IMG/VR virus record: IMGVR_UViG_2695420814_000010
DNA length: 50,942 bases
Source of the DNA: a virus
Taxonomy: Duplodnaviria > Heunggongvirae > Uroviricota > Caudoviricetes
Strand: one strand, 5' to 3'
Part shown: positions 1-50,942 of the stretch, one piece after another
Position numbering within the stretch: position 1 is the first letter of the stretch
Layout of the letters: each line of letters opens with the position of its first letter
Notes under the pieces: model-generated
The model's database searches: none
What the model was told of the DNA's origin: nothing
Seen by the model: only the letters and a program-made list of their open reading frames with translations
Translations under genes and position numbers: made by a program

Positions 1-3000
1 CAGAGTGACGCTACCACCACCACTAGGCATATCAATAACTGCACTGTAACTACCGGGAATGGCACCTTTAGTTTCTCTGGATGCGATTAATACGCCGTTT
101 TTGCGAACTTCAAAACCATAACCCGTGTATCGCGTGCCTCCCGGGTTATTTCCGCTCCCCGGATCGTCATACGCTATACCGTTAAAAATAATGGGCGGAA
201 TAATAATCTGGCGGTCAAAGTTATGATCATCGCTGATGGTGACTGTAACCGTACCGTCTGGTGTTTCCGTGTTACCCCACGTACCGACTTTTTTCGGGAA
301 GGCTTTTGATACAGCTTTAACGAAATCCCCTCTGACCTGGGTCGCCTCCAGCATGCCCTTAATCGTACAGTTCTGGTTAATCGTGACATTGTTGAGCGTT
401 CCTGAGTTCGCATTCACACTACCACTGATATCCGCATTTTTAGCGGTCAGCTTTCCGTCTGATGTCAGGGAAAATACCGGAGGACTGCCACCGCTGGTAA
501 TGGCGGGGGCTGTCAGGCGCTTCAGGAACACGTCGTTCATGAATATCTGGTTGCCCTGCGCCACAAACATCGGCGTTTCATTCCCGTTTGCCGGGTCAAT
601 AAACGCGATACGATTGGCGGCAACCAGAAACTGGCTCAGCTTGCCTTCCTCCGTGTCCTCCATGCTGAGGCCAATACCCGCGACATAATGTTTGCCGTCT
701 TTGGTCTGCTCAATTTTGACGCCCCACATCGCATTCCATTTATCGTTAGCGTCCTTCCACTCTTTCGAAAACTCATCCAGTCTGCTGGCGTTATCCTCCG
801 TCAGATCAACTTTTTCCAGCAGCTCTTTACCGAGATGGGATTCGGTTATCTTGCCTTTGAAAAAATCCAGGTAACCTTCCGCATCATCGCTCGCCCGACC
901 GACGGCCTCCACGAATGCCGATTTGCCAACGGTGTTCACACTGCGGATATAAAAGTAATAATCATGGCCCGGTTTGATATTGATACTGGCGGCTATCCAG
1001 TACAGCCCCGCGCCAAGGTAGCGGGCTGTGGTTTCAACCTGCCTGATATCGGTAATCCGCGTTTCCGAGAACCAGAACTCAAACTGTACCGTCGGATCAT
1101 AAACCGCAAGATGCGGCGTGGCAGTTATCTGAAAATAGCCCGGCGTCAGCTCAATCCGCGACGGTGCTACCGGTGCGGCAATCCTGAACGATACCGACGC
1201 CGGATCGCCCTGCTGTCCCCAGGCATTTACCGCCCGGACTGTCAGCGTGTACCGTCCCAGCGCCAGTTGCGTGAAGCGGTATGTGGTTTCCGTCGTCCGG
1301 GCCGTGCTGACCAGCCGCTCACTGCCGTCATCCGCTGCCACGGTCAGGCGAAGCATAAAGCTCACCCCCTTCACCACCTTCGGCGTGTCCCAGCGCGCCA
1401 GCACCTGATATTCCCCGCTGTCTGCGGTGACTTCGGCAGTCAGGTGCTGCACCGCTGGCGGCGTGACACCATTCACCGTGCCGCTCTGGTCGCCGTCAAA
1501 GTGCGCCCCGTTATCCACGATGGCTTCTTTTTCCGGTACATGCTGCACGGCAGTGATGGCATACGTGCCGTCATCGTTCTCACGGATACTCACACAGCGG
1601 AACAGGCGCTGGCGCAACGTCGGCAGCTTCAGCCCCCACACGCTGTATTCAGCAACGCCGTCAGGAACACGGCTCACTTTCACCTTCACGCCGTCGGTGA
1701 CGGACTGAACCTCCACGCTGACCGGATTGCCACTTCCGTCAACCAGGCTTATCAGCATGGTACCGGAGGATGGCAGCGTGATTTCACGGTCGAGCGTCAG
1801 CGTCCGGGTCTGGCTGTTTACCGCCAGCACGCGCCCGCCGATGCTGATACCCGCATAGTCATCATCACAGATTTCAATGACATCGCCCGGCACATGGCGA
1901 AGCCCTTCTGCGCCCACGCTGAAGTCCACGGTCTGCGTTTCCAGCAGTTCTGTTTTAATCAGCCACAGCCCGGCGCGGTGTGCCTGCCCCCGGCTGGTAC
2001 AGCCAAAAGCATCCATCTTCGTGACGTTACGACCGTAACGGGCAATGGCCTGCGTATCCTCCACAAGCTCTGTCGCCGTCTCCCAGCCGTTATCCGGGTC
2101 AATCCAGTTCACCTCAACGGCATTATGGCGGTCTTTCAGGGCGCTGAAGCTGTAGCGGAACGGCGCGCCATCATCCGGCATCACCACATTACTGCGGTTA
2201 TAGGTCCACACCTTATCCGACGGTCGGTCCTGCACGAACGTCAGCGTCTGCCCGTTCCATACCGGCATACAGCGCATCGCCGAGCAGAAATCACTGAGCA
2301 CATCCCACGCCTTGCGCTGTGTGGTCAGGTACGCATTACAGGTGATGCGCGGCTCCGTGCCGCCAAAGCCGTCCGGCACTGACTGGTCGCAGTACTGGCC
2401 GATGACATACAGCGCCCATTTGTCCACATCCGCCGCACCAAGACGTTTCCCCATGCCGTAGCGCGGGTGGGTCAGCATATCCCACAGACACCAGGCCATG
2501 TTGTTGCTGTATGCTGGTTTTAACGTTCCGTCCCAGATACCGCTGTATTGTCGCGTCTGCGGGTTATAGTTCGACGGCACCTGCAGAATGCGCCCGCGAA
2601 GATGATAATTACGACTCACCTGCTGGCTGCCGAACTGCTCCGAGTCCACCTGTACGCCGACCAGTGCAGTGTTCGGGTAGCACTGTTTCACATCGATGAT
2701 TTCGGTGTATGACGACCAGAGCGTTTTGTTCTGCAGCTGGTCTGTGGTGCTGTCCGGTGTCATCCTGCGCATCCGGATACTGAACGGGCGCGGAGGCAGG
2801 TTATCCACCACCACCGAGACCAGATACTGCGAGGTGGTTTTGCCCTTAATGGTGATGTCTTTTTCCGTCACCCAGCCACCGTTACGCTGTATCTGAACCA
2901 GCAGGCGGACTTCCGACGGATTCCTGTCTCCCTTTGAGGTGGTTTCCACCAGTGCCTGTACACCGAAGGTAAAGCGCAGACGGTCGATGTTTGCCGACGT

Positions 3001-3312
3001 GATGGTCCGGGTGATCGGCGTGTCATATTTCACTTCCGTACCCAGCACCGTCTCGGAGCCGGAGGATTCAAACCCCTCCGGCGGTGACTGCTCCTGCTCA
3101 CCTGCCCGGAACACCACCGTGACGCCGGAGATGTTGGTATTCCCCTCACTGTCCAGCACCGGCGTACTGTTCAGCAGCACGCTTTTTAATCCATCCACCG
3201 GACCTTCAACCGGCCCTTCGCTGATGGCATCGATCACACTCAGCAGCTGCGTGGACTTCAGGTTGTCCTTCGCTTCGCGCGGGGTATGCCCCTTACTGCT
3301 GCCTTTACCCAT
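1..3312 (-). CDS. J: Tail tip / host specificity protein J (partial; C-terminal part lies beyond window start)
   Basis: Minus-strand ATG at 3312 gives [24 protein letters not shown]..., the lambda gpJ N-terminus; frame stays open to position 1. Missing from the ORF track because it is unterminated in the window. Confidence 0.85.
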
Positions 3313-3372
3313 TCCTCACGCTCCATAAACGACAAAACCGCCCGCAGGCGGTTTCTCATAAAACATTTTGCA

Positions 3373-4020
3373 TCAGCGACCAATCACCACAACCTGACCA
3401 CCATCCCCTTCGTCTGCCGTGCTGATCTCCTGAGAAACCACACGTGACCCCACGCGCATTTCCCCGTACAGAACAGGCAGAACATTACCCTGGGCAACCA
3501 TGTTATCCAGTGACGAGAAATACGTGTTCTGTTTGCCGTTATCTGTACTGGCTGCCGTGGGCGTCCTGGCTTTCGGTGCCAGCATCTGCGCCACACCACC
3601 CAGGATCATACTGGCCCCTGCTGCATACATACCCGATACAGCCGCGGCCCCCAGCCAGCCCACAGGGTTCCACCATGCCACCGCAATCAGCGCCGCACCC
3701 AGCACCGCCTGAAACACACCGCCACTTTTGGCACCCGCCAGACGCGGAACGATGTGGATCACGGCACCATTTGCCAGCGGTTCATTAAGACGGGCAGATA
3801 ATTCATTTTCGCCTGCATCACGCCCGGCAATGCGCACCTGATACCAGCCGTCGCTCAGTTTCTGACGAAATGCCGGGAGCTGTGTGGCCAGTGCCCGGAT
3901 GGCTTCGGCCCCCGTTTTCACACGAAGGTCGATGCGGCGGCCAAATCGCTGCAAATCCCCGTAAAGGCAGATGCGTGCCATGCCCGGTGACGCCAGAGGG
4001 AGTGTGTGCGTCGCTGCCAT
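3373..4020 (-). CDS. I: Tail assembly protein I
   Basis: 215-aa ORF starting MAATHTLPLASPGMARICLYGDLQRFG, matching lambda gpI; sits between K and J. Confidence 0.85.
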   Translation of the reverse strand: MAATHTLPLASPGMARICLYGDLQRFGRRIDLRVKTGAEAIRALATQLPAFRQKLSDGWYQVRIAGRDAGENELSARLNEPLANGAVIHIVPRLAGAKSGGVFQAVLGAALIAVAWWNPVGWLGAAAVSGMYAAGASMILGGVAQMLAPKARTPTAASTDNGKQNTYFSSLDNMVAQGNVLPVLYGEMRVGSRVVSQEISTADEGDGGQVVVIGR

Positions 4021-4661
4021 TTGTCGGTATACCTCTCTCGTTTGCTCAGTTGTTCAGGAATATGGTGCAGCAGCTCGCCGTCACCACAGTAAATGGCGGC
4101 ATGATTCGGCACCGATGAACCAAAACAGCACAGCAGCACATCGCCCGGCTGCGCCGTTGACAACGGCACCTGATACAGCCCTGTAGCCTCCAGATTATCC
4201 AGATAGAGATTCTGACCATTACGCCACCAGTCGTCCTCACGATGAAAATCTGGCATCTCAATTCCCGCCAGATGGTAAGCGTCCCGGAACAGCGTGTAAC
4301 AGTCCGTCACCCCGTGCTCAAAGCGCCGCCCGGTGAGATGCGGCACACAGCGGAACTTGTGAATCGCCCCGCGGCAGACCAGCCACCACGACAAATCACT
4401 CTGCACCTGCAGCCGCCGGTCGGCCTCACTCAGCCAGGGCAGACCACCGGGGTGGCTGTGGACCAGCGCCACAATCTCACCCTGCATCTCTGCCTGCAGC
4501 CAGTCCTCCGGAGCCATCCGGAAATACTCCTCCGGCTCACCGGAAATATTCACGCAGGGAAAATATCTTTCCCCCTCCGGTGTTCTCACCACGAAGCCGC
4601 ACGACTCCGCTGGCGCACATCGCCGGGCGTGCGCCAGAATCGCTGATTCTGTCTGTGTCAT
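3918..4661 (-). CDS. K: Tail assembly protein K (JAMM/MPN metalloprotease + NlpC/P60 domains)
   Basis: MTQTESAILAHARRCAP...; JAMM motif HSHPGGLPWLSEAD (H-x-H-x7-S-x2-D) and catalytic Cys in DCYTLF. ATG lies 4 nt after the L stop. Lambda annotation may start at internal Met49 (4517). 3' end overlaps I. Confidence 0.85.
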   Translation of the reverse strand: MTQTESAILAHARRCAPAESCGFVVRTPEGERYFPCVNISGEPEEYFRMAPEDWLQAEMQGEIVALVHSHPGGLPWLSEADRRLQVQSDLSWWLVCRGAIHKFRCVPHLTGRRFEHGVTDCYTLFRDAYHLAGIEMPDFHREDDWWRNGQNLYLDNLEATGLYQVPLSTAQPGDVLLCCFGSSVPNHAAIYCGDGELLHHIPEQLSKRERYTDKWQRRTHSLWRHRAWHASAFTGICSDLAAASTFV

Positions 4662-4666
4662 GGGAT

Positions 4667-5365
4667 TTACTGCGAAAGTTTGTTAATGGAAAGGAAGCCG
4701 CCAAAGTTGCCGACGTTATTGCGGAACTTACAACCGCTCAGGCATTTGCTGCATTTATCCTTCGTGATATCGGACGTTGGCTGGTCATATTCATCCGCGA
4801 CAGCCGGACCGTGATAACCGCACTCATCACCGCGATAGGTCCAGGTGCAGGTATTAGCAAGCATGATGCGCCCCGGAAAAACAGCGCCGTCCGTTTCCGT
4901 CGGCGTGGACAGTACAAAGGAGGCACTGACCGCGCTCAGTTCGCTGCACTGCTCAATACGCCAGCGGCTGATCACCTCCTGCTCCGGATCGGCGTCACTG
5001 TTTCCGTTGACGAAGTTCACCGCATCCAGAAAACGGGCGTAAACCTTACGCCTGACCACCGTTCCGCCGACCAGACTCTGCAGGTCTTCCGCCATCCCGG
5101 TGACCATGCCGTGCAGATTAGAGACTTTCAGCGTTGGCCTTGCACTGGCACCTTTGCCGTTCATCTCAAATCCACTCCCCTGAATGGGATAGGCCTGATA
5201 CTGCCGACTCTGCCAGGTGACAGACTCTCCTTTCTCGTTCTGCTCATTGCAGAAAAAGTAGCGATCCCCGCCTACCTCGGTCAGGTCGATTTCCCAGAGC
5301 ACCACGCTGGCCGACTGCTCCGCACGAATGCATTCATTCAGCGTTTCCTGTTGTATGTCCTGCAT
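4667..5365 (-). CDS. L: Minor tail protein L
   Basis: 232-aa ORF, same length and close sequence match to lambda gpL ([33 protein letters not shown]...). Confidence 0.85.
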   Translation of the reverse strand: MQDIQQETLNECIRAEQSASVVLWEIDLTEVGGDRYFFCNEQNEKGESVTWQSRQYQAYPIQGSGFEMNGKGASARPTLKVSNLHGMVTGMAEDLQSLVGGTVVRRKVYARFLDAVNFVNGNSDADPEQEVISRWRIEQCSELSAVSASFVLSTPTETDGAVFPGRIMLANTCTWTYRGDECGYHGPAVADEYDQPTSDITKDKCSKCLSGCKFRNNVGNFGGFLSINKLSQ

Positions 5366-5703
5366 CAGATCACCACTTCGTCAAACTGACACGAAAAATC
5401 GGTATAGGTGATATGTTCTGTCGCTGACCACGTTCGACACACCACTCTGATTTTTCTGTTAATACCCGGCGGGCGCCAAAAAAAAGATTTATAGCCTTCA
5501 TGCCGGGCTAAAAATTTTTCAAATGAATCACGTTCATTCGCCTCAACTTTGAAATCACAGGTGAAAACGCGCAGAGAATGATTAAGTCCATTTGGACTTC
5601 GTTGCTCATAACCATCACCAAATCTTACAGTTTTTATCGATGGTTTATTTTCTGTTTTCATTCCATCCTCTGGTAACCAGTGAAATTCTTCCGTATTAGC
5701 CAC
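5365..5703 (-). CDS. M: Minor tail protein M
   Basis: 112-aa ORF between H and L with the [10 protein letters not shown]...FFWRPP pattern of lambda gpM; start overlaps the H stop. Confidence 0.75.
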
Positions 5704-8700
5704 TTAACATTCCCCCATCACGTCGCATATTTAACAGATTGCCCTGCACCCGCTGATCAACCATCCCCATAAGTGCTTTTATTGCCTGAGGGCCAATCTC
5801 TCCATTCTGGCCGTCATTTTGAATAGTGATTTGGTATACAGGGGCATAGGTAATATCTCCGCCTCCATTACCACTTTTACTATTAATAGCTCTGACACCA
5901 AGAGAACCATCGGAAGTTCGTGTTAATGGCATAATGGCTTCCGGTCCAGCCTCACCAAAAACACCAGCCCCTTTTGCAAAAGCAAAAAATTGCGGGGAAT
6001 CATAAATACCGTTCGAATACGTGCTCAATGACGGAGACTCATAAACACCGCCCTTTGCATTCGGAATAAATTTACTAATAGCACTCCCGATAGTTCCTAA
6101 AATCCCCCCAGAAGAACTGTTACTAATGCTGTCGAAAATCCCAGTAATTGAAGCCTTTAATGCTATTCGACTAAGATCCGAAATCACGGAAGTAGCGAAA
6201 GAACGAAAATTTGCCTTGCCTGTCGTGACAAAATCACCCAGCGCATCGGTCATCCCATCAAACATCTGAGTCGTGGTTGATTTTATCTGCTCACTGATAT
6301 CCTTAGTGTCATCCAGCCAGTTATTGAATCCCTGGGAGGCACCACTAACCCAGTCTCCTGCCTGAATATCGAGCTGCTCGTTTTTCTGTCTGACAATTTC
6401 TTTTTCCCGTTCCAGAGCATCATTCAGAGCCTGCATTTTCTCTTGAAAAACATGATCTGACATTCCACGGGATTTATCTGCATAGTCACGTTCAAGTTGC
6501 AGACGCTGATTGTTATATCCATGTTCAATCCGCAGTAATTCCTGCTGGCGTTGCTGATTTTTATCGCCAACCCCATAACCAGCAATCTGAATATCATACC
6601 CCTGCTGACGATTATCAATCGAAGCCTGCAATGAATCACGCCATGCTGTTATTTCGGCGGATTCCTTGATTAGCCTGTTATTTTTTTCAATCGCAACATT
6701 TTTCTCCATCAACGTGGTTATTTCTTCCCGGTGTAAGAGAAGCGATTTCTGATCCTGGGTTAATTTCGATGATGGTCGTGACTCTAGGTCGGCAATCCGC
6801 TGACGCCACTTAACCAGTTCCTGTTCAGAGGAACTTAATTTAACGGTCAACTCAGCTTGTGAACTTAGTAACGCATTCTGTTGATTCAGATGATCAATCA
6901 TTCGTTGGGCTGCATCATCAGAATAACCTTTCGCCTTTGGTTGCTTTGGATCTTTATAACGCTCATTTATTTGAGCGATAAGATTATTATATTCTTCCTT
7001 TGAATACTGATTCTTTAGCTTTTCCAGTTTTGCAAGTTCACTAGCTCTCTGCTGCTCCCGGGTCTGATATTGTTTTGAAAAGGCATCTGCTCTCTGTCTG
7101 AGTTCAATTCCTTCCTGTTGTCGCTTGTTGTAATCGTTTATTGATGAATTTAGTACGTCCTGAGCAATTTTTTCTGCTTGAAGTACGCCCAATTGCTGCT
7201 TTAATCGTGCCAGCCTTTTATTTTGAGCTCCGCCATCTCCAATGCCACCTAACCCGAAAACTCCGGGTCGGGTATTTTTTTCTATTTCATCAATTTGACG
7301 GAGAACATCTGAGATTTTTTGATCAAGGGAGGCCTCACGGCCAATATCCAGCATGGAATCCCATGCCCATTTTGCGGAGTCTGCGACAGCTTTCCATGCA
7401 GTCTCAAGATAACCAAGATTTTCTTTAATCTGGTTGGTGCGCTGGATCATTGAGGATGAGTATTCTTCTGTCGCAATGCGGGCGGCCTCCTGCTGGTTCC
7501 CTTCATCCTGTAGCGCCTTAATCTGGTTATAAGTCGCAAGTGTCAGAAAATGGTACTGATCATTAAGTTTTGATATGGCACTGACAGGATCCTTTGCAAT
7601 TTCATTGAAGTCATTAACCAGTTGTTCGGTTGATATTCCTGTTACTTCGCTCGTTTTTACTATCGCTGTCGTCACTTGCTCCAGCGAACTGCTCGCTACC
7701 TTTCCCGAACGCACAAGCTGATTTAATACTGCCGCCGCAGCACCAGTTGTCGAATCAGCCGCATTCCCGGCACGTTGAGCTATATCGCCCAATTGCCCGC
7801 TGGTTGTCCCCAACTGATTTCCGGTAAGAATAAGAGATTTATTAAATTCGTCCTGCTCCTGAGAGCCTTTATAGTAAGCCAGTCCTAAGACCCCAACGGC
7901 TGCTGCGGCCAGGGTAAAAGGATTAATTAATCCCAGCACATAAGAACCTACACCTTTGATCGCCGGGCCAATCCCACCGAACATATCTTTTAGCTGGCCG
8001 CCCTGCTGCATTAACACCATAAATGGCGACTGACCAGTGGACAACCCAACAACAATATCCGTCATTTGTACAGGCAACATGCGCATAGCAAAAGCCGTTT
8101 GTTTTGCCGACATTCCGGTTTTGCTTAATTGTGATTGAGTAACCTCAAGCTCACTCCGCATAGCACGAAGTTTTCCAGAAAGCTCCTCATACATTTCAGG
8201 AGAAAGCATCCCCTTAGCTTTTGCTTCATTGAGCTGTTTCTGTTGTTCTACCAGACGATTAAAAGCAGTTCCGACAGGATCAAGTTGAGCAATCAGACGT
8301 TGCAAAGCAACAACCTGTTCATCATGCGCTTTTGCTGCTTCTCGCTCTGCCTGAGCCTCTCCGGTAAGCTCTCGCCGTGTTTCCTGTATTTTTCGGCTAT
8401 AATTCTCAAACTGAGAACCATTTATTTTCCCGGATGCAAACGCAGCATTAAGTTCATCATGCTGTTGTTCAAGATTTCTTAGCGCCGCAGCCAGAGGGTC
8501 GATCTTGTCCAGCATTCTTTGAAAGGCCTGAGCCTGCGCTTCCTGCTGGGCGGCAGCAAGTTTTCCGGCCTTCTCGGCTTCTCTCTGCGCTTGCGCAACC
8601 CCGCTCAATTCCTCTGTGGTTTCATTAAGTTTACGGACAAGAAATTCATATTCTTCTTTATCAATAAGCCCTTTATCGAAAAATTTCTTTAATTCAGAAT

Positions 8701-8929
8701 AGCGTCGACCGACAGTATCAATTGCGGCACCAACTGGATCAATAGCTGCTTTTAATTTTGCGAGCGCGTTCTTCTCATCTTCTGTTGCCTTAGTCACTTT
8801 CCCTGCGCTATTTGCAGCAGTTTCCCCAGCCTGCGTCATTTTGACTAATGAGGAGGTCAGATTGTCAGCATTATTTTTCGCTCCAGTGCTATCAATAATT
8901 ATTGCGAGACGCGAGGTTTGCTCTGCCAT
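5696..8929 (-). CDS. H: Tail tape measure protein
   Basis: 1077-aa ORF, long coiled-coil Ala/Gln/Glu-rich N-terminal two thirds and Gly-rich C-terminus, upstream of M-L-K-I-J; AGGAG Shine-Dalgarno before ATG 8929. Confidence 0.85.
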
Positions 8930-8947
8930 TTATTAAAACTCCTGACA

Positions 8948-8975
8948 ACAAAAAACCCACCGCGAAGTGGGTTTC
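8948..8975 (-). terminator. Hairpin plus U-run (minus-strand sense) between tail chaperone and tape measure genes
   Basis: Minus strand reads AAACCCAC-TTCGCG-GTGGGTTT followed by TTTTTGTTG, ending about 15 nt before the H ribosome-binding site. Confidence 0.4.
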
Positions 8976-9094
8976 AGGCGACATAATAGTAGATATAGCG
9001 ATTACGAGGCCACGCAATGCTTTTCTCCAGGAGCATCATCGATTTAATTAAAGACACCATCACATCTCTGTAACAGAGTGTACGTAATTAACAA

Positions 9095-9864
9095 CTACAC
9101 ACACTGCTCCTGAAAATACTGGTCATCCAGTGCAAAGATCACTGCTTCAAATTCATCGCGCTCAATCAATACCGGATGAGTGGCTAAATATTCATTTATC
9201 TCTGTCAGAGATAAAGGCAAAGGCACCCCAGCCATTCCAGCATAACGTCGGGCACGGGATATTACCGAATAGGCGTACAACAACTCCTTAAGCACCGGGT
9301 CTATTTCTGGTTCCGGTATCGGTGGCAACCTGAGTTTTTCTCGCTTCCATCTTGCCTTTTCCCCCCTTTCTCCCCCGAACTCCGATAACCACCGCTGGGC
9401 AGCTATGGCTTTTTTATCGTATCCTGCTTCTGCTGCTCTTTACCCTGGGCGATGCTGGCTGCTTCTGCAAGGATCTGCCAGTACAACTCTGGATTCTGCT
9501 TAAGCAGCGCGATCCCTCGTTCTGCCGTATATTCCAGTGCAACCTCAACACCATTAACCAGTTCACCAACCCCTTTCCAGTCTTTCAGCAGATAACGAGC
9601 GGCATTATCAATGAGTAAATCATCAACAGAATCCACCTCGGAAACCTTTGAAATATCAAACTCCTTCGTTCCGACGTGCAAACTGGCATCCATTTTCTCA
9701 ATGTGGCGACGGATTAATGCATTACGGGAGCGATACTGATCGTTATCGCTGCTTGCCACCAACAGTTTTAACCCGTCTACAGGTTTTAAGTCCTTCATTG
9801 GCGTAAACCAGCGTTCTCCACCAATGATAATTTTCTGATTAAGAATAAACATCCATAACCTCAT
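9095..9864 (-). CDS. Tail assembly chaperone G-T fusion made by programmed -1 ribosomal frameshift
   Basis: Heptamer A AAA AAG (minus strand, plus 9409..9415) in the zero frame of G; the -1 frame is open from there through the 77-aa ORF 9095..9328 (no stop between 9409 and 9328). Confidence 0.6.
9403..9864 (-). CDS. Tail assembly chaperone (gpG-like)
   Basis: 153-aa acidic ORF immediately upstream of tape measure; ends ...QDTIKKP with a slippery A-AAA-AAG heptamer in the last codons. Confidence 0.7.
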   Translation of the reverse strand: MRLWMFILNQKIIIGGERWFTPMKDLKPVDGLKLLVASSDNDQYRSRNALIRRHIEKMDASLHVGTKEFDISKVSEVDSVDDLLIDNAARYLLKDWKGVGELVNGVEVALEYTAERGIALLKQNPELYWQILAEAASIAQGKEQQKQDTIKKP

Positions 9865-9912
9865 TCAATGCGTCCCCCTGTAGGGCAGTACCACAGGAGG
9901 AATAACGGAAAA

Positions 9913-10875
9913 TCAACTAATCGCCTCAGCACTGGCTTTTGCGATCACGGCAGCCGGGGAATTTTTTTTTCTGGTTATCGTAGGTGCTTCATCTGCTGCG
10001 GTAATGCTCAATTGAACCTGGATAATGTCGCTATTACCCCCATCAGGCCATTCACCTGACACCTGAACCTTCGGGAAACTGAAAGTGTATGCCCCCTCTC
10101 CATTCGAAAGCGTGAAGCTGAACGGAACTGTTTCTCCAGTCAGTGTTTTACTCCAGATTTCCCACGCGGCTTTAGACCATGAAAGCGTCACCGTACCGGA
10201 CGGTGTAAAAGTAGTCGGAATATTTGCTCCTGCATAAGGCGAGCCAGTCCCGATACAACGCTGTGTCTGGAGTTTGTTATCGAACTGAATATCAAAACTG
10301 TCGATACAAAAACCGTTACCTCCGGCAACACCATTCAGGCTTACTGCTGAAACCTCCTTAAACGAATAACGTAGCTTTCCTGCACTATCCACAGGTTCGC
10401 CTTTGATAAAATTCGTATCATCGGCCTTTGATTCCCAGTCCAGTCCGGCAAAGGTTACGGTCGCTGTAATATCGCCGTCGTTAGGGATCTGCATTTTCCA
10501 TGAGCCAACCTGCGCTCCTCTGACGACAGAGGCAATTCCGACATCGGACGCATAGGTCGCCAGAGAAAATGTTATTCGCTCATTCCCCATTGTCAGAGAA
10601 TCGCCTGACCATTCCGCGCCGAAACAGGATGCAAGAAAATCATCATGTTGACCCCAGCGAAATTTGGTACCAACATCACCGCCGACATCCACAGTGCCAG
10701 GCGTCGCCCCCTGAGCCATCCGGGAGCCACCAATCTCATTATTTTCGCCTTTATTCTGGGTGGGTTTTACTCCCCAGCTTGTGCGTTTTAATAAACTCCA
10801 GTCACCACTTGCTGGCGTAGTGCCTGCAACCGTCTCCCGGATAAATGCCGAGATAACCTTTGCACCTGAACTCAC
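9913..10875 (-). CDS. Major tail (tube) protein, likely with C-terminal Ig-like domain
   Basis: 320-aa Gly/Thr/Ser-rich ORF directly upstream of the chaperone pair, the canonical tail-tube position. Confidence 0.65.
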   Translation of the reverse strand: MSSGAKVISAFIRETVAGTTPASGDWSLLKRTSWGVKPTQNKGENNEIGGSRMAQGATPGTVDVGGDVGTKFRWGQHDDFLASCFGAEWSGDSLTMGNERITFSLATYASDVGIASVVRGAQVGSWKMQIPNDGDITATVTFAGLDWESKADDTNFIKGEPVDSAGKLRYSFKEVSAVSLNGVAGGNGFCIDSFDIQFDNKLQTQRCIGTGSPYAGANIPTTFTPSGTVTLSWSKAAWEIWSKTLTGETVPFSFTLSNGEGAYTFSFPKVQVSGEWPDGGNSDIIQVQLSITAADEAPTITRKKNSPAAVIAKASAEAIS

Positions 10876-10901
10876 AGGAGCCTCCTATGTCATTAATTGC
10901 G

Positions 10902-11294
10902 CTAGAGCGCGCGATATGGAATTTGAAGATTAAGCTGGAACCAGCCATTCTTTTCGCCAACGGCTATTGAGGAAACAGCCTGGTAACTGAGACGATCGTC
11001 ATCCTGAAACTCAAACAGTTCCCGCAATTTATCGGCTGTCTCAGTAATGAGTTTTGAACCAGAACCTGCGGGGACAAATAACTGAATAATGATTATCCCC
11101 GTGCGATAAACAACCGGCCCCGCGCCAATTTCATTAACTCCAGCCTGCCCGGGAATATTACTTAACCGCGCCCAGATTAACTTACCGGAAGGATCGAACG
11201 TTGGCCCGTTCGGATACAATACGTCTTTTCCATCAATAATCGTCTGTGCCGTCATTCTGGAAATAACCGTATTTCTGATTTCAGTAAACTTCAT
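10902..11294 (-). CDS. Tail terminator / tail completion protein (position-based)
   Basis: 130-aa ORF between connector genes and major tail gene. Confidence 0.45.
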   Translation of the reverse strand: MKFTEIRNTVISRMTAQTIIDGKDVLYPNGPTFDPSGKLIWARLSNIPGQAGVNEIGAGPVVYRTGIIIIQLFVPAGSGSKLITETADKLRELFEFQDDDRLSYQAVSSIAVGEKNGWFQLNLQIPYRAL

Positions 11295-11671
11295 TTGTAA
11301 GCCTGTAAAACACCATGAAAAGCGTTGGCATACACGCCAGTTGGCGCTTGTTGTGAATGACCGTTTTCAAGAGCCTCTGCATAAGGAAGGTTATTCTGGA
11401 TATAAATAACCCCGTAATTTGCAGCTTTCGAAATAACCCCGATCCCACGCTGAACAGCAATCGTACCGTTCGGATCCACGTTATCAGATATACCAAAATC
11501 GGGATGCTGTAACGACACCAGGTTGTTATTTCTGAAACGTCCGGTATCAACCGGAGCAGCAATATCAATAGCAGTAAGAATCTGCATAGCGATGTAGCGA
11601 ATCTTCAGCCCTACATCTTCCTCAATCATCCCGGCAAATATTGACGGTTCTATATCCCATGCCTTTGCCAT
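11291..11671 (-). CDS. Head-tail joining protein (HK97 gp10-like, position-based)
   Basis: 126-aa ORF in the neck module, translationally coupled to its neighbours. Confidence 0.45.
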   Translation of the reverse strand: MAKAWDIEPSIFAGMIEEDVGLKIRYIAMQILTAIDIAAPVDTGRFRNNNLVSLQHPDFGISDNVDPNGTIAVQRGIGVISKAANYGVIYIQNNLPYAEALENGHSQQAPTGVYANAFHGVLQAYK

Positions 11672-12055
11672 TTACGCTCTCCTTAACTGGATAGAGTAAA
11701 CTGATGCGGAAGGATCTACACTTGCTGTAATTACCTCGTATCGTTGTAACTGCCTTGATACAGGATCATAAATCTCAATAATATGGTCGACAGCTGGTTT
11801 ATCCGTAACCTCGCATACCAGAGCGGTTAATTTAAGGTCACCATGCAAAATATTAATCCCATCAATTCTGCCCAGCTTATAACGTGTCAACACGCCTCGC
11901 CCGGTATAGATTGCGGTTGATTCGCCGCCAGTTTCCGTCACAGGATCCCAGTGCCGGTGCGTAACGTAAGAACCAGAAAAATCACTCACGGCGTCCGCTA
12001 AATCCTCATCAAAAGCAGCGGCAACCTCTGACTGAATCTCTTCACGAAGCCCCAT
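11672..12055 (-). CDS. Head closure / head-tail adaptor protein (position-based)
   Basis: 127-aa ORF; stop and start overlap the flanking genes. Confidence 0.4.
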   Translation of the reverse strand: MGLREEIQSEVAAAFDEDLADAVSDFSGSYVTHRHWDPVTETGGESTAIYTGRGVLTRYKLGRIDGINILHGDLKLTALVCEVTDKPAVDHIIEIYDPVSRQLQRYEVITASVDPSASVYSIQLRRA

Positions 12056-12450
12056 TATCCCCCCCTCACAACCCTGACTTGTGAGCGACTAAGTCCGTAC
12101 GGTTTCAGCAGTGCTATCGCAAGCTGTAAATCGGGTTCAAGCAATGCAGTGCTGTTTGCTGGCAACTCAGAAAATGATTTCGATACACTGACCCCGTCAG
12201 CCGACACGGCTTTACTGATAACAACGCCAGAATCATTTTTCTGCTGAAACAACTTACCGAATGAGGCAATTCTGGCTGCATATGCTCCCGCAAGTTTTAC
12301 CTCTTCCGGAATACGGGATGGGTTAATTTTCAGGTTGAAGCCATTAAGCCAGGCATTAGCCATTAAAACAGCTTTATTTTTAGCGTTCTCACTCGTCCAG
12401 GCGTTCCCAAACGCATTATCAACGTCATCACAGGTCACGTAAGTGATCAT
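12055..12450 (-). CDS. Head-tail connector protein (gp6-like, position-based)
   Basis: 131-aa ORF, first gene after the major capsid gene and terminator. Confidence 0.45.
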   Translation of the reverse strand: MITYVTCDDVDNAFGNAWTSENAKNKAVLMANAWLNGFNLKINPSRIPEEVKLAGAYAARIASFGKLFQQKNDSGVVISKAVSADGVSVSKSFSELPANSTALLEPDLQLAIALLKPYGLSRSQVRVVRGG

Positions 12451-12456
12451 GTGTTA

Positions 12457-12630
12457 CTCCTGAGTTTTCCAGCCCATAGCCTTCCAGTTGTCAACTTCAT
12501 CAGGATGAACATTAGCGATAGTTGGTGCGCCGGGAAACATCTGATAATCGGTCACCATAACCACTAACTCAATTTGCGTTTTTTGTGCGGCTTCACGCTG
12601 TGCTCTTTGCTCTTTAGTTAATCCGGCCAT
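12457..12630 (-). CDS. Small hypothetical protein (57 aa), below the ORF-track size cutoff
   Basis: ATG at 12630 gives MAGLTKEQRAQREAAQKTQIELVVMVTDYQMFPGAPTIANVHPDEVDNWKAMGWKTQE; fills the gap between capsid terminator and connector gene. Confidence 0.3.
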
Positions 12631-12640
12631 ATGCCCCCCA

Positions 12641-12663
12641 TTAAAAATGGGGCCGAAGCCCCG
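12641..12663 (-). terminator. Rho-independent terminator downstream of the major capsid gene
   Basis: Minus strand GGGGC-TTCG-GCCCC followed by ATTTTTAA. Confidence 0.5.
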
Positions 12664-12672
12664 TTTGAATGT

Positions 12673-13812
12673 TTAACCAAGAATCAGACAACCATGTGCC
12701 GGCTTCACTGATGAAACACCCCATGCCAGTCCAACTTCATAGCGCACCTGGCGATACTGACGATACAGTGCAATCTGGAACGTAATCCCTGAAATCGGGT
12801 CCGTAACATTCATTACATCATCAGCATTATCGCCACCTTCCGGCATTGCCGGAGTACGGGATGCCAGCAGAAACGCGTTGCGATCAAACGCCATATTTGC
12901 AGTAAAGGCCCCAACAACTGTGATGGCAGTATCATCGGCCAGATCCTGACGCAGTCCGGGCGCTGCAAGAGTAATCAGATTGCTGGTCGCTGCTGCCACA
13001 ACATACTGATTCGGATCACCAGCGAACGTAACAATCTGACCTGCAGAAATACTCCCCGAACCAGTATCAATGGAAATAAGAACATCGCCTTCTTTTTTCT
13101 CTCCATTCACGAGATAACCAGTTGCAGCAACCTTTGGCGCTCGTTTCACACCTGCCGAACTGTGAATATTGAATCCCTCCAGACGCCCCAACACGCCCTC
13201 ACGCAGTAGCTGTTCAGTGCCGGATTCATTCACTTTAAACAATACAGACTGTTTTCCGCGCAAATTAGCAATGGCAGTGGAGCCAAGCACCATCTGCAGA
13301 TCGGTTGTCGGTGCGCCGTTATCCTCCAGAACCTGACGAGCCAGAGCAGCATCAGAAAGATCATCTTTAACACCAAACGGCGTTGTCCCTGCGGTTCCCA
13401 CGGCGCGGGAAGCACCGAAATACAACGCACCAAGATCAGCCTCAACCTCGTTTGCAAGGGCGCGAAAAGCCTGCTTGAACTGATCAGCCAGAATGGTGTT
13501 GTAAGTCCCTGAAGGGCCAAGAGCCAGTTGTTCTTCACCATTCCATTTAACCGGTGCCATTTTGGATTTAGTAATTTTTACATCAACAGTGCCAATATTT
13601 TGATCACCGGTATTCGGAGCTGACGGCCCCGGTACGATATCTTCGGTTTTCGCCTCAGGCGCAACTGGCGCGGTTACCGTCTGATCTTTTGCTGCGGCGT
13701 CAGCTTTTGCGTTTTTTGCTACCGCAGGGATAAAACCTACCTGCTCACGGGATACAACATCCAGGGCGGTATAAATAGTCGGGATCAACCCGGTCAGGGT
13801 ATTTCCAGCCAT
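12673..13812 (-). CDS. Major capsid protein
   Basis: ORF 12673..13905; likely start is Met32 (MAGNTLTGLIP...) at 13812, preceded by AAGGAA. About 380 aa, directly downstream of scaffold. Confidence 0.8.
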   Translation of the reverse strand: MAGNTLTGLIPTIYTALDVVSREQVGFIPAVAKNAKADAAAKDQTVTAPVAPEAKTEDIVPGPSAPNTGDQNIGTVDVKITKSKMAPVKWNGEEQLALGPSGTYNTILADQFKQAFRALANEVEADLGALYFGASRAVGTAGTTPFGVKDDLSDAALARQVLEDNGAPTTDLQMVLGSTAIANLRGKQSVLFKVNESGTEQLLREGVLGRLEGFNIHSSAGVKRAPKVAATGYLVNGEKKEGDVLISIDTGSGSISAGQIVTFAGDPNQYVVAAATSNLITLAAPGLRQDLADDTAITVVGAFTANMAFDRNAFLLASRTPAMPEGGDNADDVMNVTDPISGITFQIALYRQYRQVRYEVGLAWGVSSVKPAHGCLILG

Positions 13813-13910
13813 AATTAAATATTCCTTAAAAATTTGCGTAATTGTGAATAGATGGAGTAATGAGCTATCCAGCCCTGACACCAGCTCCCATCCGGAAGCT
13901 GACAAATGTG

Positions 13911-14674
13911 TTAATCAACGATTGTGATACCGTCTTTCAATGCGTTTTGCTTACCTGCAACATCCAGTGCATCAAAAGCAGAGCGTTTCATCGTTTTCTG
14001 ACCAATATCATGCTGTGTCGGACGGGAGCCGCCGCCATTGTTGCCACTGGCTTTCAGGATGTAGTCTTTCTGAGGGTAATTTTCGACAAGGAACTCCAGC
14101 GCCTCATCAAACTGCGCCAGTTCGCCAGGCTTCGCGCGGGAATAAATTTTGTTGCCGGAAGCGTCATAAGCAACGATCCTCCCTTCTTCCACTTTGAATG
14201 CCTGCCCGAAGCGGGCTTGTAATAAATCTGCCGGGATCGCAATTTTATCGGCAATATATTTTGAACCCGCAAAACTACCGCCAATCATAGAATCGTAAAG
14301 CTGCTTCTCCAGCATCTGAGAGCGTTGCTTTTCTTCATCTAATTGCTGCTGAAAATTTTTCGTAATTTCTGCCTTAACCTGGTCAACCTGTCCCGCATCG
14401 AGCAGCTTTTTCTGGTCGATTTTTGACAGCATTTCCAGTGCCTCGATCGCCTTCTTCGGGTCTTCGATAGCGGCAAACTTAGCCAGTTTTTCCTCTGCAG
14501 CTTCTTTAGCCAGGCGATGATTTTTTGCCTCGCCATTAAGCTCTGTAATTTTTTTTGTCGCCAGCGGTGCATCGAAGCCAATTTCTTTACCATCGTCGTG
14601 CACATAAACTGGCAGGCCAGCAGTATCAATTTCTGCGTATTGTTTTCCGTTAATCTCGACCGTTTTCAGTTTCA
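13911..14674 (-). CDS. Capsid scaffolding protein
   Basis: ORF 13911..14747; probable start MKLKTVEINGKQYAEID at 14674. Coiled-coil Glu/Lys/Gln-rich, between MuF-like and capsid genes. Confidence 0.65.
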
Positions 14675-14733
14675 TATTAGTACCTGGTTTAAGTCTTCCG
14701 ACAGTTACGCTGCTCACCATCCGGATCGCAGCA

Positions 14734-14760
14734 ATAAAAAAGGCCACCCGAAGGTAGCCT
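14734..14760 (-). terminator. Rho-independent terminator between head morphogenesis and scaffold genes
   Basis: Minus strand GGCTACC-TTCG-GGTGGCC followed by TTTTTTATT. Confidence 0.5.
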
Positions 14761-14779
14761 GTTGTAATAAATGATTTAT

Positions 14780-15895
14780 TTAAATCCCTGCTTTTCTGAA
14801 TACCTGTGCATCACGCTCACGGAGCTGCTTCAGCGTCAGCCATTCGCCTTTATCGGTGTAAAATTCATCTGGCGACATACCACCATCCCGAATCAGCTTT
14901 GCTCGGCTTTCCCCCACAATCTGTTTTTGTCTGGTGTAAGGCTGACGCAAAAACCATTCCCTGTAGGTTGTATCTCCGGCCACCACGCCATCCATGCTGG
15001 CCCGCTCAGCCGGGGAAATATCGCGAACATCAATACCCAGTTCCTTCGCTGATTTCAGAATGAACGTTTCCGTTGAGCGGCAGCAGAAATGAATTTTTCC
15101 CGGCCCCTGCAAATAAGGCACGCTGTGACCTACAGGTTTATTATTCAGCGTATATTTGAGGCGATCCCTGATTCGACATTGTGGCGTAGTACGATTATCA
15201 AGCGTTGATAACCATTGCTTACCCTTAATCAAATCATTATTCGCGCTGGCAAAACTCTCACGGGCAGTAGCAGCAAGATGTCCAACCGCTGTTTTTGCAA
15301 TGCTGGCCGCATTAGCCCGGCTCATCTGCAATGCACCATCCTGAAATCCCTTACTGACATGTCCCCGAATTTTTCTTGCGATCTGCTCATTGGTATCCCC
15401 CAGCAAAAAACCCTGACGCACTGTATTTGTTATGCGTCTGAGCCGATCCGCCTCAAGATCTGAGGCCCACTCACTGAGCAGTCGTCCCTGGAATGGTCGC
15501 GCCATTGCAGCGGCATAAAGTGCATCAGGAGAGATACCAACCAGAGGGTGAACATCAGCAACAAAATCAGGTAGCATAGAATCAAACAGACTTAACTGAT
15601 AACCAGCCTCATAAATTGCCAGCTCGTTCAGCTCTCCGGAGAGACTGGTAAACATGCTGTTAATAGCAGTGCGGTTAACCTCTCTGACGCTCGCCAGAAG
15701 TGACTCCAGGCGCTTAACGGTAAAACTACCTGGATCGAGGCTGTCCAGTGCTATCAGCAGGCGAGCAGTAAGTTCCGCATCGCTGTCATTCAGTATTTTC
15801 ACCATTCTGGCAGCCACGCCAGTGCTATAGCGGGATATCCAGACTGCATGAGCAATTGATTCATCACGCAGCCGTTCATTCACGGTTTGCATCAT
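14780..15895 (-). CDS. Head morphogenesis protein (Mu gpF / SPP1 gp7-like)
   Basis: 371-aa ORF with the TTPQCR motif typical of MuF-like proteins; follows the portal gene. Confidence 0.8.
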   Translation of the reverse strand: MMQTVNERLRDESIAHAVWISRYSTGVAARMVKILNDSDAELTARLLIALDSLDPGSFTVKRLESLLASVREVNRTAINSMFTSLSGELNELAIYEAGYQLSLFDSMLPDFVADVHPLVGISPDALYAAAMARPFQGRLLSEWASDLEADRLRRITNTVRQGFLLGDTNEQIARKIRGHVSKGFQDGALQMSRANAASIAKTAVGHLAATARESFASANNDLIKGKQWLSTLDNRTTPQCRIRDRLKYTLNNKPVGHSVPYLQGPGKIHFCCRSTETFILKSAKELGIDVRDISPAERASMDGVVAGDTTYREWFLRQPYTRQKQIVGESRAKLIRDGGMSPDEFYTDKGEWLTLKQLRERDAQVFRKAGI

Positions 15896-17282
15896 TGATT
15901 TCCATCAGCATTACACTCTGATTTTTTAATTCATCGATCACTTCCTCTGGACGGGAATCCTGATCGATAAATTTCAACGCCTGCAACACCCGAACCGCAT
16001 CAATCTGACGTATATCACCGCCCTGACGCAATGACTGAACAGCCAGCGCGGAGGATGAGTCAAACACCTGGGCAGATACATCCAGTTCAGTGCGCACATC
16101 CACATTGCCACCGCAACTCTCTCCGATCCATTCCGCCATTATCTGGAGAATATTATCGAGGGCATCTTCGAGGGAGTTCGCCATTGTATAAAGCGGCGAG
16201 TTTTCCTGCATTCGCTCTTCATTAGTCTGATCAACAGATTTGGTGGATGTATTTTCAGCACGCAGAAGTTTAGCGCCGGCATGACGCATCTGATTTTCCA
16301 GCTTCTCAAGTGATGTTTCGCCAGATTCTATCGCTGCGCCACTATGTTCAACATATTCGAGGCCATTTTTTGTTCTGTCCTCAAAAATCGTAGCGGTGGA
16401 TGCACCAACCGTCAGTTCTTCATTCCTGTCCAGCCCGTAGGCCACCAGCAATGGAACGCGGGCAACATGAAGAATATTGTCCTGCTCGCTCTGGCTTTGC
16501 CAGTGCTTGATATTCAGCAAGCCAAGATTAAGCAATGGCGGTGTACCACGCATAAATCCTGTTTTCTTCGTGTACAGTGTTACCAGAGGAATATCATCAC
16601 GGCTGGTATTCCATGACTCATGAAGCGTCCAGACAGATTCGCCATTAGTGCCTTCGCTACGTCGATAAATTTCAACTCGACGGGGCATAATATGGCGGAT
16701 CTGCTCCACCTTCTTCTGCCCGAAATCATCACCATCAATAATGATGACCTCTTTTATACGCAAATCAGTGAGAACAACTTTCCCTTTTTCAACTTTCGAT
16801 TTCCATCCAATAACCTGGCGTGGATTCAGCATCGTAACGTACGGACGACCACCGGTCGCGTTTTCATCGGCTTTTGTCCGAATCTCTTTCATATCCGTTC
16901 GTGGATAGTCCACCAGCGCATGTGCCACACCATACTGAAATGCGAGGCTGAAAAATTGCTGCGCCCACACATCCAGTCGGCTCCCCTCCATGTCGATATT
17001 TTCTGCATATTCCCTGATTTTTGCCGGCGTTTCCTCACTCAATACTGTCGGCTCTGCAAATATGCGCCCAATATTTTGCTTGATGCTTTCTTCATACACA
17101 GGAAGTAGCGTAGCCACAGACAGGCGTTTTTTATAAGCGTCTTCATCTTCGTTAGGCCATTTTGGGAGATAATTTTCCCCCTGCCTGCGCATTTCAAGCG
17201 TACCGCCCATCAGTGCGTCGTTAATATCCCACGCCTCCAGCATATCGTTATAGTCGAGGTTGGGTGTTGATATATCAGCCAT
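15876..17282 (-). CDS. Portal protein
   Basis: 468-aa ORF between terminase large subunit and MuF-like gene. Confidence 0.7.
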   Translation of the reverse strand: MADISTPNLDYNDMLEAWDINDALMGGTLEMRRQGENYLPKWPNEDEDAYKKRLSVATLLPVYEESIKQNIGRIFAEPTVLSEETPAKIREYAENIDMEGSRLDVWAQQFFSLAFQYGVAHALVDYPRTDMKEIRTKADENATGGRPYVTMLNPRQVIGWKSKVEKGKVVLTDLRIKEVIIIDGDDFGQKKVEQIRHIMPRRVEIYRRSEGTNGESVWTLHESWNTSRDDIPLVTLYTKKTGFMRGTPPLLNLGLLNIKHWQSQSEQDNILHVARVPLLVAYGLDRNEELTVGASTATIFEDRTKNGLEYVEHSGAAIESGETSLEKLENQMRHAGAKLLRAENTSTKSVDQTNEERMQENSPLYTMANSLEDALDNILQIMAEWIGESCGGNVDVRTELDVSAQVFDSSSALAVQSLRQGGDIRQIDAVRVLQALKFIDQDSRPEEVIDELKNQSVMLMEINDANRE

Positions 17283-17284
17283 AA

Positions 17285-18595
17285 TTAAATCCGAAGTGAT
17301 GTGACTCTTCCGGTCGGTTTGACAATAGGGAATTGCTTAACGATGAAATAACCTCCGGCATCATTCGGGTGATCATTGCCAGATTTTTTATCAGGCTCCC
17401 CCTTCTCATCCCAGACCTGTTGCTCCAGAGATTCGGCATATAACGGGCAACGCTTCACATTAACTTTATAGCGACGCTCACCATTGGCATTGCAGAACAT
17501 TGCATTCATTGAGTTAACGCGATCTTTTACTGGCGGGTTCGAGCTGTTCACCACAACGTTAAAACCAGCCTGCTTAAGCTGGGCTATATCCGTCGTACTT
17601 GCGTTACTTGATTTTCTGGAATCCCCGGAAGCATCTGGATAAATATAAATTTCCCTCACTTTCCGGTAATCATTCCCATCATACAGCCAGAAGCGTTCTT
17701 TAATGATGCGGATCATATCCGGCGTATCGTAGGCATTGATGATTTCAGTTACCGCACATGGAAGCCCCAAACGCAGCACATGGACGATTCCCGCCATCTT
17801 TCCAACGTTAAAATCCATCCCAATATAAATCGGCTCCCCTGGCTGCTCCACTTCTTCGCAATTATTCAGTTTCCGGTCAAACTGATGGTAAACAGTACCA
17901 CTTGTCAGGTTAGTAAACTGTCCTCGAAGATAGGCTTTAATCAGCTCTGGAGGGTATGATTCAAGAAGCGAAGGAATGTAATCTGCTGGCAGGTTCTTTT
18001 CATTATCGAAAGTAGATGCCTGCACCAGACCATACAGTGAGGCCAGCTCTGTTTTTTCACGCACGGCTTTAACAAACTGCTCGTAGACAAATTTGAATCC
18101 TTCCGGCGTGGTTGTAACGTCAATACCGTTGCGAAGTCCATCAATCTTATAACGCATACGTGCAATTATCTTGCGCCACGCCGTTCTGGCTTTTTCCTTC
18201 GGCAAAATGTCCAGTTCATCCACCAACGCATTACCAATTTTGAAACCGACGATCGTTTGTGGCTTCTCCATCGATCTGCAGATAGTGGTTCCCCGATACT
18301 GGCGTCCGTAATAAAAGTGAACCTCTTTATTTCCCTCATTAATTTTTACGTTCAATCCCCAGTCAGCAGCAACTTCTTCCACTGTAGGGTAAAAAATATC
18401 GCGAATTTGGGGATACGTTGGCGCAAAATATCCCTGATTTATACCTGGATGCTCCCAAATCCCCTTGCATATGCCGCCACACCCAACCCATGTTTTGCCC
18501 GAGCCAAAACCAGCAATATAGGCTTTAAATTTATGGGGCATTGAAAGAAATCGCGCCTGAGGCACATTAAGCGTCGGAGAGATCATCTTCATCAC
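17285..18595 (-). CDS. Terminase large subunit
   Basis: 436-aa ORF with Walker A GFGSGKT near the N-terminus. Confidence 0.85.
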   Translation of the reverse strand: MMKMISPTLNVPQARFLSMPHKFKAYIAGFGSGKTWVGCGGICKGIWEHPGINQGYFAPTYPQIRDIFYPTVEEVAADWGLNVKINEGNKEVHFYYGRQYRGTTICRSMEKPQTIVGFKIGNALVDELDILPKEKARTAWRKIIARMRYKIDGLRNGIDVTTTPEGFKFVYEQFVKAVREKTELASLYGLVQASTFDNEKNLPADYIPSLLESYPPELIKAYLRGQFTNLTSGTVYHQFDRKLNNCEEVEQPGEPIYIGMDFNVGKMAGIVHVLRLGLPCAVTEIINAYDTPDMIRIIKERFWLYDGNDYRKVREIYIYPDASGDSRKSSNASTTDIAQLKQAGFNVVVNSSNPPVKDRVNSMNAMFCNANGERRYKVNVKRCPLYAESLEQQVWDEKGEPDKKSGNDHPNDAGGYFIVKQFPIVKPTGRVTSLRI

Positions 18596-19661
18596 TCCTT
18601 ACTCTGGCATCAACCACATTAATATTGATCGCCACAGGCTGGGGATGTTCATTATCTTCCACCGTTTCGATCTCTTTGCGCAGCTTCTGGTTTTCCATTC
18701 TGCGCCGTTCAATTTCCAGTTCCCGTAGCCGCTTATCTGCACATAAAGCCCCGCCAGCAGAAAACAAACGCAACAATTCACGCCGGGCGGCAGCCTTATC
18801 CTCCAGCAGGATCTCAACGCCGAATTTTCCGAATTTTGCCCCTGCATATAATTGCCGCGCATCCCCATCAAGCAGAGTGGTATCAGCCATATAAAGCTGT
18901 CCCGTTCCCTCACCGCAGCACTTCGGGCAGTCCGGATTGGGTATGGCGTTATCAACAAAGCCGAGGCCTCCATATTCCGGTTCGGGTTTGCCATCTCTGG
19001 AAGCCTGCGCCGCTGCCTTGTCGAATTCTGCTATATCGCGCCACTGGTAGAGATGATTCTCGCCCCAGCAATAACGGCAGTTAACACGGCGAAATTGTGC
19101 AAGCTGATTGGGGTCGGCCAGGACAATAGCCATCAACTGACTCACTAGTAAATCCAGGTCTGCGGTATAGCGTTTCTGGTACTGATTGCGGAAGTAGCTG
19201 ATAGCGCGAAAAACCCTGGCATTTCTAAGCATACGACTGGCGTTGCTGTTAGCTGTCGCACCTTGCCCCTCATAACCGGCTAGTCGGTACGCCTCTGTCG
19301 GCTTTTTACCCTGAGCAACAAGCATCGCAAACTTAGCCTGCTGGTCAGAAATGCCGAATTCATCGGGACAGAACGAAAATTCCTCCGCGTCGCCCTCATT
19401 CAGGCCCGCATCGAATACTGGCTTTTTTTCCTGAGATTTTTCGTTCCGCTTTTGTGCAGTCTGCGCAGATTTTTTCTGCGCACTTTTTTGCGCAGTTTTG
19501 CACATTTCTGTCTGCGCATTTTTCGGAGTTTTTTTGATGTAACGACGGGCTGTTGCGTAATTCAGTCCCCTTGCTTCACACCATGCCACCGGAGATATAC
19601 CGGAGCGGGTGTATTCAGCAATATACTCCTGCTGCAACGCCCCCCAGTCCGGTCTGCTCAT
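18567..19661 (-). CDS. Putative terminase small subunit
   Basis: 364-aa ORF directly upstream of and overlapping the large subunit; basic N-terminal region, Cys cluster CPKCCGEG. Call is positional. Confidence 0.5.
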   Translation of the reverse strand: MSRPDWGALQQEYIAEYTRSGISPVAWCEARGLNYATARRYIKKTPKNAQTEMCKTAQKSAQKKSAQTAQKRNEKSQEKKPVFDAGLNEGDAEEFSFCPDEFGISDQQAKFAMLVAQGKKPTEAYRLAGYEGQGATANSNASRMLRNARVFRAISYFRNQYQKRYTADLDLLVSQLMAIVLADPNQLAQFRRVNCRYCWGENHLYQWRDIAEFDKAAAQASRDGKPEPEYGGLGFVDNAIPNPDCPKCCGEGTGQLYMADTTLLDGDARQLYAGAKFGKFGVEILLEDKAAARRELLRLFSAGGALCADKRLRELEIERRRMENQKLRKEIETVEDNEHPQPVAININVVDARVRSDEDDLSDA

Positions 19662-19664
19662 CAG

Positions 19665-19916
19665 TTAGTCCTGATTTTTATCCACCCTGAGTAGTTCGCG
19701 CAGAGCAAAGGCATCCCCTTTTCTGGCAAGCTTAAACAATGCCGCTCGTAACTCGGCTTCACCTTTCGCTCTGCCCTTACGGATGGCCGCATAAAAATCT
19801 GTCATTGCTTCCCGATTTTCTTTCAGTCGGTTCAGATCAACATCCAGAACGTCAGCGATTTGTTGTGCAGTCATCCGGCACGCTGCCAGAGACTCGACTT
19901 TCGAATACGGAATCAT
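19665..19916 (-). CDS. Small hypothetical protein (possible DNA-binding/packaging accessory)
   Basis: 83-aa ORF upstream of terminase; overlaps the 3' end of the preceding gene. Confidence 0.35.
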   Translation of the reverse strand: MIPYSKVESLAACRMTAQQIADVLDVDLNRLKENREAMTDFYAAIRKGRAKGEAELRAALFKLARKGDAFALRELLRVDKNQD

Positions 19917-20802
19917 TTGTCACCCCCATTGATATGCAGGGTGTCTTCTTCCTGTATTTTTCGTGAAGGATTTTTACTGCAGCGTTGTTCCAGGTGACCT
20001 GATGGTGAATGCGTTTATGACTGGCACCCATAAGTGAGATTTTTACGCACGACGGCGCATACATGACGGAGTAAAAACTTTTAACGTAGGTTCCGGAATC
20101 CAGATACAGCTCGGTCATTCCGCCGCTGTTTTTCTGCGTCTGTTTCTGCCCTAACTGGACAGCACCGATCGTCATAAACAATTCACCACAGCGACCGAGA
20201 TTCGTGTACGTATTCACATCCTCGTTAATGCGCCCCATGAATGAGAACGGTCGATCAACCGAACAGATAAAGCTGTTCATTGCCTTGCGTTTCACCCACG
20301 AAGCATGGCCGCCATTGTCACCAAGAAAATCCCCGCCCTGCGACATAGCGATGGAAAGAGCAGGTATTGATTCGTAGTACGCAAGCATTTCAGAAAGGAT
20401 CTCATCCAGTTTCCTTATCGGGAAATAGGCCTGGTCATAGTTGCGATCCACCCGAAACTGGAACTCGTGATAATCATCATCGAGCTGAATGAAGTATTTA
20501 CACCCGACCAGTTTTGCCTGGTCGAAACAGGCATTACGGGCGTAAAAAATTGAGCGGCGGTCACTAAAATTATCGGCTTCGTCAAAACGACTAGCAATAT
20601 CGGCTTTGGAAAATACCAGCACCTGTTCACCAAATTCAGCCATGTACTGATGCCGTGTCTTATCTTCATCATCAACAACGATAAAAATTTTCCCGGTATA
20701 GCCAGCACGACGCAACGTCCGGTAAGTCAGAACTTTGTCCGGTCGCCCGTGAGTCAGAATAAAGGCGCAAAAATCATCACGCATATTCCTCCTCCCCGCC
20801 AT
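19852..20802 (-). CDS. Hypothetical protein with DXD-type motif (possible nucleotide-sugar transferase fold)
   Basis: 316-aa ORF; FIVVDDEDK and QLDDDYHEF acidic motifs; sits between the ParB-like gene and terminase. Function not established. Confidence 0.4.
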   Translation of the reverse strand: MAGRRNMRDDFCAFILTHGRPDKVLTYRTLRRAGYTGKIFIVVDDEDKTRHQYMAEFGEQVLVFSKADIASRFDEADNFSDRRSIFYARNACFDQAKLVGCKYFIQLDDDYHEFQFRVDRNYDQAYFPIRKLDEILSEMLAYYESIPALSIAMSQGGDFLGDNGGHASWVKRKAMNSFICSVDRPFSFMGRINEDVNTYTNLGRCGELFMTIGAVQLGQKQTQKNSGGMTELYLDSGTYVKSFYSVMYAPSCVKISLMGASHKRIHHQVTWNNAAVKILHEKYRKKTPCISMGVTNDSVFESRVSGSVPDDCTTNR

Positions 20803-21565
20803 GCATGATCTCCACCATGCGCTGCGTCATTCGGACAAATCCATTTTCAATAGCCTGCTGATAATCAATGATCACCAGCGCCGACTCCTCGAAAAGGCAC
20901 TGAATTTCAGCGGGGGCATGAGCGTAATAGTCCGCAATTCTGCTGAAATTAAACACCGTGTGACGTTCTGCTGCACACAGGAGGAATTTCTCAATATCAG
21001 GATCAAGGGACGCCGAACGTATCCGGCTGATCAGCTCCTGAGTTTTCGTATCGTCGTACAGTTCACTGATATCCGGTTTACCGCCTGACGGCTCATAAAC
21101 AGGCGTATCAATTTTCGTCGTATACGGCTCCTCCTCATTTCCTGTACCGGGCAAAACATCCGTCAACAGTTCATCAATTTCTGCCGGGATGAAGCCTGTC
21201 AGGGAGACATCAAAATCAGCATTGATTAGGTCCGACAGCTCCATCCGCAACAGATCTTCATCCCAGCCAGCATTCATCGGCAGGCGATTATCTGCCAGGC
21301 GGTACGCCTTTTTCTGCTCATCCGTCAGGCCAGACAGAACAATGACCGGAACAGAATCCATTTTGAGCATTTCAGCCGCCATAACACGACCGTGACCCGC
21401 AATAATTTCGCCCTTTTCGTCAATCAGCACCGGATTAGTCCAGCCGAATTGCTTAATACTTTCTACCAGTTGTGCCACCTGCTCAGTACTGTGCGTCCTG
21501 GCGTTGTGCGCATACGGTGACAATTCTTGTAATGGGCGATAGACTATCTTTAATTTCTCGCTCAT
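20777..21565 (-). CDS. ParB-like nuclease domain protein (YnaK-like)
   Basis: 262-aa ORF; N-terminal ParB/Srx-like region with IIAGHGRVMAA and LADNRL. Confidence 0.65.
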   Translation of the reverse strand: MSEKLKIVYRPLQELSPYAHNARTHSTEQVAQLVESIKQFGWTNPVLIDEKGEIIAGHGRVMAAEMLKMDSVPVIVLSGLTDEQKKAYRLADNRLPMNAGWDEDLLRMELSDLINADFDVSLTGFIPAEIDELLTDVLPGTGNEEEPYTTKIDTPVYEPSGGKPDISELYDDTKTQELISRIRSASLDPDIEKFLLCAAERHTVFNFSRIADYYAHAPAEIQCLFEESALVIIDYQQAIENGFVRMTQRMVEIMHGGEEEYA

Positions 21566-21702
21566 ACAGCCTTGCTTTATGAATAAAACGCACCCCAGCA
21601 GCCAGTGCTACTGGGGGCGGAGGTGTTGCTGGTAAAGTTAGGTATTGGATCAATGAGTGAGTCAACATAATATTAAACTCACAATTATAAATCAGCCATA
21701 TA

Positions 21703-23160
21703 TTAGGAGCGCCAAAAAAAACCTGAAAACAATATAATAACAGGATAAATTTCAAGGCGACCAAGAATCATAGCTATGCACATTAAATATTTTGCAATGT
21801 CATTAAGCACTCCGAATGACGATGCAGTAGCCCCAAAACCTAATCCCATATTATTAATACATGCAGCCACTGTTGCAAATGATGTAAGAAAATCATATCC
21901 CATACCATTTAACACCAGTATAAAAAACACCGTGAAGAGAGTATAAAGAAAAAAGAAACTCCATACAGACCTCATTACACGATCTGTAACTATCTTCCCT
22001 CCTACATTTACACTCAACAACGCTCTGGGATGAGAAAGCTGATTTATCTCGTGTTTGCTTTGTTTGAAAAGTATAAGAAATCGAAGTGACTTAATTCCAC
22101 CACAGGTTGAACCTATACATCCCCCAAAGAAACTTGACAACAGCAAAAACACTATCGTGTGCGTGGGCCAGTTTGCATAATCCTGCGTAGCTAAACCATT
22201 ATCAGTGAGCATGGAGCTGGCAAGAAAAAACGAATGAATAAAACTTCCATGCAAGTCATACATACCTATATGCCAGACCTGGAAAGAGGTAACAATGATC
22301 ACCCCTAAGGCTATTAACAGAAAGAAACGAAGTTCAATATCTCTGATTAAAGGTTTTATCGTTTTTCTGCTAATAACAATATACCAAAGAGTGAAGTTGA
22401 AAGCCGATAGCAGGGAAAAAGAACCAGCCACCAGCTCAACCAAATAGTTATTAAAATATCCGATACTCTCGCTATGAGTTGAGAAACCACCAAGCGAAAC
22501 TGTGGAAATCCCGTGACAAATAGCATCAAACAAAGGCATTCCTGCAAGTCTATAACAGACAATACAAGCAATACCTAATAAAGAATAAGTTATCCACAGT
22601 GTCCGTGACGTATCGGCCAGGCGGGGAGTGAGTTTGTCATCCTTAAATGGCCCCGGCATTTCTGACTGATAAAGCTTTGCACCACCAATACCCAATAATG
22701 GCAATACTGCAACCGCCAGAACAATAACTCCTAAACCACCTATAAAATTTAACTGTGACCGATAGTACAAATATGCCCGAGGTAATGAACTAACATCATC
22801 AATTACAGTTGCTCCTGTTGTTGTTATTCCAGAAACCCCTTCAAACAGAGCATCAATGAACGTTAAATTAAGTTCTGAGTCAATCCATAAAGGGAATGCA
22901 CTAATAACAGAAAACAAAATCCAAAACATTACAATTATAATAAACCCATCACGGGTACGTAATTGAATGCCAGATTTCTTAGTTGTATACCACGCTCCGC
23001 CACCAATGCAAAAAAATATAACGAAAGTTATAAAGAAAACGAACAGGCTTTTTTCTTTATAAAACAATGCTACAACCATTGGTGGCAACATTGAAAGACT
23101 ATAGAGCCAAACCAGGAACCCACACATATGAGTAACAACTCTTACATGAGATGTATTCAT
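21703..23160 (-). CDS. trkG: Trk-system potassium uptake membrane protein TrkG
   Basis: Polytopic membrane ORF (track 21703..23178) with repeated glycine-rich pore motifs (GITTTGATV; SLGGFSTH; GGCIGSTCGGIK; GLGFGA). Start taken at MNTSHVRVV, 485 aa as recalled for Rac trkG. Confidence 0.85.
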   Translation of the reverse strand: MNTSHVRVVTHMCGFLVWLYSLSMLPPMVVALFYKEKSLFVFFITFVIFFCIGGGAWYTTKKSGIQLRTRDGFIIIVMFWILFSVISAFPLWIDSELNLTFIDALFEGVSGITTTGATVIDDVSSLPRAYLYYRSQLNFIGGLGVIVLAVAVLPLLGIGGAKLYQSEMPGPFKDDKLTPRLADTSRTLWITYSLLGIACIVCYRLAGMPLFDAICHGISTVSLGGFSTHSESIGYFNNYLVELVAGSFSLLSAFNFTLWYIVISRKTIKPLIRDIELRFFLLIALGVIIVTSFQVWHIGMYDLHGSFIHSFFLASSMLTDNGLATQDYANWPTHTIVFLLLSSFFGGCIGSTCGGIKSLRFLILFKQSKHEINQLSHPRALLSVNVGGKIVTDRVMRSVWSFFFLYTLFTVFFILVLNGMGYDFLTSFATVAACINNMGLGFGATASSFGVLNDIAKYLMCIAMILGRLEIYPVIILFSGFFWRS

Positions 23161-23297
23161 ATCTAAATATTCTTTCAATTATAACCACCTTGCTGCAATA
23201 TTATGATTATACTGTATAAAATTTAACTCCTCTTAGATCTTACTTCACTGTTCCTTATGAAACAATCATCAAAATGAATCATATTGTAGTTAAGATT

Positions 23298-23762
23298 TTA
23301 CTTTAAACACTGCTCGGTTATGTATTGCTGAGCACCTTCAAGTTGGGCCTGCATCATTACCAGTCGTTCCCGGAGGGTGAAATAATCCCGTTCAGCGGTG
23401 TCTGCCAGTCGGGGGGAGGCTGCATTATCCACGCCGGAGGCGGTGGTGGCTTCACGCACTGACTGACAGACTGCTTTGATGTGCAACCGACGACGACCAG
23501 CGGCAACATCATCACGCAGAGCATCATTTTCAGCTTTCGCATCAGCTAACTCCTTCGTGTATTTTGCATCGAGCGCAGCAACATCACGCTGACGCATCTG
23601 CATGTCAGTAATTGCCGCGTTCGCCAGCTTCAGTTCTCTGGCATTTTTGTCGCGCTGGGCTTTGTAGGTAATGGCGTTATCACGGTAATGATTAACAGCC
23701 CATGACAGGCAGACGATGATGCAGATAACCAGAGCGGAGATAATCGCGGTTACTCTGTTCAT
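23298..23762 (-). CDS. Rz: Spanin inner-membrane subunit Rz
   Basis: [38 protein letters not shown]..., near-identical to lambda Rz; ATG overlaps the endolysin stop (ATGA). Confidence 0.85.
23357..23542 (-). CDS. Rz1: Spanin outer-membrane lipoprotein Rz1 (embedded in Rz in the +1 frame)
   Basis: 61-aa ORF wholly inside Rz; lipobox VVVGC and Pro-rich [16 protein letters not shown]. Confidence 0.8.
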
Positions 23763-24256
23763 TGCTGACCCCACAAACAGATTTCACGCTCAATCTCACG
23801 ACGAGTCATGAGACCTTTCCATTGCTTACCGCCAGCATATGTCCAGCGACGTAGCTGATCACATGCGCCTTTGATATCGCCCTGGTTTATTTTGCGAAGA
23901 AGCGTCGATGTTCTGAAATTGCCAGCACCCACGTTGTAAACGAATGAGTAAAGAGCGCCGCGCGTTGTTTCCGGTATATCGACTTTGATGTACGGGTTAA
24001 TTTGTCTGGCGACAGTGGCAAGGTCTTTATTCAAGAGTGTTTTGCATTCTGCTTTGGTATACGTTTTACCGAGCATGATGTCTTTTCCTGTATGCCCGTG
24101 ACATACAGTCCATACACCAACAATATCTTTGTATGGTATGTAGCTGACACCTTCCAGACCATCGTTACCACTTGGGCCAGTGATTAACACTGATGCTATA
24201 GCAATTGCTCCGCCACCAATAGCAGCAGCAACGACTTTTCGTAATGATGGAGGCAT
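23759..24256 (-). CDS. R: SAR endolysin (phage 21 R-type lysozyme)
   Basis: [36 protein letters not shown]...: Gly/Ala-rich signal-anchor-release N-terminus followed by a T4-lysozyme-like domain. Confidence 0.85.
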
Positions 24257-24471
24257 TATTCACCTCTCGCAGCCTTGCGCTTATCTTCTTTAATCTTGAA
24301 ATAAAGGTTTGTCAGGTACGTCAGCAGGCCAAATACCAGACTACCCAGCACACCGATTGCAGCCCACTGTGACGGAGTTACTCTATCGAGCAACTGTAAA
24401 AACCAGTAGCCAGCACTGCCTGCGGAGGTGCCGTAGGCAATGCCTGTTGAAATTTTGTCCATGGATTTCAT
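24256..24471 (-). CDS. S: Pinholin S (phage 21 S-type) with dual-start motif
   Basis: From Met20 of the track ORF: [24 protein letters not shown]...; the M-K-S-M start gives 71-aa antiholin and 68-aa holin forms; two TMDs. Confidence 0.85.
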
Positions 24472-24573
24472 AGCCTCACCTCCGCACGGAACGGATGGCA
24501 TAGTTATTATGTGTAGGCTTTCAGACACATCAATCAGAGCCTTAATTGATATATATGCTGGAGACGATGCAAT

Positions 24574-24597
24574 ATAAAAAGCTCGCCGTAGCGAGCT
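24574..24597 (-). terminator. Hairpin plus U-run between lipoprotein moron and holin
   Basis: Minus strand GCTCGC-TACG-GCGAGC followed by TTTTTATATT. Confidence 0.45.
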
Positions 24598-24722
24598 AAT
24601 AAAATGTATTTCTCTGATATTATGTTTATTTGTATTAGCTCAGACTTGACATCACAGGTTTCGTATATAGAACATCATCAAATCTGTCAGTTTGCTATGA
24701 ATGAGATATAGTAATTGAAGAG

Positions 24723-25118
24723 CTAACCTCGCATGTCAAAGCCAGATTTCTGAAAATCTCTGTAGACTTCCGGATTGTTGAAGGCCGGAAATTTGGCTTT
24801 ATGAGCTGCGGACTTTATCGCTTCGCAATAGGCTTTATCACCGTTACTGGTAGATATTTTTAACGCCGTGCCATCCTGAGAGAATTCCATATGCAACCTG
24901 CATTTTTTCCCTTTCCAGTTATGCGGCTCATCAAGTTTGGCATTAATTGCAGCTCTGATTCCCCGCGCTTGCGCCCCCCATTCATCCTGATCATCCCAGC
25001 GTCCTGAACTGCAACTACCTGTAGCAGTAGTTTTGTGGCAATCTGAAGGGTGTAAAGGTGTGCATCCCGCAACAAAACCGACCCAAAAAGTCAACATAAC
25101 GATTTTCTTTAATCCCAC
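24723..25118 (-). CDS. Lipoprotein with TolA C-terminal-domain (domain III)-like fold
   Basis: Signal peptide with lipobox VAGC; C-terminal KKCRLHMEFSQDGTALKI...YCEAIKSAAHKAKFPAFNNPEVYRDFQKSGFDMRG has the same Cys/Pro spacing as TolA domain III. Confidence 0.55.
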   Translation of the reverse strand: MGLKKIVMLTFWVGFVAGCTPLHPSDCHKTTATGSCSSGRWDDQDEWGAQARGIRAAINAKLDEPHNWKGKKCRLHMEFSQDGTALKISTSNGDKAYCEAIKSAAHKAKFPAFNNPEVYRDFQKSGFDMRG

Positions 25119-25268
25119 TTCTTGCTCCTCAATCCATTAAAATCTCAGCAATAGTAGTTGTTACGTCCGCCACTGGCTCAGAGCTGACTATCCGCTAAAT
25201 TTAGCTCAGTGCCGTAGCTGTGTCAGAACAAACCTAAGCCGAAACCGTTTATTACAAAACAATAAATA

Positions 25269-25697
25269 TCAGGGTTTAAAATCCAGCACCCCATTTTGAA
25301 ATACTTTATATACTTCCGGCGAAGGGGGGGCAGGTATATCAGCATTCTTTATCGCATTCATCGCTTCACGACATAAATCGAGGTCTCCACTTTCTCTTTT
25401 AACCTCCAGTAGAAGGCCATTCGGGGCCATATGCATTCTCAGTGTACACTCTTTTCCTGAATACTTACTCGCATCCCCGAACTGTTTTTCGATGGCGCTC
25501 TTGATTTGATGGGCATACAGACGGATATCCTCACTAACATCAGAAGTACGTTCAGATGAACTCACATACTGTGTCTCTATTGCTTTATCGGAGTAATATG
25601 ATGTACGGTCATGATAATTTGTCGATACAGCATCAGTGCACCCGATAATAATCCCACTAATAATCAACGTAAGAATTGATGCGCTACGAAAACCCAT
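25269..25697 (-). CDS. Lipoprotein with TolA C-terminal-domain (domain III) homology
   Basis: Lipobox IIGC; C-terminal 80 aa (YAHQIKSAIEKQFGDASKYSGKECTLRMHMAPNGLLLEVK...IPAPPSPEVYKVFQNGVLDFKP) aligns closely with the recalled E. coli TolA C-terminus (...YAGKTCTLRIKLAPDGMLLDIK...IPKPPSQAVYEVFKNAPLDFKP). Confidence 0.7.
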   Translation of the reverse strand: MGFRSASILTLIISGIIIGCTDAVSTNYHDRTSYYSDKAIETQYVSSSERTSDVSEDIRLYAHQIKSAIEKQFGDASKYSGKECTLRMHMAPNGLLLEVKRESGDLDLCREAMNAIKNADIPAPPSPEVYKVFQNGVLDFKP

Positions 25698-26285
25698 TTT
25701 TCCTCACATATGTCATATAGTAAAGGATTATATATACCGTTGTTTTGGACGCTCAAACAGCGAATCAGATCAAATAAAACGCACATTTGTTAACATTTAC
25801 ACAAAGTCTGCGTGGGATATTCTGAAAGAATATCCATAATGTGGAGAGAATCTATTGAAGTGCATGGTGCCGGGTGCCTCCCGGTGAACAAAATGTTCGT
25901 GATACCTGTCGGCGACAGAAAAGGTTAATGGTATCACCCCACCGCACAGGGGGATTCACCATGCAGGAGTTTTCTTAGCAAACTCACTGCGCGCCCGGCA
26001 ACTCCCAACCACATAAAATGCGGAGTTTGTGGCATTTATGCATATAACTCGCAGGAATTATCTTAAAAAACTGATGTCGATCCGGATTAAAAAGAAGCAG
26101 GTCATCATCAGATGACTGGAAAAAAGGAAAACAAAAAATACTCATCATACAGTTTTGATTGCAGGGATGAGCCTGCTATGCACAATATGCAGAATATAAG
26201 CAAGATAAAAATATGCAGGCATATTATTTCGGATCTTGTTATTAACACAACCTTTTTAATAATCATTTGGCATACAATAAACCAG

Positions 26286-26316
26286 CCCAAAAAGAACCGC
26301 CTAAACAGGCGGTTGG
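26286..26316 (-). terminator. Rho-independent terminator in late leader region
   Basis: Minus strand AACCGCC-TGTTTA-GGCGGTT followed by CTTTTTGGG. Confidence 0.45.
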
Positions 26317-26632
26317 TCAATACAAAGGATGCTTCGTCTTTATTATAGTAATCTGAGGCGTCGGGTGTCTTGTATCAGACAACATATTGTCCCGCTAAAC
26401 AGCGAATTACAAACCACCCTGCAATGATCTCTCATCTCATTTTATATGAGTTGACGACATCAGGATAACGCATCATCAGCCCCTGCCAAGAAATATCAAA
26501 ACTCCCGCCAGCAATGTGTTATCACAATATTGTAAAAAAAACACAGCACCGAAACTATAACTGGTCTCTGTTATAATTTGGAGCAGAAAGACCAGTTGCC
26601 CAACTAGCAGCATTCTCCCCTGCTTTCCTGAC

Positions 26633-26663
26633 GTAAAAAAACCGCATTAAGCGGTTTTTTTAC
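26633..26663 (-). terminator. tR'-like bidirectional terminator about 80 nt downstream of Q
   Basis: AAAAAAACCGC-TTAAT-GCGGTTTTTTT: A-run and T-run flank the hairpin, so it can terminate on either strand. Confidence 0.6.
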
Positions 26664-26741
26664 GATGTCCATGTCTGCAATCCGCCTCGCGATACAGCTT
26701 TGCGAAGCATAGCAAAATTGAAGCAGTTTATACGTAAGAAA

Positions 26742-27284
26742 TCAAGCCATTTTCTCAGCAAATGATTCACGCATGGGAATATATAGGGCATACTCAGCAA
26801 CAGCTAACCAATTAGCAATCCGTTTTTCGCATGTGCTAAAACACCACTCTGGGTGTGCATCATTTAGCAATTCAGCCATTTTGCGCTTAGTCATCCCCCG
26901 CCCTTCATAGCGTTGCCGGAGAATGCAAATCAATCCTGGATGCTCTGCCAGCACCTCACTTATGACTCGATCAATACATAACGCCTCTGCATCAGTACAA
27001 TGCGCCAGCCAGCTCTTTTGCTTGCCGTTGATCATCTCTCGCAAAAACGCTTCCAGCTCAGCTTTCTCTATTCCCGCTTTTTTCATTCTGCGCAGGGCTT
27101 CATTAATGGCTGTTTTCGTCAGTTTTTTGGATGCCAACAACTGATTGAACATATTCCCTGACCTGCCACCGCCAATATACGACCAGCGCCCCCACATACG
27201 TAGTTTTCCCTGAATCCAGACACTTTCCAGCGTGGTGAGGCGAAGGTGTTCTCCGCTTTTTCCTGTATTCGTTGGGTAAATCAT
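26742..27284 (-). CDS. Putative late-gene antiterminator Q
   Basis: 180-aa ORF in the Q position: last gene of the nin region, immediately upstream of the tR'-like terminator and late genes; start overlaps the ybcO-like stop (ATGA). Confidence 0.5.
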   Translation of the reverse strand: MIYPTNTGKSGEHLRLTTLESVWIQGKLRMWGRWSYIGGGRSGNMFNQLLASKKLTKTAINEALRRMKKAGIEKAELEAFLREMINGKQKSWLAHCTDAEALCIDRVISEVLAEHPGLICILRQRYEGRGMTKRKMAELLNDAHPEWCFSTCEKRIANWLAVAEYALYIPMRESFAEKMA

Positions 27285-27571
27285 AAATGACCTTTCTTTC
27301 TCCAGATTTCTTGTGTGCGAAAAACCCCTTCAGCATGCATCAGGCGCAATTCTTCTTTGGTGTAATCGCTGGTTTTTACCCGCCCGTCGATTAGATCGTG
27401 GCATGAGCTACAGGCTATCGCCGCCTGCATATCATGTGGTTTTGTCGCTGTTCCGCACGTCCCCGCCAGCCTGTAATGCGCCAGCACAGAGGTTTCGGGA
27501 TTGTGATTGCAGTAGCCAGGGATTCTGATCTGGCACATCTGGCCTTTAGCCGCTTTACGTAAATTCACCAT
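27281..27571 (-). CDS. YbcO-like zinc-binding putative nuclease (DUF1364-like)
   Basis: 96-aa ORF LRKAAKGQMCQIRIPGYCNHNPETSVLAHYRLAG.CGT.TKP...IACSSCHDLIDGR, same length and Cys pattern as DLP12 YbcO (recalled). Confidence 0.7.
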   Translation of the reverse strand: MVNLRKAAKGQMCQIRIPGYCNHNPETSVLAHYRLAGTCGTATKPHDMQAAIACSSCHDLIDGRVKTSDYTKEELRLMHAEGVFRTQEIWRKKGHL

Positions 27572-28170
27572 TACGCAAACTCCAGTAGTTGTGCGGCCAC
27601 ATTTTCAACTTCCTCCTGAGAGGAGAATTTACGGAACAGAATCCAGTTCCACAGCACATTCAGTACAGATTTATAAACCTGCTGAAACTCGACTTCGTCC
27701 ATATTCGCAAAAGCGATGGATTTTGCCCGACGCCCACGGCTACCGTCCGGATAAATATGCTCGGTGTAAAATCCGGCCTGAATGGTTACCCACTCGCGGA
27801 AAGCCTCAAACGACTTTAGCAACGCCGTATCCCGGGTTCTACGAGTCGCAACGGTGTTAAGGTATTGCTCTGCGGCATCACTCAGGGCTGGCGTGTGTTC
27901 CCGACCAACTGATTCGCACAGGTAATCAACGAAACCAGACAGCAGTTCTCGTTCGCGAGGCGTGATCGCCCCACCGACCGGAGTCCAGTAATCGAATCCC
28001 AGTTGCAGGAGTTTGAAAAAACGCTTGTGGAATGCGTAGTTACGCACACGCTTAAAGTCTGCGTGTATCCACTCACCTATTTTGATTTGATGCAGAAAAT
28101 CGCAACTCTCCGGCGTCGCCGGGAGAAGTAAACCAGAAGAGGTTTGTTTGACCAGTTGTATATGCGCCAT
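27571..28170 (-). CDS. Conserved nin-region phage protein (DUF1367-like, tentative)
   Basis: 199-aa ORF starting MAHIQLVKQTSSGLLLPATPESCDF; an IS-truncated paralogous copy lies at 34869..35184. Confidence 0.5.
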   Translation of the reverse strand: MAHIQLVKQTSSGLLLPATPESCDFLHQIKIGEWIHADFKRVRNYAFHKRFFKLLQLGFDYWTPVGGAITPRERELLSGFVDYLCESVGREHTPALSDAAEQYLNTVATRRTRDTALLKSFEAFREWVTIQAGFYTEHIYPDGSRGRRAKSIAFANMDEVEFQQVYKSVLNVLWNWILFRKFSSQEEVENVAAQLLEFA

Positions 28171-28450
28171 TTCTCAATCTCTCGATGGCGCAGCGCAGCA
28201 GATGCCAGTTGTTCAGGCTGACGAATAAAGTATAAATAAACTGGCTATGGTGTAAAGCCCCACATAGCATGAACAAACACTACATATCAAATAGCTGGTA
28301 CAAGGATAGAAATACGACACTTATTATTAAAAACGATTAGATAAATTACATTTTAATGTTATGCAAAAGTTCTTTTTTATCATAACATTTCAATAAAAGC
28401 ATTACAGATGCAATCATCCCGTCATCATCAATTATTTAAGGTGGTTAAAC

Positions 28451-28537
28451 ATGGAAAATAACAAGTTCGCACATCTCGCTCCTTTTTTATCCGTAATCCT
28501 TTTCGCTTGTTGTTTTATATGGGCATTATTTTTATAA
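28451..28537 (+). CDS. Candidate small hydrophobic peptide (28 aa)
   Basis: AAGGTGG Shine-Dalgarno 7 nt before ATG; MENNKFAHLAPFLSVILFACCFIWALFL has one predicted TM segment. Not in the ORF track (under 60 aa). Confidence 0.25.
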   Translation: MENNKFAHLAPFLSVILFACCFIWALFL

Positions 28538-28943
28538 AGTAGCCACATGATAAGTTGCTGGAATCATATTTCCCACTCAAGTCATTAACATTTGATAAGA
28601 TATATCTAAAAGGACGCCTTTACATTATTTATGCGTATATAATTTATTTATATACACAGTAAAGGTATCCTGGGAAAATATTTATCGTTAAAAAATACAT
28701 CATAAATAATTAAGCTGAAATTTCAGAACACAACTAATACACACAATAAGGTTCAGTAACAGTAATCTATGTGGACTACATCGAGATTTTTTGATTAAAC
28801 TTTAATAACTTATTCCTAACACACAGAATGCATAAACTAAAAGTAAAACAAATAGTTATACGAAAAACAACCATATTTATTCTATCTTCTCCTCTAATCA
28901 ACATATCAATTATGTGTTTCATAACAGCTTGACATAACCCTCC

Positions 28944-28970
28944 AAAAGATGCATTTTTAATGCATGTTTT
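28944..28970 (+). promoter_or_regulatory. NsrR-type inverted-repeat operator in the yeaR-like promoter region
   Basis: AAAAGATGCATT-ttt-AATGCATGTTTT between a TTGACA -35 hexamer (28929..28934) and the GGAGGAGG Shine-Dalgarno; resembles the recalled NsrR consensus AAGATGCATTT-N-AAATGCATCTT. Confidence 0.4.
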
Positions 28971-28983
28971 GGAGGAGGTGGTT

Positions 28984-29322
28984 ATGACACACAAGAGAAT
29001 TCCTAAAGATTGGGTAATCAAACGCTCAACTCCGTTCTTCACAAAAGAGAACGTACCTTCAGCGTTATTAACACATCATAATACAGCAGCAGGTGTTTTT
29101 GGGCAGTTGTGCGTAATGGAAGGCACTGTAACATATTATGGTTTTACTGATGAGAATGCTACTGAACCGGAGATAAAAGTAGTCATTAATGCTGGCGCTT
29201 TTGCAACAAGCCCACCACAATACTGGCACCGTGTTGAACTAAGCGATGATGCTCAGTTTAATATTAACTTTTGGGTCGCTCCAGACTTTTCGGGCGAAAA
29301 AGTCTATAGCACCAAAAAATAG
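28984..29322 (+). CDS. YeaR-like DUF1971 (TehB N-terminal-domain-like cupin) protein
   Basis: Start MTHKRIPKDW after GGAGGAGG; KRSTPFFTKENVPSALL...GTVTYYGF.DE..EPE...INAGAFATSPPQYWHRVE..DDAQFNINFWVAP follows the recalled E. coli YeaR pattern. Confidence 0.65.
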   Translation: MTHKRIPKDWVIKRSTPFFTKENVPSALLTHHNTAAGVFGQLCVMEGTVTYYGFTDENATEPEIKVVINAGAFATSPPQYWHRVELSDDAQFNINFWVAPDFSGEKVYSTKK

Positions 29323-29942
29323 ATGATCATATTAAAAATGCTTTAACAGTCAGACCCGGCAGGGCTATCCCCGACGGGTCTCATTTTTGTAAATATATTG
29401 GTTCTACATTGACAGGAGACTTCAACCATAAGAAGTAATCTGAATACTTGAGCAATAAATTTACTTAAGATTAATGAGCGCACCTTGCCGGACAAAGATA
29501 AACCAAGGTAACACCTTTTTTCTAGCCAGTATGTAATCAATCAGAAAGCCGCTCCATAAGAACAACAGCAAGACAATAAATTGCCATTACAGCCGCAATA
29601 GCCAGCGCACATTTGAGAACCAGCACGACAACCCCCTGTATTAGACGCACACCAGTCCTGATAAATATGAGGCTGTCTCGTCAGTGATTCAATACAACTA
29701 TTGGGTATAGTTTCTGTGATTTTATTCTGTAGAAATGGAACACAACAACCAGTCACCACCAGCACTTCCTTAAATGCTCTAAGTCAGAAACAAGCCAACA
29801 TTTTAGTCCGCTTTGAGCGATCTGCAGACATTGCTAGCAGCCTTCTGTGTGAATTCTCAGGGAGCAGGTCGGCATAGCATCACGTTGAGGCTCTTACCCT
29901 ACTTGTTCACACCAACCCTAACTCCACAGACTGATTCATAAA

Positions 29943-30944
29943 TTAGTAATCTGCGTGTTTCGCACTTTTCAGAAATGCTTTCATATTTTCATTAGGTCGC
30001 TCAATTTCGAAGTTACTTCCATATAACTCTTGTAATTTTGGCCATAACTTACTTAATAACCCTCTCCTGCGATAAAATGGATGTATCCAAACGGTAGATA
30101 GGTACGGAGAATTTGCATTTGAATTGTTTATTGTGACCAGCCCAACTAAACATTGTCGATAACCACTATTATCCATTGATTGTATTTCTTCGACGAATGG
30201 ATACGCGATTACATCAGTCCAACCATGATCGGTTGTATCCCATTGCATTCCGTCATGACATTCCTTCGACTGATAGCGGCGTAAAGCTACACACGCGAGC
30301 TTTTGCCAATCTGGAGAATTAATTGTGATCTCTTCATCGTATGACGCGCCTATTGGAGCGGGTATTGGTCTGATTAATCCAGCATGGCATTCATCATAGA
30401 ACTTCATGTTTCCCTCAGAAACGTTGTGTACGTTGGGTTGCTCCATGTGTGCGCCATTCAAAAATAGCTCTGATAGTAGTGTATCTACACTGTAATCTTT
30501 ATTGATTATTGTCGGCTTAGAGTTTTTCTTATTAAGGCCGCGAGTAACGATTTTTTGATCAATGTTAACAACATGGAATAATCCGTCGGGGAGGCTAGCG
30601 AACCACGATGGGGCATCGGACCAGAATAGCATGCCTTTTGTACTTCTTAAGAGTTTAATTAAGTTAATACAAGCTTCTTCACTAGTCTTGCCGTTGATGC
30701 GAAGTATGTTAGGACTAAAGTAATATTCATCCATATCAGGGAATGCAGCTTCGCAAAACTCCTGTACATAATTTAGCACCTGGATTCTACAGAGATCATC
30801 ATAGCTGGTAATAACTAAGGGGGTATCTTCATTACTATTATGATTATCAATAATGCAATCTATAGCGAGACTTACTGCTTTGCGTATCACTTCAGTTGAA
30901 TCTAACGACTCTAAAAATTTTGTCTTTCGTGTGCGAATATCCAT
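29943..30944 (-). CDS. Hypothetical protein, gene 2 of a two-gene cassette; C-terminal GNAT-acetyltransferase-like motif
   Basis: 333-aa ORF 15 nt downstream of gene 1; C-terminal STVWIHPFYRRRGLLSKLWPKLQELYG resembles GNAT motif A; N-terminal ~230 aa has no recognisable motif. AT-rich codon usage. Confidence 0.55.
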   Translation of the reverse strand: MDIRTRKTKFLESLDSTEVIRKAVSLAIDCIIDNHNSNEDTPLVITSYDDLCRIQVLNYVQEFCEAAFPDMDEYYFSPNILRINGKTSEEACINLIKLLRSTKGMLFWSDAPSWFASLPDGLFHVVNIDQKIVTRGLNKKNSKPTIINKDYSVDTLLSELFLNGAHMEQPNVHNVSEGNMKFYDECHAGLIRPIPAPIGASYDEEITINSPDWQKLACVALRRYQSKECHDGMQWDTTDHGWTDVIAYPFVEEIQSMDNSGYRQCLVGLVTINNSNANSPYLSTVWIHPFYRRRGLLSKLWPKLQELYGSNFEIERPNENMKAFLKSAKHADY

Positions 30945-30959
30945 GTATGACCTGCGCTA

Positions 30960-31922
30960 TTAAAATTCATGAATGAACGGTTTGTCATCTGGTTGCAAAA
31001 TGGTGGTTTTATTCGTTGCTACATTTAAACTGTTGTAGAGCATAATTGCCAGGTTCGATGCATTTTCAATCAGCGTTTCAAGATCCTGGTCTGTAATCAC
31101 TACGAGGTTCCCTTCTTTATCCTTTCCACCACGATGCACTAAGTGATTTCGATTGAGGGTTGCCAATTCAATAGCTTCTATCGGACAGTCTTTTTGTACT
31201 TTTATATCGAATGTAGCTTCATAGCGGTCGATTACCTTTTTAGTGCTATGCCAGCTTGCACTGATCAAGTGTTCCTTGATTGACCTGATTAGCTCTCCCC
31301 TAATTTTCTCGATGGGTTCACCCTTGAAAGGCAACGCAGCAATATCTTTGCTTACTTTAAATTCAGTCTTACCTTTTTCTATACAATTGGCTATGTAGAC
31401 ATCATCTTTCTCTATAGAATTAATGAATAGCTCAACATAAAGCGTTTCCAAAGCTGTAATAACATTCGTGTAGAGCAAACTAAGCAAGTGGTTTTTTTGC
31501 TGTTGTTCAGTTTTATCTTTTGCAAGTTTTTTTATTTTATCGATATTATCAATGAATTTTAAATACGGATTACCGGAAGACGTTACAGCGTCGTAGATAT
31601 CATCATCGTACCAATCATCTATATTATTTGAGTTTCCAGACCAGTCAAAACATTGTGTTTGTAATTCATCTACTAATTCCTCAATATACTCAGATTTAAC
31701 ATATTGACCGAAGATGGATTGTAGTTCTTCGCTCGCATCATACGGCCCGCCATATATGTAAGCATAGCCACCTTCTCTACTTTCATACGGACAAGCATTT
31801 GCCGGATCTTCAAAGTTTTCAAAGAACCAGTTTTTCATTACTTCGAGTTGATCTTTTTTGCTTATGTATTTTAAAGATTTTAGTGGAACTTTCTTTCCAT
31901 TAACCTCGAAAACAATTTTCAC
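30960..31922 (-). CDS. Hypothetical protein, gene 1 of a two-gene cassette; possible HEPN-like R-x4-H motif
   Basis: Track ORF 30960..32051; preferred start is GTG at 31922 (MKIVFEVNGKK...) after AAGGGAG and downstream of an extended -10 promoter. C-terminal NRNHLVHRGG fits R-N-x3-H. About 320 aa, AT-rich. Confidence 0.55.
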   Translation of the reverse strand: MKIVFEVNGKKVPLKSLKYISKKDQLEVMKNWFFENFEDPANACPYESREGGYAYIYGGPYDASEELQSIFGQYVKSEYIEELVDELQTQCFDWSGNSNNIDDWYDDDIYDAVTSSGNPYLKFIDNIDKIKKLAKDKTEQQQKNHLLSLLYTNVITALETLYVELFINSIEKDDVYIANCIEKGKTEFKVSKDIAALPFKGEPIEKIRGELIRSIKEHLISASWHSTKKVIDRYEATFDIKVQKDCPIEAIELATLNRNHLVHRGGKDKEGNLVVITDQDLETLIENASNLAIMLYNSLNVATNKTTILQPDDKPFIHEF

Positions 31923-31955
31923 GATGTAACGCTCCCTTGTATCAATTGCGCAACT

Positions 31956-31964
31956 ATTATACCA
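31956..31964 (-). promoter_or_regulatory. Extended -10 promoter element (TGGTATAAT) upstream of the two-gene cassette
   Basis: Minus strand TGgTATAAT, about 30 nt upstream of the GTG start; a TTGACA hexamer lies further upstream near 32076..32081. Confidence 0.4.
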
Positions 31965-32120
31965 CAGCGAAATACAGGGCATAACCTGCCTCCTTAAACT
32001 AACATACCATGAGCCAGCAATGTCCGCTATTGGCACAAAGCGGACAACCACGCTAGCTCTCCCCTGTGCCAGAAAAATGTCAATTTACATATGAACTAAT
32101 GCTCTTTGATCTAGTAACGT

Positions 32121-32552
32121 CTATAAATACCGAAGATTTCCTTGATAAAATGCCAGTACACGTTTCATAACTTCACTCTTCCGGCACTCGCGACAGATTA
32201 TGTTCTGACGCCTGTCATAGCGGCGTATTTCTCCGTCTGGTAATGACCAGATAAGGTCAGGATCAACCACAACCGTTTTTTTCACCTTTGCCCTGGATAG
32301 TTTTTTGCGGGCGTTTTTCCAATCCTTACGAGCCTGTTCAGACGGGAATAACCCATAGCCAGAGTTGTATACATCGCCACTGGCAACCAACTCTCTGGCA
32401 AGAATGCTCATCAGATATCTTGTCGCACCTGTCTTGGCCTCCAGTTGCCTTAACGTCTCGCGCCCACTCTGGCGTACCAACTCAACAACCTGCTCCTTAA
32501 TTTTTTCACGCTCTTCCTGTGTAAAAACTTTTGCCATAAGCGCCTCCGGCAA
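32121..32552 (-). CDS. Conserved phage protein with N-terminal winged-helix-like region and CxxC motif
   Basis: 143-aa ORF; close paralogue of 37391..37813 (shared GDVYNSGYGLFPSEQARKDW...DPDLIWSLPDGEIRRYDRR.NIICRECRKSE). Confidence 0.45.
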   Translation of the reverse strand: MPEALMAKVFTQEEREKIKEQVVELVRQSGRETLRQLEAKTGATRYLMSILARELVASGDVYNSGYGLFPSEQARKDWKNARKKLSRAKVKKTVVVDPDLIWSLPDGEIRRYDRRQNIICRECRKSEVMKRVLAFYQGNLRYL

Positions 32553-33314
32553 TCACTTTTCCGACACAATACGACTGGAGGAATCGACAATCTGTCGGAC
32601 AATATCCCGGTGCTTGTTCAGCTCCCGCAGCGCGGCGCAGACTCGCTCCCACTTCTGGACATGATTTTTCGCCCGACGCAGTTCGCGGTTTGCCATATGC
32701 AGCGATGGTAAAACTAGGTCATCCGCTTGCGTTTCAGTAAACGATGGCAGCGACTGCACAATGTCCGCCACAGTTTCTGTTTTAATATCTTCCTGTGTTG
32801 CCGCTTCCTGTACTGGTAACGCAACACCGGCTGGCTGAGGAAAGGCTTTACCATCAGTTTCCGCTACCGATGCAGCTTTCGGCTCTGCTGGTAAATTATC
32901 GCCCGGCATGCAGTAACGAAATTTACTGTTCTGGTTTACGCGAATCAGGCGTCCTTTGCTGATTGCCATTGCCAGCGTTGAAGCAACTTTGCGGGATGTT
33001 GTACCGAACAGCGTAGCCAGTTCATCCGCCGTTTGTGGTCCGCGTTGTTCAATCGTCGCGGTTAAATCGCACTCTGAGATTTTCACTACAGTTGCCGTGG
33101 TGGTTTCTTCCGGCAGTTCTGCCTGCATTGGCTGTTCCTGCTGAACGTTGTTATCAGCCACACGCCAGGTGTACGCGCTTTTATCAACGAAACCAGCTTT
33201 TTTCAGTTCCCATAGTTCGTTCAGCACTTCTTCACGACTGATATCAAGTCGCGCAGCAAGTTCTATGGATGTGGCTTTTCCCATTGCTTTCAGTGCGTCA
33301 AAAACAGTCTCCAT
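32553..33314 (-). CDS. Winged-helix DNA-binding phage protein (DUF1627-like, tentative)
   Basis: Track ORF 32553..33365; likely start [43 protein letters not shown] (HTH) at 33314. Confidence 0.45.
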
Positions 33315-33336
33315 AAAAATTTCCTCCCGGTAAAAA

Positions 33337-33738
33337 TTACTTCTCAATTCCTGGCTGGACGACATTCGGACGCCAGCTCTCCCAGTTAAAATTCACCCAT
33401 CGCCCGCCGTTCATGGTCATGCGATCCATAATCCGCTCGCCGAGCAATGTTTTCATGGCCTCATAGTTCAGGTTTGTCAGCATCCCCACGCTGCGCATCG
33501 ACGCTGTCCGGCGATCAACAATCTGGTGCAGCACCACCTGCTCGTTTTTCGTCTCGCGCTGAATGCCAATTTCATCAAGAACCAGCAGATCCACTTCGCA
33601 TAGTTCCCGCAAAAATTTTTCGCCTGACTGCCCATCGTCATAGCTGGCGTGCAGGGCACTCATAACATCAGCCACGGTAACCACAATCACTGTCTGACCG
33701 TCTTTCAGCAGGCGATTCCCGATAGCTGCCGCTAAGTG
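33337..33738 (-). pseudogene. ydaV: DnaC-like replication protein YdaV, C-terminal fragment ending at an N-marked junction
   Basis: Encodes ...VVTVADVMSALHASYDDGQ...[12 protein letters not shown]; 33483..33738 matches 40549..40803 as far as compared by eye; sequence breaks at n (33739) into IS-internal sequence. Confidence 0.5.
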
Positions 33739-33739
33739 N

Positions 33740-34867
33740 TGAAAATCAACTTTCGATCAGTGAAGGCGCTTCCCGATTATCTCTTCCTGAAGGCACTTTA
33801 GGACAATGGGTTACCGCCGCCAGAAAAGGGCTCGGTACTCCTGGTTCCCGCACGGTGGCTGAACTGGAATCTGAAATTCTGCAACTGCGTAAGGCGTTAA
33901 ATGAAGCTCGCCTTGAGCGAGATATATTAAAAAAAGCAACAGCGTATTTTGCACAGGAGTCGCTGAAAAATACGCGTTAATCGAACAATGGCGACAACAA
34001 TTTCCCATTGAAGCGATGTGTCAGGTATTTGGTGTATCCAGGAGCGGTTATTACAACTGGGTACAGCATGAACCCTCAGACAGAAAACAAAGTGATGAGC
34101 GGCTAAAACTGGAGATTAAGGTGGCACATATCCGCACTCGCGAAACATATGGAACCCGGCGGCTCCAGACGGAGCTGGCAGAGAATGGCATCATCGTTGG
34201 TCGTGACCGACTGGCACGTCTTCGTAAGGAGCTAAGGCTACGCTGTAAGCAGAAACGCAAGTTCAGAGCGACTACGAACTCGAACCACAATCTGCCAGTT
34301 GCGCCAAATCTGCTGAACCAGACGTTCGCTCCTACAGCACCAAATCAGGTCTGGGTGGCGGACCTGACGTATGTTGCCACACAGGAGGGATGGTTGTACC
34401 TCGCTGGCATCAAAGATGTTTATACGTGCGAAATTGTCGGCTACGCCATGGGAGAGCGCATGACAAAAGAGCTGACAGGTAAAGCCCTGTTTATGGCGCT
34501 CAGGAGCCAGCGCCCACCTGCCGGGCTAATCCACCACTCTGATCGAGGTTCACAGTACTGCGCATACGATTACCGGGTCATACAGGAGCAGTCTGGTCTG
34601 AAAACATCAATGTCGCGTAAAGGTAACTGTTACGACAACGCTCCGATGGAAAGCTTCTGGGGAACGCTGAAAAATGAGAGCCTGAGCCACTATCGTTTTA
34701 ATAACCGGGATGAAGCCATCTCAGTAATACGGGAATACATTGAGATTTTCTACAATCGTCAGCGTCGTCACTCTCGTCTGGGGAATATCTCCCCGGCAGC
34801 CTTCAGGGAAAAATATCATCAGATGGCTGCTTAAAAAAAGAACAAATGGTAGTGTCCGCTATTGCCA
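33740..34867 (+). mobile_element. IS3-family (IS600-like) element, copy 1, lacking about 125 bp of the left end
   Basis: Matches 39384..40511 of the complete copy; begins inside orfA immediately after an n; right end ...GTGTCCGCTATTGCCA at 34867. Confidence 0.8.
34016..34834 (+). CDS. IS3-family transposase OrfB (DDE integrase domain), copy 1
   Basis: 272-aa ORF identical to 39660..40478; DDE-type catalytic region (WVADLTYV...HHSDRGSQY...NAPMESFW). Confidence 0.85.
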   Translation: MCQVFGVSRSGYYNWVQHEPSDRKQSDERLKLEIKVAHIRTRETYGTRRLQTELAENGIIVGRDRLARLRKELRLRCKQKRKFRATTNSNHNLPVAPNLLNQTFAPTAPNQVWVADLTYVATQEGWLYLAGIKDVYTCEIVGYAMGERMTKELTGKALFMALRSQRPPAGLIHHSDRGSQYCAYDYRVIQEQSGLKTSMSRKGNCYDNAPMESFWGTLKNESLSHYRFNNRDEAISVIREYIEIFYNRQRRHSRLGNISPAAFREKYHQMAA

Positions 34868-34868
34868 G

Positions 34869-35184
34869 TACACCTCAATTGCTCTGCGGCTTCGCTCAGA
34901 GCTGGCGTATGTTCCCGGCCTACTGATTCACACAGGTAATCAACGAAACCGGACACCAGTTTTCGTTCGCGAGGCGTGATCGCCCCACCGACCGGAGTCC
35001 AGTAATCGAAACCCAGTTGCAGGAGTTTGAAAAAACGCTTGTGGAATGCGTAGTTACACACACGCTTAAAGTCTGCGTGTATCCACTCACCTATTTTGAT
35101 TTGATGCAGAAAATCGCAACTCTCCGGCGTCGCCGGGAGAAGTAATCCGGAAGAGGTTTGTTTGACCAGTTGTATATGTGCCAT
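34869..35184 (-). pseudogene. IS-truncated paralogue of the nin-region gene 27571..28170
   Basis: Starts MAHIQLVKQTSSGLLLPATPESCDF at 35184, about 95% identical to 27860..28170, and runs into the IS right end at 34868. Confidence 0.6.
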
Positions 35185-35222
35185 CGGCTTTCTCCGGTGG
35201 CACGGTGTTACACAGCAGGAGT

Positions 35223-35510
35223 TCAATCCTGCTCAAGATTGTAGATGAGTTTATTCTTCAGCAAAAGCAGAAAACCAGCCTTAAAACCAATCTCTTTCAA
35301 AACCCGTAATGATGTGACAAATTCGTCCTCACGCAAAATAAAACCGTCCGTCAGAAGTCCATTACAAAAATAAAATAACACAGCACCGCTCTTCCTTTGT
35401 TGAGATTGCAAACATCTAATGCGGCAATGGCTGACAATCGCTCCATTCTCAACGCGCACAGCATAGAGGCCATTTTCACTAAAAATTTCACGCAATTCTT
35501 CGATTTTCAT
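35223..35510 (-). CDS. Hypothetical small protein
   Basis: 95-aa ORF between the hok locus and the truncated nin gene; no recognisable motif. Confidence 0.3.
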   Translation of the reverse strand: MKIEELREIFSENGLYAVRVENGAIVSHCRIRCLQSQQRKSGAVLFYFCNGLLTDGFILREDEFVTSLRVLKEIGFKAGFLLLLKNKLIYNLEQD

Positions 35511-35635
35511 CTTCAGAATCCTTCCAGATAAATAGCTCTCCCCTGTTCGGGGTCCATCCCTCTTCTCCCTGCGCGCTACTTAAGTGAGTCGATTCTATCT
35601 GCGAAGGTGCGCGAATCAAATTCACCGGAAATAAA

Positions 35636-35684
35636 CAACAAAAAACCCGCCGAAACGCTGAGAGATCACAGCGATGGGCGGGTT
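35636..35684 (-). terminator. Structured 3' end / terminator of hok mRNA
   Basis: Minus strand CCCGCC...GGCGGG stem with inner CGCTG/CAGCG stem, followed by TTTTTTGTTG. Confidence 0.4.
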
Positions 35685-35759
35685 AAGTGCGGGTGCGTTG
35701 AGGATGCCTGACACATCAGAGGTGGGCGGGGATGGGATCAGCTCCCCGCCCGGTCACTC

Positions 35760-35915
35760 TTACTTCCTGGATTCGTAGTCTACGAAGACAGCGACCTCCG
35801 TCTGGCCGGTTCGGATTCGTACCTCACAGAGGTCTTTCCTCGTTACCAGTGCCGTCACTATGACGGTTAAACAGATGACGATCAGGGCGATTAACATCGC
35901 CTTTTGCTGCTTCAT
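35760..35915 (-). CDS. hok: Hok/Gef family type I toxin
   Basis: MKQQKAMLIALIVICLTVIVTALVTRKDLCEVRIRTGQTEVAVFVDYESRK (51 aa) after AAGGAG; an in-frame upstream extension (to 35972) may correspond to a mok-like leader. Confidence 0.8.
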   Translation of the reverse strand: MKQQKAMLIALIVICLTVIVTALVTRKDLCEVRIRTGQTEVAVFVDYESRK

Positions 35916-36142
35916 AGCCTGCTTCTCCTTGCCTTTCGGCATGTAAGAGGCTAACCTACATGTGCAAAGCATGAAATTGGCCTCAGATTAATGTTAAGCG
36001 TCTTGCCGGACGCGTAATGTTAACTGGGGCTTTTCTCTATCTGCCTTTTGGTGTTCATGCCTGAAGCAGATAGCCTCAAGCACCCGCAGTCATTCTACTT
36101 ACCTCGCCAATATGAAATCAATCAGAAAGGTGCCCCATAAAA

Positions 36143-36829
36143 TCACTCCTTCTCTTCTTTACCGTAGTGGAGTTGACCAATTTTGATAAGAGGGCGTCCC
36201 TGAGATTTGCGGTGTAGATTGGTATCGCGCAGAGAATACACACAGCCACAATATTCCTGCTGATAGAATTTTTCGCGCTTGCTGATTTCAATCATACGGG
36301 ACGAGCCGCCCTGCTTGCGCCAGTTATAATCCCAGTACACCATGCCCGGATAATGCGCGACGGCTCGCCGCCCACAGTCGTTAACCTGCTGCATATTTTT
36401 CCAGCGTGAAATGCCCAGTGAACTGCTGATCACACTGAAACCATTTTCAGCGGCGTACAGCGCTGTCCGCTCAAAACGCATGTCAAAACACATGGTGCAA
36501 CGGATCCCTCGTTCGGGCTCCCATTCCATTCCTTTGGCTCGTTCAAACCAGTTGTCTGTGTCGTAATCAGCATCAATAAACGGCACGCCGTGTTGTTCAG
36601 CAAAGCGAATATTCTCATCCTTACGAATTAAATACTCTTTCTGAGGATGAATGTTCGGGTTGTAGAAAAAGATGGTGTAGTCGATTCCCGAGGCCTGAAG
36701 CGCCTCCATCACCTCACCGGAACATGGAGCACAGCAAGAGTGCAGTAGTAGTTTGTTTGCCCCGTTTGGGAGCTCCAATTTGGGCCGTTTGAAATCAGCA
36801 ACTGTCATAAATATGTTTATTGGGGTCAT
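36143..36829 (-). CDS. DUF208 / QueH-like protein (epoxyqueuosine reductase family, tentative)
   Basis: 228-aa ORF with [11 protein letters not shown] near the N-terminus, FFYNPNIHP, and C-terminal QEYCGC, motifs recalled from the QueH family. Confidence 0.5.
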
Positions 36830-36976
36830 AAAAATATCAAAGAGTGTAGCATTAGAACGGGGCTATCGGAAACAGATGTGTGACTGCTCCCCGCCCTTTC
36901 GGGTGGTCTCCTGATGATTTGAGGGTGCAGAAATCCCTCCGGTTAAGGATTAAATTTTTAACAGTGCTAAATTTAA

Positions 36977-37333
36977 TTATTCAGTTCTGGATTTTGTCGC
37001 CCTGCGTATCCGCGCTTTCGCGTTACGCTCAATCTGTATCAGCTTTTCTATATTTCTCCGCCTTTCCTGTTCCTCCTGGCGCAATAGCCTTACATCATCT
37101 GCCAGTCTGGTTTCTCTTTTTGCCACAGAGAGCATCCAGTCAAACGGCTCCACAACCGCACCGCAGATTTTACAGCGGACCTGACGCTCTTTTTCGTCAA
37201 CCCGTACAGAGGCGTGATGGCAATATGGTCTTTCCGATGGCTCATAAAGAAAATTAACCTGATTACGAGGGTCATCCTCTTTTACCGGAAATAAAACGAT
37301 ATTGCTTAACTCATCTTCTGGTTTTATTTCCAT
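36977..37333 (-). CDS. Hypothetical protein with Cys-His cluster
   Basis: Track ORF 36977..37390; likely start MEIKPEDELSN at 37333; motif CHHASV...CKICGAV. Confidence 0.35.
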   Translation of the reverse strand: MEIKPEDELSNIVLFPVKEDDPRNQVNFLYEPSERPYCHHASVRVDEKERQVRCKICGAVVEPFDWMLSVAKRETRLADDVRLLRQEEQERRRNIEKLIQIERNAKARIRRATKSRTE

Positions 37334-37390
37334 GCTCCTCTCCTTTGATGCGAATGCCAGCGGTAATTGAAGCCTGATAGCTAATTTCAT

Positions 37391-37813
37391 TCACAGTATC
37401 GCCTCCTGAAAATTACCCTGATAGAAAGCCAGTACACGCTGCATAGCTTCGCTCTTCCGGCACTCGCGACAGATTATATTCAGGCGCCTGTCGTAGCGGC
37501 GTATTTCTCCGTCAGGTAATGACCAGATAAGGTCCGGATCAACAACAACCGGTTTCCTCACCTTTACTCTCGAGAGTTTTTTGCGGGCGCTTTGCCAGTC
37601 CTTGCGAGCCTGTTCAGACGGGAATAAGCCGTAGCCAGAATTATATACATCACCACTTGCGACCAGTTCTATGCATAAGCGACCGACAGACGCACGACTG
37701 ATACCTGTTTCATCTGACAACTGCCGAATCGTGACCCGACCGTCCTGATGCACGAGTTCCACAATTCGCGTCTTCAGTTCTTCCCGCTGTTCGGGAGTAA
37801 AAGGTTTCGCCAT
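37391..37813 (-). CDS. Conserved phage protein, paralogue of 32121..32552
   Basis: 140-aa ORF sharing the GDVYNSGYGLFPSEQARKDW and IICRECRKSE segments. Confidence 0.45.
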   Translation of the reverse strand: MAKPFTPEQREELKTRIVELVHQDGRVTIRQLSDETGISRASVGRLCIELVASGDVYNSGYGLFPSEQARKDWQSARKKLSRVKVRKPVVVDPDLIWSLPDGEIRRYDRRLNIICRECRKSEAMQRVLAFYQGNFQEAIL

Positions 37814-37827
37814 AAATCCTCCTGAAA

Positions 37828-38574
37828 CTACTTAACAACCCTCGAATGGCTAACATTCGGACGCCAGCTCTCCCAGTTAAAATTCACCCAGCGCCCGCCG
37901 TTCATGACCATGCGATCCATCACCCGCTCGCCGAGCAATGTTTTCATCACCTCATAGTTCAGGTTTGTCAGCATCCCCACGCTGCGCATCGACGCTGTCC
38001 GGCGATCAACAATCTGGTGCAGCACCACCTGCTCGTTTTTCGTCTCGCGCTGAATGCCAATTTCATCAAGAACCAGCAGATCCACTTCGCACAGCTCCCG
38101 CAAAAATTTTTCGCCTGACTGCCCGTCGTCATAGCTGGCGTGCAGGGCGCTCATAACATCAGCCACGGTAACCACAATCACTGTCTGACCGTCTTTCAGC
38201 AGGCGATTCCCGATAGCTGCCGCTAAGTGATTCTTCCCGGTACCAGGTTTTCCGCTGAACGCAAAATTTGTACACCCGGTCATCAGTTCATCGGCGATGG
38301 ATTTCGCCTGGCTTAACGCGTATCGCTGGCCGTCGTTCTGCACCTGGTAATTCGCAAACGAGCATTTACGGTGCAACGGCTGGATGCCTGAGCGATTCAG
38401 AATTTTTTCCACCCGCAACTGGCGATTCAGGCGGTTGATCTCCTCGCTACGTTTCTGGCCTTCAGCAAGTTGCCACTCGCGCCACTCCGCTACCGTTCTG
38501 AATGGGGCGGTTACATGTGGCGGGGTCAGTCGGCGGATGCGTTCCAGAACGCCGCCTGTCGCAATATTTTTCAT
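37828..38574 (-). CDS. DnaC-like replication protein (IstB-like AAA+ ATPase), YdaV-like, second copy
   Basis: 248-aa ORF with Walker A GKPGTGKNHLAAAIG and Walker B LLVLDEIG. Confidence 0.8.
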   Translation of the reverse strand: MKNIATGGVLERIRRLTPPHVTAPFRTVAEWREWQLAEGQKRSEEINRLNRQLRVEKILNRSGIQPLHRKCSFANYQVQNDGQRYALSQAKSIADELMTGCTNFAFSGKPGTGKNHLAAAIGNRLLKDGQTVIVVTVADVMSALHASYDDGQSGEKFLRELCEVDLLVLDEIGIQRETKNEQVVLHQIVDRRTASMRSVGMLTNLNYEVMKTLLGERVMDRMVMNGGRWVNFNWESWRPNVSHSRVVK

Positions 38575-38580
38575 GGTCCG

Positions 38581-39258
38581 TTACCCCCTGAAGCCTGGCG
38601 GGATCGCACTGTCCGGCAACGAGACGGTGTTAACCTGTCGGAGCAACGTCTCAGGCCGAACACCTTTCGGCGCGAACAGGCCCTGGTATTCATTGGCGAT
38701 GCTGTGTCGAATCACCTGCTCAGGTGTAAAACCCTGCTGACGGAATTTTTCCAGTTCCCGTATCGCCCCGTTAGCGCCCTGCTCCGTTCGAATCGGTTTT
38801 CGCAATGCCTGTCTGAACCGGACCCACTCATGCCAGAGTGTTTCCGGCAACCAATCGGGCAGCTCAATAGCCTCCGGCTCGAATTTTTTAGACGCTCGTT
38901 TTTGGCGAGGGGGAGATCAGTATTTAGATCTTCCTCTTCCTCTTCCTCTGGTAACGCTTTTTGATCCGTTTGTGTAACGCTGGCAGCGTTACCTTTTCGT
39001 TTCAGTTCGCGTATTTTTGTTACTCGCTCGTTTGTAACCGCCCGTTTTTTTTAGAGCTTTTTCCGTTATGACGTTCAAAGTTAGGTAGAGAAAGCCCTCC
39101 GTCATTTTCGACCAGCCATCCAACCTGAATTAACGCATCAGCAAAACCAGACATAAAAGTGATGCGATCTATTGCACTTTTTGTAACGCCGCGAGCGTTA
39201 CAATCTGCATTACCGTCTATCATTTGTTGATCCGCCCATGCCCAGAAGCGAATAACCT
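38581..39258 (-). pseudogene. Disrupted replication initiator / replisome organiser (YdaU-like C-terminus), abutting an IS end
   Basis: 38581..38850 encodes the same C-terminal domain as 41154..41420 (...WVRFRQALRKPIRTEQGANGAIRELEKFRQQGF...); the upstream part (to 39250) is in another frame and the locus ends at the IS left end (39259). Confidence 0.45.
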
Positions 39259-39321
39259 GAGGTAGCCTGAGTTTAACGGACACTCCTTCCTGAAATAGAA
39301 TGGCATCAGAAGGAGCTAATA

Positions 39322-39624
39322 ATGAGCAGAAAAACCCAACGTTACTCTAAAGAGTTCAAAGCCGAAGCTGTCAGAACGGTTCCTGAAAATCAACTTTCGA
39401 TCAGTGAAGGCGCTTCCCGATTATCTCTTCCTGAAGGCACTTTAGGACAATGGGTTACCGCCGCCAGAAAAGGGCTCGGTACTCCTGGTTCCCGCACGGT
39501 GGCTGAACTGGAATCTGAAATTCTGCAACTGCGTAAGGCGTTAAATGAAGCTCGCCTTGAGCGAGATATATTAAAAAAAGCAACAGCGTATTTTGCACAG
39601 GAGTCGCTGAAAAATACGCGTTAA
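39322..39624 (+). CDS. IS3-family transposase OrfA (HTH)
   Basis: 100-aa ORF; A7G slippery run at 39573..39580 allows a -1 shift into orfB to give the OrfAB fusion. Confidence 0.85.
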   Translation: MSRKTQRYSKEFKAEAVRTVPENQLSISEGASRLSLPEGTLGQWVTAARKGLGTPGSRTVAELESEILQLRKALNEARLERDILKKATAYFAQESLKNTR

Positions 39625-39659
39625 TCGAACAATGGCGACAACAATTTCCCATTGAAGCG

Positions 39660-40478
39660 ATGTGTCAGGTATTTGGTGTATCCAGGAGCGGTTATTACAA
39701 CTGGGTACAGCATGAACCCTCAGACAGAAAACAAAGTGATGAGCGGCTAAAACTGGAGATTAAGGTGGCACATATCCGCACTCGCGAAACATATGGAACC
39801 CGGCGGCTCCAGACGGAGCTGGCAGAGAATGGCATCATCGTTGGTCGTGACCGACTGGCACGTCTTCGTAAGGAGCTAAGGCTACGCTGTAAGCAGAAAC
39901 GCAAGTTCAGAGCGACTACGAACTCGAACCACAATCTGCCAGTTGCGCCAAATCTGCTGAACCAGACGTTCGCTCCTACAGCACCAAATCAGGTCTGGGT
40001 GGCGGACCTGACGTATGTTGCCACACAGGAGGGATGGTTGTACCTCGCTGGCATCAAAGATGTTTATACGTGCGAAATTGTCGGCTACGCCATGGGAGAG
40101 CGCATGACAAAAGAGCTGACAGGTAAAGCCCTGTTTATGGCGCTCAGGAGCCAGCGCCCACCTGCCGGGCTAATCCACCACTCTGATCGAGGTTCACAGT
40201 ACTGCGCATACGATTACCGGGTCATACAGGAGCAGTCTGGTCTGAAAACATCAATGTCGCGTAAAGGTAACTGTTACGACAACGCTCCGATGGAAAGCTT
40301 CTGGGGAACGCTGAAAAATGAGAGCCTGAGCCACTATCGTTTTAATAACCGGGATGAAGCCATCTCAGTAATACGGGAATACATTGAGATTTTCTACAAT
40401 CGTCAGCGTCGTCACTCTCGTCTGGGGAATATCTCCCCGGCAGCCTTCAGGGAAAAATATCATCAGATGGCTGCTTAA
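39660..40478 (+). CDS. IS3-family transposase OrfB
   Basis: 272-aa DDE-domain ORF; the -1 frame is open from the slippery site at about 39575. Confidence 0.85.
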   Translation: MCQVFGVSRSGYYNWVQHEPSDRKQSDERLKLEIKVAHIRTRETYGTRRLQTELAENGIIVGRDRLARLRKELRLRCKQKRKFRATTNSNHNLPVAPNLLNQTFAPTAPNQVWVADLTYVATQEGWLYLAGIKDVYTCEIVGYAMGERMTKELTGKALFMALRSQRPPAGLIHHSDRGSQYCAYDYRVIQEQSGLKTSMSRKGNCYDNAPMESFWGTLKNESLSHYRFNNRDEAISVIREYIEIFYNRQRRHSRLGNISPAAFREKYHQMAA

Positions 40479-40511
40479 AAAAAGAACAAATGGTAGTGTC
40501 CGCTATTGCCA

Positions 40512-40548
40512 NNNNNNNNNNNNNNNNNNNNNNNNNNNNNNNNNNNNN
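40512..40548. other. Run of 37 N (assembly gap) immediately after the IS right end
   Basis: Literal n characters in the sequence. Confidence 1.
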
Positions 40549-41147
40549 CCCACGCTGCGCATCGACGCTGTCCGGCGATCAACAATCTGGTGCAGCACCA
40601 CCTGCTCGTTTTTCGTCTCGCGCTGAATGCCAATTTCATCAAGAACCAGCAGATCCACTTCGCATAGTTCCCGCAAAAATTTTTCGCCTGACTGCCCATC
40701 GTCATAGCTGGCGTGCAGGGCACTCATAACATCAGCCACGGTAACCACAATCACTGTCTGACCGTCTTTCAGCAGGCGATTCCCGATAGCTGCCGCTAAG
40801 TGGTTCTTCCCGGTACCAGGTTTTCCGCTGAACGCAAAATTTGTACACCCGGTCATCAGTTCATCAGCGATGGATTTCGCCTGACTCAACGCGTATCGCT
40901 GCGCTTCGTTCTGCACCTGGTAATTCGAAAACGAGCATTTGCGGTGCAATGGCTGGATGCCAGAGCGATTCAGAATTTTTTCCACCCGCAACTGACGATT
41001 CTGACGGTTGATCTCCTCACAACGTTTCTGGCCTTCGGAAAGTTGCCACTCGCGCCACTCCGCTACCGTCTTGAATGGCGCGGTTACATGTGACGGGGCC
41101 AGTCTGCGGATACGTTCAAGAACGTCGCCTGTCGCAATATTTTTCAT
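40549..41147 (-). CDS. ydaV: DnaC-like replication protein YdaV (C-terminus lost in the N gap)
   Basis: MKNIATGDVLERIRRLAPSHV... with Walker A GKPGTGKNHLAAAIG; ORF runs into the N-run. Confidence 0.7.
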
Positions 41148-41153
41148 GGTCAG

Positions 41154-42011
41154 TTACCCCCTGAAGCCTGGCGGGATCGCACTATCCGGTAACGAGACGG
41201 TGTTAACCTGTCGGAGTAACGTCTCAGGTCGAACACCTTTCGGCGCGAACAAGCCCTGGTATTCATTGGCGATGCTGTGTCGAATCACCTGCTCAGGTGA
41301 AAAACCCTGCTGGCGGAATTTTTCCAGCTCCCGTATCGCCCCGTTAGCGCCCTGCTCCGTTCGAATCGGTTTTCGCAATGCCTGGCGAAATTCAACCCAC
41401 TCACGCCAAAGCGAGACAGAAATCCAGTTCGGCAAAGCAATATCCAGAGGGTCAAACTTTTTGACACCTCGATTCCCCCGGGGGGGATTTAGGGGGGGAT
41501 CTGTTTTTAGATCTTTATCTGTATCTTTATTAGTTGCCTTTGTGTTGACATCATGTTCAAACACCACTTCAACATCTGTTTGAACACCTGTTAAATTTCT
41601 CTCTTGTTTTGTTTGAACATCTGCTTCCTTTCTGCTTCTTCTGGCCTGAACAGATGCTTTTCCTGCGGCTGATTTTTTGGTTAATTTTTCCCTGACTGAT
41701 GCCAGATCTTCCTCAATCCGAAGATGCACCCATTCCTCGCCGTTATCGCAAAAAAACTCCTGCAAGGATGGTTCAACATCAGCCCATCGCTCGTTAGTCA
41801 GACGGGCAATTTTTGCCAGCCTGTTTTTAGGTATTGGCTTTCCTGTTTGCCAGTAATTGAACATCAGCAACAAATACGCACCATGCTCCTCTGCTGACAA
41901 ATGCATGGTGTCAGCCAGGTAATCAGCTATGTACAGTTGCATGTATGGTAATGCGGCCATAATTGCCCCGTATGATGCTGCCCGGTGGCTTAGAATAAGC
42001 ACAAACAGCAT
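41154..42011 (-). CDS. ydaU: Replication initiator / replisome organiser YdaU-like
   Basis: 285-aa ORF; N-terminal ...YMQLYIADYLADTMHLSAEEHGAYLLLMFNYWQTGKPIP, conserved C-terminal domain shared with 38581..38850. Confidence 0.65.
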   Translation of the reverse strand: MLFVLILSHRAASYGAIMAALPYMQLYIADYLADTMHLSAEEHGAYLLLMFNYWQTGKPIPKNRLAKIARLTNERWADVEPSLQEFFCDNGEEWVHLRIEEDLASVREKLTKKSAAGKASVQARRSRKEADVQTKQERNLTGVQTDVEVVFEHDVNTKATNKDTDKDLKTDPPLNPPRGNRGVKKFDPLDIALPNWISVSLWREWVEFRQALRKPIRTEQGANGAIRELEKFRQQGFSPEQVIRHSIANEYQGLFAPKGVRPETLLRQVNTVSLPDSAIPPGFRG

Positions 42012-42023
42012 GGAAACTTTTGC

Positions 42024-42446
42024 TTAATGAACAATGACAGAATCGTCGGAAGACCCGCCGCCGCTGAAATGCGCTTTCCGGTAAACGGCTTGGACTGCAT
42101 CATCATGCGCATCAATTGCCGTACTTAACGCTTCCTGCGCCGCCAGTAATGCACGGCGTTCCAGGGTATCGAAGATGCAGAGTCGGTGACGCAGCTCGCG
42201 CGGAAGGATTGCCAGAATTGCTGGGATCAGCTTCTGAATTTTTTCTCTTTGCGTTTTCGTTTCACCTTTCAACCAACGGTGATAGATATTCTGCTGATTA
42301 TTCCAGTCCTTGCCTGGTACCAGGGGCAATTCGCCGCCCCCCTGGCGCAGATATTCTTCAGTAATGGCATTGGCTACCCATGCCTGCCCTTTTTCGGCTG
42401 CCAGGGCTAACAACACTGACTCGATGTGCTCATGCTTGATTTTCAT
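42024..42446 (-). CDS. ydaT: YdaT-like protein
   Basis: 140-aa ORF MKIKHEHIESVLLALAAEKGQAWVANAITEEYLRQ..., matching the recalled Rac YdaT in length and sequence. Confidence 0.65.
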   Translation of the reverse strand: MKIKHEHIESVLLALAAEKGQAWVANAITEEYLRQGGGELPLVPGKDWNNQQNIYHRWLKGETKTQREKIQKLIPAILAILPRELRHRLCIFDTLERRALLAAQEALSTAIDAHDDAVQAVYRKAHFSGGGSSDDSVIVH

Positions 42447-42697
42447 GAATCAACTCCCATCAGCTTTTTCGTAGTAGTTTTATTTCTGCCAATAGTTAAA
42501 ATTACATCAGCAGAAAATAATCCGTTTGATGCATGAGCGATTTTTTCAGCGTAATTTGTTTCGCCGGTATATTCTGTGCGAGGCAATTTTCCGTTATCCA
42601 TCCATTTGTAGATTGCTCTTTGGCTGACACCACAAACGTCGGCCACAACAGAAACGCGAACAGTTTTGATTACATCTTCAAGTGTTTTCTGGTTCAT
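42443..42697 (-). CDS. Cro-like HTH regulator (YdaS-like)
   Basis: From Met25 of track ORF 42443..42769: MNQKTLEDVIKTVRVSVVADVCGVSQRAIYKWMDNGKLP (HTH); upstream alternative starts possible; divergent from racR. Confidence 0.55.
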   Translation of the reverse strand: MNQKTLEDVIKTVRVSVVADVCGVSQRAIYKWMDNGKLPRTEYTGETNYAEKIAHASNGLFSADVILTIGRNKTTTKKLMGVDS

Positions 42698-42758
42698 ATC
42701 ACCCTCACAATGTGAACTTTGAGTACATGCTATAACAGAACTGACAGTACATTCAAGA

Positions 42759-43196
42759 GTGAATATCATTGAACTTATGGTTCATGAAGATAAAGCGCGT
42801 AAAGAGTTCGCCAGTAGGCTTGCGCTAGCCTGTGAAAACGCTGGTTATGAACAACATGGAAGGCAGGCAGAAATTGCCCGTCGAATGAAATTAACACCAA
42901 AAGCGGTTAGCAAATGGTTTAATGGCGAAACAATTCCTCGCCGAGAGAAATTAAGGGAATTAGCAACACTCATTGGAACAACACCAACCTATCTTTTGGG
43001 AGAGGATACAGAAGAAAGTGGACAGGTACGTTTCTATCAGGAGTTAAATCCAAGACAAAAAATCATCATTGACCTTCTGGACGAGCTCCCTGACAGTGAG
43101 ACAGATGAACTTTTAAAAACTCTTGAGGAGAAAAAACAGAAGTACAATGCAATTTACGAAGAGCTAGCACGAAAGAAAAAACAAAAAGCCTCTTAA
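42759..43196 (+). CDS. racR: CI-like prophage repressor RacR (XRE-family HTH)
   Basis: 145-aa ORF with HTH RQAEIARRMKLTPKAVSKWFNGE; divergently arranged against the cro-like gene with a 61-bp intergenic region. Confidence 0.7.
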   Translation: MNIIELMVHEDKARKEFASRLALACENAGYEQHGRQAEIARRMKLTPKAVSKWFNGETIPRREKLRELATLIGTTPTYLLGEDTEESGQVRFYQELNPRQKIIIDLLDELPDSETDELLKTLEEKKQKYNAIYEELARKKKQKAS

Positions 43197-43486
43197 ACCA
43201 GCATAAATCCGGTAGCGTCCCCCTCCGGGTTTGTGCTTCACTTTATCCCATCTCATTTTTTTACACACAAAATGTACTTATAGTACTTTACATCAATGAA
43301 CACAAAGTACATTATATACCTACCAACCCACCCCGCCCCACAGAACGCAGGGCAATACTTCGAGTTACCAGGCAGTGGTCAGGGGTTAAGTAGCCAGCCC
43401 GAGGCGTATGAACATGACGGCAGGGTTCAGATTTTGCAGTGCAGCAGGTTTCAGTTCCGCCACCCGGCGTTAAGGGGAGAGATAAG

Positions 43487-43621
43487 ATGGTGCATTACGA
43501 AGTAGTTCAGTATTTGATGGATTGTTGCGGTATCACTTACAACCAGGCTGTGCAGGCTTTACGCAGCAACGACTGGGATCTCTGGCAGGCAGAAGTCGCT
43601 ATACACAGCAACAAGATGTGA
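43487..43621 (+). CDS. ydaG: Small Rac protein YdaG-like
   Basis: MVHYEVVQYLMDCCGITYNQAVQALRSNDWDLWQAEVAIHSNKM (44 aa), internal start of track ORF 43439..43621. Confidence 0.5.
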   Translation: MVHYEVVQYLMDCCGITYNQAVQALRSNDWDLWQAEVAIHSNKM

Positions 43622-43631
43622 GATTCGCAAA

Positions 43632-43787
43632 ATGCAAAAAATCGACCTCGGCAACAACGAATCCCTGGTGTGCGGCGTGTTCCCCAACCAGGATGGAACG
43701 TTCACTGCCATGACGTATACCAAAAGCAAAACATTTAAAACCGAAACTGGTGCGCGCCGATGGTTGGAGAAGCACACAGTAAGCTAA
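43632..43787 (+). CDS. ydaF: Small Rac protein YdaF-like
   Basis: MQKIDLGNNESLVCGVFPNQDGTFTAMTYTKSKTFKTETGARRWLEKHTVS (51 aa); below the ORF-track cutoff. Confidence 0.5.
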   Translation: MQKIDLGNNESLVCGVFPNQDGTFTAMTYTKSKTFKTETGARRWLEKHTVS

Positions 43788-44272
43788 CGATTAAAACGTC
43801 TACTCCTGCTGTTCCAGAATAACTTCATAAAATGGGAGTATTTTTCGGTGACGAGATAATAAGAACAGTTTGCGCTATCACTCTGATGTTGAATGATGCC
43901 CTTCCGTTCTAATTTTTTCATAACCGGGTTACGGCAAGGAGAAGTGATAATAAGATTTCCTGTTTTAAGGAAATCTTTAAATACAGCGATTTCTTTCTCA
44001 GATAAACGAAGCAATACTCGTTGCTCTGGTAGTAATGAATAATGCTTTTGAATATGTGCTCGCAATCTTGAGAAGGAAATGGCGACCACGAAAGAAAAGG
44101 CAAAAACGATAATCTGAAAGAGCCAAGGTATTTCAGTATAAGCATTGAATGCGACAGTAAACTCTTTCGGTATCAGCCAGAGAGTGAGACCAAAAATGAT
44201 AATCGTATACATAAGTATTTCGAGTGGCTCGTTAGCAAAAAGTTTCAACAATGGAGTAAATACATCCAACAT
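43784..44272 (-). CDS. sieB: Superinfection exclusion protein B
   Basis: From Met42 of track ORF 43784..44395: MLDVFTPLLKLFANEPLEILMYTIIIFGLTLWLIPKEF..., 162 aa, membrane protein. Confidence 0.8.
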   Translation of the reverse strand: MLDVFTPLLKLFANEPLEILMYTIIIFGLTLWLIPKEFTVAFNAYTEIPWLFQIIVFAFSFVVAISFSRLRAHIQKHYSLLPEQRVLLRLSEKEIAVFKDFLKTGNLIITSPCRNPVMKKLERKGIIQHQSDSANCSYYLVTEKYSHFMKLFWNSRSRRFNR

Positions 44273-44713
44273 ATCAATAACTCTCAACTGTAAGGGTATT
44301 GAAATGTTAACACAAGCTCTCGCTGTAGGGGTATAGCCGAGACCACCGAAGCCCGGAGGTGGTGAAATAAAACCGGGCACAACACGAAGGCGCATTTCCG
44401 ATATCCATAAAGAGTCGGTCTTGTCTGTTAAATTTAAATGGTGGGAGTGCGCCTCCGGTTGTAAATAACGACATTGCTGTGTGTAGTCCTGGCGGCATCA
44501 GTTTTTTTCTTGAAGTTCGGCTGATGTCCGCCCTTTTTAAAGTGAATTTTGTGATGCGGTGAATGCGGCTAAGCGCACGTGGCACAGTTAAAAGTCATGT
44601 TAGTCCTTATTGGTTTGGGTGGGAAAGCCGACTGTAATTGTTAACTGGTTGCAGTCACCTGGAGGCACCAGGCACCGCATCAACAAAGTTCATTTGTAAA
44701 AATGGAGATAATT

Positions 44714-44935
44714 ATGATTGCACATCACTTCGGAACTGATGAAATACCACGTCAGTGTGTGACTCCTGGCGATTATGTTCTTCATGAAGGCCGGACATAT
44801 ATTGCCTCGGCAAACAATATTAAAAAGCGAAAACTATATATTCGTAACCTGACCACAAAAACATGCATTACTGACCGCATGATTAAAGTCTTCCTCGGTC
44901 GTGATGGTTTACCTGTAAAGGCGGAGTCATGGTGA
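44714..44935 (+). CDS. kilR: Killing protein KilR (cell-division inhibitor)
   Basis: [73 protein letters not shown] (73 aa). Confidence 0.8.
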
Positions 44936-45104
44936 TGACTAAGAAAATAAAATGTGCTTACCACCTTTGCAAAAAAGACGTTGAAGAAAGCAAAGCTATT
45001 GAAAGAATGCTTCACTTCATGCACGGGATTTTATCAAAAGACGAACCGAGAAAATATTGCAGTGAAGCTTGTGCCGAAAAAGACCAGATGGCACATGAAC
45101 TTTA
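44928..45104 (+). CDS. ydaE: Small Cys-rich protein YdaE-like
   Basis: M(V)[56 protein letters not shown]; ATG overlaps the kilR stop; below the ORF-track cutoff. Confidence 0.6.
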
Positions 45105-45179
45105 ATTAATTGACTATTCGAAACTGAATTTATGCCAGAAATGGCAGGTATTCGCTCAACCTTAATTAAGGAGAAAAAC

Positions 45180-45455
45180 ATGATTACCAATTATGAAGCC
45201 ACTGTTGTAACTACCGATGACATTGTTCACGAGGTGAATCTGGAAGGAAAGCGCATTGGCTACGTAATTAAAACAGAAAATAAAGAAACCCCATTCACTG
45301 TGGTTGATATCGATGGTCCATCAGGCAACGTAAAAACACTTGATGAAGGTGTCAAAAAAATGTGCCTGGTGCATATCGGAAAGAATCTGCCCGCAGAAAA
45401 AAAAGCCGAATTTCTGGCAACTCTAATTGCAATGAAATTAAAAGGTGAAATCTGA
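45180..45455 (+). CDS. racC: RacC protein
   Basis: MITNYEATVVTTDDIVHEVNLEGKRIGYVIKTENKETPF... (91 aa), immediately upstream of recE. Confidence 0.7.
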   Translation: MITNYEATVVTTDDIVHEVNLEGKRIGYVIKTENKETPFTVVDIDGPSGNVKTLDEGVKKMCLVHIGKNLPAEKKAEFLATLIAMKLKGEI

Positions 45456-45556
45456 AAGAAATAGCCTGCGTATGGCGCAGGCTATGAACAGTGTGTATCC
45501 GGCAAGATCATTCACTGAACAAAACGAATTTTAATCTGAGTTGAGGTTAAAAAACA

Positions 45557-48157
45557 ATGAGCACAAAACCACTCTTCCTGTTACGGAAAGCGAAAAAATC
45601 ATCCGGTGAACCTGACGTCGTCCTGTGGGCAAGCAACGATTTTGAATCGACCTGTGCCACTCTGGACTACCTGATCGTTAAGTCAGGTAAAAAACTGAGC
45701 AGCTATTTTAAAGCTGTTGCCACGAATTTTCCTGTCGTTAATGACCTGCCCGCTGAAGGTGAGATCGATTTTACCTGGAGTGAACGCTATCAACTCAGCA
45801 AAGACTCCATGACATGGGAACTAAAACCGGGAGCAGCACCAGACAACGCTCACTATCAAGGCAATACCAACGTCAACGGCGAAGACATGACTGAGATTGA
45901 GGAGAATATGCTACTCCCAATTTCTGGCCAGGAACTGCCCATTCGTTGGCTTGCTCAACACGGCAGCGAAAAACCGGTAACGCACGTTTCACGCGACGGA
46001 CTCCAGGCATTACACATTGCTCGGGCTGAAGAACTACCGGCTGTTACTGCCCTGGCTGTTTCCCACAAAACCAGCCTGCTCGACCCGCTGGAAATTCGCG
46101 AACTCCACAAACTGGTTCGTGACACTGACAAAGTTTTCCCTAATCCTGGTAATTCAAACCTGGGACTGATAACTGCTTTTTTCGAAGCATACCTGAACGC
46201 TGACTACACCGATCGAGGACTGCTGACAAAAGAGTGGATGAAGGGTAATCGTGTTTCACACATCACTCGCACGGCTTCCGGTGCTAATGCTGGCGGCGGA
46301 AACCTCACCGATCGCGGCGAAGGTTTCGTACACGATCTGACGTCACTGGCGCGGGACGTAGCCACTGGCGTACTGGCCCGTTCAATGGATCTGGACATCT
46401 ATAACCTTCATCCGGCACACGCTAAACGCATTGAGGAAATTATCGCTGAAAATAAACCGCCCTTTTCTGTTTTCCGCGACAAATTCATCACCATGCCTGG
46501 CGGGCTGGATTATTCCCGCGCCATCGTGGTTGCGTCCGTAAAAGAAGCACCAATTGGGATCGAGGTCATCCCCGCGCACGTCACTGAATATCTGAACAAA
46601 GTACTGACTGAAACCGATCATGCCAACCCTGATCCGGAAATCGTGGATATTGCCTGCGGTCGCTCCTCTGCCCCGATGCCGCAGCGAGTAACAGAAGAAG
46701 GAAAACAGGATGATGAAGAAAAACCGCAACCATCTGGAACAACGGCAGTTGAACAGGGAGAGGCTGAAACAATGGAACCGGACGCAACTGAACATCATCA
46801 GGACACGCAGCCGCTGGATGCTCAGTCACAGGTAAATTCTGTTGATGCGAAATATCAGGAACTGCGGGCAGAACTCCATGAAGCCCGGAAAAACATTCCA
46901 TCAAAAAATCCTGTCGATGCCGATAAATTGCTTGCTGCATCACGTGGTGAATTTGTTGACGGAATTAGCGACCCGAACGATCCGAAATGGGTAAAGGGGA
47001 TCCAGACTCGCGATTGTGTGTACCAGAACCAGCCAGAAACGGAAAAAACCAGCCCGGATATGAATCAACCTGAGCCAGTAGTGCAACAGGAACCGGAAAT
47101 AGCCTGCAATGCCTGCGGCCAGACTGGCGGGGATAACTGCCCTGACTGTGGTGCGGTGATGGGCGACGCAACATACCAGGAAACATTCGATGAAGAGAGT
47201 CAGGTTGAAGCTAAGGAAAATGATCCGGAGGAAATGGAAGGCGCTGAACATCCGCACAATGAGAATGCTGGCAGCGATCCGCATCGCGATTGCAGTGATG
47301 AAACTGGCGAAGTCGCAGATCCCGTAATCGTAGAAGACATAGAGCCAGGTATTTATTACGGAATTTCGAATGAGAATTACCACGCGGGTCCCGGTGTCAG
47401 TAAGTCTCAGCTCGATGACATTGCTGATACTCCGGCACTGTATTTGTGGCGTAAAAATGCCCCCGTGGACACCACAAAGACAAAAACGCTCGATTTAGGA
47501 ACCGCTTTCCACTGCCGGGTACTTGAGCCGGAAGAATTCAGTAACCGCTTTATCGTAGCACCTGAATTTAACCGCCGGACAAACTCCGGAAAAGAAGAAG
47601 AGAAAGCGTTTCTGAGGGAATGCGCAAGCACAGGAAAAACGGTTATCACTGCCGAAGAAGGCCGGAAAATTGAACTCATGTATCAGAGCGTTATGGCTTT
47701 GCCGCTGGGGCAATGGCTTGTTGAAAGCGCCGGACACGCTGAATCATCAATTTACTGGGAAGATCCTGAAACAGCAATTTTGTGTCGGTGCCGTCCGGAC
47801 AAAATTATCCCTGAATTTCACTGGATCATGGACGTGAAAACTACGGCGGATATTCAACGATTCAAAACCGCTTATTACGACTACCGCTATCACGTTCAGG
47901 ATGCATTCTACAGTGACGGTTATGAAGCACAGTTTGGAGTGCAGCCAACTTTCGTTTTTCTGGTTGCCAGCACAACTATTGAATGCGGACGTTATCCGGT
48001 TGAAATTTTCATGATGGGCGAAGAAGCAAAACTGGCAGGTCAGCTGGAATATCACCGCAATCTGCGAACCCTGGCTGACTGCCTCAATACCGATGAATGG
48101 CCAGCTATTAAGACGTTATCACTGCCCCGCTGGGCTAAGGAATATGCAAATGACTAA
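45557..48157 (+). CDS. recE: Exodeoxyribonuclease VIII RecE
   Basis: 866-aa [35 protein letters not shown]...; C-terminal nuclease domain; length and sequence as recalled for Rac RecE. Confidence 0.9.
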
Positions 48158-48959
48158 GCAACCACCAATCGCAAAAGCCGATCTGCAAAAAACTCAGGGA
48201 AACCGTGCACCAGCAGCAATTAAAAATAACGACGTGATTAGTTTTATTAACCAGCCATCAATGAAAGAGCAACTGGCAGCAGCTCTTCCACGCCATATGA
48301 CGGCTGAACGTATGATCCGTATCGCCACCACAGAAATTCGTAAAGTTCCGGCGTTAGGAAACTGTGACACTATGAGTTTTGTCAGTGCAATCGTACAGTG
48401 TTCACAGCTCGGACTTGAGCCCGGTAGCGCCCTCGGTCATGCATATTTACTGCCTTTTGGTAATAAAAACGAAAAGAGCGGTAAAAAAAACGTTCAGCTA
48501 ATCATTGGCTATCGCGGCATGATTGATCTGGCTCGCCGTTCAGGTCAAATCGCCAGCCTGTCAGCCCGTGTTGTCCGTGAAGGTGACGAGTTTAATTTCG
48601 AATTTGGCCTTGATGAAAAGTTAATACACCGCCCAGGAGAAAACGAAGATGCCCCTGTTACCCACGTCTATGCTGTCGCAAGACTGAAAGACGGAGGTAC
48701 TCAGTTTGAAGTTATGACGCGCAAACAGATTGAGCTGGTGCGCAGCCAGAGTAAAGCTGGTAATAACGGGCCGTGGGTAACTCACTGGGAAGAAATGGCA
48801 AAGAAAACGGCTATTCGTCGCCTGTTCAAATATCTGCCCGTATCAATTGAGATCCAGCGTGCAGTATCAATGGATGAAAAGGAACCACTGACAATCGATC
48901 CTGCAGATTCCTCTGTATTAACCGGGGAATACAGTGTAATCGATAATTCAGAGGAATAA
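48150..48959 (+). CDS. recT: Single-strand annealing protein RecT
   Basis: [35 protein letters not shown]... (269 aa); ATG overlaps the recE stop (ATGACTAA). Confidence 0.9.
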
Positions 48960-49014
48960 TTCAGCCTGGCGGTGTAATGCACCGCCAACTTGAAATATTT
49001 TTATGAGAAAAATT

Positions 49015-49164
49015 ATGAGATATGACAATGTTAAACCATGTCCATTTTGTGGTTGTCCATCAGTAACGGTGAAAGCCATTTCAGGATATTACCGAGCGAA
49101 GTGTAACGGATGCGAATCCCGAACCGGTTATGGTGGAAGTGAAAAAGAAGCACTCGAACGATGA
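49015..49164 (+). CDS. ralR: Restriction alleviation protein RalR/Lar-like, apparently shortened by an in-frame TGA
   Basis: MRYDNVKPCPFCGCPSVTVKAISGYYRAKCNGCESRTGYGGSEKEALER then TGA at 49162..49164; reading TGG instead would continue WNKRTTGNNNGGVHV to a stop overlapping the ydaC start. Confidence 0.55.
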   Translation: MRYDNVKPCPFCGCPSVTVKAISGYYRAKCNGCESRTGYGGSEKEALER

Positions 49165-49201
49165 AATAAACGAACCACTGGAAATAATAATGGAGGTGTT
49201 C

Positions 49202-49390
49202 ATGTATAAAATTACCGCCACTATTGAAAAGGAAGGTGGCACTCCTACTAACTGGACAAGATATTCAAAATCTAAACTAACGAAATCAGAATGCGAAAAA
49301 ATGCTCTCAGGTAAAAAAGAAGCAGGCGTTTCCAGAGAGCAGAAAGTAAAACTGATAAATTTTAATTGCGAGAAACTTCAGTCCTCGTGA
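49202..49390 (+). CDS. ydaC: YdaC-like small protein
   Basis: MYKITATIEKEGGTPTNWTRYSKSKLTKSECEKMLSGKKEAGVSREQKVKLINFNCEKLQSS (62 aa), internal start of track ORF 49130..49390. Confidence 0.5.
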   Translation: MYKITATIEKEGGTPTNWTRYSKSKLTKSECEKMLSGKKEAGVSREQKVKLINFNCEKLQSS

Positions 49391-49489
49391 ATTGCATTGT
49401 ATTCAAATTAAAACTTCATAGCTGATTATTAATAATCAACATCGGGCGTCAATTTAAGTCTAACATTGGCGCCTGCCAGAGGTGATGCG

Positions 49490-49705
49490 ATGGCACAAGT
49501 AATCTTTAATGAAGAGTGGATGGTTGAATACGGCCTGATGCTTCGCACTGGTCTGGGGGCCAGACAAATTGAAGCATACCGCCAGAACTGTTGGGTGGAA
49601 GGCTTCCACTTCAAACGAGTATCTCCTTTAGGGAAGCCAGACAGTAAGCGAGGGATTATCTGGTATAACTATCCAAAGATAAATCAGTTTATCAAAGACT
49701 CATGA
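49490..49705 (+). CDS. Excisionase (YdaQ/XisR-like)
   Basis: [44 protein letters not shown]... (71 aa) immediately upstream of integrase. Confidence 0.7.
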
Positions 49706-49706
49706 T

Positions 49707-50942
49707 ATGTCTAAATTACCAACAGGTGTCGAGATTCGAGGTAAATACATTCGCATCTGGTTCATGTTTCGAGGAAAACGATGTCGGGAAACATTGAAAG
49801 GCTGGGAGGTTACTAACAGTAACATTAAAAAAGCCGGGAATTTAAGAGCGTTGATAGTTCATGAAATCAATTCCGGTGAGTTTGAGTATTTAAGACGTTT
49901 TCCCCAGTCCAGCACTGGGGCAAAAATGGTGACAACGAGGGTCATAAAAACGTTCGGGGAGCTTTGTGATATCTGGACAAAAATTAAAGAAACAGAGTTA
50001 ACAACAAACACAATGAAGAAAACGAAATCACAATTAAAAACACTCAGGATAATAATTTGTGAGAGTACTCCGATATCGCATATTCGTTATAGCGATATCT
50101 TAAACTACCGGAATGAACTGCTGCATGGAGAAACGCTTTACCTGGATAATCCAAGATCCAACAAAAAAGGAAGAACCGTGCGCACAGTTGATAACTATAT
50201 CGCCCTGCTCTGTTCGTTGTTACGTTTTGCGTATCAGTCGGGATTTATATCAACCAAACCATTTGAAGGAGTAAAGAAATTACAGAGAAACAGAATAAAG
50301 CCTGACCCGTTATCTAAAACAGAATTCAATGCATTAATGGAAAGTGAAAAAGGACAGAGCCAGAACTTGTGGAAATTTGCCGTATACTCCGGGCTTCGTC
50401 ACGGGGAACTGGCTGCTCTGGCGTGGGAGGATGTGGATTTCGAGAAGGGAGTTGTGAATGTCAGAAGAAACCTGACGATACTGGATATGTTCGGTCCCCC
50501 AAAAACAAATGCGGGGATCCGGACGGTAACACTACTGCAGCCTGCTCTTGAAGCACTGAAGGAGCAATACAAACTGACCGGGCATCATCGCAAAAGCGAA
50601 ATCACTTTTTATCATCGGGAGTACGGCAGAACCGAAAAGCAAAAACTGCATTTTGTTTTCATGCCCAGAGTGTGTAACGGAAAACAGAAACCTTATTACT
50701 CGGTAAGCAGTTTGGGTGCGAGATGGAATGCAGCAGTAAAACGTGCTGGTATTCGCCGCCGTAATCCGTACCATACGCGGCATACTTTTGCCTGCTGGCT
50801 GTTGACGGCAGGAGCGAACCCGGCGTTTATAGCCAGCCAGATGGGGCATGAAACTGCGCAGATGGTGTATGAAATTTACGGTATGTGGATTGATGACATG
50901 AACGACGAACAGGTAGCCATGTTGAATGCGCGGTTATCGTAG
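49707..50942 (+). CDS. intR: Tyrosine integrase IntR
   Basis: 411-aa ORF with the tyrosine-recombinase C-terminal R...H-x-x-R...Y pattern (RHGELAAL...HTRHTFACWLL...MGHETAQMVYEIY); stop codon is the last three bases of the window. Confidence 0.9.
   Translation: MSKLPTGVEIRGKYIRIWFMFRGKRCRETLKGWEVTNSNIKKAGNLRALIVHEINSGEFEYLRRFPQSSTGAKMVTTRVIKTFGELCDIWTKIKETELTTNTMKKTKSQLKTLRIIICESTPISHIRYSDILNYRNELLHGETLYLDNPRSNKKGRTVRTVDNYIALLCSLLRFAYQSGFISTKPFEGVKKLQRNRIKPDPLSKTEFNALMESEKGQSQNLWKFAVYSGLRHGELAALAWEDVDFEKGVVNVRRNLTILDMFGPPKTNAGIRTVTLLQPALEALKEQYKLTGHHRKSEITFYHREYGRTEKQKLHFVFMPRVCNGKQKPYYSVSSLGARWNAAVKRAGIRRRNPYHTRHTFACWLLTAGANPAFIASQMGHETAQMVYEIYGMWIDDMNDEQVAMLNARLS

Follow-up and report, generated by a model that had tools for sequence, protein, structure and literature searches.

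A pair of predicted lipoproteins with TolA domain III in a Rac-like prophage, probable decoys or Tol–Pal competitors

Introduction

Why does the late region of a prophage contain two small genes whose products end in the head domain of TolA, a protein of the host? All group A colicins and filamentous phages rely on this head domain to enter the cell, and roughly one E. coli strain in three produces colicins. The two genes, here called P1 and P2, form a small cargo pair in the late region of a Rac-like lambdoid E. coli prophage, which was analysed as a window of 50,942 nucleotides. An original prediction had described them as tandem lipoproteins with TolA domain III (TolAIII)-like C-termini that could act as decoys or exclusion factors or modulate Tol–Pal. 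We have followed up this prediction by computation, and P1 and P2 are considered to be probably decoys or Tol–Pal competitors.

Results

Both open reading frames were found at the predicted positions on the minus strand. P1 (25269..25697, stop codon included) encodes a predicted lipoprotein precursor of 142 aa with a C-terminal TolAIII, and P2 (24723..25118), which starts with GTG, encodes one of 131 aa with a diverged TolAIII. Their assignment to the cargo slot between Q and the holin is borne out by the flanking genes in Pfam and PHROG; namely, a Q-like antiterminator gene (26742..27284, minus strand; DUF1133, E 2.5e-107; PHROG 753, “anti-termination protein Q-like”; also a weak match to Phage_antitermQ) lies upstream, and a P21-type holin gene (24256..24528, minus strand; Phage_holin_2_1, E 4.5e-35; PHROG holin) lies downstream as the first gene of the lysis cassette, followed by those of the endolysin (23759..24256) and Rz (23298..23774). 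The upstream edge of the P1/P2 cassette is marked by an STnc100-family repeat (25808..25994, minus strand; Rfam RF02076, 86.6 bits against a gathering score of 47), which also borders the cassette or a variant of it in other prophages and within which the identity of the window with phage mEp460_ev081 starts. Rfam matches to isrK near the Q gene fell far under the gathering score and were ignored, and the GC content of the cassette (0.39–0.46, against 0.46–0.50 in the lysis genes) is not decisive as a sign of foreign origin. Equating the island in the window with the annotated ECCHD184 cargo island was dropped, given that the ORF layouts differ.

The pair is bracketed, as had been proposed, by a promoter-like site upstream and a strong terminator downstream. 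A possible promoter had been read as TTGAGC-16-TATATA near 25730..25760; its −35 hexamer stands, but the −10 hexamer lies two bases further as TATAAT, giving a predicted sigma-70 site TTGAGC-18-TATAAT (25727..25756, minus strand) with 10 of 12 consensus positions, the sequence of which is identical in phage mEp460_ev081. Such matches are common in the region (11 seen in the consensus scan against 6.6 ± 2.4 expected by chance), and the promoter therefore carries little weight as evidence. A conserved promoter moving together with P2 was also considered and rejected; what recurs from one context to the next is only ~45 nt with the Shine–Dalgarno sequence and the start codon, and the sequence further upstream differs. 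The terminator predicted at 24574..24597, on the other hand, is real as a structure: scanning and folding placed an intrinsic terminator between P2 and the holin gene (24570..24597, minus strand) with a stem (24597..24580) and a T-run, and its folding energy of −13 kcal/mol (z −4.18) was equalled in none of 200 shuffles.

The resemblance of P1 to TolAIII proved to be close. The domain of P1 (25272..25535, minus strand; residues 55–142) matched Pfam PF06519 (TolA_C) with 82.6 bits (E 2.4e-23; cutoff 25), and a phmmer search of the PDB returned residues 334–421 of E. coli TolA with E of 5e-28 to 1e-26, the alignment extending to ...IPAPPSPEVYKVFQNGVLDFKP versus ...IPKPPSQAVYEVFKNAPLDFKP. By BLASTP, 52 of 86 residues (60%) were identical to TolA 336–421, so that the predicted alignment with domain III holds. 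The AlphaFold model of the domain (pLDDT about 90) adopts the α/β fold of TolAIII with its three-stranded sheet, as does that of P2, and is close to the solved structures, with a Foldseek rmsd of 0.6 Å to 2x9a_B (TMt 0.94), 0.7 Å to 1tol, and 0.6–1.6 Å across E. coli TolAIII structures. The domain of P2 (24726..24986, minus strand; residues 45–131; pLDDT about 90 or above) is more distant, with 54.6 bits against PF06519 (E 1.3e-14; cutoff 25) and 26 of 77 residues (34%) identical to TolA by BLASTP; its model nonetheless superimposed on 3qdp with an rmsd of 1.1 Å over 86 columns (TMt 0.92) and on E. coli TolAIII structures with 1.0–1.4 Å. The disulfide cysteines of TolA (C363/C388) align with C84/C109 of P1 and C73/C98 of P2, the spacing in each pair being 25 residues.

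While the domain homology and the Cys spacing thus agree with the original prediction, its description of P2 as a diverged copy of P1 does not hold; the identity between them is 29%, and they fall into different subfamilies. A recent tandem duplication was rejected on the same mutual identity and on P1 being nearer to TolA than to P2. P2 is instead a member of a separate and old family, which is strongly conserved and has a Cys-loop in addition. This segment (24987..25064, minus strand; C19-x7-C27-x8-C36 ... DDQDEWG) is conserved in the family alignment, its motif is common to 11 representative clusters, and with dN/dS of 0.01–0.10 no other part of P2 is under tighter constraint. Nothing corresponding to this segment is present in TolA or P1, and AlphaFold models it with low confidence. 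Both genes are under purifying selection (dN/dS 0.06–0.33 for the pair, 0.08–0.12 for P2, and 0.33 for P1 against its STEC variant), and the start codon and Shine–Dalgarno sequence of P2 are kept across phage, plasmid, and chromosomal homologues.

The residues with which TolA binds its ligands are retained unequally. The β3 strand of TolA (L417–P421) hydrogen-bonds to g3p-N1 and colicin N and is required for TolB binding (PMC4339652), and the corresponding strand of P1, LDFKP, is identical to TolA 417–421. Colicin A is contacted through the β2 strand LLDIKP and cation–π lysines of TolA (PMC3365938); in P1 the strand is nearly unchanged (LLEVKR), and of the three lysines two are retained when mapped by the P1/TolA alignment. 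In P2, all three colicin A contact lysines are lost and the β2 and β3 sequences differ from those of TolA. An Asp equivalent to D418 of TolA is invariant throughout the alignment of both families; in TolA, proline at D418 or K420, the counterparts of which are D139/K141 in P1 and D128/R130 in P2, abolishes β-strand addition. P1 would be an E. coli-specific mimic and a better decoy candidate than P2, the target of which would more likely be a conserved partner such as TolB.

The predicted lipoboxes, IIGC in P1 and VAGC in P2, both satisfy the pattern of PROSITE PS51257, applied as an equivalent regular expression with the Cys at 15–35 and a basic residue near the N-terminus. The signal peptide of P1 (25638..25697, minus strand) comprises residues 1–20 with the lipobox Cys at 20, and that of P2 (25062..25118, minus strand) comprises residues 1–19 with the Cys at 19; each has Thr at +2 and a basic residue within the first seven positions. 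The pattern was present in 118 of 120 full-length matches of the P2 family and in 31 of 38 of the P1 family, diverged P1 variants keeping it as LTAGC or LTTGC, and none of 49 lipobox-bearing representative clusters had Asp at +2. From these sequence features, P1 and P2 would be lipidated, and Thr at +2 in place of Asp points to sorting to the outer membrane.

Neither protein is a bona fide TolA, which is full-length with domains I, II, and III. Against NF007065, P1 and P2 scored 107.8 and 53.7, below the cutoff of 213; P1 exceeded the cutoff of TIGR02794 (75.6 against 59.45) via the C-terminal quarter only, and positions 265–387 alone of the TolA models were matched by P1 and P2. A lipoprotein signal peptide replaces domains I and II, and the genes lie between the phage Q-like gene and the holin gene and not in a tolQRA-tolB-pal operon. 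RefSeq names the TolA domain, and PGAP calls P1 a “tolA pseudogene missing its N-terminus”; the pseudogene label is a miscall, with which current genome annotation mislabels P1 as a broken tolA gene. The annotation of PHROG 5772 is “unknown function.”

The P1/P2 cassette was found in 774 of 5,426 complete E. coli genomes (14%) and in one of 50,697 deposited phage genomes, there in a different Q context; in the manner of a moron, it is a movable unit present in some but not most related phages. A P1 variant stands alone in an STEC prophage, in the stx-type slot after tRNA genes. Homologues of P2 occur on large plasmids of E. coli and Shigella, among them the virulence plasmid pO157, and adjoin the relaxase of IncI1-type conjugative plasmids, the pili of which attract If1-type phages. 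In Enterobacter, Citrobacter, and Serratia, they stand singly on the chromosome and not within phages, with a fixed position in Enterobacter. On a Klebsiella bacteriocin plasmid, a gene for a TolAIII lipoprotein is beside one for a secreted TonB C-terminal domain. Small TolAIII lipoproteins are a broad class, with hundreds of clusters and the 49 lipobox-bearing representative clusters at 50% identity. As for published lists, a “tolA” gene on small plasmids is listed without further comment, and a strain-specific prophage region of 1,355 bp appears as “TolA protein, hypothetical protein.”

Discussion

A competitor for TolA ligands anchored at the outer membrane, which would confer tolerance to Tol-dependent colicins and filamentous phages, is the role that we favour, at somewhat less than an even chance. 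The promoter, P1, P2, and the terminator would form a small cargo operon in the late region, and each product would be exported, receive its lipid on the cysteine of the lipobox, and then be sorted to the outer membrane, on the inner face of which a tether of 25–35 residues would hold a free TolAIII. Such a domain would bind its partners by β-strand addition; an unenergised copy at the outer membrane should therefore catch the same ligands before the real TolA, which is driven by the TolQR motor in the inner membrane. The ligands would be the N1 domain of filamentous-phage g3p, the translocation domains of the TolA-binding colicins N, A, K, and E1, and the N-terminus of TolB, on which nuclease colicins depend. 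The lysogen would then be tolerant of Tol-dependent colicins and Ff/If1-type phages, with some loosening of the Tol–Pal tethering of the outer membrane as a likely side effect. We favour this reading for the domain identity and predicted fold of both proteins, for the binding edges of P1 (β3 identical, β2 nearly so) and the invariant D418-equivalent Asp, and for the lipobox features with no Asp at +2 in any of the 49 clusters; what is inferred in it, besides lipidation and location, is that the domains bind such ligands, that the lysogen expresses them, and that tolerance follows. The selection on P1 and P2 as real genes, the moron-like site and terminator around them, and the carriage on prophages and on conjugative, virulence, and bacteriocin plasmids, which fits host-protective cargo, argue in the same direction. 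As an experimental precedent, TolAIII on its own renders the outer membrane leaky when exported to the periplasm (PMC6195910, citing Levengood-Freyermuth 1993 and Wan & Baneyx 1998), and the 1993 work is reported to have found colicin tolerance as well.

Several observations nevertheless weigh against a decoy. P1 and P2 lie in the Q-dependent late transcript and may thus be made mainly in lytic growth, during which exclusion is of little use, and the promoter is a predicted consensus match where such matches abound. P2 lacks the colicin A contact lysines and has altered β2 and β3 strands; its strong conservation (dN/dS below 0.1) and fixed position in Enterobacter are unlike a decoy in an arms race, its conserved Cys-loop is left unexplained, and a decoy titrating TolB should bear an envelope cost. 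Given that P2 homologues are lone chromosomal non-phage genes in other genera, the term decoy suits P1 better than P2. None of the defence models in PADLOC-DB 2.0 matched either protein at E up to 1, and a known defence system was accordingly rejected; no functional study of the two proteins was found in the full-text literature open without subscription.

Alternatively, P1 and P2 may not be exclusion factors but modulators of Tol–Pal, the anchored domains binding the TolB N-terminus and tuning the mobilisation of Pal for more vesiculation, for release of periplasmic or phage-encoded products, or for easier disruption of the outer membrane when the late operon fires; we regard this as unlikely, albeit the most serious of the alternatives. 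The place of the genes in the late transcript, directly upstream of those for holin, endolysin, and spanin, would be consistent with such a role, as would the strong conservation of P2, which fits a conserved host ligand, and the β3 strand of the TolA–TolB contact, which is retained in form by both proteins. The leakage caused by periplasmic TolAIII (PMC6195910) points the same way. The same families, however, occur on plasmids or singly on the chromosome, in neither case near lysis genes, so that a lysis-helper role cannot be the general one, and the terminator separates P1 and P2 from the holin gene. In the established model of lambda lysis, moreover, disruption of the outer membrane after loss of the peptidoglycan is already the task of the spanins.

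It is rather improbable that P1 and P2 have nothing to do with Tol ligands and are cargo for the envelope or for virulence, as Bor, Lom, and TraT are, with the TolA-like fold as a scaffold only. They might then be surface lipoproteins for serum resistance or adhesion, or bind another conserved partner via the Cys-loop of P2, which is the most constrained part of that protein without a TolA counterpart; the loss of several TolA contact residues from P2 and the presence of its homologues on large plasmids of E. coli and Shigella, pO157 included, agree with this idea. Surface exposure is, however, without support, the near-unchanged binding edges of P1 are hard to explain if TolA ligands are irrelevant, and the pairing with a TonB C-terminal domain on the bacteriocin plasmid points to import machinery. 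As for host tolA fragments acquired by the phage as non-functional debris, the PGAP call and the match of P1 to only the last quarter of TolA models speak for it, but it is effectively refuted and keeps a negligible probability in view of intact ORFs with Shine–Dalgarno sequences, a new lipoprotein signal peptide with its lipobox conserved despite sequence divergence, dN/dS of 0.06–0.33, the breadth of hundreds of clusters with 49 lipobox-bearing representative families, and an identity of only 60% to host TolA, by which P1 is not a recent fragment.

Returning to P1 and P2 as outer-membrane competitors, we suggest, more tentatively than for the pair itself, that mobile elements of Enterobacterales, from prophages to conjugative, virulence, and bacteriocin plasmids, carry widespread and unrecognised import-blocking immunity factors in the form of head-domain copies of TolA and, in some plasmids, of TonB. 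Anchored at the outer membrane or periplasmic, these copies would capture, at the outer membrane, both g3p of filamentous phages and the translocation domains of colicins, and roughly every seventh E. coli genome would owe two specificities to the P1/P2 pair. Given the carriage of 14% and the colicins and phages that depend on TolA, the pair could shape strain competition in the gut if this route is blunted. If true, some natural colicin tolerance could be explained by P1 and P2, colicin- or phage-based therapeutics and M13-type tools could be confounded, copying of a host target as a decoy would be added to the principles of prophage and plasmid defence, and Tol–Pal research would gain natural dominant-negative probes.

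Among known systems, the nearest is TolAIII of E. coli itself (~334–421; 1TOL, 1S62, 3QDP, 3QDR, and 2X9A), which shares the Pfam family and the cysteine pair with P1 and P2 and to which their predicted folds are alike (rmsd 0.6–1.1 Å). TolA, however, has a transmembrane domain I and a long helical domain II, both of which are absent from P1 and P2, leaving these with no link to the TolQR motor; TolA spans from the inner membrane and is encoded in the tol-pal operon, whereas P1 and P2 are predicted to be lipid-anchored at the outer membrane and are encoded on a prophage, and P2 adds the Cys-loop. The engineered periplasmic TolAIII is similar in that the head domain is exported alone, and its dominant-negative tol phenotype, a leaky outer membrane and reportedly colicin tolerance, is the effect proposed for P1 and P2 (Levengood-Freyermuth 1993; Wan & Baneyx 1998; PMC6195910); it is artificial, soluble, and overproduced, while P1 and P2 are natural, diverged, predicted to be lipid-anchored, and presumably at a low level.

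Lambdoid morons (bor, lom, stx, and HK97 gp15) are likewise extra genes with a promoter-like site and a terminator, placed within a phage operon, and the STEC variant of P1 takes the stx-type position; they encode proteins different from P1 and P2. Cor (phi80, N15, and mEp phages) and Llp (T5) are small outer-membrane lipoproteins encoded by phage accessory genes, as P1 and P2 would be, and block an entry step that colicins also use; they inactivate the receptor FhuA and, unlike P1 and P2, are not copies of a host protein, and the resemblance is in logic only, with no sequence relationship found between P1/P2 and Cor or Llp. In the immunity conferred by Ff phages, g3p in the infected cell binds TolA and leads to colicin tolerance and superinfection resistance, the same interface (g3p N1 with TolA β3) shutting the Tol entry route. 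There, the ligand of the invader saturates the TolA of the host, whereas P1 and P2, as copies of the host target, would sequester the ligand of the invader.

[quoted passage not shown]

The two tandem reading frames of the original prediction were found exactly where it had placed them, both on the minus strand: P1 (25269..25697; 142 aa, ATG start) and P2 (24723..25118; 131 aa, GTG start, with GAGGAG six bases upstream). Each N-terminus runs from a brief basic segment through a hydrophobic core to a lipobox, namely IIGC in P1 (Cys at position 20) and VAGC in P2 (Cys at 19), and these proposed lipoboxes both match a regular-expression equivalent of PROSITE PS51257. Under the Lol sorting rule, lipoproteins without Asp at position +2 after the lipid cysteine go to the outer membrane; the +2 residue is Thr, not Asp, in P1 and P2, and both should therefore be outer-membrane lipoproteins.

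The suspected likeness to TolAIII, the C-terminal domain of host TolA, was evident for both proteins in Pfam (TolA_C, PF06519; E 2.4e-23 for P1 and 1.3e-14 for P2) and in BLASTP alignment with TolA (52/86 identical, 60%, for P1; 26/77, 34%, for P2); among PDB sequences, P1 matched E. coli TolA residues 334-421 with E 5e-28 to 1e-26. The AlphaFold models have pLDDT of ~90 or more at residues 55-142 of P1 and 45-131 of P2; superposition gave 0.6 Å (TMt 0.94) for the P1 model on TolA in complex with If1 g3p, and 1.1 Å (TMt 0.92) for the P2 model on free TolAIII. The disulfide cysteines of TolA, C363 and C388, are kept in both. Neither is an orthologue of TolA: the matches are limited to the last quarter of full-length TolA models, and both proteins lack TolA's membrane anchor as well as its helical domain II.

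P2 had been regarded as a diverged copy of P1, but with 29% identity and different distributions the two represent separate families. P1-type genes (46 clusters) are essentially limited to E. coli and Shigella chromosomes and occur in 883 of the 5,426 complete E. coli genomes; a variant with 67% protein identity stands alone in an STEC prophage, in an stx-type position right after tRNA genes. In Citrobacter, Enterobacter, Serratia, Raoultella and Klebsiella, P2-type genes make up 370 clusters (78-89% identity) and are lone chromosomal genes in non-phage surroundings, at a fixed locus in Enterobacter. They are also found in 1,263 of the same 5,426 E. coli genomes, as a prophage copy in ~780 and as plasmid copies of ~88% identity in ~515. 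Such homologues are carried by IncI1-type conjugative plasmids, directly downstream of the relaxase gene, and by the virulence plasmid pO157 (L016 5001..5432, L017 5001..5432 and L003 4815..5246). On pO157, the gene lies between the hok/psi region and toxB; plasmid records with a P2 homologue numbered 607. P2 proteins share a Cys-loop (C-x7-C-x8-C; 24987..25064, residues 19-44, with low AlphaFold confidence) after the lipid cysteine, which TolA and P1 do not have.

TolAIII binds its partners by beta-strand addition, and we mapped the contact sites onto P1 and P2 through the alignments. In TolA, g3p-N1 and colicin N are bound by strand beta3 (A415-K420), which TolB binding needs as well (PMC4339652); its LDFKP is identical in P1 and is FDMRG in P2. 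Colicin A is bound by strand beta2 (L375-P380) jointly with K368, K379 and K396 (PMC3365938). Strand beta2 reads LLDIKP in TolA, LLEVKR in P1 and ALKIST in P2; of the three lysines, P1 keeps two and P2 none. The Asp equivalent to D418 of TolA is invariant in both families.

A HMMER search with P2 against 1.84 billion representatives gave 130 matches, 72 of them 100-175 aa long; 49 of the 72 have a lipobox, none of these 49 has Asp at +2, and full-length TolA proteins rank below the small members. This class of small proteins is broad, with named members in Erwinia, Klebsiella, Enterobacter and Dryocola. Klebsiella ColRNAI bacteriocin plasmids encode a TolAIII lipoprotein (48% identity to E. 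coli TolAIII, C-terminus NAPLDFRP), and the very next gene is for a Sec-exported protein with a TonB C-terminal domain. On a 10-kb ColRNAI plasmid of K. pneumoniae, the TolAIII gene overlaps the start of the TonB-domain gene (L004 4908..5279 and 5276..5641), and the pair adjoins a cluster of bacteriocin (colicin E3-like), immunity and lysis genes; stand-alone heads of both envelope energy transducers are thus encoded side by side. Also, the Klebsiella IncF plasmid pCuAs has a stand-alone TolAIII lipoprotein gene (46% identity to E. coli TolAIII) just downstream of one for a secreted thioredoxin-fold protein with CxxC (L005 4229..4777 and 4824..5258), which may be a dedicated disulfide helper.

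Genomic slot and expression signals

Within what is a Rac-like lambdoid prophage, the pair does occupy the predicted Q-to-holin slot: a DUF1133 / 'anti-termination protein Q-like' gene (26742..27284) lies upstream of P1, and a P21-type holin, endolysin, Rz/Rz1 and then trkG follow 3' of the pair. This potassium transporter gene (21703..23178, minus strand), directly after Rz/Rz1, makes a second piece of host-type cargo on the far side of the lysis cassette; the K-12 Rac prophage has the same arrangement. As for the pair's proposed own signals, the terminator stands as a strong hairpin with a T-run after P2 (24597..24570; -13 kcal/mol, z -4.2), while the promoter is a consensus match, TTGAGC-18-TATAAT (25756..25727), of a kind common here (11 in the region against 6.6 +/- 2.4 expected). 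No terminator was found between P1 and P2, and they thus probably form one transcription unit.

Just upstream of the pair is an STnc100-family repeat (25808..25994, minus strand; Rfam, 86.6 bits). Since identity between the window and mEp460_ev081, the only deposited phage with the pair, starts inside this repeat, it may be a recombination joint shuffling cargo among lambdoid late regions. The repeat also precedes the pair in mEp460_ev081 (L001 5444..5634), and five copies are present among the late genes of an STEC prophage (L015 1944..2923 and 4683..4894). Separately, 28150..28900, upstream of a NinB-like gene, is very AT-rich (GC 0.26-0.35), and hokD is annotated near this position in a related strain.

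Possible functions

Among the readings weighed, the best supported, albeit tentatively, is that P1 and P2 are decoys: a TolA head without energy input, tethered at the outer membrane, would rival the real TolA in binding ligands that reach this membrane, so that Tol-dependent colicins and filamentous phages would be blocked and Tol-Pal perhaps loosened. An experimental precedent is that export of TolAIII alone gives leaky cells, according to a passage of PMC6195910 citing papers of 1993 and 1998. Protection of the carrier cell fits the plasmid contexts, namely pili-encoding and bacteriocin plasmids and a TonB-domain partner. Cells in the 1993 export paper were reportedly also colicin-tolerant. 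Against a decoy, the genes lie within the late transcript, and P2 is diverged at the contact sites, extremely conserved and equipped with a Cys-loop foreign to TolA, which suggests a different, conserved partner for P2. Modulation of Tol-Pal by the pair, leading to vesiculation or release, appears rather unlikely, and envelope or virulence cargo unrelated to Tol ligands somewhat more so.

That the genes are mere debris is highly improbable, given the dN/dS (Nei-Gojobori) of 0.33 between P1 and the STEC variant and of 0.08-0.12 between P2 and its homologues on plasmids and in other genera. Within P2, constraint is strongest in the Cys-loop (0.01-0.10), and these substitution patterns mark both as functional genes under purifying selection. 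RefSeq/PGAP nonetheless annotates P1 in E. coli genomes as a pseudogene, 'tolA, incomplete, missing N-terminus' (L002 12770..13030, corresponding to 25269..25529); we rejected this call as a systematic mis-annotation because of the purifying selection, the full 142-aa frame and the lipobox.

Databases label these proteins 'cell envelope integrity TolA C-terminal domain-containing protein', and PHROG 5772 is of unknown function. Such 'tolA' genes have been named in passing in several published papers, and no functional work on the proteins was found in a full-text literature that includes few subscription journals. The domain itself is already known; what is new is its natural occurrence on mobile elements as a stand-alone architecture with a predicted lipid anchor.

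Follow-up and report, generated by a model that had tools for sequence, protein, structure and literature searches.

An NsrR-type operator precedes a DUF1971 gene carried by Rac-type Escherichia coli prophages: a probable host-regulated moron cassette

The analysis of a 50,942-nucleotide stretch of viral DNA (IMG/VR record IMGVR_UViG_2695420814_000010; hereafter the window, meaning the whole stretch) identified a small gene of the DUF1971 family that lies directly behind an NsrR-type operator. With a probability of roughly 0.7, it is explained as a self-contained, NsrR-controlled moron cassette of Rac-type and related lambdoid prophages of E. coli. The parts of the cassette would be a dedicated promoter with an NsrR operator, a strong ribosome-binding site, the gene for a 112-amino-acid DUF1971 (cupin-like) protein and a separate terminator. 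In a lysogen, the [4Fe-4S] repressor NsrR of the host would occupy the 11-1-11 operator, covering the -10 element and the start site, and the promoter would be shut. Nitric oxide would damage the NsrR cluster, NsrR would leave the operator and synthesis of the protein would need no phage induction. On the model of Salmonella STM1808, the protein would then add to nitrosative-stress tolerance, and the temperate phage would probably be giving its host an extra nitric-oxide-inducible stress gene.

Prophage Setting and Gene Orientation

The presence of intR, recET, RalA, sieB and Q marks the window as a Rac-type lambdoid prophage of E. coli. Matches to Rfam in the window comprised RalA, sok and STnc100. 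An 801-bp stretch around the gene is 100% identical to E. coli strain LD39-1, in which the locus lies between the DUF1367-ybcO-Q genes and cargo, with sieB, kilR, recET, ralR, xisR, intR and ttcA further on. The DUF1971 gene is on the + strand and every neighbouring gene in the open reading frame list is on the - strand, as an earlier reading made from the sequence alone (the sequence-only reading) had stated; the gene would thus be transcribed against the phage early operon. The G+C content of the gene is 39%, versus approximately 50% in the flanking nin genes, and the upstream spacer is AT-rich (26-35% G+C).

The left neighbour of the gene is constant across the loci, consisting of the AT-rich spacer followed by DUF1367-ybcO-Q. 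The right neighbour is variable, and includes MFS/GGCT/LysR genes, QueH, hok plus KilA-N, or, in the window, genes for proteins of 333 and 363 amino acids. The constant left side, the variable cargo on the right and the G+C content of 39% are together typical of a moron at a cargo hot spot. The gene lies inside a prophage, has its own terminator, is separable from its neighbours and has an atypical composition, and a promoter of its own is predicted. The antisense, moron-like layout that had been proposed was thereby upheld by the opposite strand, the separate terminator and the low G+C content.

The terminator-like hairpin, also described previously, is present downstream of the gene and is followed by a T-run (29352..29389, + strand; fold of -17.7 kcal/mol, z = -2.5). 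The stem is formed by 29352-29358 and 29375-29381, with an inner GGG/CCC, and the T-run occupies 29384-29388. In one allele (L085), a G-C pair of the inner stem is replaced by A-T, a compensatory change, and two alleles with other downstream sequence (L002 and L086) have a different GC-rich hairpin at the equivalent place. A match to mir-616 (E=0.12), the sole Rfam match in a scan of 28100-30000, was discounted as a chance hairpin. A PADLOC search for defence systems returned no match for the gene or its two cargo neighbours, and all three are classed as 'unknown function' in PHROGs.

Gene and Protein Family

The gene (28984..29322, + strand) starts at the ATG at 28984 and encodes a protein of 112 amino acids, annotated at these coordinates in RefSeq as WP_000149055.1. 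The longest open reading frame, a 120-amino-acid reading from the ATG at 28960, was rejected; that ATG falls within the operator, and the orthologues all begin at the equivalent of 28984. The ribosome-binding site GGAGGAGG (28971..28978, + strand) is located 5 nt before the ATG by direct reading, and had rightly been called strong. The stretch 28976-28986 is nearly invariant among 41 related loci.

The profile search that had been proposed as a check on the family confirmed it, with a match of the protein to Pfam DUF1971 (PF09313) over the full model (E=2.3e-26; 92 bits against a cut-off of 23.1; model positions 1-80 of 80). The highest-scoring structure is PDB 3DL3, a DUF1971 protein deposited as 'tellurite resistance protein B' ('TehB') of Aliivibrio fischeri ES114 (201 bits, approximately 80% identity, residues 1-111). 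As a structure has been solved at this level of identity, the fold can be taken as known. The score against PDB 3BB6, which is E. coli YeaR, was 89 bits (approximately 38% identity), and that against PDB 3M70, the N-terminal domain of TehB, was 46 bits.

A large protein search placed the protein in a tight orthologous group (73-82% identity) with members in Salmonella, Klebsiella, Raoultella, Kluyvera, Vibrio, Aliivibrio, Photobacterium and Shewanella. Compared with 12 proteins from 12 genera, the window protein shows 73-80% identity, and the alignment of these 13 sequences contains 57 invariant columns, among them H31, H32, C43, E46 and H82. His32 and His82 are presumably Zn-binding residues.

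By sequence comparison, the protein is assigned to the subgroup of STM1808 and 3DL3. The previous designation as YeaR-like therefore holds at the level of the Pfam domain, which is shared, and serves as a family-level label only; the nearest relatives are STM1808 and 3DL3, and the identity to YeaR is only approximately 38%. Orthology with YeaR was rejected on the scores (89 bits to YeaR versus 201 bits to 3DL3), as was a yeaR-yoaG arrangement, there being no yoaG (the gene is followed by a terminator and then by a gene on the opposite strand). A TehB methyltransferase was also rejected, with a score of 49 bits against the NCBIfam equivalog cut-off of 303 and a match restricted to the N-terminal DUF1971 part.

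NsrR-Type Operator and Candidate Promoter

An NsrR-type 11-1-11 operator, AAGATGCATTT-T-TAATGCATGTT, is present at 28946..28968 and scores 27.25 bits with a symmetrised position weight matrix (PWM). The matrix was built from 26 of the E. coli CFT073 NsrR sites that Mehta et al. 2015 (PMC5320621) list in their Table 4, and none of the 26 comes from the gene in the window; the CFT073 NsrR ChIP-seq site list in the same publication contains no such site. Among the known sites scored (ytfE, 30.5 bits; hcp, 24.6 bits; yeaR, 22.9 bits; hmp, 19.5 bits), only that of ytfE, itself a training site, exceeds the window operator, and validated NsrR sites span 12 to 30.5 bits. The runner-up site in the window scores 12.9 bits, and the maximum in 5 Mb of random sequence was 19.8 bits. 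The operator also fits the motif gATGyAT-N5-ATrCATc of Rodionov 2005, except at the last base. The resemblance to the NsrR consensus, which had been noted together with the proposal of a PWM scan, is thus a strong and tested match.

A candidate -35 hexamer, TTGACA, was read directly at 28929..28934 (+ strand) and is invariant in the 41 related loci; its role in a promoter is predicted. The candidate -10 hexamer, CATTTT (28952..28957, + strand), lies 17 nt after the -35, inside the left half-site of the operator. It is weak, matching three of the six consensus positions, and for this reason no + strand promoter was called by a consensus sigma-70 promoter scan. We infer the promoter from its conservation and from the alignment of the orthologues, and the conserved arrangement of -35, -10 and operator suggests that transcription would start at approximately 28964, within the operator. 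The operator overlaps this putative -10 and start site, and the layout is kept in the orthologues. A repressor site over the start is the usual way of blocking a promoter. The best match to a NarL 7-2-7 site had four mismatches and no FNR site was found.

Conservation in Other Species

The 200 bp before the gene was scanned in 80 loci, one per species. An NsrR site of at least 20 bits is present in 51 of these, nearly all of the enterobacterial loci among them. Its centre lies 27-39 bp upstream of the ATG (at -27 in the window), where it overlaps the candidate -10, and no other sequence in these 8-kb loci exceeds 14 bits. The enterobacterial orthologues carry sites of 20-29.5 bits at -27 to -39, with the exception of one Leclercia locus (11.9 bits). 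High-scoring sites precede the chromosomal orthologues of Kluyvera, Leclercia, Citrobacter, Salmonella, Klebsiella and Raoultella at the equivalent position. Most Vibrionaceae and Shewanella loci have no NsrR site at that position, and the absence from most Vibrionaceae indicates that the link between this DUF1971 subgroup and NsrR is lineage-specific.

The -35-like hexamers of the orthologues (TTTACA, TTGACG and TTGCCT) lie 11 nt before the operator, as in the window. The corresponding -10 elements (TATTTT in Kluyvera, TATATT in Citrobacter and CATATT in Klebsiella) follow the -35 by 17-18 nt and fall in the left half-site. The prophage cassette is nearest to the Kluyvera and Leclercia type, with a short leader and the ribosome-binding site directly after the operator. 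The Kluyvera, Leclercia and Buttiauxella orthologues have a Fur-box-like element (13-17 of 19 matches) ahead of the -35; at this position the prophage copy has 11 of 19 matches, which is the background level.

The Salmonella orthologue follows fadR-nhaB-dsbB, a position that we take to be that of STM1808 in the LT2 map. PMC7527575, which refers to Karlinsey et al. 2012, lists STM1808 as 'putative cytoplasmic protein; NsrR regulon' and assigns it a role in virulence. Moreover, tehB homologues were predicted as members of the NsrR regulon in enterobacteria in 2005 (Rodionov 2005). As the orthologue promoters carry NsrR sites and STM1808 is cited as NsrR-regulated, the comparative evidence adds support to the suggestion of the sequence-only reading that the gene serves nitric-oxide-responsive lysogenic conversion, in which NsrR would bind the operator, nitric oxide would induce the gene and the lysogen would benefit.

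Extended Palindrome and RNA Fold

The operator is embedded in a longer inverted repeat. A 12-3-12 repeat had been noted at this place and is present; the repeat is in fact longer, a 17-3-17 structure at 28939..28975 with arms at 28939-28955 and 28959-28975 and one mismatch. It extends the 23-bp operator by 7 bp on each side, and the right arm takes in the GGAGG of the ribosome-binding site. It is the sole repeat of such strength in the 50.9-kb window, and arms of 14 nt were absent from 10 Markov-random windows. An outer quasi-palindrome spans 28930..28989, in which TGACATAACC (28930-28939) pairs with GGTTATGACA (28980-28989) at 90% complementarity. As these outer 10-bp arms pair and cover the -35 and the ATG, a single element able to form a hairpin takes in the -35, the operator, the ribosome-binding site and the start codon.

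The palindrome may act chiefly as a nucleic-acid structure, an explanation that we consider unlikely while finding more in its favour than in that of any other alternative. The hairpin from 28930 to 28989 would bury the ribosome-binding site and AUG of transcripts entering from upstream; only RNAs initiated within the palindrome, at the NsrR-controlled promoter, would be free of the left arm and open to translation, so that NsrR and a translational insulator would act together. A possible source of entering transcripts is an unannotated 28-amino-acid open reading frame upstream (28451-28537), and no + strand terminator was found from 28538 to the DUF1971 gene; against this, no upstream + strand promoter was identified by the consensus scan. 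The RNA of 28936-28990 folds at -23.7 kcal/mol (z = -5.9), or at -26.1 kcal/mol with the outer arms, and all nine prophage alleles that were folded gave -14 to -30 kcal/mol with the ribosome-binding site paired. Nevertheless, the outer pairs are broken in this register in three alleles (C, D and E).

Three pairs show compensatory allelic changes, 28943/28971, 28948/28966 and 28940/28974 (the last by way of an intermediate allele); these changes lie in part beyond the NsrR core and count in favour of the hairpin. The covariation is modest, however, with the observed score reached in 16 of 500 shuffles and both sides changing in three pairs only. Similarly, the Citrobacter and Yokenella orthologues have extended palindromes with 8-11 of 12 flank positions complementary and with covarying variants, but the Citrobacter palindrome excludes the ribosome-binding site, and most Kluyvera and Klebsiella orthologues have no extension of the palindrome. 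Quasi-palindromes are also hot spots for template-switch mutation, which perfects their arms. Such switching would raise diversity and produce compensatory-looking changes without any function, and would be an alternative to a hairpin that silences read-through.

A further, more doubtful conjecture combines the two functions, with the 60-bp quasi-palindrome (28930-28989) as a two-layer switch kept by compensatory evolution, in which NsrR would act on the DNA and the hairpin on the RNA. Entering transcripts may fold into the hairpin of approximately -26 kcal/mol and go untranslated, and only nitric-oxide-induced, internally started mRNAs may be read. Under such an arrangement, the segregating operator alleles (17.5-27.8 bits) would tune leakiness among lysogens.

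Distribution and Allelic Variation

Of 5426 complete E. coli genomes, 457 (approximately 8%) carry the coding sequence, with every copy at least 95% identical, and a sensitive search of the same 5426 genomes found no more distant copy. E. coli therefore has the gene only as a phage cassette. The sequence type of the window accounts for 26 of 458 carrier genomes (99% identity band). Relatives were found in only 3 of 50,697 phage records, all of them E. coli phages (vB_EcoS-666R9 and two kin).

There are 13 operator alleles among 43 E. coli and IMG/VR loci, with scores from 27.8 down to 17.5 bits. The window allele is the second-highest at 27.3 bits, exceeded by a single locus (L110, 27.8 bits). 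The commonest allele among the 43 loci (AACACGCATTT...) scores 19.9 bits and another scores 17.5 bits, which suggests that tight repression may not be selected everywhere. Variants of the left half-site include AAGATG, AAGGTG, AACACG and AAGGAG. In 41 aligned loci, 16 of the 37 sites of the palindrome are segregating (pi 0.14), versus 39 of 245 sites in the upstream non-coding DNA (pi 0.042; Fisher p = 5e-4); pi is 0.019 in the coding sequence. The operator palindrome is thus a polymorphism hot spot with compensatory changes.

This diversity could mark a decaying or silent passenger, in which the operator drifts, the gene is silenced by H-NS or expressed at a low constitutive level and the lysogen gains nothing. 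The operator is the most polymorphic part of the locus, the allele scores extend to 17.5 bits, and the -10 is weak. The AT-rich upstream DNA could be subject to H-NS silencing, which is also a point against the NsrR-controlled moron. The passenger explanation is nonetheless improbable, and less plausible than either role proposed for the hairpin. The reading frame is intact in the eight sequences translated, with few amino-acid differences and all family-invariant residues kept, and among the 41 loci 11 variable codons differ only synonymously, against 6 in which the amino acid changes. Almost no variation is seen in the same loci at the -35, in the right half-site or from the ribosome-binding site to the ATG. 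The weakest common allele, at 19.9 bits, is at the level of the hmp site (19.5 bits), and a single 11-bp half-site can bind NsrR, according to evidence cited in PMC5320621. Furthermore, 8% of complete E. coli genomes retain the cassette, beside many different cargo sets.

The last alternative, that the palindrome is the operator of another regulator (a phage repressor, or an Rrf2-family protein such as IscR) and resembles an NsrR site by coincidence, draws on the frequency of palindromic operators in lambdoid phages, but is scarcely credible given a PWM score far beyond the random range, the same motif before non-phage chromosomal orthologues in many genera, and a single copy of the palindrome in the prophage, where a phage repressor with several operators should have more.

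Relation to Known Systems

The proposed NsrR-controlled moron cassette combines two known kinds of element, an NsrR-regulated DUF1971 gene and a phage moron, and this prophage copy is apparently undescribed. In the literature searched, no prior description of the prophage DUF1971 copy and no description of NsrR control of a prophage gene were found.

The closest known system is STM1808 of Salmonella enterica, with approximately 79% identity between its protein of 113 amino acids and the 112-amino-acid protein of the window. Each gene is a single-gene unit in which an NsrR 11-1-11 site covers the candidate -10 and stands shortly ahead of the ribosome-binding site, and His32 and His82 occur in both proteins. 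STM1808 has a fixed place in the chromosome, downstream of dsbB, whereas the window gene is cargo of a temperate lambdoid phage and lies in an AT-rich moron region. The STM1808 operator is centred at -39 from the ATG, whereas that of the window is at -27 and is embedded in the longer palindrome that reaches the ribosome-binding site. The gene of 3DL3 differs in another respect, as an NsrR site immediately ahead of the gene is missing from the Aliivibrio loci.

That chromosomal yeaR is regulated by NsrR, as the sequence-only reading had stated, agrees with the literature; Lin et al. 2007 and PMC5320621 give E. coli yeaR as repressed by NsrR and induced by nitric oxide and nitrate, and the former adds that it is co-transcribed with yoaG and activated by NarL. 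YeaR and the window protein share the same Pfam domain, and an NsrR-type site precedes both genes. In contrast to yeaR-yoaG, the window gene has no yoaG and neither a NarL 7-2-7 site nor an FNR site, and its operator is the stronger of the two (27.3 versus 22.9 bits).

If the moron reading is correct, temperate phages spread a host-regulated nitrosative-stress function, which would be relevant to the inflamed gut, the urinary tract and macrophages. E. coli has no chromosomal gene of the STM1808 type, and approximately 8% of sequenced strains gain one, only by way of this cassette, which is predicted to arrive already wired to the nitric oxide sensor of the host. The dispensable and mobile DUF1971 copy would be a convenient genetic handle on the biochemical role of the family, and the natural series of operator alleles could be used to study the tuning of NsrR affinity.

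Phage morons and lysogenic-conversion genes under host regulators are known, examples being lambda bor and lom and Gifsy-2 sodCI. The window gene resembles these in its terminator, its deviant composition and its position at a cargo hot spot, and in the independent promoter and expression in the lysogen that are predicted for it.

Palindromes upstream of the DUF1971 gene

The comparison of the prophage-type alleles (the window together with L002, L003 and L083-L121) showed that the operator palindrome upstream of the DUF1971 gene, at 28939-28975, is the most polymorphic part of the locus. There were 13 palindrome alleles among 43 loci, with a nucleotide diversity (pi) of 0.14 compared to 0.042 in the flanks. 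The changes included compensatory ones, some of which lie beyond the NsrR core, and the predicted NsrR scores across the alleles ranged from 17.5 to 27.8 bits.

In the chromosomal orthologues of Citrobacter and Yokenella (L026, L029, L032, L047, L049 and L060), the predicted NsrR site also lies within a palindrome, at approximately -60 to -18 from the ATG, and the palindrome arms extend 8-11 bp past the operator core on both sides. The arm variants covary (gcatTtat/ataAatgc, gcatCtat/ataGatgc and gcaCctat/atagGtgc). A point of difference is that the ribosome-binding site of these orthologues is located outside the palindrome.

A further element was identified in the chromosomal orthologues L004-L025 (Kluyvera, Leclercia, Buttiauxella, Pantoea and Enterobacter), where a Fur-box-like sequence with 13-17 of 19 matches to GATAATGATAATCATTATC is present at -85 to -67 from the ATG, directly preceding the -35 element. 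No such match to GATAATGATAATCATTATC was found before the gene in the prophage copy or in the Citrobacter, Klebsiella and Salmonella loci. This suggests dual control by Fur and NsrR in one clade.

Cargo hot spot and its left edge

To the left of the DUF1971 gene, a plus-strand ORF with no annotation (28451-28537), preceded by the ribosome-binding site AAGGTGG, encodes a hydrophobic product of 28 amino acids, MENNKFAHLAPFLSVILFACCFIWALFL. The ORF is intact in all of the 43 related loci, with three protein variants, and its product may be a small membrane protein or a type I toxin. A copy with 68% identity occupies the same position in phage vB_EcoS-683R6, which carries no DUF1971 gene. The homology between the window and this phage stops exactly at the stop codon of the ORF (28538), and this point marks where the cargo hot spot begins on its left side.

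Two minus-strand cargo genes of 333 aa (29943-30944) and 363 aa (30960-32051) adjoin each other. Their sole matches, a GNAT acetyltransferase and a HEPN/RES N-terminal domain 1, were all sub-threshold; PHROG assigned both genes to families of unknown function, and PADLOC found nothing for either. In other alleles, their site is occupied by QueH, hok/KilA-N, MFS-GGCT-LysR, or an S8 peptidase together with an FtsH-like protein. The two genes may represent an uncharacterised toxin or defence pair.

Other elements

The only further strong inverted repeat in the window, with 14-nt arms and no mismatches (26631-26665), lies closely downstream of the minus-strand Q antiterminator gene and may be a component of the late-promoter/terminator region. 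The best promoter-like match of the region (28229-28256, minus strand; TTTACA-16-TATACT, 10/12) lies a short distance upstream of position 28170, where the DUF1367 gene starts, and may be an internal promoter of the nin/Q genes. Masked or unresolved bases in the window sequence comprise N runs at 33739 (1 base) and 40512-40548 (37 bases). Rfam matches above the gathering score, all on the minus strand, were obtained for STnc100 (25808-25994), the sok antitoxin RNA (35910-36085) and the RalA antitoxin sRNA (49208-49386).

Follow-up and report, generated by a model that had tools for sequence, protein, structure and literature searches.

The question raised by this locus is whether two adjacent minus-strand genes lying in the replication region of a prophage belong to the phage backbone or are a separate defence cargo. 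In the window (the whole stretch of 50,942 nucleotides analyzed here), both open reading frames were found on the minus strand, gene A (320 aa, read from a GTG) at 30960..31922 and gene B (333 aa, 15 nt downstream of gene A) at 29943..30944. The GC content is 0.35-0.42 over 29750..31999 and about 0.47-0.51 on either side (27000..28249 and 32000..33500). The comparisons described below identify the insert at 29806..32045 in this Rac-like E. coli prophage as the anti-phage system DS-33, published in 2026. Altogether, we hold with high confidence that the locus is a self-contained DS-33 within a Rac-like prophage, in which gene A encodes a HEPN effector and gene B an accessory protein.

Identity with DS-33 and published phage assays

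Gene A corresponds to DS-33A (WP_014639476.1, the accession annotated on DNA identical to gene A), and its product is identical at 320/320 positions to the DS-33A sequence given in Table S8. The product of gene B (WP_000354966.1, a DS-33B-type protein) matches DS-33B at 332/333 positions, the sole difference being P289 in the window and L289 in the published protein. The window also shares with DS-33 the order of the two genes and the 15 nt between them. In Table S6 of the DefensePredictor study, WP_014639476.1 and WP_000354965.1 make up defensive system DS-33 (Science 2026, PMC13092281), which carries the working name 'GNAT', with the strain given as pCV1-GNAT, and which the main text of that study does not discuss (PMC13092281). 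The first-pass annotation, made from the DNA letters, had proposed an anti-phage cassette of two proteins that it recognised as part of no named system. The former claim agrees with the experimentally validated system and the latter is superseded, as genes A and B are those of the published DS-33. The sequence-only call was right, the locus being a genuine, functional anti-phage system.

The published assays established phage protection in E. coli for a system whose A protein is the same as that of the window and whose B protein is nearly so, plating of T7, T3, Bas67 and Bas26 being lowered by 2-6 logs (PMC13092281). The efficiency-of-plating (EOP) data are reported as -log10 values in two replicates for phages T7, T5, T3, Bas67 and Bas26 (PMC13092281). 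Wild-type DS-33 gave 3.8/2.6 for T7, 3.3/2.4 for T3, 4.0/2.0 for Bas67 and 5.0/5.9 for Bas26 (PMC13092281). Defence was abolished by deletion of the HEPN gene (values of -0.5 to 0.5) and by the substitution R258A (-0.3 to 0.8), the latter being the arginine of the R-x4-H motif whose mutation had been proposed from the sequence (PMC13092281). Deletion of the GNAT gene left defence in place, with values of 4.8/4.3 for T7, 3.3/3.3 for T3, 4.0/3.3 for Bas67 and 5.0/4.9 for Bas26 (PMC13092281). The construct carrying only gene B (delta-HEPN) showed normal growth and plating and no protection against T7, T5, T3, Bas67 or Bas26 (PMC13092281). The defence phenotype, the R258 requirement and the dispensability of the GNAT gene are therefore already published, and the value of the locus as a discovery is low. 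What may be new are the P289L difference in the published B protein, the hairpin-repeat ends of the cassette, and the occurrence of the same repeats around other cargo at the same prophage site.

Layout, promoter and ends of the cassette

The whole DS-33 cassette was delimited to 29806..32045 (minus strand), since conservation among diverged copies begins and ends at two hairpins (alignments A3 and A4). Its order is an upstream inverted repeat, the promoter region, gene A, gene B, a conserved 3' region and a downstream inverted repeat. The upstream terminal repeat GTCCGCTTTGTGCCAATAGCGGACATTGCT (32016..32045, minus strand) contains the hairpin GTCCGC-N12-GCGGAC, and by direct count it agrees at 24/30 positions with the downstream repeat GTCCGCTTTGAGCGATCTGCAGACATTGCT (29806..29835, plus-strand reading) once the latter is reverse-complemented. 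The conserved non-coding 3' region lies at 29836..29942 (minus strand, alignment A4) and holds an extra insertion of about 50 nt in some relatives.

An extended -10 promoter element, TGgTATAAT (TGGTATAAT, read 31964..31956 on the minus strand), precedes gene A and is kept in 14 diverged cassettes, most relatives carrying TGgTAcAAT instead of TGgTATAAT. No good -35 accompanies it, and the strict two-hexamer sigma-70 promoter scan did not call the cassette site because the -35 is poor. The count of TGNTATAAT alone was not significant in the window (2 found vs 1.93 expected). A ribosome-binding site, AAGGGAG (AAGGAGG in relatives), is located at 31932..31938 on the minus strand, 9 nt before the GTG start of gene A at 31922..31920 (minus strand). 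The 14 diverged cassettes retain this promoter element together with the ribosome-binding site and the GTG; the upstream ATG at 31982 is not conserved among them. The open frame of gene A extends up to 32051, and a start at this ATG, with an AGGAGG site (the 340-aa form in PHROGs and in P0001), was considered and rejected, the ATG and its ribosome-binding site being lost in relatives L103, L106 and L107. This start is further disfavoured by the homologues of gene A, which begin at the position equivalent to the GTG with MKIVF... or MNIVF.... For the published constructs, DS-33 was cloned with up to 200 bp of its own upstream sequence into pCV1, which supplies no promoter ahead of the insert, and this sequence was enough for function (PMC13092281). 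Together with the conservation of the element in the diverged cassettes, these constructs bear out the earlier proposal that the pair has its own promoter, and the cassette is probably transcribed from its extended -10 element.

DS-33 is carried as prophage cargo directly after a DUF977 gene. A second copy of the backbone in the window, with DUF977 at 37391..37813, QueH at 36143..36829 and sok at 35910..36085, had been read in the first-pass annotation as a sign of a variable cargo hotspot, and the position after the DUF977 gene indeed carries alternative cargo in other prophages. Among complete E. coli genomes, about 31% contain the cargo junction after DUF977, and the same terminal repeats bound other cargo at this site. 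No target-site duplication was seen at the cassette ends, and no empty site with both flanks joined was present in complete E. coli genomes. INPHARED phage DNA held no copy of the cassette, and two weak protein relatives of A were found there in gut phage contigs. That the hairpin is a REP-like genome-wide repeat was rejected, as it occurs in only 1-4 places per genome.

A possible, if doubtful, extension of these observations is that DS-33 belongs to a so far undescribed family of self-contained cassettes for cargo genes, whose hairpin ends are recognition sites for recombination or transposition and whose GNAT protein attenuates the HEPN protein. The ends of such cassettes may be hairpin-containing terminal inverted repeats of about 30-65 nt (GTCCGC-N12-GCGGAC-ATTGCT...), and the cassettes may replace one another at a single fixed position behind DUF977 in Rac/Qin-type prophages and may insert into chromosomal sites in other genera as well. 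The GNAT protein may then serve specifically to attenuate the HEPN nuclease, and the P289L change in the published clone would have led to an underestimate of this effect. If this were true, the hairpin ends would serve an activity that mobilises defence genes by recombination or transposition, and this structure could explain gene movement between prophages and chromosomes.

The HEPN effector and its GNAT companion

The product of gene A has an all-alpha HEPN fold. Its first domain is a HEPN/RES N-terminal domain 1 (about aa 20-95), from which a helical linker leads to a C-terminal HEPN domain of RiboL-PSP type. In the last helix pair, the R-x4-6-H motif is present as R258-x4-H263 (R258-N-H-L-V-H263, codons at 31134..31151 on the minus strand) and is invariant in 42 homologues. 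The HEPN-like R-x4-H that had been noticed in the sequence corresponds to the predicted catalytic motif, and R258A abolishes the published defence. The N-terminal domain matched PF18870 (HEPN/RES N-terminal domain 1) over aa 26-92 with 22.2 bits (E 1.9e-4) against a gathering threshold of 27.4 bits; 42/42 homologues match this family at E <= 0.01, and many have precomputed PF18870 matches. For PF18735 (RiboL-PSP-HEPN), gene A of the window had no match at E <= 0.1, and 18/42 homologues matched at E <= 0.01 (best 1e-9). Table S8 gives an HHblits probability of 96.1 for gene A against a RiboL-PSP-HEPN protein, PD-T4-2_B, covering 55% of A (PMC13092281). A PDB sequence search with profiles of genes A and B returned chance matches only.

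Gene A homologues stand alone in 78/80 species-level loci, with no recurrent neighbour, and these solo loci include known defence hotspots. Solo homologues lie in a P2-like prophage, where gpA and the portal gene flank the site and an ApeA-like HEPN protein adjoins it, as well as next to an AbiJ-NTD3 protein and next to an integrase. The gene A family (HEPN/RES-NTD1 plus HEPN) extends to Acidobacteriota, Dehalococcoidia and cyanobacteria.

Gene A encodes the effector, and R258-x4-H263 of its HEPN domain is needed for defence. In the most likely mechanism, the A protein would be kept inactive in uninfected cells, presumably by auto-inhibition, and infection by T7/T3-like and certain BASEL (Bas-series) phages would activate it, with the N-terminal domain or the linker as the probable point of control. 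Active A would then cut RNA (tRNA, rRNA or mRNA), acting as a putative RNase, and stop translation and phage production; either abortive or direct immunity may be the mode of DS-33. Gene B is an accessory, unneeded against the tested phages, that may tune or attenuate A or serve a separate role.

The protein encoded by gene B begins with an alpha/beta domain private to its family (aa 1 to about 190) and ends in a GNAT fold, in agreement with the earlier suggestion of a GNAT partner. Its match to PF00583 scored 19.9 bits vs a threshold of 20.7. The GNAT beta4-alpha3 'motif A' region STVWIHPFYRRRGLLSKL (30042..30095, minus strand) contains P289, and the motif Q/R-x-x-G-x-G/A reads R-R-R-G-L-L, with L at the last position, R292 invariant and G293 not. 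P289 was found in 43/43 gene B homologues, and the allele is carried on at least 1000 contigs vs 31 contigs for L289, the published tested allele. The ribosome-binding site of gene B is weak, and its translation may depend on that of gene A.

Because the GNAT gene was unneeded in the published assay, DS-33 works as a single effector gene accompanied by an accessory; for gene B, this statement draws on five phages assayed in two replicates with a minority B allele whose P289L change falls on an invariant residue. The tight A-B linkage, retained in 26/27 informative loci down to about 78% B identity, suggests that B is not irrelevant, and the published allele may have concealed a role for the GNAT protein that travels with A. 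Gene B accompanies A in one enterobacterial/Aeromonas subclade only. A-B pairs also lie between ordinary chromosomal housekeeping-type genes in other genera, which gives no support to the idea that B confers self-immunity on a prophage and is required in prophage contexts alone.

One rival explanation, which we think unlikely, is that A and B form a toxin-antitoxin-like pair, modelled on MntA AMPylating HepT and Ith inhibiting Tha, in which the GNAT protein restrains the HEPN nuclease (e.g., by acetylating A or its substrate) and infection relieves the restraint. The tight operon is consistent with this, the pair being kept with a gap of 15-18 nt in 26/27 informative loci in which B identity is at least 73%. 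The published values also lend it some weight, since GNAT deletion did not weaken defence; defence against T7 rose by 1.0 and 1.7 logs, and that against T5, T3 and Bas67 rose in some replicates. However, the gain was small and inconsistent (Bas26 was lower in one replicate) and may reflect a change in expression, and the B allele assayed was P289L. Additionally, the delta-GNAT strain was built and plated normally, which argues that A is not lethally active without B. The distributions of the two genes also speak against such a pair, as A lacks B or any recurrent partner in the 78/80 loci described above and all gene B homologues at <= 56% identity occur without A.

Also unlikely, in our judgement, is a stacking of two functions, with A as a stand-alone defence and B as a separate defence or counter-counter-defence whose target phages lie outside the follow-up panel. 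The independent phylogenetic distributions of A and B favour it, as do the neighbours of solo B homologues (an AAA_13 ATPase, a HigBA pair and a HerA-like fragment), the frequent stacking of systems at mobile cargo sites and the weakly positive DefensePredictor score of 1.08 for B (PMC13092281). Against this stand the lack of protection by B alone from the five phages, the absence of a PADLOC match for B, and the weak ribosome-binding site that may leave its translation reliant on A. That the two are ordinary lambdoid replication/nin-region backbone genes with no defence role would fit their placement, in the same orientation, between replication-region (ydaU/ydaV-like, DUF1627, DUF977) and nin-like (DUF1367, DUF1364) genes, but the published phenotype and the distribution of the genes refute this reading to near certainty, the pair being present in only 205/5426 (about 4%) complete E. 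coli genomes (including the ExPEC strains S88, IHE3034 and APEC O1), replaced by other cargo at the same site in other prophages and found amid chromosomal housekeeping-type genes in other genera. The preferred reading remains that of a HEPN effector with a GNAT accessory.

Comparison with known systems

PADLOC 2.0 yielded no credible match for protein A or B, NCBIfam nothing useful for either, PHROGs only the unnamed families phrog_17908 and phrog_16994, and Rfam nothing above noise within the cassette.

Among the closest described systems besides DS-33 is PD-T4-2, which consists of a DUF262 protein and a RiboL-PSP-HEPN protein (Vassallo et al. 2022). PD-T4-2_B is remotely homologous to the HEPN domain encoded by gene A, and its Pfam subfamily, PF18735, is the one found in 18/42 gene A relatives, although the PADLOC models of PD-T4-2 had no match to the cassette proteins at E <= 0.1. 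The DUF262 partner is absent here, the cassette neighbours being DUF977 and the GNAT protein, and gene A, unlike PD-T4-2, has the HEPN/RES-NTD1 N-terminal domain. The phage ranges also differ, with T7, T3 and Bas phages published for DS-33 and T4 for PD-T4-2.

HepS (Gifsy-1 prophage) and Tha (S. aureus prophages) are single prophage HEPN defence proteins that resemble gene A at the fold level only and differ from it in size and N-terminal domain. The triggers of both are siphovirus tail proteins; DS-33, in contrast, protects against T7 and T3 (podoviruses) and BASEL (Bas-series) phages. In HepT/MntA (HEPN-MNT, a type VII toxin-antitoxin system) the partner is a nucleotidyltransferase; no MNT nucleotidyltransferase antitoxin lies beside gene A, where the neighbour has a GNAT fold. 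Gene A, at 320 aa and with an extra N-terminal domain, is also unlike HepT, and loss of its partner is tolerated in the published assays.

The GNAT fold of gene B is common to the type II toxin-antitoxin toxins TacT, AtaT, KacT and ItaT. These are toxins of about 170 aa paired with RHH/DUF1778 antitoxins, none of which was found among the cassette neighbours. Gene B, in contrast, encodes 333 aa with a private N-terminal domain and, in the published assays, was alone neither toxic nor protective. With respect to DS-33 itself, gene A is the same in the window as in the system tested, and gene B differs in carrying the common P289 allele in place of L289.

Identity, expression signals and published activity of the gene pair

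The two minus-strand open reading frames called in the first-pass annotation, gene A (30960..31922; 320 aa from GTG to a TAA stop) and gene B (29943..30944; 333 aa, starting 15 nt past the gene A TAA), were recovered at those positions, and their interpretation as an anti-phage cassette was supported, as the pair is the published defensive system DS-33. Table S6 of the DefensePredictor paper (Science 2026; PMC13092281) lists WP_014639476.1 and WP_000354965.1 as DS-33, marked defensive, with the working name 'GNAT'. Gene A matched the printed DS-33A sequence at 320/320 residues and gene B differed from DS-33B at a single residue; as DS-33, the pair is not a new finding. The main text of that paper does not take up the system, so no mechanism has been published.

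GC content over the pair was 0.35-0.42, versus approximately 0.5 in the flanking prophage genes. The promoter and start signals proposed for gene A were also present, namely an extended -10 (TGGTATAAT, 31964..31956, minus strand) and the ribosome-binding site AAGGGAG (31938..31932, minus strand) preceding the GTG at 31922, and an alignment of 14 diverged cassette copies showed all three to be kept. The motif TGNTATAAT was no commoner than chance in the window (2 found vs 1.93 expected), and a strict two-hexamer promoter scan made no call at the extended -10 site. The open frame of gene A reaches up to 32051. A start at the upstream ATG (31982) would yield the 340-aa form in PHROGs and was rejected, this ATG being missing from several diverged copies. 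Gene A homologues of other genera begin at the GTG-equivalent position, and the NCBI annotation of identical DNA contains the same 963-nt gene.

In the DS-33 constructs (strain MG1655 pCV1-GNAT), native upstream DNA was limited to 200 bp, and the vector was pCV1 (PMC13092281), a low-copy plasmid without a promoter upstream of the insert. Table S7 of that paper reports -log10 EOP in two replicates for five phages. Wild type DS-33 gave 3.8 / 2.6 with T7, 3.3 / 2.4 with T3, 4.0 / 2.0 with Bas67, 5.0 / 5.9 with Bas26 and 0.8 / 0.1 with T5 (PMC13092281). Values for Delta-HEPN (-0.5 to 0.5) and for R258A, which replaces the arginine of the gene A R-x4-H motif (-0.3 to 0.8), covered all five phages (PMC13092281) and indicate that the HEPN gene and this arginine are required for defence. 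The GNAT gene is not required, as Delta-GNAT gave 4.8 / 4.3, 3.3 / 3.3, 4.0 / 3.3, 5.0 / 4.9 and 1.7 / 0.5 with T7, T3, Bas67, Bas26 and T5, respectively (PMC13092281).

Cassette ends and alternative cargo

In alignments, conservation of the diverged cassette copies starts and stops exactly at two hairpins. The upstream end (32045..32016, minus strand; GTCCGCTTTGTGCCAATAGCGGACATTGCT) and the downstream end (29806..29835, plus strand; GTCCGCTTTGAGCGATCTGCAGACATTGCT) are inverted repeats identical at 24/30 positions, each beginning with the hairpin GTCCGC-N12-GCGGAC. Neither a target-site duplication at the ends nor, in complete E. coli genomes, an empty site for the cassette was found. A cysteine-rich ORF (29541..29765, minus strand) lies just outside the downstream end; its frame is uninterrupted in several prophages, where it precedes hokD (L228 5735..6064, L140 10470..10760), and it may be no more than a piece of the hok-region leader.

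The same ends, with identical outside flanks (gtggtt before and tagaag after), surround other cargo at the same site in other prophages, in agreement with the variable cargo site proposed earlier. This cargo comprised a 269-aa ORF of unknown family in L143 (hairpins 10691/11699), an FRG-domain protein matching the PADLOC candidate PDC-S15 (E 7e-99) in L140 (8671/10472), a segment of about 1 kb with small ORFs only in L228 (4800/5776), and a BCCT transporter with a DUF2254 protein in L227 and L229 (4800/8473), where both bounding hairpins are of the upstream type. Hairpins were also located at L121 1219 and at L122 4881. Solo gene B homologues have the hairpin about 120 nt upstream, and the pattern occurred in 91 stretches of IMG/VR contigs beside many unrelated sequences. 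The backbone-hairpin junction was present in 1690/5426 E. coli genomes, with 1-4 places in each, which rules out a REP-type genome-wide repeat. In a Qin-like prophage of E. coli M719 (L135 663..1562), the DUF977 gene is followed, without hairpins, by a methyltransferase and a SMEK-domain protein that matches a PADLOC Aga model (E 1e-20); system DS-27 is likewise a SMEK-domain protein (PMC13092281). The site after DUF977 is a defence hotspot even without cassette ends.

The paralogous backbone had likewise been described correctly. The second copy has DUF977 (37391..37813), QueH (36143..36829) and hok/sok, and a 137-aa zinc-ribbon ORF comes next after DUF977. This copy is bracketed by an IS3-family element present twice in direct orientation (33740..40500), with rve-domain ORFs at 34016..34834 and 39660..40478 and 300-nt repeats (33740 and 39384) that are 100% identical. 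A ydaV-like sequence, also part of the bracketed backbone, occurs three times in the window (33485, 37976, 40549). Rfam matches above the gathering score were obtained for RalA, which serves as antitoxin sRNA in the RalR/RalA system of Rac, and for sok and STnc100, with spans of 49208..49386, 35910..36085 and 25808..25994. The very AT-rich stretch 28171..29322 (GC 0.29 at 28250..28999) is outside the cassette. Its DUF1971 gene (28960..29322, plus strand) is similar to the N-terminal portion of TehB, and the stretch appears to be a distinct piece of cargo, with the cassette on one side and the DUF1367 gene on the other.

Distribution of genes A and B

The cassette was found at ≥99% identity in 205/5426 complete E. 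coli genomes, in Rac-like and Qin/DicB-like prophages and always directly after the DUF977 gene. Gene A belongs to a large, widespread family (Enterobacterales, Aeromonas, Acidobacteriota, Dehalococcoidia, cyanobacteria and others). Gene B was near gene A in only 2/80 species-level loci, both near-identical copies, and no recurrent neighbour of gene A was found in the remainder. Solo gene A homologues 61-75% identical by tblastn occupy defence-type settings (L012 4338..6945, L013 111..2509, L014 4524..6915). One, in Yersinia alsatica, is flanked by the replication gene A (gpA) and the portal gene of a P2-like prophage and adjoins an ApeA-like HEPN protein, one in a Pantoea genome adjoins an AbiJ-NTD3 protein, and another adjoins an integrase. 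Gene B homologues of ≥73% identity follow gene A in 26/27 informative loci, and those of ≤56% identity, never preceded by gene A, occur alone or have an AAA_13 ATPase or a HigBA pair as neighbour. In other genera the A-B pairs are flanked by ordinary chromosomal genes (LacI, LysR, ROK, aldo/keto reductase), and thus the pairing is not tied to prophage life. Altogether, comparative genomics agrees with a defence role of DS-33 and adds detail to it.

Role of gene B and proposed mechanism

Gene B looks like an accessory. It is possibly a mild attenuator of defence, because Delta-GNAT raised T7 defence by 1.0 and 1.7 logs, a gain that was small and inconsistent between phages. The tested allele, WP_000354965.1, carries L289, whereas codon 289 in the window (30078..30080) encodes P289, as do 43/43 aligned homologues having a residue there. 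The position is inside the most conserved GNAT segment (beta4-alpha3), and the P289 allele was found in at least 1000 contigs versus 31 for L289. The published experiment was therefore perhaps run with a weakened gene B, on which the dispensability of the GNAT gene may rest; this caveat may be new. The remaining value of the DS-33 case lies in its trigger and target, in the caveat on the GNAT allele and in the hairpins at the cassette ends.

The best-supported reading of our analysis is that gene A acts as a stand-alone HEPN effector, which would be silent before infection and would degrade RNA upon infection. The genetic requirement for R258 is the sole mechanistic step shown for DS-33; the RNase activity and its target are our inference, as are the trigger and the outcome of infection. 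In a published remote-homology table, DS-33A matched PD-T4-2_B, the RiboL-PSP-HEPN protein of PD-T4-2, with a probability of 96.1 (PMC13092281). The proposed behaviour resembles that of HepS and Tha, HEPN effectors of other prophages that are silent until infection and then degrade RNA.

Follow-up and report, generated by a model that had tools for sequence, protein, structure and literature searches.

Does the Rac-type prophage in the window, by which we mean the whole 50,942-nt stretch of IMG/VR virus record IMGVR_UViG_2695420814_000010, carry a second replication region bracketed by copies of IS600, or was a piece of DNA from elsewhere set down there during assembly? The preliminary description of this stretch offered both readings, and the sequence features that it reported for 33337-41147 are, small coordinate corrections aside, as it described them when examined by N-run scan, self-BLAST, Pfam and Rfam. 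Our answer is that the middle segment (c2) is very probably a contig that stems from a different locus in this Shigella sonnei-type genome and was wrongly scaffolded inside an intact ydaV gene. Directly observed are the overlap between the pieces on either side of it (c1 and c3) together with their direct join elsewhere, the true locus of c2 with its flanks, and the conflict in break points among sister drafts. The features concerned, with the evidence for each, are as follows.

33337-33738, minus strand: 3' part of ydaV copy A of the Rac-type prophage, end of c1 (collinearity with NCTC10444; 100% to gapless contigs L013 and L014)
33739, no strand: single N, at the scaffold junction judged false (N-run scan, copy comparison)
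33740-34877, plus strand: left copy of IS600, IS positions 127-1264 (self-BLAST, alignment to full IS600)
34831-35184, minus strand: DUF1367 (nin-region) gene, truncated by IS600 at 34877/34878 (Pfam, exact-protein look-up)
35223-35510, minus strand: small ORF, 95 aa (Pfam Rem, PF27490, in precomputed hits)
35760-36085, minus strand: hok toxin gene (35760-35972) and sok RNA match (35910-36085) (Pfam, Rfam)
36143-36829, minus strand: QueH (epoxyqueuosine reductase) gene (Pfam)
36977-37390, minus strand: ORF, 137 aa (weak zinc-ribbon match under the Pfam cut-off)
37391-37813, minus strand: DUF977 gene, copy B (Pfam)
37828-38574, minus strand: ydaV copy B, IstB/DnaA-type ATPase, intact, 248 aa (Pfam, self-BLAST)
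38581-39257, minus strand: ydaU-like pseudogene of prophage B (comparison with an uninterrupted copy)
39258-40511, plus strand: right copy of IS600, IS positions 1-1254 of 1264 (Pfam, alignment to full IS600)
40512-40548, no strand: gap of 37 N, concealing the join judged false (N-run scan, flanks in the gapless locus)
40549-41147, minus strand: 5' part of ydaV copy A, start of c3 (40549-40802 repeats 33485-33738)

The window contains exactly two runs of N, one of a single base (33739) and one of 37 (40512-40548), which split it into c1 (1-33738), c2 (33740-40511) and c3 (40549-50942); no base-level sequence spans either junction, and the Ns are the sole links. Repeats within the window, as found by self-BLAST, include 1128 bp of IS sequence at 100% (33740-34867 and 39384-40511) and 254 bp of ydaV copy A at 100% (33485-33738 and 40549-40802). 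Copies A and B of ydaV align at 97.1% (33362-33738 with 37853-38229) and 95.2% (40549-41384 with 37976-38811), the DUF1367 pair at 95.1% (27864-28170 with 34878-35184) and the DUF977 pair at 86.8% (32132-32389 with 37408-37665). The match noticed earlier by eye between the ydaV fragment and the start of c3 is real, though the identical stretch is the 254 bp just given and not the whole of 33337-33738.

That stretch is an overlap: c1 and c3 adjoin and overlap within a single Rac-type prophage at ttcA that nothing interrupts, and the real ydaV gene is 33337-33738 followed by 40803-41147. Uninterrupted copy A is read by c3 across the end of c1 (40802 into 40803) and by c1 across the start of c3 (33484 into 33485), and the shared 254 bp hold four variants specific to copy A, at 33601, 33604, 33634 and 33658. 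Along the intact NCTC10444 prophage, c1 aligns to 1-33739 at 99.54% and c3 to 33486-43879 at 99.97%. Many complete E. coli genomes have the direct c1-c3 sequence in one piece, 100% identical, and 1393 genomes have at least 80% coverage of it. Across 26553-33738 and 40549-46378 there is 100% identity with two gapless contigs, L013 (140 kb) and L014 (75 kb, 7 samples), and with 22 similar places; in L013 and L014 the 254 bp occur once, 33738 runs straight into 40803, and ydaV is intact. The pieces that flank c2 are, in other words, contiguous in gapless, near-identical sequence, as their overlap, these two contigs and NCTC10444 all attest, and the contigs supply the very observation that the preliminary description had named as deciding for a scaffolding artefact. 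As a relative of the E. coli Rac prophage (ydaT-ydaU-ydaV module, recET, sieB, intR at ttcA), c1 plus c3 is collinear with the Rac-type prophage of NCTC10444 from tail gene J to intR at 99.5-99.97% identity. The Rac of K-12 is defective, whereas the Rac type seen in the window retains head, tail, terminase and lysis genes, as annotated in NCTC10444.

Where, then, does c2 belong? Evidence on this point comes from gapless contigs retrieved separately from those, such as L013 and L014, that show the direct c1-c3 join. The reading frame of the truncated DUF1367 gene (DUF1367') continues into IS600, and an exact-protein look-up with this fusion ORF found the true locus. L004, L005, L007 and L008, the last being CP019689, the chromosome of S. 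sonnei 75/02 (PMC5447701), match c2 over its full 6,772 bp as a single piece at 99.97-99.985%; L009 and L011 do so at 99.7% with small indels. In these six gapless contigs or chromosomes c2 lies beside modC-gal, between an integrase fragment next to modC and ydaU-B'/ydaT/cro/cI, within a decayed lambdoid prophage adjoining modCBA-acrZ-modEF-galETK; the idea that an IS-mediated event genuinely inserted part of a second prophage into Rac fails here, as the flanks are different ones. Both IS600 copies are complete at this locus, with differing outer flanks, and in direct orientation they enclose a 4,381-bp remnant made up of DUF1367', a small ORF, hok/sok, queH, another small ORF, DUF977, ydaV-B and ydaU-B'. 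The bracketing of this segment by two direct copies is therefore real biology, as had been described, but not inside Rac, and the IS600-flanked mod-gal remnant is a real and ordinary structure, which public complete genomes already contain. Of 521 index blocks, 440 have the DUF1367'-IS fusion gene on contigs 2-5 kb long; the segment thus normally assembles alone. A search of 5,426 complete E. coli genomes with 300-bp queries over both IS600/segment junctions returned no record covering at least 80%, which is uninformative because that collection evidently lacks Shigella genomes carrying the junctions.

Pfam and Rfam identify the content between the IS copies as DUF1367', hok/sok, QueH, DUF977, an IstB/DnaA-type ATPase (ydaV) and a decayed ydaU-like gene; our own Pfam scan of the ORF at 35223-35510 gave no match, and Rfam over 33000-41500 gave none beyond sok. 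The B copy of ydaV is 95-97% identical to copy A, with exact common runs of 142, 80 and 62 bp. The lesions in ydaU-B are a 10-bp deletion, a T6 to T8 frameshift and the severing of its 5' end by the IS600 insertion.

The two IS copies are unremarkable members of the IS3 family. The full element, taken from the same site in gapless L007, is 1264 bp long, with ends TGAGGTAGCCTG... and ...CAGTACACCTCA, and its terminal inverted repeats are imperfect (TGAGGT...ACCTCA), as for an element of about 1.26 kb running from TG to CA. The right copy contains orfA (39322-39624; PF01527, HTH_Tnp_1) and, in the -1 frame, orfB (39660-40478; PF13276, PF00665 (rve) and PF13683), with an A7G slippery site at 39573. 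This arrangement of 0 and -1 frames with a slippery A-run is that of IS3-family elements, the frameshifting itself being predicted, and RefSeq labels a 99.4%-identical copy in L002 'IS3-like element IS600 family transposase, programmed frameshift'. In orfs, slippery site, inverted repeats, 3-bp duplication and full length, the copies resemble the IS600 of Shigella and E. coli, and nothing notable sets them apart. The left copy was correctly called partial, but its true end is 34877 instead of 34867 and its start is IS position 127; it is cut solely by the contig end. The right copy is a direct one, as described, yet starts at 39258 rather than 39259 and is not complete: it stops at IS position 1254, so that the supposed complete IS ending exactly at the 37-N gap lacks 10 bp of its end. 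What truly adjoins this IS end, ACCTTCCCTAATGCGG... from the 5' end of ydaU-B, is found nowhere in the window.

Target-site duplications at the true IS ends, which the preliminary description had proposed to look for, are present at the right copy only. There the site reads GAATAACC, IS, ACCTTCCC, against the empty site GAATAACCTTCCC in L001, which gives ACC; the right IS600 entered ydaU-B by simple insertion and duplicated 3 bp. To its right in gapless genomes, the flank (ACCTTCCC...) carries on the B prophage, 99.6% identical to L001. No duplication accompanies the left copy (AAC / ATT), as expected after an IS-mediated deletion or recombination, which points to a putative secondary joint of deletion or rearrangement. 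A composite transposon, which the two direct copies of one IS flanking cargo-like genes (hok/sok, queH) might suggest, was rejected on duplication and flanks. The outer ends of the unit in gapless genomes, ...GGCCGAAC and ACCTTCCC, carry no identical short duplication, and ACC belongs to the right IS alone; every gapless contig retrieved has the block at the same mod-gal locus, the other 'sites' of the unit being N-bounded joins in drafts only; and an uninterrupted prophage (FDAARGOS_944) has sequence collinear with the cargo in the same relative position. The unit is a prophage remnant struck by IS copies, not a unit that moved.

How c2 came to lie in ydaV can be pictured from the junctions themselves. 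Remnant genes 87-97% identical to Rac genes, with exact runs of up to 142 bp, would have been the source of the trouble: because of this identity and these runs, read pairs may have falsely linked c2 to the Rac ydaV region, and the scaffolder would have nested c2 between c1 and c3. Read-based gap filling could then have added generic IS600 sequence to the ends of c2 and, to c1 and c3, ydaV sequence that belongs to the other, with extension presumably ending at bases where repeat copies disagree. The single N falls on the exact site of a ydaV-A/ydaV-B variant (G in copy A, at 40803; A in copy B, at 38230), and the left IS600 starts just after IS position 126, which is C/T polymorphic among IS600 copies in complete genomes; on either side of the single N, the sequence stops one base short of a repeat-variant site, as expected if read-based extension halts at ambiguous bases. 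At the left end of c3 (equivalent to 33485) and the right end of c2 (IS position 1254), no variant site was identified. At IS position 789 a copy-specific T is present in three gapless genomes but the right IS of the window has C, consistent with a consensus drawn from reads of many IS copies. Judging by the accession series, the pipeline was probably of the Velvet + SSPACE + GapFiller type. SSPACE and GapFiller are greedy and may make false joins, and 299 S. sonnei assemblies are listed in the report that documents them (Page et al., 2016, PMC5320598). Reads of the Holt S. sonnei set average 59 bp (PMC7373316), shorter than the exact runs common to remnant and Rac genes. The window resembles false joins of that greedy type (PMC5320598) in its N-only junctions, in neighbours that overlap and are contiguous in gapless assemblies, in an interposed contig that ends in a multi-copy IS and maps elsewhere, and in break points that vary between sister assemblies; it differs in that its software is deduced, and the single N on a paralogue variant site is an additional detail.

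It could be supposed instead that the arrangement is genuine in the source isolate of assembly GCA_001253355.1, the remnant having been moved or copied into the Rac ydaV by IS600 transposition or recombination, with ydaV split and 254 bp duplicated. Three drafts of related isolates do all place c2 in the Rac replication module, S. sonnei is a species in which IS600 shows high activity (PMC7373316), and the mod-gal locus is rearranged in some gapless genomes. Yet the two sister drafts put c2 at other points, L006 at 42052 followed by 11 N and IS position 137, and L015 at 33357 followed by N and IS position 289, and L006 additionally holds the direct c1-c3 join; with three different break points in three drafts, the junctions are therefore not biological. 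Both junctions of the window are nothing but N, and the left one would join ydaV to IS position 127, which is no IS end, so the remark that a passage through a single n into IS-internal sequence is not a transposition junction was sound. IS3-family duplications are of 3 bp, like the ACC at the right copy, not of 254 bp; no composite-transposon duplication is seen where the module ends in gapless genomes (outer flanks AAC / ACC); the supposed break point of each of c1 and c3 is crossed by the other; and gapless contigs identical to the window have no insertion. We consider a genuine structure highly improbable, and a rearrangement private to the isolate is argued against by the internal overlap and by comparison with relatives. 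An unusual IS600-associated event, in which the remnant was inserted or duplicated in the Rac ydaV with a 254-bp target duplication and an IS-internal junction, would imply a non-canonical rearrangement mechanism and is barely credible. A third IS600 inserted in ydaV-A was also considered and rejected, since c1 continues past the end of c3, and c3 past that of c1.

c2 begins and ends with the same 1,128 bp, as is frequent for circular molecules in assemblies, which invites the thought that c2 is a 5,645-bp circle (one IS600 plus the 4,381-bp segment) produced by IS600 x IS600 recombination and assembled as a linear contig with overlapping ends, or such a circle re-integrated through ydaV homology. 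Identical ends are equally explained by both contig ends extending into a multi-copy IS, however, and in gapless chromosomes the IS copies are distinguishable by 1-2 bases and by the chromosomal DNA that flanks each of them, which makes the segment a linear part of the chromosome; this idea deserves almost no weight. A re-integrated circle was rejected outright, as it predicts the order ydaV (A/B hybrid)-ydaU-B'-IS600-DUF1367'...DUF977-B-ydaV (B/A hybrid), whereas the window has a different order and no hybrid ydaV. Unlikely, though less far-fetched, is an artefact of another origin, in which contigs were ordered by homology to a reference genome, without paired-read scaffolding and gap filling, and the ydaV/ydaU-like genes drew c2 to Rac. 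The only similarity of c2 to its neighbours is the 87-97% paralogy, which would also mislead a homology orderer, but gaps of 1, 11 and 37 N and IS starts at 127, 137 and 289 in the three drafts resemble read-based gap filling and not fixed spacers, extension stops at polymorphic bases, and the accession series agrees with that of S. sonnei drafts credited to Holt et al., with the Velvet/SSPACE/GapFiller pipeline documented for 299 S. sonnei assemblies (PMC5320598).

With c2 read as a misplaced contig, the IS600-bracketed 'second replication region' in Rac is an artefact and no new mobile structure, and the main value of the result is data hygiene. The stretch from 33.3 to 41.2 kb is not to be annotated as Rac with a second replication module, hok/sok, queH or a disrupted ydaV. 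At least two public sister drafts (CXIN01000012.1 and CWXR01000008.1) show the same misplacement at other break points, and pangenome, prophage-typing and IS-mapping work based on these scaffolds could describe prophage mosaics that are spurious. The real biology underneath is that of a lambdoid remnant eroded by IS600 at the mod-gal locus of S. sonnei, as is ordinary where a species carries hundreds of IS copies. The remnant itself varies among gapless genomes, L005 having another outer flank at the right IS and L012 extra IS600 copies, and IS600-mediated rearrangement at the mod-gal locus therefore does occur in nature.

Exactly two N runs interrupt the scaffold, a single base at 33739 and a stretch of 37 at 40512-40548, and these delimit three pieces:

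1-33738, c1
33740-40511, c2
40549-50942, c3

In a self-comparison, the two ends of c2 are identical over 1,128 bases (33740-34867 and 39384-40511), the last 254 bases of c1 (33485-33738) recur unchanged as the first of c3 (40549-40802), and the ydaV gene within c2 (ydaV-B, 37828-38574) shares 95-97% identity with ydaV-A, the copy split over c1 and c3. The N-run count and this comparison bear out the repeats, IS copies and N junctions of the preliminary description, with adjusted limits for the two IS copies:

to 34877, left IS600, starting at IS position 127
39258 to the N gap, right IS600, ending at IS position 1254

The left copy thus has a new end, and the right copy, which had been called complete, halts 10 bp short of the full 1264 bp.

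Taken together, c1 and c3 are a Rac-type prophage, a relative of Rac. They align to positions 1-33739 and 33486-43879, respectively, of a single uninterrupted prophage of E. coli NCTC10444, and the two alignments overlap there by precisely the 254 duplicated bases; the order in that prophage is tail gene J, terminase, trkG, lysis, nin-like genes, DUF977, DUF1627, ydaV, ydaU, ydaT, repressors, sieB, kilR, recET and intR at ttcA. A 1,321-bp construct in which 33738 is joined to 40803 is found in one piece, at 100% identity, in many complete genomes. The direct run from 33738 into about 40804 that had been proposed as the sign of misassembly exists, as 33738 into 40803, in two gapless contigs, L013 (140 kb) and L014 (75 kb, seven samples), which are 100% identical to 26553-33738 and 40549-46378, contain the 254-base stretch once, and are the places listed, with 22 further similar places beyond them. 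Moreover, c3 crosses the point at which c1 stops and c1 crosses the point at which c3 starts, and the shared 254 bases hold four variants (33601, 33604, 33634 and 33658) that tell copy A from copy B. Given the collinearity with NCTC10444, the direct joins elsewhere and this mutual read-through, ydaV-A is intact in the sequenced DNA, with nothing between 33738 and 40803.

The true home of c2 lies elsewhere. Over the 4,381 bases between its IS copies (34878-39258), c2 is 99.6% identical to an unbroken part of an intact lambdoid prophage in E. coli FDAARGOS_944, with the gene order DUF1367, small ORF, hokD, queH, small ORF, DUF977, ydaV and ydaU-like gene. A search of 5,426 complete E. coli genomes found neither IS600/segment junction; the junction-specific fusion protein, in which the truncated DUF1367 frame runs on into the left IS600 (34831-35184), is recorded in hundreds of assemblies. 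The whole of c2 (6,772 bases) matches in one piece, at 99.97-99.985%, the gapless sequences L004, L005, L007 (CP022457) and L008 (CP019689, Shigella sonnei 75/02; PMC5447701), and it matches L009 and L011 at 99.7% with small indels. In all of these except L005 the context is an integrase fragment beside modCBA-acrZ-modEF-galETK, IS600, the remnant, IS600, and then the 5' end of the ydaU-like gene, ydaT', cro and a cI-like repressor. The DNA next to the right IS600 at this locus, continuing across the element from 39100-39257, reads ACCTTCCCTAATG...; this real right-hand neighbour is missing from the window, which holds only a 91.7% ydaT paralogue. As lambdoid prophages eroded by IS elements go, the remnant is ordinary, in a species (S. 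sonnei) whose chromosomes have a median of 286 detected IS insertions (PMC7373316).

The elements themselves agree with IS600 and the IS3 family in length, inverted repeats, 3-bp duplication and the arrangement of orfA and orfB in the 0 and -1 frames with an A7G site, and the IS in the window is 99.4% identical to an annotated IS600. At the right copy, the empty site in FDAARGOS_944, GAATAACCTTCCC, corresponds to a filled site GAATAACC-IS600-ACCTTCCC with a 3-bp duplication, and judged from these sequences this copy is a simple insertion. The left copy has no duplication (AAC / ATT) and connects a nin-region gene with the integrase fragment, and is therefore the scar of a deletion or rearrangement.

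The apparent composite inside Rac is not real, and the placement of c2 there is an artefact. L010, a stretch of the draft CXFC01000008.1 (GCA_001253355.1), covers 20,354 bp of the window at 100% identity, both N runs included; the window therefore stems from this draft or one identical to it. Two sister drafts likewise put c2 in the Rac replication module, at other points. CXIN01000012.1 (6347-12950) passes from 42052 through 11 N to IS position 137; this scaffold carries part of ydaU-A/ydaV-A twice and also contains c1 joined directly to c3. CWXR01000008.1 (62-5960) passes from 33357 through N to IS position 289. Three different all-N junctions in three assemblies are the pattern expected of paralogy-driven scaffolding noise, and the false placements in the two sister drafts look like a systematic problem of the assembly series. 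On either side of the single N at 33739, the sequence halts one base short of a site that varies between repeat copies: for c1 this is a G in copy A against an A in copy B, and for c2 it is IS position 126, either C or T among the IS600 copies of complete genomes. At IS position 789 the right copy in the window carries the common base and three gapless genomes carry a copy-specific T, which fits an IS sequence assembled from the pooled reads of many IS copies. In 440 of 521 index blocks the contigs bearing the fusion gene measure only 2-5 kb, so that ordinary short-read assemblies leave the segment stranded on a contig of its own. The practical result is a caution about this scaffold and its sister assemblies.

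As to how the artefact arose, a mechanism of the SSPACE/GapFiller type is likely. Some S. sonnei drafts of the CX accession series are attributed to Holt et al. 2012, whose S. sonnei reads averaged 59 bp (PMC7373316). A Velvet, SSPACE and GapFiller pipeline was used on 299 S. sonnei assemblies; scaffold joins receive N gaps that are then filled iteratively, and both SSPACE and GapFiller are greedy and capable of false joins (Page et al., PMC5320598). The exact runs common to ydaV-A and ydaV-B (142, 80 and 62 bp) all exceed the 59-bp mean, and the Rac and remnant paralogues of DUF1367 (27864-28170 and 34878-35184, 95%) and DUF977 (32132-32389 and 37408-37665, 87%) add potential for cross-mapping. 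Read pairs that map to the wrong copy would tie c2 to the two contig ends at the break in ydaV-A; during gap filling c2 would then grow into IS600, and c1 and c3 into one another, until an ambiguous base or the gap-size estimate halted them.

Biological routes to the same arrangement were also weighed. A composite transposon failed the test for an outer duplication, and no second sequenced site was found. An excised circle of IS600 plus segment is unnecessary to account for the identical ends of c2, and its integration through ydaV homology would have produced another gene order, with ydaV hybrids of which there is no trace. A third IS600 within ydaV-A is ruled out by c1 and c3 reading through each other's ends. 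The mod-gal remnant does genuinely vary by IS600-mediated change among gapless genomes: in L005 the DNA past the right IS600 differs, GTGAGCTGCC..., and lies beside another IS3-family fragment (L005 ~4100-4700), and L012 (CP022459, 5363-8220) has two extra IS600 copies and is without the equivalent of 36967-38981. Because of this variation we retain a very small probability that a real event, specific to this isolate, placed c2 in Rac; false scaffolding is the reading that we adopt.

Decay within the remnant is evident in the ydaU-like pseudogene (38581-39257, minus strand), which relative to the intact FDAARGOS_944 copy has lost 10 bp between AGGGGGA repeats and has a T6 run lengthened to T8. 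Since c2 aligns gaplessly to L004, L005, L007 and L008, both lesions are present in these chromosomes, S. sonnei among them, and are real decay rather than sequencing error. The misplaced piece also carries:

35760-36085, minus strand, hok toxin gene (PF01848) with a full-length sok match (Rfam RF01794, 117 bits)

The sok match is called on the same strand as hok, and the two are a predicted type I toxin-antitoxin system belonging to the remnant prophage.

By the NCTC10444 annotation, the Rac-type prophage retains full head, tail, terminase and lysis modules and, by collinearity with the same prophage, cargo consisting of trkG and a DUF1971/TehB-like gene at 21700-23160 and 28985-29323. c1 shows 154 differences from the NCTC10444 prophage, 142 of them within 1-4000, in the tail-tip gene J, and the rest of the prophage (~40 kb) is ~99.97% identical; the clustering in gene J suggests a host-range module swapped by recombination.

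What the first reader, a model, noticed from the sequence alone, without database searches (positions are those of the whole stretch)
35760..36829. queH-like (DUF208) gene directly upstream of a hok type I toxin in the second nin-like segment
The 228-aa ORF carries motifs I associate with the QueH epoxyqueuosine reductase family ([25 protein letters not shown]). E. coli normally uses QueG, so a phage-borne QueH-like enzyme would be accessory, possibly affecting tRNA queuosine or deazaguanine metabolism. It is immediately followed by a canonical Hok toxin (51 aa) with an upstream in-frame mok-like extension and a structured 3' end, so the two may have been acquired together.
Basis: partly seen in the sequence, partly recalled or inferred. 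Interest (0 to 1): 0.5.

Follow-up and report, generated by a model that had tools for sequence, protein, structure and literature searches.

The report
Prophage QueH gene beside hok/sok toxin
A prophage fragment carries an intact copy of the vitamin-B12-independent tRNA-queuosine enzyme QueH next to a textbook hok/mok/sok toxin-antitoxin locus; both are real, both are already named this way in about a thousand E. coli genomes, and only the physiological role of the extra QueH is untested.

Summary
Window 36143..36808 (minus strand; the longest ORF runs to 36829) encodes a full-length QueH/DUF208 epoxyqueuosine reductase: Pfam PF02677 E 1.9e-65, PDB 7LC5 E 5e-22, all six family-invariant cysteines and the CCAPC motif present. 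Immediately downstream, 35640..36121 is a complete hok/mok/sok type I toxin-antitoxin locus.

The pair is common and already annotated. queH occurs in 995 of 5426 complete E. coli genomes, named QueH by PGAP, and is contiguous with this hok in 741. One isolated phage (HannyBb) and 189 IMG/VR contigs also carry it. queG is in all 5426 genomes, so queH is always a second, non-orthologous enzyme.

Its closest relatives (79-86% aa) are chromosomal, non-phage genes of Erwinia, Providencia, Photorhabdus and others. dN/dS among E. coli and phage alleles is about 0.05.

queH and hok are separable modules. Kiwa or an NgoMIV-type restriction-modification cassette replaces hok in some prophages.

Most likely mechanism (inferred): a captured housekeeping QueH that completes queuosine without B12.

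Verdict: ordinary and already annotated, with a modest untested physiological question.

The parts
36143..36808 (-). queH coding sequence (221 aa from M8; the longest ORF extends to an upstream ATG at 36829, 228 aa)
   Evidence: Pfam PF02677 E 1.9e-65, full length. PDB 7LC5 QueH E 5e-22. Six invariant Cys (C32, C33, C111, C114, C194, C196) plus CCAPC. PGAP CDS WP_012421537.1 'epoxyqueuosine reductase QueH' at the same coordinates. dN/dS about 0.05.
36809..36882 (-). Upstream block of about 75 nt that travels with queH in three different prophage contexts. It holds two candidate extended -10 promoter motifs: TGCTACACT at 36843..36851 and TGATATTTT at 36831..36839. No Shine-Dalgarno sequence precedes either ATG.
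   Evidence: Alignment of the window, E. coli SCU-301 and phage HannyBb. Motif coordinates. TGCTACACT and ATAAACnTATTT also lie upstream of the chromosomal Erwinia queH. Pattern match only; no transcript data.
36092..36121 (-). hok promoter (TTGATT, 18 nt spacer, TAGAAT), starting 22 nt after the queH stop codon
   Evidence: Promoter scan, 9 of 12 matches. It places the transcript start at the first base of the Rfam hit, 36085.
35640..36085 (-). Predicted full-length hok mRNA (about 446 nt). The 5' element GGGUGCUUGAGG (36074..36085) pairs with CCUCAACGCACCC (35691..35703), as in the tac/fbi closure of plasmid R1 hok mRNA. A terminator hairpin plus U6 lies at 35640..35684.
   Evidence: Minimum-free-energy and centroid folds pair the two ends; -191.5 kcal/mol, z -8.07 against 100 shuffles. 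Coordinates.
35910..36085 (-). Match to Rfam RF01794 'sok'. It lies on the hok sense strand and ends at the hok AUG, so it covers the hok mRNA leader to which Sok is antisense.
   Evidence: 117 bits against a gathering score of 59, E 4e-26, model positions 1-157 of 157.
35760..35972 (-). mok-type ORF (70 aa), in frame with and containing hok
   Evidence: ORF list. PHROG 251 'MokW-like host killing' E 3e-32. The same 70-aa ORF is annotated as MokW-like in phage HannyBb.
35760..35915 (-). hok toxin coding sequence (51 aa)
   Evidence: Pfam PF01848 E 9.8e-23, profile 1-42 of 42. PGAP 'type I toxin-antitoxin system toxin HokD'.
35929..36036 (+). Candidate sok gene: weak promoter TTGCCT (35929..35934), 17 nt spacer, TAACCT (35952..35957); RNA of about 35964..36036 with a long hairpin and a CUUUUCU tail. 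It is antisense to the mok start region (mok ATG at 35970..35972).
   Evidence: Hairpin fold -31.9 kcal/mol, z -4.5. Coordinates. The promoter fell below the scan threshold. Inferred from position and the R1 paradigm.
36977..37813 (-). Upstream neighbours, same strand: a zinc-ribbon-like hypothetical protein (36977..37333 by PGAP) and a DUF977/Ren-like protein (37391..37813), which mark the end of the replication module
   Evidence: Pfam, PHROGs 1621 and 142, PGAP annotation.

Best explanation
Two independent accessory modules sit side by side in the cargo slot between the replication genes (O-like, DnaC-like, DUF977/Ren-like) and the nin/Q-type genes of a Rac/Qin-like lambdoid prophage.

Module 1 is a working QueH: a [4Fe-4S], cobalamin-independent tRNA epoxyqueuosine(34) reductase. 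It was captured fairly recently from the chromosome of another member of the Enterobacterales, Erwinia-like, probably together with its own promoter and leader. In an E. coli lysogen it duplicates the reaction of the host's cobalamin-dependent QueG. The last step of queuosine synthesis on tRNA-Asn, -Asp, -His and -Tyr (oQ to Q) would then no longer depend on imported vitamin B12.

Module 2 is a canonical hok/mok/sok type I toxin-antitoxin. A stable, folded hok mRNA is kept closed by 5'-3' pairing. Hok translation is coupled to mok. A short unstable antisense Sok RNA blocks the mok start. Loss of the locus, or shut-off of host transcription, releases the toxin.

What is shown: family membership, intact catalytic motifs, purifying selection, distribution, modularity and RNA anatomy.

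What is inferred: enzyme activity in E. coli, the gene's own promoter, a benefit tied to B12, and Sok expression.
For: QueH identity:
- PF02677 E 1.9e-65 over the full profile.
- 7LC5 QueH E 5e-22 over residues 27-203.
- All 24 columns that are invariant across nine QueH sequences down to about 32% identity are kept, including six Cys. CCAPC is the motif in eight of the nine; T. maritima has CCAPD.

Housekeeping origin:
- Best hits are 79-86% identical proteins named QueH in Erwinia, Providencia, Proteus, Photorhabdus, Gibbsiella, Ewingella, Pantoea and others.
- These lie among core genes such as purL/glrK, tmcA/purC, with no phage genes nearby.
- The Erwinia upstream region shares TGCTACACT and ATAAACnTATTT-ATG with the prophage gene, although synonymous sites are saturated.

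Selection:
- 13-27 synonymous against 3-8 non-synonymous differences between E. coli and phage alleles; dN/dS 0.05-0.07.
- 985 of 995 carriers hold at least 80% of the gene, and it was annotated as a CDS in all 40 sampled rows.

Redundancy: queG is in 5426 of 5426 genomes.

B12 logic:
- QueG needs cobalamin, and DUF208/QueH is the cobalamin-independent alternative (PMC5615194; PMC6461909).
- oQ34 rather than Q34 is found in tRNA of bacteria grown in glucose-salts medium lacking B12 (PMC6850298, citing Frey 1988).

hok/sok.

Modularity.
Against: - No experiment or transcript data were available, so activity of this protein in E. coli is not shown.
- Neither candidate start codon has a Shine-Dalgarno sequence. 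The promoter motifs are pattern matches, and the consensus scan found no sigma-70 site upstream of queH on its strand.
- Upstream regions of other genera do not align, so 'captured with its promoter' rests on Erwinia alone.
- From my own knowledge, not checked here: no marked growth phenotype is known for oQ in place of Q in E. coli, so the selective benefit is unclear.
- No terminator separates queH from the hok promoter, so read-through into hok is possible, with unknown effect.
- NCBIfam has no model that matched QueH at E <= 0.01.
- The founding QueH papers could not be read here.
Confidence: 0.72

Rival explanations
1. queH and hok/sok form one functional, co-acquired unit: the toxin-antitoxin addicts the cell to the queH cargo, or QueH takes part in the toxin system.
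For: They are contiguous in 741 of the 995 queH-carrying genomes and move as one 1.2-kb block, about 35678..36879, at roughly 94% identity. 65 of 80 IMG/VR loci show the same adjacency. No terminator lies between the queH stop and the hok promoter.
Against: The hok module (35678..36140) ends just before the queH stop and occurs in about 4700 genomes, about 4000 of them without an adjacent queH. queH is found with Kiwa or an NgoMIV-type restriction-modification cassette in place of hok. hok/sok needs no protein partner in the R1 paradigm (established knowledge). Chromosomal QueH homologues have no hok neighbour.
Confidence: 0.08
2. QueH is a phage-cycle gene rather than a lysogenic-conversion gene. 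It would be transcribed only from the early rightward operon after induction, to tune tRNA-Q status for phage translation.
For: It has the same orientation as the cro, O-like, DnaC-like and nin genes and sits where lambda nin genes sit. No consensus sigma-70 promoter was found upstream on its strand. A functional isolated phage, HannyBb, keeps it.
Against: The conserved upstream block with extended -10-like motifs is shared with a chromosomal Erwinia gene. The lytic cycle is short relative to tRNA turnover, so little oQ-tRNA would be converted (inference). The prophage tRNAs in the near-identical record are Ile, Arg, Thr and Gly, none of them a Q-tRNA.
Confidence: 0.15
3. QueH here acts on something other than tRNA-oQ, for example a 7-deazaguanine in DNA, or it serves defence or counter-defence like its neighbours.
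For: The slot directly downstream holds defence cargo: hok/sok, Kiwa or restriction-modification. 7-Deazaguanine DNA modifications are known in phages (PMC6884629).
Against: No PADLOC model matches QueH. No dpdA/tgt, queA or preQ0-synthesis gene is annotated in the near-identical prophage. The protein is 79-86% identical to housekeeping QueH and under strong purifying selection. oQ is made only on tRNA by QueA (established pathway).
Confidence: 0.05

Closest known systems
QueH (DUF208, PF02677, COG1636) epoxyqueuosine reductase; solved structure from Thermotoga maritima, PDB 7LC5
   Same: Full-length domain match, six conserved cysteines, the NPNI(H/Q)P and YCGC motifs, and similar length. 79-86% identical to proteins named QueH in other Enterobacterales.
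   Different: It is carried by a lambdoid prophage in a host that already has QueG. The motif is CCAPC where T. maritima has CCAPD, but Cys is the commoner residue in the sample aligned. Activity of this protein is untested.
[quoted passage not shown]
   Same: Predicted to catalyse the same reaction, oQ34-tRNA to Q34-tRNA (PMC5372724).
   Different: Non-orthologous and unrelated in sequence. QueG needs B12 and QueH does not (PMC5615194). queG is core, 5426 of 5426 genomes; queH is accessory, 995 of 5426.
hok/mok/sok of plasmid R1 and the chromosomal and phage hok loci (hokA-E, MokW/HokW of Stx phages)
   Same: A 51-aa Hok/Gef toxin, an in-frame mok, a leader matching Rfam RF01794, 5'-3' closure of the mRNA, an antisense hairpin RNA over the mok start, and an intrinsic terminator. 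Related hok loci sit in the same place in Stx, Rac and mEp460-type phages.
   Different: Nothing essential. NCBIfam equivalog models for HokA and the Hok subfamily score below their cut-offs, so the PGAP gene label 'hokD' is a family-level name.
Phage 7-deazaguanine DNA-modification clusters (DpdA with FolE, QueC, QueD, QueE)
   Same: Phage-borne genes drawn from the queuosine pathway.
   Different: Those clusters make preQ0-type bases for DNA and lack QueA, QueG and QueH. The authors state that no homologues of these three were found in the viruses they analysed (PMC6884629). Here only the last tRNA-specific step is present.

Membership tests
QueH / DUF208 (PF02677) | Pfam model match above the gathering score, over the whole domain | tested here: met
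   220.6 bits against 23.5; residues 27-201 match profile positions 1-174 of 175.
QueH / DUF208 (PF02677) | Sequence similarity to an experimentally solved QueH | tested here: met
   7LC5_A E 5.3e-22; residues 27-203 against chain residues 4-178.
QueH / DUF208 (PF02677) | Conserved metal-ligand cysteines: CC(A)P(C/D), RCxxC and YCGC | tested here: met
   C32, C33, C36, C111, C114, C194 and C196 are present. Six of them are invariant in the nine-sequence alignment. That these residues bind the cluster is taken from memory of Li et al. 2021, which could not be read.
QueH / DUF208 (PF02677) | Catalyses oQ-tRNA to Q-tRNA without cobalamin | not testable with these tools
   Needs complementation of a queG deletion and LC-MS of tRNA nucleosides.
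hok/mok/sok type I toxin-antitoxin | Hok/Gef toxin peptide of about 50 aa | tested here: met
   PF01848 E 9.8e-23, profile 1-42 of 42.
hok/mok/sok type I toxin-antitoxin | Overlapping upstream mok reading frame | tested here: met
   70-aa ORF 35760..35972 in frame with hok. PHROG 251 MokW-like E 3e-32.
hok/mok/sok type I toxin-antitoxin | Conserved structured hok mRNA leader (Rfam RF01794) | tested here: met
   117 bits against 59, full model, on the hok strand.
hok/mok/sok type I toxin-antitoxin | Long-range 5'-3' (tac/fbi-type) pairing that closes the full-length mRNA | tested here: met
   36074..36085 pairs with 35691..35703 in both the minimum-free-energy and centroid folds; z -8.07. This is a prediction, not a probing result.
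hok/mok/sok type I toxin-antitoxin | Antisense Sok RNA with its own promoter and terminator over the mok start region | tested here: inconclusive
   A hairpin plus U tract is present on the plus strand. The promoter hexamers TTGCCT and TAACCT match only 4 of 6 and 3 of 6, and were not reported by the scan.
hok/mok/sok type I toxin-antitoxin | Toxicity of Hok and its neutralisation by Sok | not testable with these tools
   Needs induction and northern-blot experiments.
Anti-phage defence systems (PADLOC-DB) | Match of QueH to any defence-system protein model | tested here: not met
   0 families at E <= 0.01 for QueH. The same search recognised KwaA and KwaB in locus L002.

The most novel reading that the evidence does not exclude
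The prophage QueH is kept at the edge of a defence-cargo slot because the oQ or Q state of the anticodon matters in a conflict. Converting oQ34 to Q34 independently of B12 (and so independently of the BtuB phage and colicin receptor) might change the susceptibility of tRNA-Tyr, -His, -Asn and -Asp to anticodon nucleases, or bias translation for or against superinfecting phages. QueH would then be a conflict gene rather than a metabolic spare part.
Probability: 0.07. Interest if true: 0.7.

Novelty: already known. Interest (0 to 1): 0.27.

Why it matters
If the enzyme is active, about one in five E. coli strains, including ST131, ST95/APEC O1, strain 042 and some O157 and O111 isolates, can finish queuosine synthesis without vitamin B12. 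Strains that rely on QueG alone carry epoxyqueuosine when B12 is missing (PMC6850298). That would be a simple, testable case of a prophage supplying a cofactor-independent isozyme for a tRNA modification.

It would also qualify the published statement that viruses carry no QueA, QueG or QueH homologues (PMC6884629). It gives PHROG family 3217, labelled 'unknown function', a name.

The hok/sok locus itself adds nothing new. The slot it occupies is a recombination site where defence cassettes are exchanged.

Tried and rejected
1. preQ1-type riboswitch in the queH leader. I saw a superficial likeness (GCUACAC...CCCCAAUAAAC) but could find no P1 stem. A targeted Rfam scan of 36780..36990 at E <= 10 gave only three irrelevant weak hits. 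Rejected.

2. Conservation of the queH upstream region across genera. MAFFT of nine upstream regions gave no conserved columns. Only Erwinia shows the shared motifs, so 'captured with its promoter' stays tentative.

3. A defence role for QueH or its neighbours. There are no PADLOC hits for QueH, the zinc-ribbon protein, the 95-aa protein or Hok.

4. NCBIfam gave no QueH hit at E <= 0.01 and only sub-threshold Hok hits.

5. Literature. Searches for QueH plus prophage or phage, and for DUF208 plus E. coli, found no paper on a prophage-borne QueH; several hits were author names or unrelated DUF numbers. Zallot 2017, Li 2021 and Miles 2011 are not held.

6. The terminator scan found none in 35500..37100.

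7. I did not run structure prediction, fold search or the large representative-protein search. The sequence evidence was already decisive.

Full report
**1. What is in the sequence**

Both features lie on the minus strand. It matches Pfam PF02677 (QueH) at E 1.9e-65, covering profile positions 1-174 of 175. It also matches the solved Thermotoga maritima QueH (PDB 7LC5) at E 5.3e-22 over residues 27-203.

I aligned it with T. maritima QueH, two enterobacterial homologues and five distant homologues (31-49% identity) taken from phage-collection records. Twenty-four columns are invariant, and the window protein keeps all of them. They include six cysteines: C32, C33, C111, C114, C194 and C196. 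The position that is Asp in T. maritima (CCAPD) is Cys (CCAPC) in all eight other sequences.

The likely start is the second ATG, at 36808, giving 221 aa. PGAP uses it, and the Erwinia homologue begins there. The six codons between the two ATGs change non-synonymously in phage HannyBb.

**2. The hok locus**

hok is 35760..35915 (51 aa; PF01848 E 9.8e-23). A 19-codon in-frame extension gives the 70-aa mok-type ORF reaching 35972 (PHROG 251 'MokW-like host killing', E 3e-32).

Rfam RF01794 ('sok') matches 35910..36085 at 117 bits, against a gathering score of 59. The match is on the hok strand and ends at the hok AUG, so it describes the hok mRNA leader. Sok itself would be the antisense within that leader.

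- **Promoter.** A promoter-like site (TTGATT, 18 nt, TAGAAT; 36121..36092) places the transcript start at the first base of the Rfam match.
- **mRNA fold.** The 450-nt RNA 36085..35636 folds at -191.5 kcal/mol, z -8.07. Its first 12 nt (36074..36085) pair with 35691..35703, and a terminator hairpin plus U6 lies at 35640..35684. This is the 5'-3' closure known for R1 hok mRNA (established knowledge).
- **Antisense RNA.** On the plus strand, 35964..36036 forms a long hairpin followed by CUUUUCU, at -31.9 kcal/mol, z -4.5. It overlaps the mok start codon. Its promoter (TTGCCT/TAACCT) is weak, so Sok is probable but not shown.

**3. Context in the window**

The block 34878..39258 is 99.6% identical to a prophage of E. 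coli FDAARGOS_944. Read along the minus strand of the window, that prophage carries these genes in order:

- Cro/CI-type regulators and YdaT
- an O-like protein
- DnaC-like YdaV (window 37828..38574)
- DUF977/Ren-like (37391..37813)
- a zinc-ribbon-like hypothetical (36977..37333)
- queH, then hokD
- a 95-aa hypothetical (35223..35510)
- DUF1367, DUF1364 and DUF1133
- four tRNAs (Ile, Arg, Thr, Gly), then the lysis and structural genes

No other queuosine or deazaguanine gene is annotated there. In the window, the block is bracketed by two direct copies of an IS3-family element, and the left copy truncates the DUF1367 gene.

**4. Distribution**

| Feature | Complete E. coli genomes (of 5426) |
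|---|---|
| queG | 5426 |
| hok of this type | 4731 |
| queH | 995 |
| queH contiguous with this hok (at least 80% of 35700..36829) | 741 |

queH is almost always single-copy, and 1014 of its 1017 places are chromosomal. PGAP names it 'epoxyqueuosine reductase QueH' in every sampled row.

Among 50,697 phage records, only Escherichia phage HannyBb carries a close copy (96.5% aa), labelled 'hypothetical protein', with a MokW-like gene downstream. IMG/VR holds 189 contigs with a close relative. PHROGs lists the family as phrog_3217, 'unknown function'.

**5. Modularity**

Most E. coli matches to the pair cover window 35678..36879, a 1.2-kb block. hok-only matches end at about 36140, just before the queH stop. 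Upstream, homology among three different contexts begins about 75 nt before the ATG.

What lies downstream of queH varies:

- In 80 IMG/VR loci, it is hok in 65. In 13 only the first 161-171 nt of the hok module remain before the sequence diverges; in the one inspected (L048) what follows is a C5 cytosine methyltransferase plus an NgoMIV-type endonuclease. Two loci are too short to tell.
- In E. coli SCU-301 it is KwaA/KwaB (Kiwa), joined about 15 nt into the hok transcript.

So queH and hok are separate modules. The queH-hok arrangement looks ancestral to the variants, and the slot is a swap site for defence cargo.

**6. Origin and selection**

The best protein matches (79-86% identity) are named QueH in Erwinia, Providencia, Proteus, Photorhabdus, Gibbsiella, Ewingella, Pantoea, Sodalis, Arsenophonus and others. 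Six of them were examined, and each lies among core chromosomal genes with no phage genes nearby.

Between E. coli and phage alleles there are 13-27 synonymous and 3-8 non-synonymous differences, giving dN/dS of 0.05-0.07. Against Erwinia or Providencia, synonymous sites are saturated while dN is 0.09-0.13.

The Erwinia gene shares TGCTACACT (an extended -10-like motif) and ATAAACnTATTT before the ATG with the prophage gene. Other genera do not.

**7. Mechanism**

Shown: the locus encodes an intact, selectively maintained member of the QueH family in a host that always has QueG, next to a complete hok/mok/sok locus.

From the literature:

- QueA and then QueG or QueH mature preQ1-tRNA to Q-tRNA (PMC5372724).
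- QueG requires cobalamin, and QueH is cobalamin-independent (PMC5615194; PMC6461909).
- Bacteria grown in glucose-salts medium without B12 carry oQ34 instead of Q34 (PMC6850298, citing Frey 1988).

Inferred: the prophage enzyme lets lysogens complete Q without B12. It may be expressed from its own promoter. Any fitness gain would appear under B12 limitation or loss of B12 uptake. E. coli's inability to make B12 de novo is established knowledge that I did not check here.

**8. Novelty**

The sequence features are already annotated with these names in RefSeq. Hok loci in the same position of lambdoid phages are well known.

I found no paper on a prophage-borne QueH. One survey of viral deazaguanine genes reported no QueA, QueG or QueH homologues (PMC6884629). 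Co-occurrence of QueG and QueH is documented in some streptococci (PMC12632869).

The finding is therefore real and correctly interpreted, but ordinary. What remains open is the physiology.

Noticed in passing
window 33740..34867 and 39384..40511; also 33485..33738 = 40549..40802: Two direct copies of an IS3-family insertion sequence, 100% identical over 1128 bp, bracket the 4.4-kb queH-hok block. The left copy lacks about 125 bp of its left end and truncates the DUF1367 gene at 34878. A 254-bp piece of a DnaC-like gene is duplicated just outside the two copies. This suggests IS-mediated rearrangement of tandem or mosaic prophage remnants.
   Followed up: partly
L048 3669..5861; L002 2196..3835: The position just downstream of queH is a swap site for defence cargo. 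An NgoMIV-type restriction-modification pair (PF00145 and PF09015) or Kiwa KwaA/KwaB replaces the hok coding region, while the hok promoter and part of its leader remain.
   Followed up: partly
window 36143..36829 (protein): PHROGs v4 lists this protein family as phrog_3217, 'unknown function'. Its profile starts at residue 41 of the ORF, after the CCAPC motif, which suggests that many phage gene calls for it start too late.
   Followed up: no
window 49208..49386 (-) and 25808..25994 (-): Rfam matches above the gathering score to RalA, the antitoxin sRNA of the RalR/RalA type I system of Rac-type prophages (225 bits), and to STnc100 (86.6 bits).
   Followed up: no
window 26634..28170, 33362..33738, 37853..38838, 40549..41515: Several diverged copies (86-97% identity) of nin-region and DnaC-like/O-like segments occur in the window, so it holds parts of at least two or three related lambdoid prophages.
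   Followed up: no
window 36977..37390 (-): The ORF just upstream of queH is a conserved phage protein of unknown function (phrog_1621, E 5e-56) with a weak zinc-ribbon match (PF08271, below its cut-off). It is present upstream of queH in only 12 of 80 IMG/VR loci; in most loci DUF977 abuts queH directly.
   Followed up: no
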